In this document: positions 1-64,000 of the stretch, one piece after another
Position numbering within the stretch: the stretch's first letter is position 1
How the letters are laid out: every line of letters begins with the position of its first letter
Source of the DNA: Eledone cirrhosa
Taxonomy: Eukaryota
Length of the DNA: 64,000 nucleotides
NCBI GenBank assembly: GCA_964016885.1
Contig: OZ024761.1
Span: forward strand, 620,001-684,000
Direction of reading: 5' to 3'
Notes under the pieces: generated by a model
The model's input: the letters and a program-made list of their open reading frames with translations, nothing else
Told to the model about the DNA's origin: nothing
Databases searched by the model: none
Program-made: the position numbers and the translations under genes

Positions 1-102
1 TTTGTATATATATAGTATGTATGTATATATATAGTATACATACATACATATATATATACATACATATATATATATATACATATATATATAGTATACATAC
101 AG

Positions 103-217
<115 letters not shown>

Positions 218-234
218 CATATATACATATAGAA

Positions 235-269
<35 letters not shown>

Positions 270-311
270 CGATATTAACAAATGAAAACTATATATATTT
301 ATAACCATATC

Positions 312-376
312 TATTTTATTATACATATTTCAAGGACACCATGTTAAATTATGGTATGCTTTCATCAGACAAAATA
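312..376 (-). ncRNA. Type I hammerhead ribozyme
   Basis: Reverse complement of 533-597. Confidence 0.75.
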
Positions 377-532
377 CAATATATACCAGTTTTATAAATA
401 AATTTTAACATACCCTTTCAAAATGCAACCGTTACTTTTGGAAGTTGTCTTCCAAAAGTAACGGTTGCATTTTGAAAGGGTTGCATTTTGAAAGGGTATG
501 TCAATGTTTATTTATAAAACTGGTATATATTG

Positions 533-597
533 TATTTTGTCTGATGAAAGCATACCATAATTTAACATGGTGTCCTTGAAATATGTATAATAAAATA
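533..597 (+). ncRNA. Type I hammerhead ribozyme
   Basis: tattttgt-CTGATGA-aagcataccat...atggtgtcctt-GAA-atatgtat-A-ataaaata. Confidence 0.78.
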
Positions 598-727
598 GAT
601 ATGGTTTTATAAATATAGTTTCCATTTATTAATATCGTATATATACTCCAAATACTTGTCGAGTGCTTTATATCAGTTATAAAAATATTTGCTTGTTGTA
701 TCCCAACAATTTAAATAGAACTTTTGC

Positions 728-1330
<603 letters not shown>

Positions 1331-1333
<3 letters not shown>

Positions 1334-2018
1334 AAATGTGAAGAGGAGGCACACGAGTTAGGATATATATATATATATATATGAAAACAGGGAGAAAGAG
1401 ACGATTATGAGGGTGAAAAAAAATTTTTTTTTTCCTTTTTTTTGTCTCTATCTCTCTTTTTTCTGGGTTAGAAAATGATTAAAACGAAATGTTTTACTTT
1501 GTGTGAAGTGTTAAGGTATTAGTTGATTTATTTATTATTTAACCATGGTTCAACTAAGCACTCTTGCGTTATTAACACATTTTGAACTGCTTAACTTCAA
1601 TGTCTATGCTTGTAAATAACATTATTTTTTCTTCCACATTGACTTTTTACGTTCCACATTATGCACGAATTTTTTCCTTTTTCTTTTTTCTTTTCACTTC
1701 TTAAACCTTGTTTGTCAATAACATTATTCTTTCTGCACCTTCTGTTGAACATGTGCGACACCACACTAATACATTTCACTATCATTTGATAATGCAGATA
1801 AATGCTGAAACCGGTAATAGACAATAATTAAATATATAAATAGATAAATAAATGCCATTGTTAAATAATAAATAAATCAACTAATACCTTAACACTTCAC
1901 ACAAAGTAAAACATTTCGTTTTAATCATTTTCTAACCCAGAAAAAAGAGAGAGAGAGAAAAAAAAGTGAAAAAAAAATGTTTTCTTCCTCAAAATCGTCT
2001 CTTTCTCCCTGTTTTCAT
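1331..2018. mobile_element. Inverted-arm element in (TA)n with degenerate hammerhead
   Basis: Arms at about 1381-1545 and 1858-2018, with about 50 nt of extra sequence on the left. TTGATAA-tgca..tgct-GAAACCGGTA at 1779-1820. Confidence 0.65.
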
Positions 2019-2036
2019 ATATATATATATATATAT

Positions 2037-2126
<90 letters not shown>

Positions 2127-2179
2127 TATATATATATAATATATATATATATAATATATATATATAATATATATATAAT

Positions 2180-2275
<96 letters not shown>

Positions 2276-2614
2276 CATATAAAAGACACGGCAAAAAGTA
2301 CCCAGCACACACTGTCCATGTGGTTTGTGTTTGTGTGAACATAGTGTTTTCTTTTGCAAATTAGATGGGAATGGTTGTGAGCAAAAATAAAATGTGTTTG
2401 AAATCTTTACCGAGTGTTCATCTTCTAACATTTTCTCGGCCTCTTTACGCTCTGACTCATTTCTGGCGTGTTCTACTTTGTATTTTAGGCTATGCAGAGT
2501 TGTTTCACGGGAATGTACACTGTTGGTGGCCTGTGTTTAAAAAAGCATATGTATATGAGAATGTATATACATATACATTGTGTAATGGTAATATACATGA
2601 AAAGCAAAGCACAA

Positions 2615-3205
2615 ACAAACTGAAAGAGAAACTAGGGATATGAGAAATCAAATGATGTGTGCAAGAGAGGAAATTACTTGGTATGGACATGTGATGTGTA
2701 TGAAGGATGACAGCTGCATAAAAAGGTGCAGAGCGCTCAAAGTCGATGGAAGCCTTGGAGTAGGGAGACCCAGGAAGACTTGGGATGAGGTGATAAAAGC
2801 CAATCTTGCTGAATTGCACATCTCAAAGACGATGATACAGGACCGAGATCTCTTATGCGGTAATACAGAAAACCCGACTTCCCACGGGCACAGACTGAAT
2901 CACTCCCCATACATCTCGCATGAGGATAGGCCAAAACAATGTAAAGTGGTCGTGTTGGTGACACAGTAAAAAGCACCCAGTCCACACTGTAAAGTGCTCA
3001 TGTAGGTATCATGACAAAAAAGCACCCAGTACTCTCTGTAAATAAGGTTGGCGTTAGGAAGGTCATCCAGCTGTAGAAACCAAGTCAAAATCAGTTCTGT
3101 ATGAGCAAGACTTAGTCACCTGACCTAACATTTCCTACAGCAGGACAACTCGTCTAACCCATGCCACCATGAAAAAAGGGACATAAAACGATGATGATGA
3201 TGACG
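2615..3205 (+). mobile_element. RTE LINE 3' end with (GAT)n tail
   Basis: WYGHVMCM...GRPRKTWDEVI. The same 3' region recurs at about 5440-5670, 7150-7840, 45170-45610 (-) and 58690-58845 (-). Confidence 0.8.
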
Positions 3206-4195
3206 TTGATATATCATCGTCATCATCATCATTTTACGTCTGCTTTTCCCTGTTTGCAAGGGTGGGACGGGTCCTATTCAGCACAGCATCTCTCCACTTG
3301 TCACAGTCCTTCGTCATATATATATATATATATATGTAAATATCTTTAAGTCGTTTGGAAGCCTCGACAATGCAAATGGGTAAATCTCCGGGTAACAAGA
3401 TCCGGTGGTGGAGAGAGAGATGTAAGTGGGTGTACGTTGAGATGCGTGGCGTGTATAAGACGTGTAGAGGAATGAAGGAAAGAGTATAAAGGATAAAATA
3501 AAAATAACAACACGAGAGATTGGGAGAGATTTAATTGTCCCTATATATTTCGGATTCACATCCATCAACTGGGTTTTTTTTTCCGGGGTGGGGAAAGGTT
3601 GTCTGTCGGAAAGGTGCGAAACGCGTCCTCCGCTGTTTGTTGTTTTGAATATATATATATTGTAGTGAAATATCAGAAGTTATACACATAGGTATACATA
3701 CATATATATATATACATATATATATATATACACATATATATAATTTTTTTAAACTTTAATTTCCATAACAATCTTATCCACTCGGTTTTAATATATTGAT
3801 ATCTCTAAATCATATCTATAACATTTGTTATAATTTCACTTCTTAAAGTTTCTTAAAATATATACATATATGATTCTAATTTTTTAAATTTTAATTTTAA
3901 TTTTAATTTTAATTTTAATATTTTTTAATTCTTTATTTTTTTATTTCTGCCTCATACTAAAGAATAAATAAACAAAACTTGAGTTTTTTCCGTATCTTCG
4001 CATTTTAAAATATATAAATATAAATATTCTTAGTAACTCAGTTAACTTAATTTAATTTAACTTAATATTTACTTACATTAAATATAAACCAATATCCCTC
4101 ATAACTCATTAAAACAATTATCTATAACACGATATACCCATCTATGCATTTATTTATCTATTTATATATTTATTTATCTATTTATTTATCCATTT

Positions 4196-4405
4196 ATTTT
4201 TCTATCTATTTATTTTCTATCTATTTTTCTATCTATTTTTCTATCTATTTTTCTATCTATTTTTCTATCTATTTTTCTATCTATTTTTCTATCTATTTTT
4301 CTATCTATTTTTCTATCTATTTTTCTATCTATTTTTCTATCTATTTTTCTATCTATTTTTCTATCTATTTTTCTATCTATTTTTCTATCTATTTATTTTT
4401 CTATC
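4196..4405 (+). repeat. 12-bp tandem repeat (TTTTTCTATCTA)n
   Basis: Direct reading. Confidence 0.93.
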
Positions 4406-5024
4406 TACTTCGCCGAGGTTGACTTTGCCTTTCATCCTTACGGGGTCGATAAAATAAAGAACCAGTAATGCACTGGGAAATTGCTGGCCTTGTGCCTAAA
4501 GTAGAAACAATTACGGCAGTATCGGTAGAGGGTCGGACGCCATGCTTTCCAGCATAGTTACGTCCCTTTACGATCTGAGCTCAAATCCCGCCGAGGTTGA
4601 CTTTGTCTTTCATCCTTACGGGGTCGATAAAATAAAGTACCAGTAATATACTGGGAAATTGCTGACCTTGTGCCTAAAGTAGAAACAATTATCTTAGAAA
4701 TGAATTTAACTAATCGCAAATACAAGTACCATTAGATATAAACTTAGAATATACCCCCTCAAATTAACGTTATATGAGCTCTATCCATCCTCTTGTTAAT
4801 TTCTTCTCTCTATCTCTCGTAATATTTTTTTCTCTCTCTTTTTTTCTCTATCTCTTTCTCCAGTGTCATTTAAATAAATGGTTGTTTTTCAACTATTTAC
4901 ATATTCATTTGCATATTCGCACATAAGTTTGAATAATCCCTAATATATTTCCACTATCCAGAGAATTTCCAACCGATAAGGTATGATTTTCATGGATATG
5001 TCTCTATTTATAAAACAAACTTTG

Positions 5025-5089
5025 TATTTTATCTGATGAAAGCGTACCAATGTTGTCTTGGTTGCCCTTGAAATATATATAATAAAATA
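5025..5089 (+). ncRNA. Type I hammerhead ribozyme (same family as 533-597)
   Basis: tattttat-CTGATGA-aagcgtaccaa...ttggttgccctt-GAA-atatatat-A-ataaaata. Confidence 0.78.
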
Positions 5090-5223
5090 AATATGGTTTT
5101 ATAAATATAGTTTCCATTTATTTAATATCATTGAATATTTACTCCAGTAATTTGTTGAGTGCTCTAAATCAGTTATAAACATTTATGTTTGTCAGACTTC
5201 CAACAAATTAAATACAACTTCTA

Positions 5224-5299
<76 letters not shown>

Positions 5300-5667
5300 G
5301 AGACAGAGAAAGAAAGAAAGGTTTGCGGTGCTGAGACCGAGGAGACCACTTATCATGGGTATACTCAAAACAGGGAGACATGTAGAGTGGATATAGACAA
5401 ATGTGAAATCCTGTGTTATCACTTTGGATAAGTAAGAACATTATTCGAATGTAAAGTGGTCATGTAAAAGACACGACAGAAAGCACCCAGCCCACACTGT
5501 GAATGTGGTTGGCGCTAGGAAGGGCATCCAGCCATAGAAAACCAGCCAGAAACAGTCTTATATGAGCGAGACACGGTCACTCGACTCAACATACCTTTAA
5601 ATCAGATAAACCCATCTAACCCATGCAAGCGTAGAAAATAGACGTTAAACGATGATGATGATGATGA

Positions 5668-5730
<63 letters not shown>

Positions 5731-5815
5731 AAAGGTAAACAGAAATAACAACACAATCGGTACAGTATATGGAAGGAATATATTAGTTTAACACTTGAAA
5801 TAGCAGGAAGAGGGT

Positions 5816-5849
5816 ATTGACGTTTCGGACGCTAGTCCTTCTTCAGAAG
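5816..5849 (-). ncRNA. Minimal hammerhead motif of Penelope-like type
   Basis: Minus strand reads CTGAAGA-a-GGAC tagc GTCC-GAAACGTC. Stem I is poorly paired. It lies in a roughly 200-bp segment between (TA)n tracts. Confidence 0.6.
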
Positions 5850-5982
5850 AAAGAATGAGAAATTAGAAAGATTGAAGGGACGGGTAGGGGAGAATCGGAA
5901 AAATGTTTTTAGAGTAAAATAACAGGTACATTCATGTTATATATATATATATAGTTATGTAATAAACAACATAAGATAATTA

Positions 5983-6043
5983 TTTCATTTACCAGTGGTT
6001 TCTTGAAAGCAAACGAAATTTGCTTTAATTCATCAGAATGAAA
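5983..6043 (-). ncRNA. Type I hammerhead ribozyme
   Basis: Inverted copy of 6073-6133 with one substitution in stem II. Confidence 0.72.
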
Positions 6044-6072
6044 AAATCCGGTCAATAAATACACCAGGATTT

Positions 6073-6133
6073 TTTCATTCTGATGAATGAAAGCAAATTT
6101 CGTTTGCTTTCAAGAAACCACTGGTAAATGAAA
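6073..6133 (+). ncRNA. Type I hammerhead ribozyme
   Basis: tttcatt-CTGATGA-a-tgaaagcaaa tttcg tttgctttca-a-GAA-ACCA c TGGT-A-aatgaaa. Confidence 0.8.
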
Positions 6134-6225
6134 TAATTATCTTATGTTGTCTATTACATAACTATTAAGCTCTTTAACCTACATAGAGCACTCTTTTTTC
6201 CTGGACCTTTCCGGCGGAATTACTT

Positions 6226-6266
<41 letters not shown>

Positions 6267-6608
6267 AGTTTAGGGATGTAAGGGAATTGTTCTGTCATTA
6301 TGATAACAGAAGTCCAATGAGCTTTTGCTTCCAGAGTTGGGCCTGATTGATACAGATTGAACCTTCGGCTGCTCAATCACAAAATACACGTCTTACCTTA
6401 TATCATTACTATTGGATTGGCAGTATTGGTAGAGGGCCGGATGCATAGAGTTACGGCCCTTTATGGTCAGAGTTCAAATCCTGTCTAGGTTAATTTTGCC
6501 TTTCATCCTTACGAGTCGATAAAATAAAGCATAAGTAACGTACTGAGGTCGATTGAATCGACTTTCCACTCCCCCCAAATTACTGGCCTTGTGCCTATAC
6601 TAGAAATC

Positions 6609-6659
<51 letters not shown>

Positions 6660-6722
6660 CCCTTCCTACGGAAATACTTAATATATATATATATATACAG
6701 AGAGAGAGTGAATAAAGACACA

Positions 6723-6726
6723 GTAA

Positions 6727-6805
<79 letters not shown>
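6723..6805. repeat. (TAG)n microsatellite abutting the exon 10 donor
   Basis: Direct reading. Confidence 0.95.
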
Positions 6806-6808
6806 TAC

Positions 6809-6904
6809 ATCAAACTTCGGGTAAATGTTTTCGTTGCTTGGCTTTGTTGCCCCAACTTTCTTTGAATCACCTTGGAATTCTGACAGATGCAATTTGTTAA
6901 TACT
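6809..6904 (-). CDS. LGMN: Legumain exon 10 (SINKLHLSEFQGDSKKVGATKPSNENIYPKFD)
   Basis: attttacAG acceptor. The xIxxxxLSEFQG motif ends the catalytic domain. The probable donor is GTAACT directly before (ACT)n, so the 3' boundary is less certain. Confidence 0.85.
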
Positions 6905-7152
6905 CTGTAAAATATAGAATACATATAATATACATAACAACATTAGAAAAAATTAATATATACAAGGTTGGCTGCGAAATTCATAGGCACACCAAGATAC
7001 TCTCATGGAATGACCAAAATGAAGTTTATTTTTCAACATAGTCACTGGAAAGAAGCAATGCAGTTAGTAATAAAAAGATTTGGAATTAATGCACGCAAGA
7101 TTTCATAGCTCTAACATCACTCCTTGATAGTCAGCCCAAGAACTTTTCAGCC

Positions 7153-7700
7153 AGCACCCAGCCTACACTGTAAAGTGGTCGTGTAGGTGTCACGACAAAA
7201 ATCACCCAGCCCACACTGTAAAGTGGTTGTGTAAGTGACATGACAAAAAGCACCCAGCACACACTGTAAAGTGGTTGTGTAGGTGACACGACAAAAGCAC
7301 CCAGCCCACACTGTAAATTGGTCGTGTAGGTGTCACAACAAAAAGCTCCCAGCCCACACTGTAAATTGGTTGTGTGGGTGACACGAAAAAAAGCACCCAT
7401 AAGACACTGTAAAGTGGTCGTGTAGGTGACACGAAAAAAAGCACCCAGCCCACATTGTAAAGTGGTCGTGTAGGTGTCACGACAAAAAGCACCCAGCCCA
7501 CACTAGAAAGAGGTCGTGTAGGTGTCTCGACAAAAAGCACCCAGCCCACACTGTAAAGTGGTTGTGTGGGTGACACGACATAAAGTACCCAGCCCACACT
7601 GGAAAGAGGTCGTGTAGGTGTCACGACAAAAAGCACCCAACCCACACTGTAAAGTGGTCGTGTAGGTGACACGACAAAAAACCCCCAGCACACATTGTAA
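7153..7700 (+). repeat. 48-bp minisatellite, about 12 units, inside an RTE-tail repeat
   Basis: Unit gcacccagcccacactgtaaagtggtcgtgtaggtgacacgacaaaaa recurs at about 48-nt spacing (7393, 7441, 7489, 7537, 7585, 7633). Confidence 0.92.
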
Positions 7701-8354
7701 ATGTGGTTGACATTAGGAAGGGCATCCAGCTGTAGAAATCTAGCCAGAAACAGTTCTGTATAAGCAAGATAGTCACCTGACCCAACTTGCCTCTAACCCA
7801 TGCTAGCGTGGAAGGTGGTCGTTAAATGACAATGTTGATGATATACAACATATCACTCAAACAAGAGCACACAATTAAAGGAAAATGGAGAAAATAAGGG
7901 CAGTGACTTCTCATCAGTCAACATCTGGAAATCCTAATAGTTTCAATGCATTAAATTTAATACTTCTCATTTGACAGTAACAGGGCAAAACAAAGAAAAT
8001 ATTACATATTAACCTGGGAAGAAACTTCCCTAAAAAAACGATAAAGCAATAGTAGACTACATTTTTACATTTTTTAGGGATGCCTCTTTCTAGCTCAATG
8101 AGTAATCTTTTTTTTGTTTTGTTCTTGATGATATACATCATTTAATAAAACTTTCTAAATGTTTCTACTAAATTGAAAGCGTAACGTAAACATGCATTCT
8201 TGGCAAAATTTACTTCTAATGGTATCTTATAAACTTGTATAATCATCTGAAGAAAGGTCACTATTTTGGTACCTCTTGTTTTCTGGAGATGTGGTCAAAT
8301 TCAGGCTTTGGGTAGCATCTTTGTTCCGTATATGAACATAAATGATATAATATA

Positions 8355-8399
<45 letters not shown>

Positions 8400-8401
8400 A
8401 T

Positions 8402-8588
8402 GAAGGAAGTGTGGTAAGGAACCAGGTGGACCATAACGCACCAGAGTATTCGATACTTAGGGTAGTAGAGTGGGTAATAGGAAAAGAGTCAGGACTCCGA
8501 CGGCTGAGCTCCGGCCGTTTTGATAGCTAGGTCAGACCTTGCTGTCAAAACGGCCGGAGCTCAGCCATCGGGGTCCTGACTCTTTTCC

Positions 8589-8590
<2 letters not shown>
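8402..8590. mobile_element. Foldback element with one-sided tail in (TA)n
   Basis: About 50-bp arms at 8478-8527 and 8541-8590, plus a tail of about 75 nt. Relatives occur at about 10840-10938 and 63798-63978. Confidence 0.7.
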
Positions 8591-8640
<50 letters not shown>

Positions 8641-8767
8641 AAGTTTTGATCTTATATTTGTGTTTAACTGTTGTTATTAACTCCGATGATATCACCCTTG
8701 TGCTAGGATGCAACAATCGTTAGTTATTAAATGTTTGAAAGATTAAACGCTCTTTGATTATTATTTA

Positions 8768-8825
<58 letters not shown>

Positions 8826-8830
<5 letters not shown>

Positions 8831-9581
8831 TTGGTACTCTGAAATAGCGATATATATATGATTGTATATATAGTGTATTTTGCAATACACTGTATGCTTA
8901 ATTAAAAGCATTTCGAAGACCTTACGCTATTGTTTTAGAGTAGTGACAGTCTCACTTACTTTAAATTTTCAACAAAGAGGGGAGATAAAGCTGACAGAGC
9001 TCTGTTTCGTACTTTTTGGTACCTATCAAAGCTAACTACTCCACCTGTTTGCTGAAAATCATGAATGTTTGATTCTTATAGAATTCTAGTAATAATCAGG
9101 AACTGATTATACAGAGCGGTTGCCGGTCAAGCAGAAATTGAAAATTAGATTTGGTGCTCTGAAATAGCGATATATATATGAATGTATATATAGTGTATTT
9201 TGCAGACTGTCACTACTCTAAAACAATAGCGTAAGGTCTTCGAAATGCTTTTAATTAAGCATACAGTGTCTTGCAAAATACACTATATATACATTCATAT
9301 ATATATCGCTATTTCAGAGCGCCAATTCTAAATTTCAATTTCTGCTTGACCGGCAACCGGTCTATAAGATTCTATAAGAATCAAACATTCATGATTTTCA
9401 GCAAACAGGTGGAGTAATTAGCTTTGATAAGTACCAAAAAGTACGAAACAGAGCTCTGTCAGCTTTATCTCCCCTGTTTGCTGAAAATTTAAAGTAAGTG
9501 AGACTGTCACTACTCTAAAACAATAGCGTAAGGTCTTCGAAATGCTTTTAATTAAGCATACAGTGTATTGCAAAATACACT
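8826..9581. mobile_element. Tandem and inverted element with ~320-bp unit and variant hammerhead, in (TA)n
   Basis: Direct repeat starts at 8826 and 9146, strand flip at about 9205. The left arm is about 45 nt longer at its outer end. Confidence 0.8.
9420..9464 (+). ncRNA. Hammerhead ribozyme, U3-A8 core variant
   Basis: agct-TTGATAA-GTAC caaaaa GTAC-GAA-ACAGAGCTCTGT-C-agct. The inverted copy at 8989-9033 has TTGATAG. Confidence 0.75.
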
Positions 9582-9714
9582 ATATATATATATATATGTA
9601 AAAGTTCTATTTAAATTGTTGGGATGCAACAAGCAAATATTTTTATAACTGATATAAAGCACTCAACAAATAATTGCAGTAAAAATACGATATTAGTTTC
9701 CATTTGTTAATATC

Positions 9715-9747
<33 letters not shown>

Positions 9748-9875
9748 AATATATGCACACACACATATATATATATATATAGTTTTGTATATGCATCCAA
9801 CACAATGCTTTATTTTGATAAACATGTAGAAAATATAAGGGAAACAAAATAAAAGACGAAATTTTTAAAACTTAC

Positions 9876-9968
9876 CAAATCTCCATATTGTTGGGGATGA
9901 CTCATGCCATCTACCCTCCACTTCACCTCATTAAATTCATCCAAGATAGTTTTTGAAGACAGAGAAAC
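9876..9968 (-). CDS. LGMN: Legumain exon 9 (VSLSSKTILDEFNEVKWRVDGMSHPQQYGDL)
   Basis: gttcAG acceptor, GTAAGT donor, 93 nt. Carries the SHxxQYGD motif. Confidence 0.94.
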
Positions 9969-10355
9969 CTGAACATATAGAAAAGTCAAATTTTGTCTAA
10001 TTTATAAAAAAAACAACCCATTTTATATCAACATTATATATCATCATTATAATTTGCTGAAAAAGGGAAGTGGATTGACAGAATCGGTAGAGCATCGGAT
10101 GACATGCTTAGCAGCATAGAGCCCTTTACGTTCTGAGTTCAAATCCCACCGAGGTTAGCTTTGCTTTTCATCTTTACGAGGTCAACAAAATAAAGCACCA
10201 GTAATCTACTGGGGTCGATTAAATCGACTTTCCTCTCCCCTCAATAAAAAATCTTTCAACAAGTAATGATTTAGTCTCTCAGTCTGGAAAGGTCTTTTAG
10301 CGAGATTTGGGTGTTCCTAATCGCTTTTACGCTTTACTAGATTAACAGACAGACA

Positions 10356-10431
<76 letters not shown>

Positions 10432-11007
10432 TGTTAGGAAGGGCATCCAGTTGTAAAAATCCCAGCCAAATTTACAGTTTTGTCTGACCAAGTATGGCGT
10501 TGGAACAGAATTCTCCTATAAATTACCCAGCAAAGATTCGGAACCGAATCTAAGAGTTCTCGCATAGGGAATTTCCCACGATTGTCTTTTCAAAGACAAC
10601 GATGATAAACGTACATACCACTTGACCTCTGATCCCAGCTTGCTAGGAGATGATATCCACATGGCTGATCATAAATCAACCTCATGTACACATCCTTCTA
10701 ACTATAGCATTATTATAAATACAAGGAGTTAAGGAATCTAACAGGCAGAGAGACCAAAGCAAGCAGTCCGTGTTAAGGTTCACGATGTAGCAAACCTTTT
10801 ACCCTTTCTCTTTCCTGGCCCTTACTGGCTCTCACCAGCTGGGGTCCCGGATTTTTTCATATTACCCACTCTACAACCCCAAGTATCGAGTACTCTGGTG
10901 AGAAATGGTCTAGCTGGTTTTTATCGCTTCCATTCTGATATATATAGAGAGAGAAAGAGAGAGATGATGAATGGAAGAAAGAAAGAAATGATGTCAAACC
11001 AACAAAC

Positions 11008-11126
11008 CCTATCAGAATATTCCATCCAGCTAACACTGTAGATATCACCAAGGAATACACCTAGGTCTCTTTGATAGTAACAGGCATAAGAGGGCTCATC
11101 TTCATTGGCAGCAGTTGTGGCATACA
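11008..11126 (-). CDS. LGMN: Legumain exon 8 ([40 protein letters not shown])
   Basis: tttttAG acceptor, GTTTGT donor, 119 nt. Carries the YATTAAN, SYACY and LGDxYSVxW motifs. Lies inside ORF 10921..11142. Confidence 0.96.
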
Positions 11127-11309
11127 CTAAAAATAAAAACATGTTACTGAATATCTAAGGTCTTGCTCTCACGATCAAAGGGCTGTGCTTTGTATGTAAT
11201 GTGTATGTATGTATGTATGTATGTATGTATGTATGTATGTATGTATGTATGTATGTATGTATGTGCATGTATGTATATGTATATGCATGTATATATATAT
11301 ATATATGTA

Positions 11310-11349
<40 letters not shown>

Positions 11350-11640
11350 AACAAATAACGAAACGAAATTAAATTTCGTTTCGTTTGTAACTCACTTTTG
11401 TATGACTGACGCTTAAACAATTAAGTTAAAGATGTACATCCATATATGTATACTGAAATACTAGTATGTATATGAATACACACACGTATACATATGTAGA
11501 TGTACCAAGTTTTTTCACTGGTCACTTTACTGTGAGTGGCCAGCTATTCTGTATGTAAACACACAGACAAACCGGTTTTTAGAGTCATACTGGTTTTTGA
11601 GGAAACACCTTTCCTCTATTCTCCAGAAAGCCAGACAAGG

Positions 11641-11685
11641 AATATTGAACTAGTTTCGTTGTTGTTACAACTCATCAGCAATATT
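11641..11685 (-). ncRNA. Type I hammerhead ribozyme (467-bp unit)
   Basis: Minus strand reads AATATTG-CTGATGA-GTTGT aaca ACAAC-GAA-ACTAGT-T-CAATATT. Confidence 0.88.
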
Positions 11686-12107
11686 TACCTATCTTCCGGC
11701 CTCTCTAGAGAATCGTAAAAGCACATATCGTTATATGCTTTTTCTATGAAAATTAGTAGTGGGCAGACTAACCTGCATAGAGTGTGAGTAAGTACCGGTT
11801 CAACGGAGACGATAAAAACAAATAACGAAACGAAATTAAATTTCGTTTCGTTTGTAACTCACTTTTGTATGACTGACGCTTAAACAATTAAGTTAAAGAT
11901 GTACATCCATATATGTATACTGAAATACTAGTATGTATATGAATACACACACGTATACATATGTAGATGTACCAAGTTTTTTCACTGGTCACTTTACTGT
12001 GAGTGGCCAGCTATTCTGTATGTAAACACACAGACAAACCGGTTTTTAGAGTCATACTGGTTTTTGAGGAAACACCTTTCCTCTATTCTCCAGAAAGCCA
12101 GACAAGG

Positions 12108-12152
12108 AATATTGAACTAGTTTCGTTGTTGTTACAACTCATCAGCAATATT
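12108..12152 (-). ncRNA. Type I hammerhead ribozyme (467-bp unit)
   Basis: Same motif as 11641-11685, offset +467. Confidence 0.88.
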
Positions 12153-12574
12153 TACCTATCTTCCGGCCTCTCTAGAGAATCGTAAAAGCACATATCGTTA
12201 TATGCTTTTTCTATGAAAATTAGTAGTGGGCAGACTAACCTGCATAGAGTGTGAGTAAGTACCGGTTCAACGGAGACGATAAAAACAAATAACGAAACGA
12301 AATTAAATTTCGTTTCGTTTGTAACTCACTTTTGTATGACTGACGCTTAAACAATTAAGTTAAAGATGTACATCCATATATGTATACTGAAATACTAGTA
12401 TGTATATGAATACACACACGTATACATATGTAGATGTACCAAGTTTTTTCACTGGTCACTTTACTGTGAGTGGCCAGCTATTCTGTATGTAAACACACAG
12501 ACAAACCGGTTTTTAGAGTCATACTGGTTTTTGAGGAAACACCTTTCCTCTATTCTCCAGAAAGCCAGACAAGG

Positions 12575-12619
12575 AATATTGAACTAGTTTCGTTGTTGTT
12601 ACAACTCATCAGCAATATT
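12575..12619 (-). ncRNA. Type I hammerhead ribozyme (467-bp unit)
   Basis: Same motif as 11641-11685, offset +934. Confidence 0.88.
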
Positions 12620-13041
12620 TACCTATCTTCCGGCCTCTCTAGAGAATCGTAAAAGCACATATCGTTATATGCTTTTTCTATGAAAATTAGTAGTGGGCAG
12701 ACTAACCTGCATAGAGTGTGAGTAAGTACCGGTTCAACGGAGACGATAAAAACAAATAACGAAACGAAATTAAATTTCGTTTCGTTTGTAACTCACTTTT
12801 GTATGACTGACGCTTAAACAATTAAGTTAAAGATGTACATCCATATATGTATACTGAAATACTAGTATGTATATGAATACACACACGTATACATATGTAG
12901 ATGTACCAAGTTTTTTCACTGGTCACTTTACTGTGAGTGGCCAGCTATTCTGTATGTAAACACACAGACAAACCGGTTTTTAGAGTCATACTGGTTTTTG
13001 AGGAAACACCTTTCCTCTATTCTCCAGAAAGCCAGACAAGG

Positions 13042-13086
13042 AATATTGAACTAGTTTCGTTGTTGTTACAACTCATCAGCAATATT
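13042..13086 (-). ncRNA. Type I hammerhead ribozyme (467-bp unit)
   Basis: Same motif as 11641-11685, offset +1401. Confidence 0.88.
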
Positions 13087-13842
13087 TACCTATCTTCCGG
13101 CCTCTCTAGAGAATCGTAAAAGCACATATCGTTATATGCTTTTTCTATGAAAATTAGTAGTGGGCAGACTAACCTGCATAGAGTGTGAGTAAGTACCGGT
13201 TCAACGGAGACGATAAAAACAAATAACGAAACGAAATTAAATTTCGTTTCGTTTGTAACTCACTTTTGTATGACTGACGCTTAAACAATTAAGTTAAAGA
13301 TGTACATCCATATATGTATACTGAAATACTAGTATGTATATGAATACACACACGTATACATATGTAGATGTACCAAGTTTTTTCACTGGTCACTTTACTG
13401 TGAGTGGCCAGCTATTCTGTATGTAAACACACAGACAAACCGGTTTTTAGAGTCATACTGGTTTTTGAGGAAACACCTTTCCTCTATTCTCCAGAAAGCC
13501 AGACAAGGAATATTGAACTAGTTACTCACAGTAAAGTGACCAGTGAAAAAACTTGGTACATCTACATATGTATACGTGTGTGTATTCATATACATACTAG
13601 TATTTCAGTATACATATATGGATGTACATCTTTAACTTAATTGTTTAAGCGTCAGTCATACAAAAGTGAGTTACAAACGAAACGAAATTTAATTTCGTTT
13701 CGTTATTTGTTTTTATCGTCTCCGTTGAACCGGTACTTACTCACACTCTATGCAGGTTAGTCTGCCCACTACTAATTTTCATAGAAAAAGCATATAACGA
13801 TATGTGCTTTTACGATTCTCTAGAGAGGCCGGAAGATAGGTA

Positions 13843-13887
13843 AATATTGCTGATGAGTTGTAACAACAACGAAACTAGTTCAATATT
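13843..13887 (+). ncRNA. Type I hammerhead ribozyme (467-bp unit)
   Basis: Stem I aatattg/caatatt, core CTGATGA at 13850-56, stem II GTTGT/ACAAC, GAAA at 13871-74, palindromic stem III ACTAGT. Predicted GUU cleavage after 13880. Confidence 0.9.
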
Positions 13888-14309
13888 CCTTGTCTGGCTT
13901 TCTGGAGAATAGAGGAAAGGTGTTTCCTCAAAAACCAGTATGACTCTAAAAACCGGTTTGTCTGTGTGTTTACATACAGAATAGCTGGCCACTCACAGTA
14001 AAGTGACCAGTGAAAAAACTTGGTACATCTACATATGTATACGTGTGTGTATTCATATACATACTAGTATTTCAGTATACATATATGGATGTACATCTTT
14101 AACTTAATTGTTTAAGCGTCAGTCATACAAAAGTGAGTTACAAACGAAACGAAATTTAATTTCGTTTCGTTATTTGTTTTTATCGTCTCCGTTGAACCGG
14201 TACTTACTCACACTCTATGCAGGTTAGTCTGCCCACTACTAATTTTCATAGAAAAAGCATATAACGATATGTGCTTTTACGATTCTCTAGAGAGGCCGGA
14301 AGATAGGTA

Positions 14310-14354
14310 AATATTGCTGATGAGTTGTAACAACAACGAAACTAGTTCAATATT
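14310..14354 (+). ncRNA. Type I hammerhead ribozyme (467-bp unit)
   Basis: Same motif as 13843-13887, offset +467. Confidence 0.88.
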
Positions 14355-14776
14355 CCTTGTCTGGCTTTCTGGAGAATAGAGGAAAGGTGTTTCCTCAAAA
14401 ACCAGTATGACTCTAAAAACCGGTTTGTCTGTGTGTTTACATACAGAATAGCTGGCCACTCACAGTAAAGTGACCAGTGAAAAAACTTGGTACATCTACA
14501 TATGTATACGTGTGTGTATTCATATACATACTAGTATTTCAGTATACATATATGGATGTACATCTTTAACTTAATTGTTTAAGCGTCAGTCATACAAAAG
14601 TGAGTTACAAACGAAACGAAATTTAATTTCGTTTCGTTATTTGTTTTTATCGTCTCCGTTGAACCGGTACTTACTCACACTCTATGCAGGTTAGTCTGCC
14701 CACTACTAATTTTCATAGAAAAAGCATATAACGATATGTGCTTTTACGATTCTCTAGAGAGGCCGGAAGATAGGTA

Positions 14777-14821
14777 AATATTGCTGATGAGTTGTAACAA
14801 CAACGAAACTAGTTCAATATT
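14777..14821 (+). ncRNA. Type I hammerhead ribozyme (467-bp unit)
   Basis: Same motif as 13843-13887, offset +934. Confidence 0.88.
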
Positions 14822-15243
14822 CCTTGTCTGGCTTTCTGGAGAATAGAGGAAAGGTGTTTCCTCAAAAACCAGTATGACTCTAAAAACCGGTTTGTCTGTG
14901 TGTTTACATACAGAATAGCTGGCCACTCACAGTAAAGTGACCAGTGAAAAAACTTGGTACATCTACATATGTATACGTGTGTGTATTCATATACATACTA
15001 GTATTTCAGTATACATATATGGATGTACATCTTTAACTTAATTGTTTAAGCGTCAGTCATACAAAAGTGAGTTACAAACGAAACGAAATTTAATTTCGTT
15101 TCGTTATTTGTTTTTATCGTCTCCGTTGAACCGGTACTTACTCACACTCTATGCAGGTTAGTCTGCCCACTACTAATTTTCATAGAAAAAGCATATAACG
15201 ATATGTGCTTTTACGATTCTCTAGAGAGGCCGGAAGATAGGTA

Positions 15244-15288
15244 AATATTGCTGATGAGTTGTAACAACAACGAAACTAGTTCAATATT
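15244..15288 (+). ncRNA. Type I hammerhead ribozyme (467-bp unit)
   Basis: Same motif as 13843-13887, offset +1401. Confidence 0.88.
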
Positions 15289-15710
15289 CCTTGTCTGGCT
15301 TTCTGGAGAATAGAGGAAAGGTGTTTCCTCAAAAACCAGTATGACTCTAAAAACCGGTTTGTCTGTGTGTTTACATACAGAATAGCTGGCCACTCACAGT
15401 AAAGTGACCAGTGAAAAAACTTGGTACATCTACATATGTATACGTGTGTGTATTCATATACATACTAGTATTTCAGTATACATATATGGATGTACATCTT
15501 TAACTTAATTGTTTAAGCGTCAGTCATACAAAAGTGAGTTACAAACGAAACGAAATTTAATTTCGTTTCGTTATTTGTTTTTATCGTCTCCGTTGAACCG
15601 GTACTTACTCACACTCTATGCAGGTTAGTCTGCCCACTACTAATTTTCATAGAAAAAGCATATAACGATATGTGCTTTTACGATTCTCTAGAGAGGCCGG
15701 AAGATAGGTA

Positions 15711-15755
15711 AATATTGCTGATGAGTTGTAACAACAACGAAACTAGTTCAATATT
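15711..15755 (+). ncRNA. Type I hammerhead ribozyme (467-bp unit)
   Basis: Same motif as 13843-13887, offset +1868. Confidence 0.88.
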
Positions 15756-17188
15756 CCTTGTCTGGCTTTCTGGAGAATAGAGGAAAGGTGTTTCCTCAAA
15801 AACCAGTATGACTCTAAAAACCGGTTTGTCTGTGTGTTTACATACAGAATAGCTGGCCACTCACAGTAAAGTGACCAGTGAAAAAACTTGGTACATCTAC
15901 ATATGTATACGTGTGTGTATTCATATACATACTAGTATTTCAGTATACATATATGGATGTACATCTTTAACTTAATTGTATATATATATATATATATATA
16001 TATTAAAATGACAACAGAAGGCCGGACTGGAAGATATGCTGTAAATTTTAATTGTATGTACATATATGTATGCATGTGTATATATGTATGTATATATGTA
16101 TATACATGTATGCATGTGTATGTATATGCGCAGGGACATAGAAATAATCAGGCTGGATATCCGATCACGAGGTTAAACCACTAGGAGTGAAGGACCCCTA
16201 GCCTTTGTCAGGGCATTCTTCTAGGAGAAGGCAACTCAGGAAACTGGGATAACTCCAACATAAAACCTGCATCTCAGTAGTTACCGATGATGTTGACCTT
16301 TTCTTCTTTTCGACTTATAGCTACTGTCGCTCAGAGAGTGGGATTGGCTCAGTGCACAGTCTTTCCTTCTCTCTTTATAAAACATCTTCACGCACAGGCA
16401 TTGCACGATAGTATTAATTGATAATTATAATTAATGTTATATCGTGTAATGGCCATACTCGATAACGAGGGGGCAGCCATCGTGTATGTATGTGTGCTGA
16501 AAAAAATTCTAGTACTGCAAATTTTCACAATGAGTAAGGTACTATATAGATTTGAATACGGTGGATTGGCAGTATCGGTAGAGGGTCGGGCGCCATGCTT
16601 TGAAGCATAGAGTTACCTCCCTTTATGATCTGAGTTCAAATCCCGCCGAGGTTAACTTTGCCTTTCATCCTTACGGGGTCGATAAAATAAAGTACCAGTA
16701 ATGCACTGGGATAATTGCTGGCCTTGTGCCAAATGTAGAAACAATTATATAAAATTAAGAAAATTAGTTGTAACGTGCGCAATTAGTTGTCATGTGTGGC
16801 CCTCAGACAACACATATGTGACCCATGCGGCCCTCGGGGGACCCTCAGTTTGACATGCCTGCTTTTAACCCTTTTCATACTGAACCATTTGAAACCGTCC
16901 CTAGTTCTATGATACCAAGTTGTTTATATTTATTTAAATCCTTCCATCATAATTTCATGTAAGAACCATTGTTAAGTTATGTTTCAAACATCAATTTAAT
17001 AATGAGAAAGTTAATTGTACTAGTGAATCCAGCCAAAATCATGAATATTTTCAAAATTATTTGAAAACCTTGGGTGGTCGCGCTTGGGGATCCAGCCAGA
17101 TCAATTGGTAATGGTTGCTTCTGACAAGACCTGCTGGAAGGTGTGCTTAAAGACTCTGTCCCTATGACACTTCTAGGAATATGTGGGT

Positions 17189-17411
17189 GAAGAAGAAGAA
17201 GAAGAAGAAGAAGAAGAAGAAGAAGAAGAAGAAGAAGAAGAAGAAGAAGAAGAAGAAGGAAAAGGAGGAAGAGGAGGAGAAGAAGGAAAAGGAGGAAGAA
17301 AAGAAGGAGAAGGAGAAGAAGGATGAGGAGGAGGGGGAAGAGAAGAAGATGAAAAAGAAGGAGGAGAAGAAAAATAAGGAGAAGGAGGAGAAGGGGAGAA
17401 GAAGAAGAAGA
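17189..17411 (+). repeat. (GAA)n/purine-rich tail of a short repeat also seen at about 45790-45915
   Basis: Direct reading. The upstream gatccagccagatca...gtgggtgaagaag is shared with the 45790 copy. Confidence 0.85.
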
Positions 17412-17828
17412 ATTGAAAACCATAGGCAGTGTCGTTAGACATATAAGAAGAAAAGGCTTAACAAACCCTCTATCAGAATAAAGGGGTTGATTAATTCAAA
17501 TCTATATATTTGTTTCTACATATGTGTTGTCTGAGGGCCACACATGACAACTAATTGCGCACGTTACAACTAATTTTCTTAATTTTATATAATTGTTTCT
17601 ACTTTTGGCACAAGGCCAGCAATTACACAGTGTATTACTGGTACTTTATTTTATCGACCCCGTAAGGATGAAAGGCAAAGTTAACTTTAATTTTATATAA
17701 TAAAACATGCTGGCGCTGTAAAAACCTTTGTGCGGGCTACAGGTGTGCTTATAAAAGGCCACATGTGACTTGTGGGCCGCATGTTTGACATGCCTGGGTT
17801 AAAGAGTAAGAATTAATGAACAACTTAC

Positions 17829-17895
17829 CATTCAGGTTACTGGAAAATCCAGAAAACATAGAACCAGATTCGCAAGCTTCGATATAGAAGACCAT
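17829..17895 (-). CDS. LGMN: Legumain exon 7 with catalytic Cys (MVFYIEACESGSMFSGFSSNLN)
   Basis: cacAG acceptor, GTAAGT donor, 67 nt. Carries the YIEACESGSM catalytic motif. Confidence 0.97.
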
Positions 17896-19279
17896 CTGTG
17901 ATCAGAGAAAACATTAGTTAACAACACATTCATTTAGAAGGTGCATGGCTCAGTGGTTAGACAGTTGGATTCGCAATCGTGAGGTTGCGAGTTCAACTCT
18001 TGGATTGGGTGATGTGTTGTGCCCTTGAGCAAAACACTTATTGTGAGCGGTAGATAGTATCAGCAATTGGAAAGACCAATGGAAACATTGTTTCCTTGGT
18101 CAAATTTGACGGAGTCCACCACCACATTCATCAGATATCAGAAGGCACCTAATAATATTCTGATGTGTGACTATGAACTGTATACCAAAGACTTTTTTAC
18201 TGGCTACTATTATATATATGTGTGTGTATGTGTATGTGTGTGTATGTAAGTAATGCTCAAATATATGTGCATATACACACTATTCATAAACATCTGTGAA
18301 TATTCACATTTGCATGCATGCACACACACACACACATATGATGGCTACAACTAGATTTCGAGTAATGCCATCGCTTGATATTTAAGCTGAGTTTCATGGA
18401 TATGGTTCCCTAGTCCTGCTAGGGACTCGCCTATGTCCAGCAATGCCATGCGCTGCCCCAAAAAAGGGTCACATATCAAGCAATGCCTGTACCTGAAGCT
18501 TTTTTAAGTGAGGAAAGGCTTTGCATGAAGTCAATCCCATTCTGAACATCAAATGCATTTACCCAAAATGTAGAAATGGTCTACATCATTGGATGCAAAT
18601 GAAGTTGCAGGTTTTATATCAGAGTGACCTTCTCCTAGAGAGATGTCTTAATGAAGACTAGGAGTCTCTCGCTCTACAAAAAAAAAATACTTTATTGGAT
18701 GGCCGTTGACTCTCCTGAGTTCCTCCACCCCTTGACATTACTGGTAACATGTAACTCAGTATATCCTGTGCATGGTCAGGATTTTGGCAACTAAACCGGC
18801 AACCCCACCAAGCTTGCTTGGTCAGGAAGGTGATTTTGGAGACCCTGCAGGATATGCATACATGGAATGGAAGGCACTCTGTCGGTTATGATGATGAGTG
18901 TTCCAGATGATCCGATCAGCAGAACAGCTTGCTCATGAAATTAACGTACAAGTGGCTGAGCTTTCCACAAACACATGTACCCATTACATAATTCTCAGGG
19001 AGATTCAGCATAACACAAAATGTGACAACGCTGGCCCTTTGAATTACAGGAACAACGCATTTTTGCCAGCTGAGTGAATTAGAGCAACGTGAAATAAGTG
19101 TCACAGCCACTCGAACTCACAACTTTACGATCGTGAGCTGAATTCCCTAACCACAAAGCCACATGCCTTCATACATACAAACATACATACATATATGTAC
19201 CAATACATATATGTATCAATACGTATATACATCAATACAGACTAAAACAATTCATACATACATGCATATGTATATGTCT

Positions 19280-19640
19280 ACTCATCGTGTCCACAAGAGT
19301 GTCAGTTACAGAGCTTGGCTAGATGTGGTTCCACCACAGCTGAACACATTGCTGTCCTTTCTCATTAAACTCTGCCAAGTCTAATACTGTGCAGGGGTGT
19401 TCCAGCAGGGGGCATATCAGAAGGTGTTGTGTAGTCTGTGGTTCGATGCCACAGTCACACACAAAGTCCCCATCCATTAAATATCTCCATTTTGTCAAAT
19501 TGACTTTTGCATGACCAACACCAGATCTTAGTCTGTTGAGGCATTTCCACACTGCATATGCAGTATCACTACTTATGCATGATGTTCCAAGAGGCTTGAC
19601 ACTCTTTAGGAAACTTTTCTGGATTTAAGACGACTTTTCA
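19280..19640 (-). mobile_element. LINE C-terminal zinc-knuckle fragment
   Basis: WKCLNRLRSGVG...CDCGIEPQTTQHLLICP. Confidence 0.7.
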
Positions 19641-19729
19641 TACATATATATGTATGAATAAATGCATGTATGTATTGATATTTAGATGTCAATTATATAT
19701 TAATAAATATCAGGAGTGGTATCACTTAC

Positions 19730-19792
19730 ATTTTTATATTTTTTATTTGCGTGCATGTTCATGATGGCCTCGGATAGCTCGCTTTTATATAA
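19730..19792 (-). CDS. LGMN: Legumain exon 6 (LYKSELSEAIMNMHANKKYKN)
   Basis: ttccttccccacAG acceptor, GTAAGT donor, 63 nt. Matches the LxxxxLxxxIxxMxxxKxY helix. Confidence 0.93.
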
Positions 19793-19852
19793 CTGTGGGG
19801 AAGGAAAGAAATGGACTAGAATCACAATCAGATTTATTATTATTATTATTAT

Positions 19853-20403
19853 AGGGCAGTGGATTGGCAGTATCAGTAGAGGGTCGGACGCCATGCTTTG
19901 CAGCATGGAGTTACGCCCCTTTACGGTCTGAGTTCAAATTAGCCGAGGTTAATTTTGCCTTTCATCCTTACGGGGTAGAAAGAATAAAGTACCAGTAATA
20001 CACTGGGATAATTGCTGGCCTTGTGCCAAAAGTAGAAACAATTATTATAATAGGGCGGTGGATTGGTAGTGTCGGTAGAGGGTTGGATGCTATGTTTTGC
20101 AGCATAGAGTTATGTCCCTTTACGGTCCGAGTTCAAATCCCGCTACGGTTAACTTTGCTTTCATCCTTACGGGGTCGATAAAATAAAGTACCAGTCATGC
20201 ACTGGGGTCGATTTAAATGACTTTCCCCTCCCCCCAAAATAGTTGGCCTTGTGCCTATATAAGAAACCATTATTATTATTTGATGAGTTCAAATCCCGCT
20301 GAGGTTAACTTTGCCTTTCATCCTTACGGGGTCGATAAAATAAAGTACCAGTAATGCACTGGTTAATTGCTGGCCTTGTGCCAATAGTAGAAACAATTAT
20401 TAT
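19853..20403 (+). mobile_element. Three tandem tRNA-derived SINEs (Meta/MESC-like core)
   Basis: A-box-like tggcagtatcggtag, B-box gagttcaaatccc, core gcctttcatccttacggggtcgataaaataaagtaccag, (ATT)n tails. Other copies at about 4410-4690, 6412-6610, 10065-10245, 16560-16750, 21925-22355, 28755-28942, 30280-30445, 44545-44790 and 57360-57750. Confidence 0.88.
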
Positions 20404-21347
20404 TTGGAGACTGGAATGTCTTCAGGCATTCACAGCCCTCGACCAATCGGGCAATGTGATCGGTGGAAACTCCACCTTGGCGTTCTATAGAGGGGAAGAG
20501 CGACGACATACTTGAGGAAACTCTAGGCCTCGACGAAAATCAACTAGCCAGTCTCTTCGGAAGAACTTTCGGGCCGGGGCCTATGGACAACTTCCAGAAA
20601 TCCCTGGCCTGGCAGTGCTACCGAGGAGCTTTGCCAGTTCGGGATAAACTCTACAGGCATGGAGGTGCCGTCAACCGGGCATGTCCGTGATGCGCGCAGG
20701 GCGACGAAACCGTCCTGCACACACTCATCCAGTGTCTGAGCATTTCTGACTTGTGGGTTTATGTCGAACACCTGCTGTCACGTGTAGAACGGATCCGACT
20801 ATCAGCTGAGTTCACCGTGAGGATTGCCCCGCCCTCTTCCTTTAACCGGGAAGGGCAGGCAATTTTTATCTGTCTGGTGGCCATGGCGAAAGAGATAGTA
20901 TGGTGGACGCGTTTGAAAGGGCTGAAGACGAGCACTTACCTCTTCGGTGATGCCCTGATTAACCTTTAATTTCATTTAAAAAGGAAAATCAGGGTAGAGA
21001 GGGAAGTGCTCTCTTCCCAGCATTTTGTTGAAAGATGGGTGAGAGAGGCAAGAATGGCCCGTGTGAATGGGCCTACTCTGAGTATGTGCTTGTAAATTGA
21101 AGGTGGAAAACTGGGAGAGGGCACTTTCCCTGGTGGTCAGGGTCACCGTGGCTTTTTTTAATGGGGTTTCTCCACGAATATCCCTCAGAAGTCTCCCCCC
21201 CTATTTGGGAATATTTCATTGTTTCCTTTTTTGTTACATCCTCTGTTTTTTTTTACACGCAGAAATGCCCATTTGTACAGTCCTGTATTATCCTGCACTG
21301 TCCTTAATGTCTACTTTGTGTAAACCCTTGTGGTTAATAAAAAAAGC
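20404..21347 (+). mobile_element. 5'-truncated Tx1/L1-type LINE in (ATT)n
   Basis: ORFs 20463..20690 and 20751..20969 match the ORF2 C-terminus (MDNFQKSLAWQCYRGALPVRDKLYRHG). AATAAA followed by (ATT)n. Confidence 0.92.
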
Positions 21348-21399
21348 ATTATTATTATTATTATTTTATTTATCTTGCTTTATGTTCATAAGAGTTATC

Positions 21400-21900
21400 A
21401 ACAAGTCATAACCAGTGACCTCAAGAGACAAAAAGGTCTACCATGTTCAAGAAAAGACACACATAAAAACATCTTTAGGAGTCATTCTATTTGATGGGCA
21501 GTACATGTCAGTGTAGAAAGCCTCAAGGACTTCTTTATTGTCTTCCCTTGACCATTTTTCTGTCTTTTTCTTTGAATTTCTTGGTGATGAGCATGGAAGG
21601 CCATCAGTAGGGGTATTCCACTTATAGGAGGTCTCCACCTCCGAATTGATGGGAAGGTTTGAACCATTAGCTGATTTTTCAACCTCAGTCTGGTTCCTCC
21701 CTTGTTAACCAAGGTGATGACCGATCCGGTATGAATTTTTATTATTTGACATTAGATATATTTTGTTGCGTTTTATCCTTATCTGCCAAGGGGTAATTAT
21801 TTCGAGTTACACTCCTAGGACGAGTGTCAACCAAAACTAGAGGGATCATCCTCCCCATGAGACATGGCTACCATCTGACAGCCGCCAACCCGGTATTTCT
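21400..21900 (-). mobile_element. R4/Dong-type 5' fragment
   Basis: KWSREDNKEVLEAFY resembles NWTKEMNRTVMQCY of ORF 53866. Confidence 0.55.
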
Positions 21901-22369
21901 TGGTCATGGTTTTTTTTTTATTATTGGCAGTATCGGTAGAGGGTTGGACGCTATGCTTTCCAGCATAGTTACGTCCCTTTACGATCTGAGTTCAAATCCC
22001 GCCGAGGTTGACTTTGCCTTTCATCCTTACGGGGTCGATAAAATAAAGTACCAGTAATGTACTGGGTAATTGCTGGCCTTATGCCTAAAGTAGAAACAAT
22101 TATTATTTATTATTACTATTATTATTAGGGCGGTGGATTGGCAGTATCGGTAGAGGGTTGGACAACATGCTGCACGGCATAGAGTTACAGTCCTTTATGT
22201 TTTGATTTCAAGTCCCACCGAAGTTAGCATTGGCTTTTATCTTTATGGGGTCAATAAAATAAAGTACCAGTAAAATACCGGTGTCGATTTAATTGACTTT
22301 TGACTTTCCCCTCCCCTGAAATTGCTGACCTTGTACCTAAATCAGAAACCATTATTATTATTACTAATT

Positions 22370-22895
22370 TGATATCTCAGTCGTTGATGCTTTTTGAACT
22401 GGAAAATTTGCCCTAATGAATATCGAACCCATACCTGCACCCTCAGATATTTAGGACGTACCGGAAGGTCCTTGCTGTTCCCAGTAGGCATGTCCTTTGA
22501 AGTGTTCTAAAAGAGGGGGCTGGGTCATCCCCTCATCATACAAGATAGTACCTAATGCTTGTATAATGAGGGGATGACCTTGATATCATGGCAGTCACAA
22601 ATCTTTTTCAGCTCCCACTTTAAATCCTCGCCCCGGTTAATTTTCTTTTCCTCCTTTTTTTTGCACTCTTGTGTCAAAGGGGCAAGCTACATCTATAATC
22701 AAGCAAGACCTGTCTTCCATGTCAAAAAACTGTTTGTATCCTGAAATCCAACAGTATATTCATCCGATCGTTTTCTATCACCGACTCTGGCTTATGTCCA
22801 TACCACTTCTCAGAGTGGGGTAAATTATTCAGTTTGTATAAATGCCAGTGGATCACATTTTCTATGATATCATGCCTCCATCCTTTATGTGAGGC
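22370..22895 (-). mobile_element. R4/Dong-type 3' fragment
   Basis: HKGWRHDIIENVIHWHLYKLNNLPHSEKWY..KPESVIEND matches ORF 56042..57049. Confidence 0.8.
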
Positions 22896-22911
22896 CGTTC
22901 CCTCTCTCGTG

Positions 22912-23232
22912 AAGGCGCATGGCTTAGTGGTTAGAGAATTGAGCTTGCATTCAGAAGGTTGAGTTTGATTCTTGGACCAGATGTGTTGTGTCCTTGAGCA
23001 AGACACTTTATTTCACGTTGCTCCAGTTTACTCAGCTATAAAAATGAGTTGCAACGTCACTAGTGCCAAGCTGTATCCCAGCCATTATCTTTCCCTTGGC
23101 ATTGAGAGGGGAGACTGGTATACATGGGCGACTGCTGGTCTTCCACAAACAACCTTGCCCGGACTTGTGCCTCGGAAGGAAACTTTCTAGGTGAAAATCC
23201 CATGGTCATTCATGACCAAAGGAGGTCTTTAC
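22912..23232 (+). mobile_element. tRNA-derived SINE, CORE-like
   Basis: ggcttagtggttaga A-box, degenerate B-box, tgtgtccttgagcaagacactt core. Relatives at about 17938, 18870-19165 (-) and 27108. Confidence 0.7.
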
Positions 23233-23236
23233 CCTC

Positions 23237-23289
<53 letters not shown>

Positions 23290-23426
23290 ATATGTCTCTA
23301 AACCACATCATTGTTACTTTTCGTCCAGCACTATAATGTTAAACAAATATAAGTAAAGCTATGGTATGCTAAAAAGTATTAATTTATGTAGAAAACATAG
23401 GTGGCGGAGAAAGTATTGTTACTTAC

Positions 23427-23502
23427 ATTTGCTGATGGAAAACAAACCAAATCTTGAGCCCCATGGTCAGCAAAATAGACGAAAATGTTATCGTTAAATC
23501 CA
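23427..23502 (-). CDS. LGMN: Legumain exon 5 with catalytic His (GFNDNIFVYFADHGAQDLVCFPSAN)
   Basis: (ctat)n-ccAG acceptor, GTAAGT donor, 76 nt. Carries the FVYFADHG catalytic motif. Confidence 0.96.
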
Positions 23503-23505
23503 CTG

Positions 23506-23573
<68 letters not shown>

Positions 23574-23574
<1 letters not shown>

Positions 23575-26500
23575 CTTTCGTTTTATTTGCCACCAGGGCA
23601 TCAAAAAGTGGGACAAGTACAATGAGAGGGAGTTTACATAAAAAGGCGTCCTCAATAAGGAGGAGGCAATAACAATGTATAAAAATAAAATAAAATATAA
23701 CAAAATAGATTTTATAACATCTTCCTCACCTATAGTCTGATGTAGAGTGAAGGCCCATTCACACTGGCCATTCTCGCCACTTTCACCCATCTTTCCCCCA
23801 AACGGCTGGGGTGCAGCACCTCTCTCTCCATTCTGATCCTTCTTCCGAAATCATATCGGAAGAAACGGACCAGTTGTTGGCCAGAGAGAAAGGTGTCTGA
23901 CCTCAGTCCTTTCAGACGCGTCCACCATACAACCTCTTTCGCCATGGCTATTACGCACAGAAACACCGCCTCCCCTTCGTTTTTGAAGAGGGGAATCGGC
24001 TTGATCGTTACAATAGACTTGGTGGTCAACCGGATCGGTCCCACCCTTGACAGCAGTTGTTCGACATCGCTCCACAGATCGGCAATGCCCGAGCAGTGTA
24101 ACAATGCGTGTGCAACGGTTTCCTCATCGCACACGCATCTGGAACAGATCTTTTTCGAGGGGTCCCTACCCGGGCGCCCTTGTCTGTAGAGCCTTTCTCG
24201 AACGGGAAGGGCCCCTCGGTAGCACTGCCAGGCCAGGGACCTCTGGAAGTTATCCATGGGTCGCGGGCTGAATGTCCTACCGAACAGGTTGGCCAGTTCG
24301 TCTTCATCCATGCCTAGGGCTTCTCCGAGGGCGTCGTCGCACCTGCTAACCACCAGCCCTCTATAGAATGACGAGGTGGATTCTCCACTGACAGCCGGGT
24401 CCGCCTGCTAGAGAGCCGTAAGCGCCTGGGAACACTCGGTGTGCCAGGCGCCCAGTTTTCTCGGTCTTTGCTTGACCCAGGATTGCAGCTCGGGAAAGGC
24501 TCGCCTCACAAACGGGGCCCACACCGGTTGACCGGTAAGAAATACCTGGAGGTTCCGTAGCCTTAATGCCTGTTTACGTATCATTAGCCACGGCATCCCC
24601 AGCCCTCCTTTCGAACGGTGTTGACAGCAGATGGATCTCCTCAACATAGGAGCCCGCTTCTTCCAAAGGAATTGGAAGAGTGCGCGCTCCATTTTGGCGA
24701 GCATTTCCCTTGGGCAAGGCACAACGGTCATGCGGTAGTAGATGACGGACGCTATATAAGTGTTCGCCACCTCCGCCCGACCTTTCAGGGACAGTTTGCA
24801 CTCGGCCCACTTCTGGGTCAGTGCAAATACCCTGTTCGTTACCTCACCCCAGTTCTTCTCCACCTGGAGGTCTGGTCCGAACCAGACCCCGAGCAACTTC
24901 ACCGGGCCCTCCGTCCAGCGCCCGACGACGCCGTCGGAGGGCGTCGATCTGCCCCTCCACGTGCCGAGTTGCAGACCGATCGACTTGTCCAGGTTCAGCT
25001 TAGCCCCTGTAAACCTTTCGTACTCCTCCAGTAAGGTGCCGATCGCCCCGATTTCCGAGGCCGTCGACACCATTACTGTTACGTCATCGGCGTAGGCCGA
25101 CACCGCTTTCCGCAATCCCGGTTGCAACGGGATGCCCTCCAACAACTCCAACTTCCGCAGCAGTGGCTTTAGAATCACTACATACAGAAGGGAGGAGAGA
25201 GGGCACCCTTGTCGGATGGACCGCGCGATTTCGAACGGCTCCGAGAGGTAGCCATTCACCTTGACCCTAGAGCAGATGCGGCTGCTGTGCATGGCATTGA
25301 TCCAGCCCCTGAAAACGGGTCCGAAGCCTGCCGCCGCTAGCACCGCATCCAGGTAACGATGGATGACCCTATCGAACACCTTAGATTGATCCAAGTTGAT
25401 CAGGGCCCCACCAAAGCCGGGTTCGTTCCCAACCCTCTCTATGATGTATCGCATGAAGTGGAGGTTGTCGTGGATGGACCTAGGCGGGATAGCACATGTC
25501 TGCGCATCTCCCACCAGGTTGCCCACGACAAGCGCCAACCTCTTTGCTAGCACCTTGGCCAAAATCTGTAACTCTGTATTTAGCAGAGTTATGGGCCTGA
25601 AATTATTTATATCGTCCCCCTTGTTTTCGTCCCTCCTCACTAGCGTGACTACGCCCTTGGTCACAGCACAGGGAATTCTCCCGTTCTGTTGCCAGTTGCA
25701 GTAGACCGCCTCGAGGAGATCGGGGAACAAGTCCGGCATAACTAGATATAGTTCGTATGGAAGACCATCGAGACCCGGAGATTTACGTTTGCTGCATTGG
25801 CTCAGCACGTCCTCTATCTCAGCGGCTGAAATCGGCTCCTCGCAGGACTTCGCCTCCCTGTCCGAGAGACGCGTCAGGCCGTCGAGGTATGGACCGAAGT
25901 CCACTTCCCCAACCGGCTCCCCGCCCCTTCCGAACAATCTGGCAAAGTGCTTTTGAAAAGCCTCGCACATCTGCTTAGGTTCAAGGATCACCCGTCCATC
26001 CTGGTCTCGCAAAGACCGGATAGTGGATCTACTCCCTCTTTTGGCTTCTGTCACGCGGGCCCAGCTAACAGCTTTGGTCTCCTCGTTTCCCAGAGCACGT
26101 ATTTTGCTTCGGACGATGCAGCCTTCGTGTTTCGCGTCGAAGAACTGGTCCAGGGCCGTTCTCGACGCTAGCACGTCACCGCTTCTAATTGCCTCTTCTA
26201 CACTATCTACCAACTCCCCTTCCTTCCTATTTCTATTTGAGGCTAACTCCTTACTAAATTCTATAGAGACTACTCTAATCTCTCTTTTGAGAGATCGCCA
26301 CCACCTGCTGTTGACGATGGCGCCCGTCAACCGCTCCTTAACTAAAGTGCTAATCCGGTCCCTGTAAGCCTTACTTGCCGGTAAGGACAAGTTGAGCTTC
26401 CAGTAACCGGGTCCCTGTCTATGCGTTCTGTCAAGGTTGACCATGCAGGTCCGGCCGCATTGACCCGAAAGGGCCGTAGGCGGCTACCAACCTAAACGCT

Positions 26501-26740
26501 CCGCCTTCCCCACTGCCAATGTCCAGAACCACTAGTTGACTCTCCGGGTCTAAATGTACCGTCTGTGTTGCGAGACCCAGATGGTTTTGCAGCAGAACGA
26601 CAACCCCAACCCCACCCCCGGGCTGACAGAGAGTTGCGTGCATCTCAAAGTCATCAAAGGTGGGGGCCAGCTGTCGCACGTTGCTGATCCGGGCCTCGCA
26701 AATAACCATCACATCTATACGTTGTGACCTGAGGTCATTA
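23574..26740 (-). mobile_element. Tx1/L1-type LINE, 5'-truncated with internal deletion
   Basis: ORFs 26431..26712 (APE start), 24408..26444 (RT: KSPGLDGLP, RPITLLN, IRQGCPLS, YADD) and 23730..24353 (Cys-rich C-terminus). (GATA)n at the 3' end, (TGGA)n at the 5' end. Confidence 0.95.
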
Positions 26741-27587
26741 TGGATGGATGGATGGATGGATGGATGGATGGATACCTAACATATGTTGGAATCCCTTTGT
26801 TTACGAGACAAGTTTTCCAGTTGTTTGATCAACAGAACTCTCTCTTCGTGAAATCTACAGGAATGACATAACACCCTGCCTGGAATGAAACTCACAAACT
26901 TATGGTCGTGATTCGGACATTCTAATCACTAAGTCATCTGCTTTCACCTATAAATAAGGGCTAACCAGGAAGCTATTGGCAGTAGCCAGTTCTACAAACA
27001 ACTAGTACATAAAGGTGTCAATTACATAGCAGGTTGCAACAGGTTTCAGCCAATACCTGCAATAACGACGCCATATTTTCTTTTGTATTCACTTCCTTTC
27101 ATTGTAAAGGCACTGTGGCTTAATGGTTAAGGCGTTGGATTCATAATCATAAGATCATGGGTTCGATTTCTGGACCAAGTGGTGCATTACATTCTTGAGC
27201 AAGAGGATTCATTTCATGTTGCTCTTCATGATAGGAATAAGACATTAACCTTCTGGAGGCTACATTTGTTTATGAACTGCTTCCCTTGATAGTGTACTAT
27301 GTATTAAAGGGACATGACTCTATTGGCACATTCAGTCACCTGCAGTACCAAGAGGGTTAAAGCACACCAGAAACATCTTATGTGTCACAACCTAAATCTG
27401 CATGGATGTGAGTTGTAACAACAACATGAATGGGCTGAGGACCCGTTGCCTTAAAACACCCAAGAAACCTCCTATGAGATATACCCTTGTAGGAGGCCAG
27501 CTAAACTTGTAAAACATAAAGACATATTTTAGAAACATGCAGACGCACACACATACACACACACACATGAGAAACAATAATGCTTAC

Positions 27588-27673
27588 CTGTTTATCACTT
27601 TGCCACTTCCACTTAAAACCGCAGTACTCCTGGTGCCTTGGAGAACATCCAGGAAAACCTCTGGAGTTACAAG
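27588..27673 (-). CDS. LGMN: Legumain exon 4 (LVTPEVFLDVLQGTRSTAVLSGSGKVINS)
   Basis: ttattcAG acceptor, GTAAGC donor, 86 nt. Carries the VTPxxFLxVLxG...GSGKV motif. Confidence 0.95.
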
Positions 27674-27688
27674 CTGAATAAATAACAA

Positions 27689-27733
<45 letters not shown>

Positions 27734-27979
27734 GAAACACACAGATACATGCGGACGCACACATATATACATGAACGCATCCGCACCCAACTTCTTCACT
27801 ACCTCTTCTACGGCCTCGATATGAATACCCCCTCCGCCTCCGTGGTATTTTCTTCGTGGTTATAAGAGGCTTTGCTCTGTTTCTCGACCGTTATATCGCG
27901 TGACTATCTCCCCCTCCGCCTTTTGGGATTCTTTCTCACGTCGTGTAGACGCGTTCTTGAGACTAGTAAAATGAGGTAT

Positions 27980-28065
27980 CCTCTTGATAAGTCGGCAGAC
28001 CTCGCAAGGACTCTATATCTTTGATATATTGTTTTTGTTTATGCCACGAAACTACGTAGTCGAGG
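27980..28065 (+). ncRNA. Hammerhead ribozyme, U3-A8 core variant with long stem II
   Basis: cctc-TTGATAA-gtcggca...tgccac-GAA-ACTACGTAGT-C-gagg. Confidence 0.72.
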
Positions 28066-28138
28066 AATTTAGGAACAGTTTAGGTATGATACATTTTATT
28101 ACTAATTATATCTAAATGTTTCTTCTCTCTTCATAATG

Positions 28139-28176
<38 letters not shown>

Positions 28177-28685
28177 AATGGTAAGAATCGATCTTATAAT
28201 ATCTTTTCTCTCATAATTTGTACTATATGTATATATATAAACATATATATAATTACTAAACTATAGCTATTTTCATATATGCATTAATTTGCATTAATTT
28301 TGGCACACAACCCGAGAAATTTACCAAACAGCATTTGATATCACCTTTCAGGTATAAAGGTCAGGGACACAAGCTTGTGCTGTCCCACTCGGTCACAGAC
28401 TTTGATAGCAGTAGGGTTTGTCTATGGCCAACGCAGCCATTGCCAGCTAAGTCAGTTGACTGAAAAACTGTTGTAGCTACCATCTTATACTCTCCTGAAA
28501 TACTTCACTCCTATCATTAGCTTGTCTATCTCTCTTTCATTCAAAATCATCAACATCTACACTCACACATTCTGTAGTTTACAATTTTGATAAATTATTC
28601 ATGATCCTTTTATTGATTTTCTGGAATTAACCAAATATCTTAACATAGTCTCAAATCGAATATTTGACAAAATGAATAACATGTC

Positions 28686-28748
<63 letters not shown>

Positions 28749-28937
28749 TACATAATGGATTGGCAGTATTGGTAGAACATCAGACACAATGCTTTGCAGC
28801 ACCGAGTTATGGCCCTTTACACTCTGAATTCAAATGCCACCGAGGTTAACTTTGCCTTTCCTCCTTATGGGGGTCCATAAAATAAAGTACTAGTAATGCA
28901 CTGAGGTAATTGCTGGCCTTGTGCCTAAAGTAGAAAC

Positions 28938-29059
<122 letters not shown>

Positions 29060-29062
29060 GTA

Positions 29063-29121
<59 letters not shown>

Positions 29122-29122
29122 G

Positions 29123-30278
<1,156 letters not shown>

Positions 30279-30444
30279 AAACAAGGCCAGCAATTACCCA
30301 GTTCATTACTGGTACTTTATTTTACTCCGTAAGGATGAAAGGCAAAGTTAACCTCGACGGGATTTGAACTCAGACCGTAAAGGGACGTAACTATGCTGGA
30401 AAGCATGGTGTCCCACCTTCTCCGATACTGCCAATTCACCGCCC

Positions 30445-30524
<80 letters not shown>

Positions 30525-30553
30525 CATACATATATATATATATATACATACAT

Positions 30554-30625
<72 letters not shown>

Positions 30626-30682
30626 ATATATATATATATATATATATATATAAACATATATATATATATATATATATATATA

Positions 30683-32217
<1,535 letters not shown>

Positions 32218-32238
32218 TATATATATATATATACATAT

Positions 32239-32314
<76 letters not shown>

Positions 32315-32412
32315 ATATATACATATATATATACATATATATATATACATATATATATATACATATATATATATACATATATATATATACATATATATAT
32401 ATACATATATAT

Positions 32413-32575
32413 ATATTTATTAAAATAACAGATTAAAGTTTAAGCAAAGAATCTTTGGATTCTTTGCTTAAACTTTAATCTGTTATTTTAATAAATATTT
32501 GCTCTACGGTTCTTATATATTTGATATATATCTATCCTTATCGAGCCCTCTTTGGATTTTAGTCTTCGTATTTAT
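32413..32575. repeat. Perfect ~41-bp hairpin plus tail in (TA)n
   Basis: atatttattaaaataacagattaaagtttaagcaaagaatc-tttg-exact reverse complement, followed by about 80 nt of unique sequence. Confidence 0.75.
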
Positions 32576-32581
32576 TATTAT

Positions 32582-32662
<81 letters not shown>

Positions 32663-32923
32663 TTCACGTCCGATTTTCCCTGCTTGCAAGGGTGGGATGG
32701 GAACTGATTATGGCTTGATTTCTACAGCTGGATGCCCTTCCTAACACCAACCTTATTTACAGTGAGTGCTTGGTGCTTTTTTTCCGTGGCGCCTACACGT
32801 CCACTTTACAGTGGAATGATAGGGACCCCAGTCTCTATCATCTTATTTCTACAGCTGAGTAAACTGGAGCAATGTGAAATAAAGTGTCTTGCTCAGGGAA
32901 ACAACACATCACGCGGTCTGAGA

Positions 32924-32955
<32 letters not shown>

Positions 32956-32956
32956 A

Positions 32957-33478
32957 TTAGTTAAGCAAAACAAGACCACAAATTTCACAAGGAAGACATT
33001 ATTAAAAAATTGTCAACATATTTTAGTTTGATGTAAGGAATAATAATAATAATAATATTAATAATAATAATGTCCGTTTACAATTGTTTCGCTACTCCAT
33101 ATAATATTTCTGGATCAGATGACTATATATCATAATTGATCTGGTTCAGTTGAAAATAATTAACATATTTAACCCCCCATTCTCATCTAATCTAGCCACT
33201 AATATCCCCAAACGCTTCTTCTCTATCCTATTTAAACATTCCCCGCCCCCCAACCATAGATATTACAAACTCTTTAATAAAAATAACATTAAAATCTCAT
33301 TCTCCACAACACCTAACCTAGCTAGCCACATCGCATTCAGTAACCATCATAAACTAAGACAGTATAACTCCCACACCGCGCTACCACGACCCCTATCAAA
33401 TACACCACGCCACTACACCAATAATTACTCTAGTAGCACACCTCCCCCATCTAATCCTTCTAGCACTGACGTACGTAA
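32957..33478. mobile_element. Penelope-like fragment: terminal-repeat piece plus RT-thumb/linker ORF
   Basis: 32957-33172 duplicates about 29418-29756. ORF 33150..33608 has FNPPFSSNLATNIPKRFFSIL.KH..PNHRYYKLFNKNNIKISFS, a typical PLE linker. Confidence 0.75.
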
Positions 33479-33562
33479 CCGACCTGTGGAACTACGCCGA
33501 ACAACTGCTGTCGCGTATGGGACAAATTCAGTTTACTGCCGAGTCCATAGTAAGGTTCAAAC

Positions 33563-36500
33563 CGACAAGTGCCAACCTCGTTGCCAACACCTTGGCCAAA
33601 ATCTTTAACTCTGTGTTGAGCAGAGTTATGGGCCTAAAGTTGCTTAGTTCGTCCCCCTTGTTCTCGTCTTTCCTCATCAGCGTTACTATGCCCCTGCCTG
33701 CAGAACTGGGAATTCTCCCGTTCTGCTGCCAGCTGCAGTAGACGGCCTCGAGGACGCCAGAGAAAAGTCCGGCATGCCTATGTAAAACACATAGGGTAGA
33801 CCATCTAGACTGGGTGATTTGTGTTTCCCGCAGCGGCCTAGAGCGTCCCATATCTCAGTGGCTGTGATCGGTCTTTCGGAGAACTCGGCGTCCATGCTCG
33901 AGAGACGCGGCAGGCCGTCGAGGTATGAACCGAAGTCCATTGCCCCGTTCGACGCACCACCACTCTGCCCAAACAGTTGCACAAAGTGTCGCTGAAAGGC
34001 CGCGCACATCTGCTTGGGGTCAAGTAGCACTTGTCCGTTTTGGTCTTTCAAATACCGAATGGTGGACTAAGCGCCTCCTCTACCTTGGCTACCTTCCGTT
34101 TCTGTTTTGTTTCTCTCTAAGACTAACTCTCTGCTAAAGTCTATCGACTCTACTCTAATTGCTTTCTTGAGGGTGTACCACCATCTGTTGTTGACGATGG
34201 CTCCCGTCAATTGTTGCTTAACTAATCTACTTTTCCGTTCACTGTAGGCTTTACTTGTCGGTAGCGACACGTTCAGCTTCCAGTATCCGGATCCTTGTCT
34301 ATGTATTCTATCACGGTTGACTATGCAGATGACTAGTTTGTGGTCTGAATAGGCAACAATGTGCATTTGTGGACAGCTTGTCTCTCCCTCTAATAAAGAA
34401 CCTGTCTAAATACGATCTAGATGTCCCGCTGAGGTTTGTCCACGTCCACTGTGGTGCAGTCGGGAAATCTAGTCGATACCTATCGGCCAGTTGGAATTGG
34501 CCAATTAAATTTTTGAGGCTGTTGCACCCCCCTCTACTGGGACATGATCCTTCATAGTCCCATCGTGCGTCTAGGATGCCATTCCAGTCCCCCACTAAAA
34601 GCAAGGAGCGAGATGTTCCCAGAAAAGACTCTAGACGCTTAAAGAAGACTGGCCGCGATTGCTCAGTTGGGGTATAAACGGCCACCAGTCTGAAGGCTCC
34701 ACCTCCAACACTGTTGACGTCTAGGACTACCAGTCTACCCTCCGGGACGAAGTGTACTTGCTGTACTTTGACGTCCAGGTTTTTCTGAAACATGACAGCC
34801 ACTCCCCCTCCACCTCATGGCTGACAGAGATGCGTAGATCTCAAAGTAATTGAAGATGGAGGTTAGTTGCTGCCTGTTGTGGATCCTGGACACGGTGATG
34901 GCTATCACATCCATACCATGTGACCTAAGGTCGTTTAAAAGTTGGCCCTGTTTCCAGGGCATCCCTAGACCACGCACATCCATGCTTGCAACTCGTAAAT
35001 TAGCCATGTTGGTGGAGAAGAGTTGGCGAAAAAGGACGAAAAGGTGCACTTACCTTTCGGGGTGTTGGGTGATGTGGGGAAACATTTTAACAGAACGCGG
35101 TTTATGGGTTTTTGACAGGGGTTGCCCACATGCTGCCAACATTTTGTTTTTAGTTCGCTATATGTTTCTATAGAAACCCTTATCAGTTTGAGGTGTGGAG
35201 ACGATTCTGCTTTAACGAAAGTTTTGCCCTCCGTCTCCACCTTGGGGTTTTTGGAGATGACCTCCATCAAACTCTTGTTCTTTGTGTTGATGTATGCGTA
35301 TTGTTGTTTGTGTTTTTGTTGTGTTGTTTTAGTTTGTTGTTCGTCCGGGAGTTTTCTTTTTATGGTGGGTGCTTGTGTTTGGGTGGTGTTGGTGTTTGTT
35401 TTGCTGGTAGGGTGAGGGGGGTTGATTGTGGTGTTGTTTGTGTTGTTGTTTGTGTCTGTAGTTGTGTGTTGGTGTTGGTGATTGTTGTTTTTGTGGCTTT
35501 GTGGTGCCTTTTTTTTTTTTTTATTTTCGAGGCTGTCCTTCATCTTCACTTGGGGATGGAGAAGTAGCCTCGTCTGACGATGATTCGTCTTCAGGAGCTT
35601 GCGGTAGGGGTATGTTGTGTGGTGATGGTGTGTTTGTGTGTGTGCTTGTGGCAGTGTTGGATGGAGTGAGATGGGGTGGGACTGTGTTCTTCGGGGGAGT
35701 TGTTTGTGTTTTTCCTGCTGTTGTTGGTTGTGTGGCTGTTTGTTTTGGTGCGTTTGCTTGTTTTGTGTGTTGTTGTTGTTATAAAATTTGTCTGTAAAGG
35801 GCAGGAGGCCTTTAGATGTGCTGTTACATCGAAAGCAGTGTGGTCTTCTGCCTTCAACCGAAATGTTTATGTGGCTGTTGTTGTCCACCAGCACTTTTTC
35901 GGGTATTTTGGAGATTCTCTCCAGCCTCATTTGCACCAGAATTTCCAAATTTGTACCAGACCACGTGTGTCTGGTTGACTTCTTGATGGTGTCTTGTCTC
36001 TCCTCTAAAAATCCTGCCAATATCCACCAAATATTAATATTTGGTGGTATGTTTGCAATTCTGATTTTCTGAGTCCTTTTTCCTAGGTAACTAGGGAAAA
36101 AGGTGTATTTTTTTTTACAGTATTGGTGTCACTGAATATTTTTGTGCGAGGGCCTCGCTTTTGAGGAGCACCGAAATACTCCCATACTGTTTGGCCCTCT
36201 GCATAAAGTCAATGTTTGGCAATATCTCCTTCAAGGTTGCCTCAATTTCCCCTTGACTGAGGAATGCTGGTCTTTTTGTTTCATTTGAAACAGTTCTGAA
36301 GGTAACTGTCCTTCAAAGTGTTTCAAGACGATTTTTGGGGGTGAGTTTATTTTAAACCCACCATTTTCACCAAAATAGATAAACTCCTTTGCTTCAGAGA
36401 GCATCTGTCTTGCATTGGAGATATCGAGATCCTTGAAATCTTGTTTGTTCATGACTGTTTGCGCAAAAGTTATTTTTTTGGTGTTGTTGTTATTGTTGTT

Positions 36501-37244
36501 GTTGTGGTTGACAGTTTTTTCCGTTTGTAGTTGTGTCAATCGTTTTATTTTCTGTTGTTTTTTTCTGTTGTTTTTGGTGTAGTGTGTGGTTCAATCTTGT
36601 TTTTATTATATATTTCACTTTCGTGAAACAAAATTTTGTTGTCCATATTGGCTTCCATAGTGACGCCAATACATGCGGAGTTTGAGGTAACGTTGAAATT
36701 CATATTATTATTATTTGTGACAGTTTCTGTAAAAGTTATTTTTTGGGTGTTGTTGTTGTGGTTGTCGGTTTTTCCGTTTGTAGTTGTGTCAATTGTTTTT
36801 TTCTGTTGCTTTTGGTGTCTGATGTACACTGTGTTGTACACTGTGTTGTACACTGTGTTGTACACTGTGTGGTGCAATTTTGTTTGTGTTGTCTACTTCA
36901 CTTTCGTGAAACAAAACTTTGTTTTCAGCTACATTGATACAGGCAGAGCTCGTAGCAACGTTAAAGTCAATTTCTTCTTTTCTTTTTCCTTCCTCAACGT
37001 TCGCTAGCGTTCCTTGTACGCTAGCCATTGCTGATGGCAAAATATTAAAAATTTTCTTAACAGTTTTTCAAATTAATTTCAAATTAAATTTTTGCCCCTG
37101 TGGGGCCGAAAAATGAGATTGCCACCCAGCTGACAATTAAGTCTGTGGGTTAATCTACAAAACAATGTGTTTTTTTTACAAGAATTTCTGTTTTTTAATA
37201 AATAAATTGGCAGAAACTTACCAGCTAATTTGTGTACACCCTAC
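33563..37244 (-). mobile_element. Tx1/L1-type LINE, 5' portion (degenerate ORF1, APE, start of RT)
   Basis: ORF1 fragments with EGRRPHCFRC, APE (GDWNGILD, YLDR, SDH) and RT start (RPITLLNTELKILAKVLA). The element is broken at about 33563. Confidence 0.92.
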
Positions 37245-37254
37245 TATAGATATA

Positions 37255-40200
37255 TTTCTTTATTAGCCACAGGGGCACAAAAGAAGGGGACAAATACAAA
37301 GGGGGAAGTTTACATACAATAAAAACGTGTAAAATGTTATCACAGATGGAATTTAAAAGTTAGTCGATTTTCCCCAATAGAGGGAGACAGTTTATATGGG
37401 TAACACATACCCCCGAAAAAAAATGTGCAACCCTCATCTCCAGGAGTACGAAGAGTTTGTACTCCTTTCCTCTCCTCCTCCTTTTCCTCAACCTACAGGC
37501 TGATATAGAGAGAAGGCCCATTCACTCGGGCCATTCTCGCCACTTTCACCCACCTTTCATAAAACTTGCTGGGGTACAGCACCTCTCTCTCCATCCTGAT
37601 TCTTCTTCCAAAGTGGTATTTGAAAAAAAGAATCAGTTGTTGGCCGGAGAGAAAGGTGTCTGACCTCAGCCCTTTCAACCTTGTCCACCATACAACCTCT
37701 TTCGCCATAGCTATCACACAAAGGAAAACCGCCTATACTTCGTTTTTGAAGGAGGGTGGCGGTTTGATCATGACAATGGACTCGGTGGTCAACCGGATTG
37801 GTCCCACCCGCGACAATAGTCGTTCTACATAGCCCCACAGGTCAGTGACGCCCGGGCACTGTATGAATGCGTGCGCGACGGTTTCTTCGTCTCGCACGCA
37901 CCTCGGACAGATCTTTTTTGCAGGGTCCCTGCCCGGGCGCCCATGTCTGTAGAGCTTGTCTCGAACTGGTAGAGCTCCTCGGTAGCACTGCCAGGCCAAG
38001 GACTTTTGGAAGTTGTCCATCAGTCCCGGGCGGAAGGTCCTACCGAACAGACTGGCCAGTTCATCTTCCTCTACGCCTAGAGTTTCACCGAGCGCGTCGT
38101 CGCACTTACTGCGGATCAACCCTCTATAGAATGACGAAGTGGAGTCTCCACTGATCGCCGGGTCCGCCTGCCAGAGGGCTGTGAGCGCCTGAGCACATTC
38201 GATGTGCCAGTCGCCCATTTTCCTCGGTCTTTGCTTGACCCAGGACTGCAGCTCGGTCAGCGAGACGAGTCGTGTGAAGGCTCGCCTCACGAACGGGGCC
38301 CACACCGGTTGTCCGGTGAGGAATACGTAGAGATGCCGCAGCCTGAGCGCGTGTTTGCGCATCGTCAACCACGGCATCCCCAGCCCTCCGTTAGAAGGGT
38401 GTTGGCAGCAGATGGATCTTCTCACCAAAGGAGCCCGCCTCTTCCAAAGGAATCGGAAGAGCGCGCGCTCCATTTTGGCGAGCGTTTTGGCTGGACAAGG
38501 CACGACGGTCAAGCAGTAGTAGATGACGGACGCTCAACCTTTCAAGGATAGTTTGCACTCGGCCCACTTCTGGGTGAGTGCAAACACCTTGGCCGTCACT
38601 TCGTTCCAGTTCTTCTCCACCTGGAGGTCCGGACCAAACCAGACCCCGAGCAGCTTTACCGGTCCTTCCGTCCAGCGTCCGACGACGCCATCGGAAGGCA
38701 TCGGTTTGCCTCTCCACGATCCGAGTTGCAAACCGATGGACTTGTCCCGGTTCGACACCATTACTGTCACGTCGTCGGCGTAGGCCGACGTCGCTTTCCG
38801 CAGTCCCGGTTCCAGAGGGATGCCCTGCAATAGCTCCAGCTTCCGCAGTAGTGGCTCGAGAGTCAGTACGTACAGAAGGGAGGAGAGAGGGCATCCCTGT
38901 CGAATGGATCGTGTAATATGGAACGGCTCCGAGAGGTAGCCGTTCACCTTGACCCTTGAGCAGATCTTGCTGTTGTGCATTGCAGCAATCCAGCCACTGA
39001 ACACGGGTCCGAAGCCTGCCGCCTCGAGCACCGCATCCAGGTAACGATGGTCAACCCTATCGAAAGCCTTAGACTGATCCAAGTTGATCAGGGCCCCACC
39101 GAAGCCGGGTTTATACCCTACCCTCTCTATGATATATCGCATGAGGTGGAGGTTGTCGTGTATGGACCTGGCCGGGATTGCGCATATCTGCGCTTCTCCC
39201 ACCAGGTTCTCGACGACAAGCGCCAGCCTCTTTGCCAACACCTTGGCCAAAATCTGTAACTCTGTGTTTAGCAGAGTTATGGGCCGGAAGCTGCCTATGT
39301 CATCCCCCTTATTCTCGTCCTTCCTGATTAGTGTGACCACGCCCCCGGTTACAGAACTGGGAATTCTCCCATTCTGTTGCCAGTTGCAGTAGACCGCTTC
39401 CAGGAGACCGGAAAATAAGTCCGGCATTGCTACGTAAAATTCGTAGGGTAGACCGTCGAGACCTGGAGATTTGCGTTTGCCGCATTGGCTCAGCGCGTCC
39501 CCTATCTCAGTGGCTGAAATCGGCTTTTCGCAGAACTTTGCCTCGCTGTCCGAGAGTCGCGGTAGGCCGTCGAGGTATGGACCGAAATCCATAGCCTCTC
39601 CCAGCGCGCCGCCCCTCCCGAACAGTTGAGCAAAGTGCCGCTGAAAAGCCGTACACATCTGCTTCGGCTCACGTATCACGCGTCCGTTTTGGTCCTTCAA
39701 AGACCGAATCGTGGACTTGTTGCCACTTTTTGCCTCCGTCACTCGGGCCCAGCTAACAGCTTTGGCTCCCTCGTTTCCCAGAGCACGTATTTTGCTTCTG
39801 ACAACGCAGCCCTCGTGCTTTGCGTCGAAGATCTTGTCCAAGGCCGTTCTCGTTGCTAGCACGCTGACTACGTTGCCACTTCTAATTGCCTCTTCTACTT
39901 TATCTACCAGTTCCTTCTCGGTTCTATTTCTATCTAACGCTAATTCTTTACTAAAGACTATCGAGTCTAATCTAACTGCCCTCTTGAGAGAGTACCACCA
40001 TCTGTTGTTGACAATGGCCCCTGTCAAGTGCTGTTTAACTAAAGTGCTAATCCGTCTACTGTAGGCTTTGCTTGTCGGTAACAAGTTCAGCTTCCAGTAG
40101 CCGGGTCCTTGTCTATGGGTTCTATCAAGGTTGGCCATGCAGGTCACTAGTTTGTGATCTGAATAGGCAACCATGAACATTTGTGGACAGCTTAACATAT

Positions 40201-42996
40201 CCCTATCCTTATTTCTAACTAGAACCCTATCTAGGTACGATCTAGATGTTCCGCTACGATTACTCCACGTCCACAGTGGCACAGTCGGAAAATCTAGTCG
40301 ATATCTATCGGCCAGGTCAAATCGGTCGATTAACTGTTTGAGGCTGTTACACCCCCCCCCCCCTTTATCGGGACATGCTCCCACATAGTCCCAACGTGCA
40401 TCTAGGATTCCATTCCAGTCCCCCACTAAAAGCAAGGAGCGGGACGTTCCCAGAAAAGTCTCTAGACGTTTGAAGAAGTCTGGCCGTGGTGTCCCGGATG
40501 GGGCATATGCGGCCACCAGCCTGAAGGCTCCACCTTCACTACCGTCGACGTCTAGGACCACCAGTCGACCCTCCGGGTCCAGATGTATCGTCTGTGTTAC
40601 GAGGCCCTGGTGTTTCCGCAGCAAAACGGCAACTCCGCCCCCACCCCCGGTTGACAGAGAGATGCGTAGATCTCAAAGTCATCGAAGATGGGGGCCAGCT
40701 GTCGCTCGCTGTGGATCCTGGACTCGCAAATGGCTACCACATCCATACTGTGCGACCTGAGGTCGTTTAAGAGTTTGCCCTGTTTCCAGGGCATCCCCAG
40801 GCCGCGTACGTTCACACATCCAACTCTTATATTGGCCATGTTGGTGCTGAAAAGTTAAAAGAGGAAATGAGATCACTCACCCTTCGTCTCCTGGGGACCA
40901 GGCCGCACGATTTCCATGTGGGTGTTGGAGGGGTTGTCTTGATGGGTGGTGGTTTCCGGCGGGGTGGGGACAGAGATGTTTGGTGGGGTGGGGTCTGATG
41001 GGATGGGGGTGTCTGGGGTGGGGAGACATTTGAGAAGGACGCGGTTGAGTGGTTTCACGCAGGAATTCCCCACATCCTTCTCAAATGTTTCTTTTAGAGA
41101 CCTATAAGTTTGTATAGGGACCCTAATCAGTTTTAGGTTCAGTTTTTTGCTATTTTTGTGGGCAAAAGTTTTCCCTTCGGTTTTCACCGAAGGGTCGTTC
41201 GTGATGGTCTCCATTAGTGTTTTGTTTTCAGTGTTTATGTAAGTGTAAGTGTAATTTTCTTGTGTTGTGTTTGTTTTTGTCTGTAGTTCTTGTGTGTGCT
41301 TTCGTTTTGTTGTAGGTATTTTGTTTTCAGGAGGTGGGGGTTTTATTTGTGATGTTTTTGTTGTTTGTGTTGGTGGTTGTATGTTTGTGGTAGTGTTTGC
41401 TAGTTTTTGCTTTTGTGATGTCTTTTCTTTCTTTTCGAGCGATGGGGTTCTCCCTCGTCTTCACTGGGTGATGGCGAGATAGCCTCATCTGTTGTATCGT
41501 CTGTGTGATTGGGGAGGGGTATGTCTTGGGGAGCTGTTGTGTCTGTATGTGATTTTGCAGTGGTTTTAGGTGGAGTGGGGTTGGGTGGGACTGTGTTTGT
41601 TGTGGTTATTTTTGTGTGTTGGTGTTGTTGTTGTTGTGGTGGTGTTGGTGGTTGTGTTGTTTTGATGGGTGTCGGCAGAAGAGCCTTTTTTTAGTTCATT
41701 AATTTAGGACAGGAAGCCCTCAGGTGACCCCTGCTAAAGCAATGGTAACATGAAGGCCGCCTACCCTCAACCGAAAAGTTTATGTAGGTGAGTCCGTCCA
41801 GGAGTACACGTTGTGGGATCATAGCTATTCGCTCTGGGCTCATTTGCACCAGAACTTCAATGCTAGTCCCATTGAATACATCTCTGGAGGACTTTCCTAC
41901 TGACAGTATTCTGTCTTCATCAAAATTGATGAAGCCGCACAGTATCCACCATATGTTCACCTTTGGTGTGACACTCGTGATTCTGATCTTTTGTGTCCTT
42001 TTTCCCATGTATGTAGGGGAAACGGTGTACAGGTGGGATACAATTGGCGACACAGAGTAATTTTGGGCCGTCAATTGATCCTTCATGAGTACCGAAATAC
42101 TCCCAAAAAGTTTGCTTCTTTGAATGAATGCAATATCATTCATTGAATTTTTGAAAACCAGTTCAATTTCTTTCTGTGACAATTGGACTGGTTTTCGGGT
42201 AGAATTGGAAACTGTCCTAAAAACTATCGTTTTGGGAGCAGTTTCCTTGCGAATTTCTACCGGAGAATTGATGCTGAAAGCACCATTTTTTTCGCAAGTG
42301 ACATAACTCCTAGCGTCCTTTAAAAGTTGTTCAGCATTTGTTATGTCGAGATATATCAATTCCTCCTTTTTTTAACTTTCTCTGCAAAGGAGATTTTTGG
42401 TTTGTTTGTGGAATCCGTATTGGTGGTGTTGTCATTATTGTTGTTATTGTTGTTGTTATTCTTGTCACCGATGTTGATATTATTCGTATTTTCCTTGGTG
42501 TTGTTGTTGTCTTTGATGCTGGTGTTATTGGTGTTGTCTTTATTTTTTTCTTTGTTGTTGTTATCATTGTTGCTTTTATCATCATTATTGGTGTTGCTGT
42601 TATTTTTGTGATCATTGAGCTGTTTGGTGTCATTTGTGTTGTTTGGATATGAATTCGTTTTTACATTTTCATTTCGTCTTTCCATCTCTATAGTATCTAG
42701 TGAAGAAGACGTTGTTGACTGCGAGCTTTGTAGTCTTACCTCCTCTCCACCACCATTATCGTTGGACGCAGCGTTCATAACGTAATCAAACTTTTACCAT
42801 ATTTTTTCCAAGATTCGATGGAGAAAAAATTTTTCAAATGGATATTCCACCCCTGTAGGGGCGAAAATGAGTTGACCCACCACCTGAAGGTCCAGACTGG
42901 GGGTCAAGTTACACAATGATATAAAATTTAACTAAAAACTTACGTTTTTTTCTTACATAAATTAACGGAAACTTCTCCGCGAAGTTACACACGTCT
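37255..42996 (-). mobile_element. Full-length Tx1/L1-type LINE (frameshifted)
   Basis: ORF1 42778->40873 with CCHC knuckle CYHCFSRGHLRASC. ORF2 40839->37493 has APE, RT and Cys domain in 4 pieces. AATAAA at the 3' end. Confidence 0.96.
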
Positions 42997-43032
42997 GATA
43001 GATAGATAGATAAATAGATAGATAGATAGATA

Positions 43033-43666
43033 ATTTTCTTTTTATTTGCCACCAGGGTATCAAAAAGTGGGACAAGTACAATGGGGGGAGTTTACATAAC
43101 AAGGCGTCCGCAATAAGGAGGAGGCAATAACAATGTATAAAATATGACAAAATAGATTTTATAACAAAATCCTCAATAGGGAGGAGGCGCCTTGGGGGGT
43201 CGCACACACCCCCGAAAAAAAGTGTGCAACCCTTCTCCTCAGGAGCACAGAGAGGAGGTGCTCCCTTGATTTTTCATCTTCCTCACCTATAGTCTTATGT
43301 AGAGTGAAGGCCCATTCACACGGGCCATTCTCGCCACTTTCACCCATCTTTCATAAAAACGGCTGGGGTGCAGCACCTCTCTCTCCATCCTGATCCTTCT
43401 TCCGAAATGATATCGGAAGAAACGGACCAGTTGTTGGCCAGAGAGAAAGGTGTCTGACCTCAGTCCTTTCAGACGCGTCCACCATACAACCTCTTTCGCC
43501 ATGGCTATTACGCACAGAAACACCGCCTCTCCTTCGTTTTTGAAGAGGGGAGGCGGCTTGATCGTTACAATAGACTCGGTGGTCAACCGGATCGGTCCCA
43601 CCCTTGACAGCAGTTGTTCGACATAGCCCACAGATCGCCAATGCCCGAGCAGTGTACCAATGCGTG
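43033..43666 (-). mobile_element. 5'-truncated Tx1/L1-type LINE in (GATA)n
   Basis: ORF 43287..43631 is nearly identical to the end of 23730..24353. (GATA)n on both sides. Confidence 0.93.
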
Positions 43667-43883
<217 letters not shown>

Positions 43884-43932
43884 TTATTGATCAAATGATT
43901 AAGGAATGTATTAGCCAAGTAAAGACACTCAC

Positions 43933-44014
43933 GGCTCCAGTGTAGTCTTTTGGAACTCCTGCATAAACATCTTCACCTTCTAAGCTGTTTATAATTCTAC
44001 CTTTCATAATGTTT
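43933..44014 (-). CDS. LGMN: Legumain exon 3 (KNIMKGRIINSLEGEDVYAGVPKDYTGA)
   Basis: ttacAG acceptor, GTGAGT donor, 82 nt, phase compatible. Carries the DVYxGVPKDYTG motif. Confidence 0.96.
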
Positions 44015-44169
44015 CTGTAATATATACATAACATATTATATAACTATGTAATACATACATAACATATTATATAACTCATATTATATAAGGGATTGGCAGT
44101 CCCATTAGAGCATTGGACAATATGCTTCACAGCATAGAGTCATGGCCTTTTACGTTCTGAGTTCAAATA

Positions 44170-44520
44170 TACATTTGTCCCCCGGTATTCGCAGGGGTTA
44201 CTTGCGAAGAGTGAAAAACCACGAACATTGGACATAGTCCATAAAAATGCCTATAAACGTCAAAACATAATGTAAGATATAGGCTGGCAAATACGGTATA
44301 TTGTTATTAATAATTTAGCATTAAAAAGCATGAAAAAATATATATTGCCACAAAAAAAGCCATTAAAAAAATCACAAAAGATATTTACAATTCTGTGAAT
44401 ATATGCTGGTTTCCACGAACAATTATTAGTTAGGTTCTAAGAAAAAAATCTGCGAATAACCGGGACCACCAATGTCGGAACCGTGAATGCCAAGACCGCA
44501 AATGCTGGGGGTACACTATA
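44170..44520. mobile_element. MITE, Tc1/mariner (Tigger-like), inserted into a SINE
   Basis: Imperfect TIRs ca..tgtcccccggtattcgc / gcaaatgctgggggtacact, flanked by TA, interrupting a SINE just after its B-box. Confidence 0.55.
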
Positions 44521-44851
44521 CTGCTATATCTTAGAGAAATACAACATAATTATTTCTAGTATAGGCACAAGGCCAGTAATATGGGGGCAGGGCAGGGGGG
44601 GGGGGGAAGTCGATTAAATCGACCCCAGTGCGTGACTGGTACTTTATTTTATCGAACCTGTAAGGATGAAAGGCAAAGATAACCTCAGTGGGATTTGAAC
44701 TCAGATCATAAAGGGCCGTAACTCTATGTTGCAAAGCATGGCATCCCACTCTCTACTGATACTGATACTGCCAATCTGCCGCCCTATAGAGAAATACAAC
44801 TTAATGCAATACAATTTGTCATGATTCAGAGTAGAGAACATAATCCCTCAC

Positions 44852-44949
44852 TTTGTATTGAAAGCAATATCATCATACATCATAACCACAATTCTTTCGT
44901 CTGGAATTCCGTTGTTGTTCAACACATGGTAGGCATGGCAGATGTCAGC
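44852..44949 (-). CDS. LGMN: Legumain exon 2 ([32 protein letters not shown])
   Basis: ttttctcacAG acceptor, GTGAGG donor, 98 nt. Carries the ADxCHAY and MMYDDIA motifs. Confidence 0.96.
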
Positions 44950-46093
44950 CTGTGAGAAAAAGATATTTTTTTAAATGTATTTATTTATTTATTTATTTAA
45001 TTTTTACTGGTTTCAATCATTGAATTGTGGCCATTCTTAGACACGAAGTTTTAATCAACCAAATAGATCCCAATAGCATATTTCTATAAAAGCTTGGTGC
45101 TTATTTCATCAAGCTCTATATGACGATCTACTAAGTTACAGGCCATAAATGAACAGCACTGGTTCATTCTTCCACGCTAGCATGGGTTTGACGGGTTGTC
45201 CTGTTGTGGGTAAACCCAGGTCGGGTGACCTTGTCTTGCTCATATGGGAACTGATTCTGGCTTGATTTCTACAGATGGATGCCCTTCCTAACACCCACCT
45301 CATTTACAGTGAGTACTGGGTGCTTTTTTACAGTGGCACCTACACATCTACTTTACAGTGTAGACTGGGTGCTTTTTTACTGTGGCACCTCCACGACCAC
45401 TTTACAGTGTGGGCTGAGTGTTTTTTTGAGTGACACCTAGACGACTACTGTGCAGTGGAAGCGGGTGGGGGCATACTGTCTATATGCTTCAGCTTTGGCT
45501 TGTACTCATTGGAAGTCGGGTCTTCTGTATAACTGCGTGACGCCAGAGGTCATAGTCCTGTGTCATCGCCTTTGAGAGGTGCAAATGGGCAAGGTCAGCT
45601 TGTATCACCTCGTAAATGTAAATGCTTAGGTTTAAGGCAAAATTTCCTTATTTGAACAATAATAACGATGACTAACAGCTTGAAGAAAATTTCAATACAG
45701 TAAAGTAAAATTCAGAATCTGAGGAGTGTAGGGTCTGTGTCAATAGAAGAACTTCAGAGACTCAAGTAAGGAACCGAGAAAGACGGGTCACACTTGGAGA
45801 TCCAGCCAGATCAGTTGGAGACAGTTGCTTCTGACAGGATCTGCTGGAAGGAGTGTTTAAGATCTCTGCCACCATGACCCTCTCAGGAATAAGTGGGTGA
45901 AGAAGACGAAGAACAACAACATTTGGCTGGACTGCAGATCCTCCTCATCGTCATCTAAAAATACATTATTGGGAGTCATTGCAGGTAAAAAAAAAAAGGT
46001 TTTGCTCATATCAGTGCAATAGTCAACAGACATCAGAAGAGGAAAAAATGCAGAAAAAATGTTTTAAAAAAATATTGTGGGTTGTTACTTTAC

Positions 46094-46168
46094 CTGGTGA
46101 CGATAGTTGTTCCAACCACAGGAACCAGCAACCAACAATGCCCAGTGTGTAGTAAAATTGTCAGACAT
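46094..46168 (-). CDS. LGMN: Legumain coding exon 1 (MSDNFTTHWALLVAGSCGWNNYRHQ)
   Basis: Hand translation gives the C13 N-terminal motif HWALLVAGSxGWxNYRHQ. Donor GTAAAG follows. There is an in-frame TGA 7 codons upstream of the ATG (46187-46189). Confidence 0.92.
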
Positions 46169-47373
46169 TTCTAGTATTTCAAGTTTTCAGTTCAAATAGG
46201 GAGCTAAAATCTTTAAAAGAAGCAAGAGGGAAGACAAAAGTTTTAGCTTGAACATAATGCAGTGGCTATTACAACAATTACTCAGAAACCAACTCAGATT
46301 ATGTGTGGAGTTTCAGTGTCTAAACCAGGCATGGGCGACCTTTTTAAGGCGAGCTCACACTACTAAAAAATTCAAGGCAATTTTGAAATTAGGTGTGCCA
46401 TTCAGAATGCCAAACGGGCTGCAGTTTTTTTGAAGGGGAAACCTTGAGAACATTTTTTGGAAAATAAAAATACAAACTTCCAGATGGATTTCTGGCAGTT
46501 TTGACCCCTACCGACGGTACTGCTGATCCATCCAGGGTCAAAGCGTCTGACACAAGCCAAAGTGTTGTCCATAGAGTAAGAGACAATCTAATCTAATCTG
46601 GCCGAGTTTACACTTGCAAATAAGAAGAACCAGGGCCGCCCCTAGGAGCATTGGATTTGGTGTACTTCATATTTGTTTTGGTTGCTGAATAAAATCAGGG
46701 GTCGCTGCTTCTCCTGAAAGTCAATAGTTCTCTTCTAACTCGAGCGGGAGCACCTTTCCATTGTCAATTTGCATTGATCATCTGCAAAGCCGCATTGTTC
46801 TCAGAACCACTACACCAGTCTCTCAATGCGTGCAGCTGGAACTACTGCCACCTATTGATTTAGCTGGATTTTTTTTCCAGATGGCCGTTGACTCACAAGC
46901 GCTACTGGTAGTGTGTAACCCAATACAACCTGTTGCATGGTCAAGTAATCAGGTCATCGGCGACTAAACCGGCAACCTCACCAAGTTTACTTGGTGAGGA
47001 GGGTGATTTTGGACAGCCTGCAGGGCAAAAAACAAAACCTGATAAAGGGTAAGATGGAACAATAATCTATAGCAAATAAGCCATAACAGGTACACATATG
47101 ATGACGAGGATAAAAAATTGTGCTTTTTATAGCAACAAAAGTCTCGTGAAACTGGAACAAAATAAAAGAAAGAAAGAAAAAAGAAAACGGAAGGAAAAAG
47201 GCAAGAAGAAAATAAGATATCATGTTAAAAAAGTGTAAACCATTAGAATTATTGGAGGGTGAAGAGAGAACGCGTTCAACACACATTTGTAATAAGAAAC
47301 TTAGAAAAATGGCCTCAGCCGGATGGCTGAAACAGGTAAAAGAGTAAAAGAGTAAACCAAACAAGGCAAAACA

Positions 47374-47404
<31 letters not shown>

Positions 47405-47517
47405 CATACATACATGATGATGATGATGATGATGATGGCTGCCTCCTCGTTATCAAGTATGGCCGTTGCATGAAAAAAAAACATAATAACAATAACGACA
47501 ATAATAATAATAATAAT

Positions 47518-50500
47518 GATTTCATTTATTGGCAACAAGGGCCGACATATAGGGGACAATACAAAAGACTGGGACAGTGGGTTTTACAGAAAAATCGTGT
47601 AAACAATATGAATAAACAAAGTAACAATAACAAAGTAACAATAAAGTAACAATAAAATTACAACAAGAAAAAATTCCCCAATAGGGGGGATGACCACCTA
47701 GGGTTCGCTCAGGTACCCCACCAGCCTTGAACGACCCGATGCTTCGAGAGCACCCTGGAAGGGCACCCCTCTCCTCTTCAAATTTACCTACCTACAGCCG
47801 CATAACCAGAGTAGGCCCACTCACACGGGCCATTCTCGCCACATTCACCCACCTTTCAGCAAATGTACTGGGGGGCAGCACTTCTCTCTCCACCCTCACC
47901 TTCCTTTCCAAGTGAAACTTGAAAAAGTTGATGAGGGATTGGCCGAAGAGAAAAGTGTCTGTCTTCAGTCCTTTCAACCTCGTCCACCATACAACCTCTT
48001 TCGCTACTGCCACCAGACAGAGGAAAATTGACTGCCCTTCCTGGCCAAAAAAAGGCGGGGGGTCGATCTTCACTATGGACTCGGCCGATAGCCGGATCCG
48101 TTCTACACGCGACAACAGCTGTTCAACATAACTCCACAAGTCAGTAATGCACTGACACTGGACGAGTGCGTGCAGAACGGTTTCGTCGCTCTGCGTGCAT
48201 CTCGGGCAGGTCCGTCTGACAGCACTTCCGTGCCTGTAGAGTTTATCTCGAACCGGCAGTGCACCCCGGTAGCACTGCCAAGCGAGAGATTTTTGAAAAT
48301 TATCCATCGTCCCCGGCTCGAAAGTCCTCCGGTACAGACTGGTTAGTTCGACTTCGTTGACTCCCAGAGCCTCTCCGAGTGCGTCGTCGCACTTGCCCAC
48401 CACTAATCCTCTATAGAACTCGAGAGTGGAAGTTCCACTGACCGCATTGCCCGCCTGGTAGAGGGCAGTGAGTGCCTGGCAACATTCCAGATGCCAGTCA
48501 CCCAGTCTCGGTCTCTTCTTGACCCAGGACTGCAACTCAGTCAAAGAAACGAGCTGCGGAAAGGCCCGTCTGACAAACGGCGACCACACCTGTTCACCGT
48601 TTAGACAGAATATCTGGAGATGCCGCAGCCTCAGCGCGTGCCTGCGCATCATTAGCCACGGCATGCCCAGCCCTCCACGTAGAGGGTGCTGGCAGCAGAT
48701 GGACCGCCTCAGCAGCGGAACCTGACCCCTCCACAAGAATTTGAAGAGGAGCCGCTCCAAGATGGCGAGGCGCGAACGGGGGCAAGGGACGACAGTCAGA
48801 CGGTAGTAGATGACGGACGCGAGGTACGCGTTCGCCACCTCCGCCCGACCTTTCAGTGATAGCTTCATCCCAGCCCATTTCTGGGTGAGACTGATTAACC
48901 TGCCCGTCACCTAGTCCCAATTCTTATCCACCTGGAGGTCTGGACCGAACCAAACCCCTAGCAACTTTACCGGTCCGTTCGTCCAGCGCCTAACGATGCT
49001 GTTGGACGGCATGGACTTGCCTCTCCAGGTGCCGAGTTGCAAGCCTACTGACTTTTCCGGGTTAAGTTTTGCTCCCGTCAACCTTTCATATTCCTCCAAT
49101 AAGTTGCCGACCACCTCGATTTCTGAGGTGTCCGACACCATCACGGTGATGTCGTCCGCATAAGCCGACACAGCCTTTCCGCGTCCCGGTTCGAGCGGGA
49201 TGCCCTGCAACAGCTCCAGCTTCGGCAGTAAAGGCTCTAGAGTCAATACGTACAGAAGGGAGGAGAGAGGGCACCCTTGACGAACCGATCGGGAGACCTG
49301 AAACGGTTCCGAGAGGTGGCCATTAATTTTGACCATCGAGTAGGTGCCGCTGTGCATTGCAGCGATCCAGCTTCTGAAGACGGGGCCGAAGCCAGCCGCC
49401 TTGAGGACAGCCTCCAGGTACCGATGGTCGACCCTATCGAATGCTTTCGATTGATCTAAATTGATCAGAGCCCCACCGAAGCCAGGTTTACACCCCACCC
49501 TCTCTATGATGTATCGCATTAGGTGGAGGTTGTCGTGTATGGACCTGGTTGGGATTGCGCAAGTTTGCGCAACCAAATCCCCGACGACAAGCGCCAACCT
49601 CTTCGCTAACACTCTGGCCAAAATCTTAAACTCTGTGTTGAGCAGAGTTATGGGCCTGAAATTGTCTAATGTGTCCCTCTTGTTCTCGTCTTTCCTTATC
49701 AGCTTCACTACGCCCCGGTTCACAGAACTGGGAATACTCCCGTTTTGCTGCTAGTTGCAGTAGAGGGCTTCGAGGAGATTGGAGAACAAGTCTGGCATAT
49801 TTACGTAAAGCTCGTAGGGCAGACCATCCAAACCGGGTGACTTGCGCCTCATGCAGCTGACAAAGGCATCCTGAATCTCGGCTGAAGTAATTCGCCTTTC
49901 GCAGCGCCCAGCGTCAGCCGTCGAGAGTTGCGGCAAGCCATCGAGGTAGGGACTGAAGTCCGCCACCATCTCTGACCCGCCACTTCCCCCGAACAACCGA
50001 GCAAAATGTTGGCGAAAGGCCTCACACATCCGCTTGGAATCGTTCAGCTCGTGTCCGTCTCGGTCAGTCAAAGACCGAATCGTGGTTTTATTACCACGCT
50101 GGGCCTCTGCCACGCAGGCCCATCGAACAGCTTTGGTTCCCTCGTTTCTCAGAGCACGCGCCTTAGCTCTGACAATGCAACCTTCGTGTTTCGCATTGAA
50201 GAAATGGTCTAATGCCATTCTCGCCGCTAGCACGTCAGTTGCAATGCCACTACCAATAGCCTCGTCTAACTTATCTACCAACTCCCCTTCCTTTCTATTT
50301 TTCTTTAACGCTACTTCTTTGCTAAACTCTATCGACATTACTCTAATCTCTCTTTTGAGAGTCCCCCACCATCTATTGTTGACGACTCCCCCTGTCAACT
50401 TTTTCTTAACTAAATTGTTGACCTGGTCCCTGTAAGCCTTACGAGCCGGAAATGACATGTTTAACTTCCAGTAACCAGGTCCTAACCTACTCGTCTTATC

Positions 50501-53413
50501 TAGGTCGACCATACAGATCACAAACTTGTGATCTGAATAGGCGACCGTTTCAAAACGTGGACAGCTTACACTATTTCTGTCTATTTTCCTAATGAATATC
50601 CTGTCTATATACGATCTAGATGACCCTATGCGGTTAGCCCAGGTCCACACTGGCGCATTAGGGAAATCTAGTCGGTACCTGTCAGACAGTTGGAACTGGC
50701 TGATCAGGTTCTTGAGGCTTTTGCATCCCCCGCTCCTATCGGATACTCCCACACAGTCCCAGCGTGCGTCTAAGATGCCGTTCCAGTCCCCCGCTAACAG
50801 TAAAGGGCGAGACGTACCCAGAAAGGCTTCCAGGCGTCTAAAGAAGTCCGGCCATCCTGCCCCAGTAGGAGTATAGACGGCCACCAGTCTAAAGGCACCA
50901 CCTTCATTATTGTTCACGCCCAGGACCACCAACTTTCCGTCCGGATCCCGGAAGATCGACCTTACCTCCAGATCTAGGCCTTTCCTAAACAGCACTGCCA
51001 CCCCGCCTCCCATTCCCGGCTGGCTAACAGATGCAAAGATCTGATAGTCGTCGAAAATGCGGGCTAGTGCGCGCGTGTCGGAAATCCTGGTCTCGCTGAC
51101 TGCAATTACATCCATTTCTATAGACCTGAGGTCGTTGAGCAGGTGACCCTGCTTCCAGGATTATCCCAGGCCTCGAACATTTAAACATCCTACTCTTAAT
51201 ACGGCCATGTTGGCAGGTTAAATAGAGAGAGAGGAAGGTTTACTTACCTTCCGGGCTCTTGTGAAGGTCGGGTTGTTCGACCTCCATAGTTAGTGGGGTT
51301 TCTTTTGGGAACCCCTTTAAAAGTCTTGAAGTGGGTTTTACGTTCGGGGTTCCCACGTCCCGAGGAAAGCTGTCTCGTATTTCTTTGAATATGTCGAGCG
51401 ACATTCGCACCAGAACCAAATCTTCCGGCACGCGAAATGTGCTCGATTTAAAAATGTCCCCCTCTTTTTGTATATTTTCACTTCGTGCTACGAGGGCCAT
51501 CAGTTCCTTGTTGGCCCGCTTGACGAGCACGAAGTTTTGTATGTTTTGTTGGTGTGATTTTATTTGTTTGCGTGGCTGTGGTGGTGATGGTTTTGGTGGT
51601 GTTGTTTCGGTTGTGTCTGTGGTTTCAGATGTTTGTGTGTATATTTGTTCTTGCGTCTGTTTAGGTTGTTTGCGTTTGGGGGATTCTGGTGATGGTGATG
51701 GTGGTGTTGATGTTGGTGTTATTGGAGAGATGTTTGCGTGGGTGGTGTCTGCGTTTTTTATTGTGGGTGCTTTTGTGCTTTGTTGAGTTTTTTTTTCTTT
51801 TTGTGTTTCCTCTTTTGTATTTTGGGGGATTTGGGATTTCCTTCATTTTCACTACTGGTAGATGAGGGGTCTGTGTCTGTAAGTGTGTCTGTATGTATGT
51901 TTAAGGTTTTATTGGTGTGTGTATTTTGGGGGGAGGGGGAATTTGACAGCTTTCCTCGTTTCCCCCCTGGGTGGTCAATGTTGGTGGTGGTCTTTCTATT
52001 GGTGTTGTTGTTGGTGGTTTTGCCGGTGCAGGTGTTGGTTGTGGTCCTCGCCCCGGCGACGGCAGCAGTGGAGCCATTCGACCCCTTGCTTCTTTCAGCA
52101 GTTGAGGGCAGAAGGCTCGCAAATGGGTTTTTTCCCCACAAACAAAACACTGCGGCCTTTTGCCTTCGGTCATAATGTGAATGACCGTCCCATTCTGAAG
52201 GCGGGTGTGGTCTGGGATTGTCTTCACATTCTCGGGCCTGATCTGGAGAAGGATCTCCAGGTCAACCCCGGACCAGTCCTCTCTGGCCGTTCTGGTCACT
52301 TCTATAGGGACTGTATCCGTCCCCTCCACAATCACACATCCCAGAAGCCACCACATGTCAAGTCCTGGTGGGATTCTGGGAATTCGGAGACGGGCCGTTC
52401 TTTTTCCCATGTGGGAGGGGTGGGTACATTATGACCTTGCTGGTTTTGCAAGGAGTCATAGCGTGTTTCATAGCGAGGGCTTCTGACTTGAACAACACCG
52501 AAATGGTGCCGTACTGTCTGCCCCTCTCTATCTACTGGGTGTCTTCTCTGATGCACCTCAGCGCGACTTCGACATCTTCTTGTGGGATTAAAGCTGCCCT
52601 TTTGGTTTGTTCTGAGATGCATCTATAATGCACCGTTTTGCGCTCCACTGCCTCAATAGCTTCTACCGGGACAGTTAAGTTGGCCCAGGTTTGCTCTTGC
52701 TTGATGAGCTTCCATGCCTGGGCCAACTTTTCATCTTTGTTTGAGAGGTTCATGTTGAAGCATGGCCTCTTTTTTGCTGCTGCCGCAGCGAAAGTGTTCT
52801 TGTTTTCGTTGGGGGTGTTGTTGTCGTTGTCGTTGTTCTTGTTGGTGTTGTTGTTACCACTGTCGCTGTTATCATTGTTGTCTTTGTTGCCACTGTTGTT
52901 CTCGGTGCAGTTGGTATTGTTGCTGTTGGTGTTGTCGCTATTTGTTTTCATGTTAGTGGTGTTGATATTGTTGTTGCATTTGTTTTTTTTTTTCGTTATC
53001 TGTATTTTCGTTGTCGCTGTTACTGTCATTTTTTTTCAAAATTAGAGTTCTCATTGGTATCATTGGTGTCTTTGTTTACATTGTTTGTGGTGGTGTTTGT
53101 GTTATCAATTTGTGTTAATTTCGCTGTAGCGCTCCTACGTCGTTGTCGCACGACAGCAGACATTTCGCTGGGGCGGGGGGGGGGGGGGGGGCTGGCTGGC
53201 TCAGCCATGTTTTTTTTCTCCGCAAATTTTTTAACATGTAAAAAAAAAGTTCAAATATTTGGGCCAAAAGGCCCAAATATTATACTTTCCCCTTCACAGG
53301 GCAAAGTCTAAGGGCTTATATCCCTTACACAACAAGAACTATTTAACAACAAATAATTTTAACAGGCAAATAAAGCGACTTACTGGGAGCGAGCAAAATA
53401 CGTCCGATTAGAC
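47518..53413 (-). mobile_element. Full-length Tx1/L1-type LINE, second family, in (AAT)n
   Basis: ORF1 pieces 53208->51240 (CFVCGEKTHLRAFC). ORF2 about 51209->47792 with in-frame stops. (AAT)n on both flanks. Confidence 0.96.
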
Positions 53414-53761
53414 TAATAGTAATAATAATAATAATAAAAATTATAGAAAAATTATAGTCGAAAAATTATAGAACAGAACACAGACAGAGGCAAACGCAAC
53501 AATGGACACGGGTTTCAAAAGTTTTGAACACAACAACCCCTACTTCCCTTAGCAGCAGCAGCAACAGCAACACTAGTAACCGATGTTACTGGCCTTGTAA
53601 AACGAAAAACGCAAAGGAGAAAAACAAACAAAAAAGGGAGAGAGAAAAAGGAAAGAAAAGCTAAGTCAAACATTCAAACATTACAATGAAACTTGTGTTT
53701 GTTTTTGTTGTTGTTGTTTGTTTTTTTAGGTTTTTATCTATTTGTTTGTTTGTTTATTTAT

Positions 53762-56700
53762 GTTCGTCTACAGCGTGACGGTGCCACGCTAAAATCACCG
53801 GGGGTGATGAAACCACCGGTAGTTATGTAACCATACATTCACCAATCCTCGATATGAGTGCTTAAATGTCGAACCTAAACAGTTCGAATAACGGTGAAGT
53901 GGAGACTGGAATGTCATGTGACAGACTCTCACCCAATAGGTGCTCCCTGGCTCAGCAGCAGGGACCTGGCTGTCATCCAAATACTGCTGGTGTAGGAGGA
54001 AGAAGAAGAAGGAAAGGGACCAGAACCAACTGGACGAAAGAAATGAATAGAACTGTTATGCAATGTTACCTGAAGAGTAACCCCAAGGAGAAAGGCTATA
54101 GGAAACGGATGCATAACATCTGGAACGAGATTGGTCTATTTAAATTAGATGAACAAAAATTGGCCGGGCAGGCTCGGGTAATAAGAACTAATGGGTGGAT
54201 AAGCGAGCTGGAACTGGAGGAACTGAGCAGAGAGATTAGGTTGGAAATGGAGAGTGGAGTATGCCAGGCAAACGAGCCAGTAGGAAATGAAGGTGAAGAG
54301 GTTGAGAGAACGGAGGAACCATCCGAAGTAGACAATGATCTGAATGCTGAAATAAATAATACCTGGAACATAGATACGGCCATTGAGGAGATGAATGCTG
54401 ACGGGCTAGGACAAGATTTGGTTGATATCCTAAACTTAGTGGTAGATGAATTGAACAATGATAGTGGGAAACCTATGAACCTAAGATTTGTAGACAGGAA
54501 AAAGTTAAAAGAAACAACAGCTAAGGTAAACAAAGTCATCCCATACCTTGAGGCGAGGAGCCTTCACCAGTGCAACAATATCCTCAAAGCAACAGCAAAT
54601 GCGGTGAGGAAATTACTTGGCATAAAAGCGAGAGGAAACAACAAACAAGAAAGATCAGAACCTTCGTGGAAGAAACGACTGAATGGTCAAATCAAGGAAA
54701 TGAGAAATGACATTGGAAAGCTTGAGTCCCTACTGAATGGGACGCTAAAAAACATAGACACTAAAAATAGACTGGAAATAAAGTACAAAACTAGGAGGAA
54801 AAAGCTAAATATTATCATAGAGGAACTGAAGCAACGCATTGTAGCAAAGAGTGCAAAAATTAGGCGATACGAGAGCAGAGTCAGTCAGTATAGACAGAAC
54901 CGCATGTTTGACAACAACCAGTAGATGTTGTTTGGACAGCTTGAAGGGAAAGAAAGAGGCAACGACTTGATCCCTGAGGCGGAACAAACTAAGACATTCT
55001 GGAGAGGAATATGGGAGCAGGATGTTAAACATAATGACCAGGCAGTGTGGATTGAGACAGTACAAAAGATTAGTGAACAGGCACACCAACAAACTGATTT
55101 GAGTATCACAGTTGAAACTCTTAAGGGGCAGGCCAAAAAACTAACCAACTGGAAATCACCAGGCCCAGATGGTGTGCAGGGGTATTGGATTAGAAATATA
55201 ACATCCCTCCACCCGAAACTGACAACCATGTTCAATGACTGCTTGATGTCAGGTGAGGTACCAGAGTGGTTGACAAAAGGTACTACAGTTCTGGTAATGA
55301 AAGACCGAATCAAGGGTAATGATGTTACCACATATAGACCTATCACATGTCTGTCCGTAATGTGGAAACTGTTGACAAGCATTGTGTCTGAGGAAATCTA
55401 CCATCACCTCCACACAAACAACTTGTTACCGGACGAACAGAAAGGATGCCGAAAGAAGTCCCGTGGTACAAAGGACCAGTTACTTATTGATAAGATGGTA
55501 ATGAGGAATTGCAAGAGGAGACACACTGGTCTTGCCATGGGATGGATAGACTACAAAAAGGCATTTGACATGGTGCCTCATTCTTGGATCACCAAAAGCC
55601 TAGAGATCTTCAAGGTGGCAGATAACATCAGACAGTTGTTAGGCAAAAGTATGAAGCCCTGGAAAACAGAGTTAACATCAGCTGGAGAATCCTTGGGAGG
55701 TGTGAAGATCAAGAGAGGTATCTTCCAGGGAGATAGTCTGTCCCCTCTGTTGTTTGTCCTTGTCCTGATGCCCCTGACCATTATACTGCGAAAAGTGAGA
55801 GCAGGATACAAGTTGGGAAAGGGAGAGCTTACCATCAATCACCTCCTCTTCATGGACGATCTTAAGCTCTTCGGGAAGAGTGGGAAGGAGTTGGATGTGC
55901 TTGTTGACACTGTCCATATTTTCAGCAATGATATATGTATGCAATTTGGTATTAGTAAGTGTGGAGTCCTTGTGATGAAGAGGGGTAAATTGAGCAGAAG
56001 CAACGGAATCCAGGTACCAACAGGTGAGATGATAAAGGAAATTGACACTGAAGAAGGATACAAGTATTTGGGTGTTCTGGAGGCTGATGACATCAAGAAC
56101 AAAAAAAATGAAGGAATTGATAAGATCTAAATACATTCGGAGACTAAGGAGCGTATTGAAGTCACATCTGAACAGTAGGAATGCCATAAGTGCAGTAAAT
56201 TCCCGAGCTGTGTCTATTATTAGCTACAGTGCGGGAATTCTGAGATGGAATGTTGCTGAACAAAAAGAAATGGATAGGAAGCTATTGACTATCTACAACA
56301 TGTTCCACAAGAGGAGTGATGTCGATAGACTCTACTTAAGAAGATCTGAAGGTGGAAGAGGCCTTATCAGCATAGAGGACTGTGTTCAGATGGAGAAAAA
56401 CAACCTGCACAAATACGTGATTGATAGTAAGGAGCCAATGCTCAGAATTGTACTGAAGGAGAGGACAATAGACCAGGGGATGTCCAAGGAGGAAATAACA
56501 ACAAGGAGAAAGAGCAGCCTTCATGAAAAATCCCTTCATAGTACCTTCTTTGAGAAAACTGAATTCAGAGATCCACAGACATGGAACTGGTTAAAAAGAG
56601 GAGACCTTAAAAAGGCTACAGAAGGAATGCTAATGTCTGCGCAAGAGCAGGCCCTCAAAACGAAGTGGCTGAAACACCATATTTACAAGGAGGAGGCTAG

Positions 56701-57349
56701 CCCACTGTGCAGGATCTGTGGAGAGAGAGAGGAGACTGTGGCTCACATTGTATCCGAGTGTAAACACCTAGCCCAGACTCACTATAAAGGCTGGAGACAT
56801 GATGTGATGGGCAGGGTGATCCACTGGCACCTATGCAAAGTAAACAATTTACCACATTCTGAGAAGTGGTATAAGCATAAGCCAAAGTCGGTGATAGAAA
56901 ACGATCAGGTGAAGGTGCTGTGGGATTTTAGGATACAGACAGACAAGAAACTGGAACACAATAGACCTGACCTGGTGGTTTTGGACAAGGAAAAAAGATC
57001 GTGCCTGATTGTGGATGTGGCCTGCCCATTCGACACGAGAGTTCAATAGAAGGAGAGGGAGAAAATTAACCGATAGCAGGACTTAAAGTGGGAGGTAAAA
57101 TGGATTTGGAACTACCATGAAGTCAAAGTGGTCCCGATTGTCATAGGCGCACTAGGTACTATCTCAAAAGGTTTCCAGGGATGGTTAAAGAAAATTGGTC
57201 CCGCCCCGCTTTTTGGAACGCTTCAAAAAGCATGCTTGCTGGGAACAGCAAGAACCCTCCGATACGTCCTGAATATCTGAGGCTGTAGGTAATGGCTTGA
57301 TATTCATTTCAACAAACTTTCCAGTTAACTAACATCAATGACTGAGACT
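53762..57349 (+). mobile_element. R4/Dong-type non-LTR retrotransposon (RT plus restriction-like endonuclease), near full length
   Basis: Single disrupted ORF 53866-57280 with IFQGDSLSPLLF, HLLFMDDLKLF, CRICGEREETVAHIVSEC, RHD and NRPDLVVLDK..IVDVACP. Stops at 54922 and 57047, frameshift at about 56100. Confidence 0.93.
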
Positions 57350-57359
57350 CAAAGAACAA

Positions 57360-57750
57360 TAATAATTGTTTCTACTTTTGGCACAAGGCCAGCAATTACC
57401 CAGTACATTATTTTATCGACCCCGAAAGGATGAAAGGCAAAGTTAACCTCGGCGGGATTTGAACTCAGTCCGTAAAGGGACGTAACTATGCTGGAAAGCA
57501 TGGCGTCCGACCCTCTACCGATACTGCCAATCCACCGCCGTACAATAATAATAATAATAACAATAATAATTGTTTCTACGTTAGGCACAAGGCCAGCAAT
57601 TACCCAGTGTATTACTGGTACTTTATTTTATCGACCCCGTAAGGATGAAAGGCAAAGTTAACCTCGGCGGGATTTGATCTCAAAATGGCAAGGGCCGTAA
57701 CTCTATGCGTCAAAGCATGGCATCCGACACTCTACCAATACTGCCAATAA
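57360..57750 (-). mobile_element. Two tandem SINEs of the same family
   Basis: Reverse complement of the 19853 consensus, separated by (AAT)n. Confidence 0.85.
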
Positions 57751-57766
57751 TAATAATAATAAAGAT

Positions 57767-57800
<34 letters not shown>

Positions 57801-58591
57801 TATACATATACACATACATACACACATACACACACACACACACAATAACAATTAACAGTGCTGCATACATACATATAATATCAAAGATTAGCGGAAAGGA
57901 GAATATTTATGCAGAACTGATGAAAAATCTGCAGATACTCCACCCTGATTACACCTCCAGATTTATGCCTGGGATTATTGGGGCACTGGGGTATGTTAGT
58001 AACTGCCTCAATACAAATCTTGAGAAGCTAGGCTTCACAGGAATTCACACAACTAGTTAGGAAACTACAAGTACAATCCATTAATGGAACAGTGAAAATA
58101 TGTAAAACATTCCAAAAATGTTGCATCTAATAACTGCATATACATATGTACAGATACAAAGCATATGCACATGCACACACACACAACTCAAAACATCCAC
58201 ATCCACACATGCAATAACATCTATACCTGCACAGACATGCCTGCATGCAGACATACATACACATCTACCTAGTTGATGTGTAAATTTCAATGGGAGAGTC
58301 TTATGTCTATGGTAGAAACCGACTCTCTCTATATTGGCAAACATTTGTGAAATTATAAAACCAGAACATACATACATACATACATGTATGCATGCATGCA
58401 TGATGGCTGCCCCCCTCATTATCGAGTATGGCTATTGCACACAAAAACACGATAAATAAATAAATAAATAAATAAATTAATTAATTAATTAATTAAAAAA
58501 ATTGAAAATTTGTTTTAAATAAATATAAAAAATAAATGTTATGACAGCATACAGATATGTCTATAATTTCAATTTTGCAGATTTTTGTAAT

Positions 58592-58674
<83 letters not shown>

Positions 58675-59164
58675 CATCATCATCATCATCATCATCATTT
58701 TACGTCCGCTTTTCCCTGCTTGCAAGGGTTGGACGGGTCCTATTCAGCACAGCATCTCTCCACTTGTCACGGTCCTTCGTCATCTCCTCGGTGAGTTTCA
58801 GCGATCTGAGGTCTGCTCTCACCACCTCCGCCCATGTATTTGTCAGATGTACATGCCTGTTAAGTGTGTGTCTATATATACATAAATATTTATATAGGTA
58901 TGGAGATGTATATATATATATATATATATTAACATACATAGGGTTTATAAAAGTTGTGTTAAGAAATATCTGTAATGGTATACAGTAGCCATTTCCCATC
59001 CCACCCCACCTCCACCACCTGACGCTGTATGCTAGCCACCTCCTCATGCATATAACACCTTAAACCCACTCCCCCAAAACCTCTTTATTGCTTTCACCTC
59101 CCCAGCTATCCCCTCCCTCCATATGATAAGTGTAGACTCACTAAGAGTATCTTAATATAGTTGA

Positions 59165-60890
59165 ATAGTGGCCCAGAACCGCTCAGAGCAGTCACGGGGC
59201 GGACAGAGGCTCTGTAAGCTGTAATGTAGGCAACCCGTCTAGAAGAGCTACCGCTCCGAATAAATTGGTGTGGGGTGAAGAAGCCCCCTAAGTCCAGTAA
59301 GACAACTTCCCTAGTGCTGGTGGCATGAATAAAAGCACCGGTCCATGCTGTGAAATGGAGGAAATGGAAGTGGCATTTAGCCATTAAAAGCCATGCCAAA
59401 GTATGGGGTGGAGAGGGTCCCTGAGTCCAGTAAGACAACTTCTCTAGTGCTGGTGGCATGAATCAAGGCACCCAGTCCATGCTGTGAAGGGATGCTGATG
59501 ATAGGAAGGGCATCCAACCAGTATATTAATGCCCAAAAAATTACGAGCACAACATACAAGTATAGCAATAACTGCATAAACAGTAATAACACTAACCATG
59601 TTAGGACAACACATGGTAGTGGGGTGGCTAGTGTGTCCATGAGAAAGAACCCCCTGACCGTCATCAAGTAATCACACAACAACAACAGTAATAATGATGA
59701 TAATGATTCTAAATATTTTTCCTTGCAGAAAAGGAAAAATCAACGAAAGATGACACATCTCAGGGTTGCCGCACTTAATGTTGGCACCCTGAGAGGTAGA
59801 TCTGGTGAAGTAGTGGAAATGCTAGAAAGAAGGCATGTGGATGTGTGCTGCATGCAAGAGGTGAGATGGAGAGGTGCCTCAGCAAGACTGATCGCAGGCA
59901 AACAGCTTAGCTATAAGCTTCTCTGGGTTGGAAATGATGATGGGTTAGGTGGAGTAGGCACTTTACTGGCCAAGAAGTGGATTAAGAAGACAATAGAGAT
60001 AGTTAGAGTCATCATCATCATCATCATTGTTTAATGTCTAATAGAATTATTAAGATTAGATTAGTTGTGGCAATAGGCTGCTGACAATTATCTCTACTTA
60101 TGCTCCCCAAGCGGGCCTAGGTAAAGAAGAGAAGGACTGCTTTTACGAGCAACTTTTACAGACAACCATTGAGACATAGGACAGAGACCAAGTTATACTA
60201 GCAGGGGATTTCAATGGTCATGTTGGACAGCTCCAGGGTGGAGACACTGAGGTACATAATGGTCATGGTTATGGCTCAAGAAACAAAGAAGGAGTGAGGC
60301 TTCTTGAATTTTGTGATGCAAGTGAATTAACCATTTGCAACACTAACTTCAGGAAACCTGCCAATCATCTAATAACCTACCAATCAGGCAAGCACATAAG
60401 CCAGATTGACTTCTTGCTATTTAGGCAGCGAGACCGACAGATGGTTTCAAATACTAAGGCATACTCTGGGGAAGAATGTAATCCTCAACATAAGTTAGTC
60501 GTTAGTGACATCTCAATAAGCAAGAGACAGAATGAGACACACAGGAAGGTATGGAAAAGGAAGGTCTGGAAGCTAAAAGACCTTTCACTTAAATATAAAT
60601 TTAGGGAAGCCCTTCAAGATGTATATGACGAGAAAGAAGACAAATTAGAATTTTATGACATAGAAGATAACTGGAAGTTCTTACGTGACAACCTACTGCA
60701 AGCAACTGAAGAGACTTGCGGATGGAGCAAAGCTCCAACCAGACAGAGGGTGACTTGGTGGTGGAACAGCTCGGTAGATAGAGCCATTAAAGACAAAAGA
60801 CAAACATGGAAAAATTGGAAAAATGGAAGAAGTAGAGAACGATACTCAGCCACTAAAAGAGAGGCTAGATGTCAAGTATACTTAGCCATC
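59165..60890 (+). mobile_element. RTE-clade LINE 5' part (AP endonuclease), degenerate
   Basis: LRVAALNVGTL..VDVCCMQEVRWRG, YAPQ, GDFNGHVG, SQIDF, QHKLVVSD, TWWWN. Confidence 0.88.
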
Positions 60891-61294
60891 CCTTCATTGA
60901 ACATTACATGATCATGTGCATGCAGGTGACTTTTCAGACCCGCTTTTGATTTGCAGATACATTCACAAATGTAACACTAGCACTGTCTGTCTCCTGACAA
61001 TACCAGCTGGGGTCTTCATGCATTTCACCATGTCTGGTCAGTCCACCAGCTGACTTGCAAATTAAGTCAAACTCATTGTAAATATACCTTGGAGTGTGTG
61101 GCAGCAGAACCATCACATAATTGGGTTGATTTCTCTCTGACTCGTGTGATTTCAGATGTTTAGAACTATCTTGCTAGAAGAAATCAGCCACATATATTGC
61201 ATCTCAATTCCTGTTGGATTTTTGCAGGCATTGCACTAGTGTTCCACTTACAAAGTGAACATTTCCAAATAACATGTTCCACTCACTCTTCAGC

Positions 61295-61835
61295 ACTACA
61301 AGTAACATGTAACTCAGTACAAACTGTGCATAGTTGGGTTGTCAGTGACTAAACTGGCAACCCCACCAAGCTTGCTTGATGAGGAGGGTATTTTGGACAC
61401 CCTGCGGCATGAAAAACATAACCTGTCAAAGGGCAGAGGAACTCAGGAGAGTCAATGGCTATCCAATAATGTTTGTTTTTTCTTTTTCTATTTTTGTAGA
61501 GCGAGAGACTCCTAGTCTTCATTAAGACGTCTCTCTAGGAGAAGGTCACTCTGATATAAAACCTGTTTCTTCATTTGCATCCAATGATGTAGACCATTTC
61601 TTCTTTTGGGGCAAATGCATTGATGTTCAAAGAGTGGGATTGGCCCCAAGCAAAACCTTTCCTCACTTTAAAAAAGCTTTAAGCACAGGCATCGCTTGAT
61701 ATGTGACATTTGTTTGTGATGCATGGTATTGCTGGTGATAGACAAGTAACTAGAAGGACTAAAAAGCCTCATACGTGATGCTGATGCTTAAGTATCAAGC
61801 AACAGTAATACTCAAAATCGAGTTGCAGCCATTAT
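61295..61835 (+). mobile_element. Non-coding interspersed repeat (SINE-like or non-autonomous RTE-like)
   Basis: Matches about 18340-18860 and 16150-16480. Shared 3' end ctcga...gag..gcagccat followed by (TATG)n. Confidence 0.65.
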
Positions 61836-62563
61836 GTATGTAGGTAGGTAGGTAGGGAAGAACATGTGTGTAAATGTAATATCTAAATGTGAAAGTCAGT
61901 GATCCATTGGCGAAGGAAACAAGATGAAAAATATACATACCAATACAGGACAGGAGTTCTTCTGTAATAGTTGTCAGCGTATATGTGACAAACAGTATTT
62001 AGGAAGGCAACAAGTAGAAGTAACGATTAATTCGAGTAATGCCTCATATATATATAGATGCCTGGAATGTGACAATCTCGATACCTGAGACCTTAATAGA
62101 AATATGACCAATGGTTAACATACGTGTGTGTATGTATATATATATAAATATATACAGCCCCCCCCCCCACACACACACACATATATATATGGATATATAT
62201 ATATGTGTGTGTGCGGGTGTGTATAGTGATATGGTCTGATTATATAACCAAACAAGGACGTTTTGTTCAAATGTAGTTCACATGTACACTCACACACACA
62301 CACACATATACACTCACACACACATACACACAGACATGCTTTATATATATATATATATGTATATATATATGTATATATATATATGTATATATATATGTAT
62401 ATATGTATATATATATACAATTAAGTTAAAAATGTACATCCACATATGTATACTGAAATACTAGTATGCATATGAATACACACACGTATACATTAATTTT
62501 CATAGAAAAGGCATATAACGATATGTGCTTTTACGATTCTCTAGAGAGGCCGGAAGATAGGTA

Positions 62564-62608
62564 AATATTGCTGATGAGATGTAACAACATCGAAACTAGT
62601 TCAATATT
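62564..62608 (+). ncRNA. Type I hammerhead ribozyme, covaried stem II
   Basis: AATATTG-CTGATGA-GATGT aaca ACATC-GAA-ACTAGT-T-CAATATT. Confidence 0.9.
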
Positions 62609-63029
62609 CCTTGTCTGGCTTTCTGGAGAATAGAGGAAAGGTGTTTCCTCAAAAACCAGTATGACTCTAAAAACCGGTTTGTCTGTGTGTTTACATACAG
62701 AATAGCTGGACACTCACAGTAAAGTGACCAGTGAAAAACTCGGTACATCTACATATGTATACGTGTGTGTATTCATATGCATACTAGTATTTCAGTATAC
62801 ATATGTGGATGTACATTTTTAACTTAATTGTTTAAGCGTCAGTCATACAAAAGTGAGTTACAAACGAAACGAAATTTAATTTCGTTTCGTTATTTGTTTT
62901 TATCGTCTCCGTTGAACCGGTACGTACTCACGCTCTATGCAAATTAGTCTGCCCACTACTAATTTTCATAGAAAAGGCATATAACGATATGTGCTTTTAC
63001 GATTCTCTAGAGAGGCCGGAAGATAGGTA

Positions 63030-63074
63030 AATATTGCTGATGAGATGTAACAACATCGAAACTAGTTCAATATT
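63030..63074 (+). ncRNA. Type I hammerhead ribozyme, covaried stem II
   Basis: Same motif as 62564-62608, offset +466. Confidence 0.9.
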
Positions 63075-63399
63075 CCTTGTCTGGCTTTCTGGAGAATAGA
63101 GGAAAGGTGTTTCCTCAAAAACCAGTATGACTCTAAAAACCGGTTTGTCTGTGTGTTTACATACAGAATAGCTGGACACTCACAGTAAAGTGACCAGTGA
63201 AAAACTCGGTACATCTACATATGTATACGTGTGTGTATTCATATGCATACTAGTATTTCAGTATACATATGTGGATGTACATTTTTAACTTAATTGCTTA
63301 AGCGTCAGTCATACAAAAGTGAGTTACAAACGAAACGAAATTTAATTTCGTTTCGTTATTTGTTTTTATATATATATATTTGTATATATATATATATGT

Positions 63400-63431
<32 letters not shown>

Positions 63432-63472
63432 GTATATATATATGTATATATATATATGTATATATATATATG

Positions 63473-63504
<32 letters not shown>

Positions 63505-63548
63505 TGTATATATATATGTATATATATGTATATATATATATATATTTG

Positions 63549-63580
<32 letters not shown>

Positions 63581-63764
63581 GTTAGGGAAGCAGAAAACTG
63601 CTTATATATATATATATATCATCATCATCACCATATATATATATATGTGTGTGTGTACATGTACACATACACCCACATACATACATACACATATATATAT
63701 ACACACACTCACACCCACCCACACACACATACACCCACACATACACATATATATTATATGTGTG

Positions 63765-63797
<33 letters not shown>

Positions 63798-63978
63798 CAA
63801 AGGAATTGTGGTAAGGAACCAGATGGACCATAAGGCACCAGAGTACTCAATACTTAGGGTAGTAGTGTGGGAAATAGGAAAAAGTATGACCCCCGACGGC
63901 TGTTTCTGGACAGAAATGAGTCCAGAAATAGCCGTTGAAACTGCTTGAGCTCTGCCGTCGTGGTCATACTTTTTCCTA
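63798..63978. mobile_element. Foldback element with one-sided tail in (TA)n (family of 8402-8590)
   Basis: Tail ggtaaggaaccagatggaccataa...tacttagggtagtag is shared with the 8402 copy. Arms at 63875-63900 and 63953-63978. Confidence 0.7.
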
Positions 63979-64000
63979 TATATATATATACACACACACA

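Follow-up and report, generated by a model that had tools for sequence, protein, structure and literature searches.

Two insertions of a hammerhead-bearing tandem repeat in the Eledone cirrhosa genome differ by a paired exchange in ribozyme stem II

Introduction

Metazoan non-LTR retrozymes, as set out in the available text of Cervera and de la Pena 2020 (PMC7229834) and Li et al. 2026 (bioRxiv 10.64898/2026.07.22.740005), are low-GC tandem repeats with one type I hammerhead ribozyme per unit and a self-paired fold, present in thousands of copies in two related families in genomes that also contain Penelope-like elements (PLEs). The same parts of these sources still state the enzyme and the mode that mobilise animal retrozymes as open. 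Covariation in genomic hammerhead families has been reported previously (available part of PMC4209133). As regards the PLEs, the accessible sections of Craig et al. 2021 (PMC8557442) describe inverted 5'-truncated copies that are tailed at one end and target (TA)n, and those of Frangieh et al. 2024 (PMC11167929) show that two internal reverse transcription start sites bound the tail and that both strands of AT-rich DNA are cleaved.

Here we analyse a 64,000-nucleotide stretch of the Eledone cirrhosa genome (assembly GCA_964016885.1, contig OZ024761.1, positions 620,001 to 684,000 of the forward strand; hereafter the window) in the context of the 3.0 Gb host assembly. The repeat element found in it belongs to a known class, that of the non-LTR retrozymes, within which it forms a new family; it sits in (TA)n, is predicted to self-cleave and may pass through an RNA circle. 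All the retrozyme features listed above are shared by the element, the unit of which (466-469 nt, GC 36%) exceeds the 150-450 bp range given in PMC7229834 and falls inside the 51-972 bp of 10.64898/2026.07.22.740005; head-to-head arms, fixed ends (here termed A and B), (TA)n targeting and a subfamily-level compensatory history are absent from the descriptions in the available text of both. With EN+ PLEs (PMC8557442 and PMC11167929, as far as their available text goes) the element has in common 5'-truncated tandem copies, an inverted copy at the 5' end, a one-ended tail, two internal reverse transcription start sites and AT-rich or (TA)n targets. Unlike the PLEs described there, the retrozyme unit lacks an ORF, its tail is ~70 nt rather than 30-40, and its arms are built as multimers of a short unit and continue through the ribozyme site.

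Results

The window carries two insertions of one hammerhead-bearing repeat

The two insertions lie at 11345-15979 (467-nt unit) and 62418-63367 (466-nt unit), and their parts are collected in Table 1. The preliminary description had put the divergence of the two arrays at about a dozen differences per unit, and our count agrees: units phased at the cleavage site differ in 13 of 467 columns (12 substitutions and 1 indel). Within the 11.3-16.0 kb array, 8/8 full units are identical. The units contain no internal ORF of at least 130 aa, the sole listed frame being a run-through into the TA flank.

Table 1. Parts of the two retrozyme insertions, in window coordinates
Feature	Position	Strand	Description
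Short inverted arm, insertion 62418-63367	62418..62493	-	Unit positions ~154-229; 76 nt with 100% complementarity to 63221-63296; fixed B end on the 3' side, adjoining (TA)n
Long arm, insertion 62418-63367	62494..63367	+	Retrozyme unit of 466 nt, 1.9 copies in tandem; 5' truncation at unit position 359; stops at the fixed A end (~position 300) against (TA)n
Left target flank, (TA)n-rich	62342..62417	.	
Right target flank, (TA)n-rich	63367..63580	.	
Sister insertion, minus arm	11345..13523	-	4.7 units of 467 nt, T-A state, A end left
Sister insertion, plus arm	13524..15979	+	5.3 units, T-A state (e.g. T13858/A13869), B end right
Type I hammerhead, copy 1	62564..62608	+	Has stem I, a CUGAUGA core, a stem II of 5 bp, GAAA and a short, palindromic stem III; cut predicted after 62601
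Type I hammerhead, copy 2	63030..63074	+	Predicted cut after 63067
Stem II pair 2, A-T state	62579..62590	+	A62579/T62590; second copy A63045/T63056

Each tandem unit contains the hammerhead motif on one strand only (plus). In Rfam the motif matches Hammerhead_HH9 (RF02275, clan CL00010) over the full-length core and stems, with a shorter, palindromic stem III, at E 2.3e-7 and 36.5 bits, which is below the gathering score of 52; at the gathering threshold there were no Rfam matches within the window, and ribozyme classes other than hammerhead gave no match. Matches of microRNA type at 62740-62820 are likewise sub-threshold and reflect an AT-rich hairpin, and we rejected them.

Both hammerhead copies in the insertion at 62418-63367 bear out the stem II difference on which the preliminary description was built: stem II reads GTTGT-AACA-ACAAC in the 11.3-16.0 kb array, and GATGT-AACA-ACATC at 62578-62591 and 63044-63057. 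The exchange of the T-A pair for A-T by two substitutions 11 nt apart was found as described (62579/62590 and 63045/63056), as was the identity of core, stem I and stem III between the unit sequences of the two arrays. A further change (aaaagca to aaaggca) does turn an A-U into a G-U pair in another hairpin (A>G at 62510/62976); the allele is a minor one, found in 4 of the 74 rows that have letters there. The remaining claim, that a change from gcagg to gcaaa weakens a possible minor stem, failed: the hairpin of the best-supported fold is made stronger by it, AA at 62942-62943 pairing with TT at 62963-62964 (A-U), and it is the GG form, a rare allele, that gives G.U.

The stem II exchange divides the family into two large subfamilies

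Using a search pattern in which the ribozyme flanks were fixed and the 12 stem-loop II bases left free, we found 8,717 matching ribozyme copies in the whole assembly. At stem II pair 2, 3,520 of these are A..T and 5,179, a figure obtained by subtraction from 8,717, are T..A; the other states total 18 (A..non-T 4, T..non-A 8, C or G first 6), the majority being single units within otherwise normal arrays. The preliminary description would have been undone by a genome in which most copies carry only one of the two substitutions; half-swapped copies number 5 of 8,717 (A-A 2, T-T 3). The swap divides the family into two large subfamilies.

To place the swap on a tree we took one row per insertion from 102 insertions, most of them located within the first 82 Mb of contig C1; 91 had at least 90% of the unit, and 75 were kept after 16 picked for an odd stem II were dropped. 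These 75 rows comprise 34 A-T and 41 T-A, and the two swap columns alone separate the groups perfectly. In a maximum-likelihood tree of 76 insertions the stem II label changes once, as it does in 96% of bootstrap trees, and by parsimony the label-changing branch bears exactly the two swap substitutions and no others. With the two swap columns removed the tree needs 5 changes, and no well-supported branch forces more than one; a single origin is compatible with this reduced tree but depends on the swap columns for its support. The closest A-T and T-A insertions are separated by 3 sites.

Since the sister family (below) has A-T at stem II pair 2, A-T is taken as ancestral and T-A as derived. The tree makes one event, not many, the most likely history of the swap, and because of this neither the two arrays of the window nor the 8,717 copies count as independent evidence. 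One locus, L037 (G000:C1:149585117-149588152, G000 being the host assembly), has units T-T, T-T and A-T (2 of 3 T-T) and is placed at the branch point, one of its monomers lying one step from each subfamily. L037 may possibly be a caught intermediate, which would fit a path A-U to U.U to U-A; an independent later mutation is also possible.

Tests for selection on the RNA fold

With a structure predicted from one unit and no phylogeny, two-sided changes that keep the pair occur in 4 of 151 pairs, against 0.59 expected (P=0.001). Along the tree, paired swaps on the same branch number 2 on inner branches, against 0.15 expected (P=0.012, structure again taken from one unit), and 5 against 0.16 expected if the hairpin at unit positions 107-128 is drawn in its other register, a post hoc choice; at the tips there are no paired swaps in 180 changes. 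Outside the ribozyme, perfectly linked paired swaps are found at 110/125 and 111/124 in this hairpin (window 62708-62729) and at 36/45 in the hairpin 32-49 (window 62633-62650), and structural selection thus seems, from the alleles at these sites, to extend beyond the ribozyme. Pairing is kept by 22 of 38 shared alleles versus 25 of 71 singletons (P=0.027); the other 16 of the 38 shared alleles break predicted pairs. The 12 core columns took none of 114 inner-branch changes and 2 of 180 tip changes. The plus strand folds with a z-score of -10.7 (0 of 100 shuffles as good) and the minus strand with -6.1.

A sister family in the same genome offers a comparison at greater depth. It comprises 29,474 ribozyme matches, is 72-78% alike to the unit over aligned pieces, has unit spacings of ~420-540 nt, and its insertions are likewise inverted and TA-flanked. 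The base of its stem II is U.U or C.A, not G-C (in G000, e.g. L169:8059-8107, L206:2581-2629, L170 and L153), and the U.U agrees with the description of the axolotl HHR_Amex2 in the available text of PMC7229834 and 10.64898/2026.07.22.740005. Among 45 distinct hammerheads from across the families (14 of 59 were left out, 11 picked for an odd stem II and 3 out of register), 6 of 14 hammerhead pairs have changed on both sides, and 91% of cells are paired, against 27-48% for slid partners; the count of pairs changed on both sides did not exceed the shuffle control (358/500; 45 hammerheads).

The preliminary description had taken the paired swap as good evidence of selection on RNA structure, and this held in part. 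It is supported by the excess on inner branches and by the 6 of 14 pairs changed across families; against it, the swap is one event, and in a structure-free linkage test 12 helix-embedded linked swaps compare with 9.3 expected, which is not significant. On balance, selection on the RNA structure of the unit appears likely.

Insertion ends point to a probable Penelope-type mechanism

With few exceptions the arms terminate either at B (unit position 228-234) or, ~70 nt away, at A (297-303), and adjoin (TA)n there. Loci were chosen by one end or by the ribozyme, never by the second end. Both ends could be classified in 52 of the 69 head-to-head insertions, the remaining 17 having an open or irregular end; the 52 are A/B in 50 cases, A/A in one and B/B in one, and with one duplicated A/B insertion set aside the count is 49 of 51 (P~6e-13). 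Both insertions of the window obey this A/B rule, with one arm ending at A and the other at B. When the arms of a single insertion are compared, 37 of 3,827 polymorphic cells differ, versus 30% between insertions, so that both arms come from one haplotype.

The predicted cut site is passed by 140 of 171 arms, and 5' ends fall at the cut in 5 of 176 cases, against 3.8 expected. Because arms pass the cut and 5' ends do not pile up there, we rejected a linear monomer as the template for reverse transcription, which leaves a circle or an uncleaved multimer. An array-fixed private allele is present in 12 of 40 arrays and 5 are fully homogeneous, figures that fit a circle and an uncleaved multimer alike. 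In older arrays DNA-level reshuffling is visible too.

The insertions show the features of PLE-type insertion: an inverted 5'-truncated copy, a tail at one end and an AT-rich target. The A/B ends with a shared haplotype are the Penelope 'tail' signature and support an RNA intermediate that would be copied by a Penelope-like reverse transcriptase (RT). PLEs are abundant in the host genome, with 150 scored GIY-YIG matches among 10,596 candidates, and RT together with GIY-YIG was found in 3 of 4 long ORFs scanned; the window itself holds a GIY-YIG endonuclease fragment of a PLE at 31151-31645 (+; Pfam PF01541). It is from the end structure that we infer a PLE RT/GIY-YIG protein as the enzyme that copies the retrozyme.

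One PLE family (L158, L162, L163, L166 and L172) carries a hammerhead in its 3' repeat, with U.U at the stem II base and a palindromic stem III, and has two 3' ends ~60 nt apart. In L172, a copy of this family with two arms, the ends lie 122 and 183 nt past the cut, the same architecture as in the retrozyme insertions; the family is a candidate for the driver type. Blastn, local alignment and a three-sequence A-B profile found no homology between the unit and 50 PLE (GIY-YIG) loci, and thus no homologous PLE pseudo-LTR in this sample, which takes in a minority of the PLE families.

The element also answers to the retrozyme class in its other traits: the repeats are short, low in GC, non-coding, tandem and dispersed, the monomer is self-paired and autonomous PLEs are present in the genome. 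The literature, supplements aside, yielded no description of this retrozyme family or of A/B-ended retrozyme insertions, and in the available main text of the Octopus vulgaris repeat paper the words 'ribozyme' and 'retrozyme' do not occur.

Discussion

The explanation that we favour, at a probability of about 0.75, is that the two arrays are separate insertions of a ~466-nt hammerhead family in which the swap was likely fixed once, in two steps, under RNA-fold selection, the non-LTR retrozyme probably being reverse-transcribed into (TA)n by a PLE. The tandem array would be transcribed, and neighbouring hammerheads would cut out monomers that are ligated to circles, as in characterised retrozymes (available text of PMC7229834). 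A Penelope-type RT/GIY-YIG protein would then cut (TA)n, and prime both DNA ends on a shared RNA template, at two internal sites that are fixed and lie ~70 nt apart; of this step the ends are observed, and the enzyme is the conjectural part. Copying of each arm would continue beyond the ribozyme site, once or many times over, until a random stop, giving the head-to-head arrays that we see. New subfamilies would be seeded only by templates with a working fold, and it is for this reason that the swap would have run from A-U through U.U to U-A, an order suggested by the tree, the outgroup and one U.U locus.

The swap might instead be the product of a single mutation, a template switch from one hairpin arm to the other during reverse transcription or DNA replication, and have risen neutrally with a successful subfamily, in which case it would say little about selection. 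There is no widespread intermediate lineage, and the four perfectly linked paired swaps all lie within short local hairpins; moreover, the rate of paired swaps on inner branches (2/114) is not significantly above that among unselected changes (1/477, P=0.097). Yet the difference reaches P=0.001 when the post hoc hairpin is counted, and paired swaps are nearly absent from the unselected changes (tips 0/180, unit-private 1/297). The stem II loop is unchanged and not inverted, which excludes a micro-inversion as the cause, a T-T copy occupies the branch point, and the conservation of the catalytic core does not depend on pairing. One-step template switching is accordingly disfavoured, and we regard it as unlikely. 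An origin as ordinary DNA satellites, spread by unequal crossover or DNA circles with pairing kept for DNA hairpins and not for RNA, is the least probable of the readings: some old arrays (L056, L061 and L122) do share variants among units, as from DNA-level expansion, but the insertions, dispersed in their thousands and flanked by (TA)n, have 3' ends that are fixed and 5' ends that are random, an invariant ribozyme core and frequent plus-strand G.U changes also speak against it, and the end structure largely refutes it.

A further reading has the circle replicating RNA-to-RNA in the manner of a viroid as well, with subfamilies as quasispecies lineages and arrays as their reverse-transcribed fossils. 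The unit is highly self-paired, near-identical units occur in sequencing runs with other organism codes (below), and RNA-RNA replication has been considered possible in mussel retrozymes (available text of PMC7229834) and asserted for a plant LTR retrozyme (available text of PMC9695139). A viroid-like replicon with a symmetric rolling circle would carry ribozymes in both polarities, but here the hammerhead is on the plus strand only; the minus strand folds much less well, the diversity forms an orderly subfamily tree with a mean distance of 3.7-6.9%, and retrotransposition accounts for everything seen. RNA-to-RNA replication of the element is not supported by these data and seems improbable to us. 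The term 'RNA-stage replicator' used in the preliminary description thus stands for a retrotransposon with an RNA intermediate, as the end structure indicates, and falls for RNA-to-RNA replication, the ribozyme being on one strand only. A bolder version, to which we give equally little credence, would make the circle a viroid-like replicon that moves between hosts, its lineages under RNA-level selection, with a dimeric Penelope RT periodically writing one circle from both cut DNA ends; were it true, the ~38,000 ribozyme copies would be a step-by-step fossil record of ribozyme evolution.

Returning to a retrozyme probably mobilised by a PLE, thousands of young copies record the exchange of a ribozyme pair, apparently via a U.U step, and supply natural single and double variants. 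The rule of one A arm and one B arm from one haplotype would be a clear trace, left in the genome, of double priming of the Penelope type on a single template, and points to the RNA region relevant to priming; together with the possible caught intermediate it makes the family a good test system.

Further observations

Part of the unit is present in public runs coded as 16 other organisms. In four of these (X4, X7, X13 and X17, each with another organism code), compared with window 62860-63330, the units are mostly 95-99% identical at mostly low depth and carry alleles also seen in the G000 subfamilies; three of the four cover both swap sites, and all three show both T-A changes together. We treat these units as a lead only, which may reflect related species, trace DNA or horizontal spread. 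The ribozyme pattern had no matches in metagenome contigs and none in viral contigs.

At 23730-26483, 37733-40672, 47792-51160 and 53866-57049 the window also contains broken frames that by eye we take to be LINE-type RT/endonuclease, presumably L1/Tx1-like and RTE-like. Hammerhead-like motifs with an A/T-rich stem I and a palindromic, TATA-type stem III occur at 541 (+), 368 (-) and 5033 (+); they have relatives in L164, L169, L175 and L178, and probably represent a further hammerhead-bearing repeat family.
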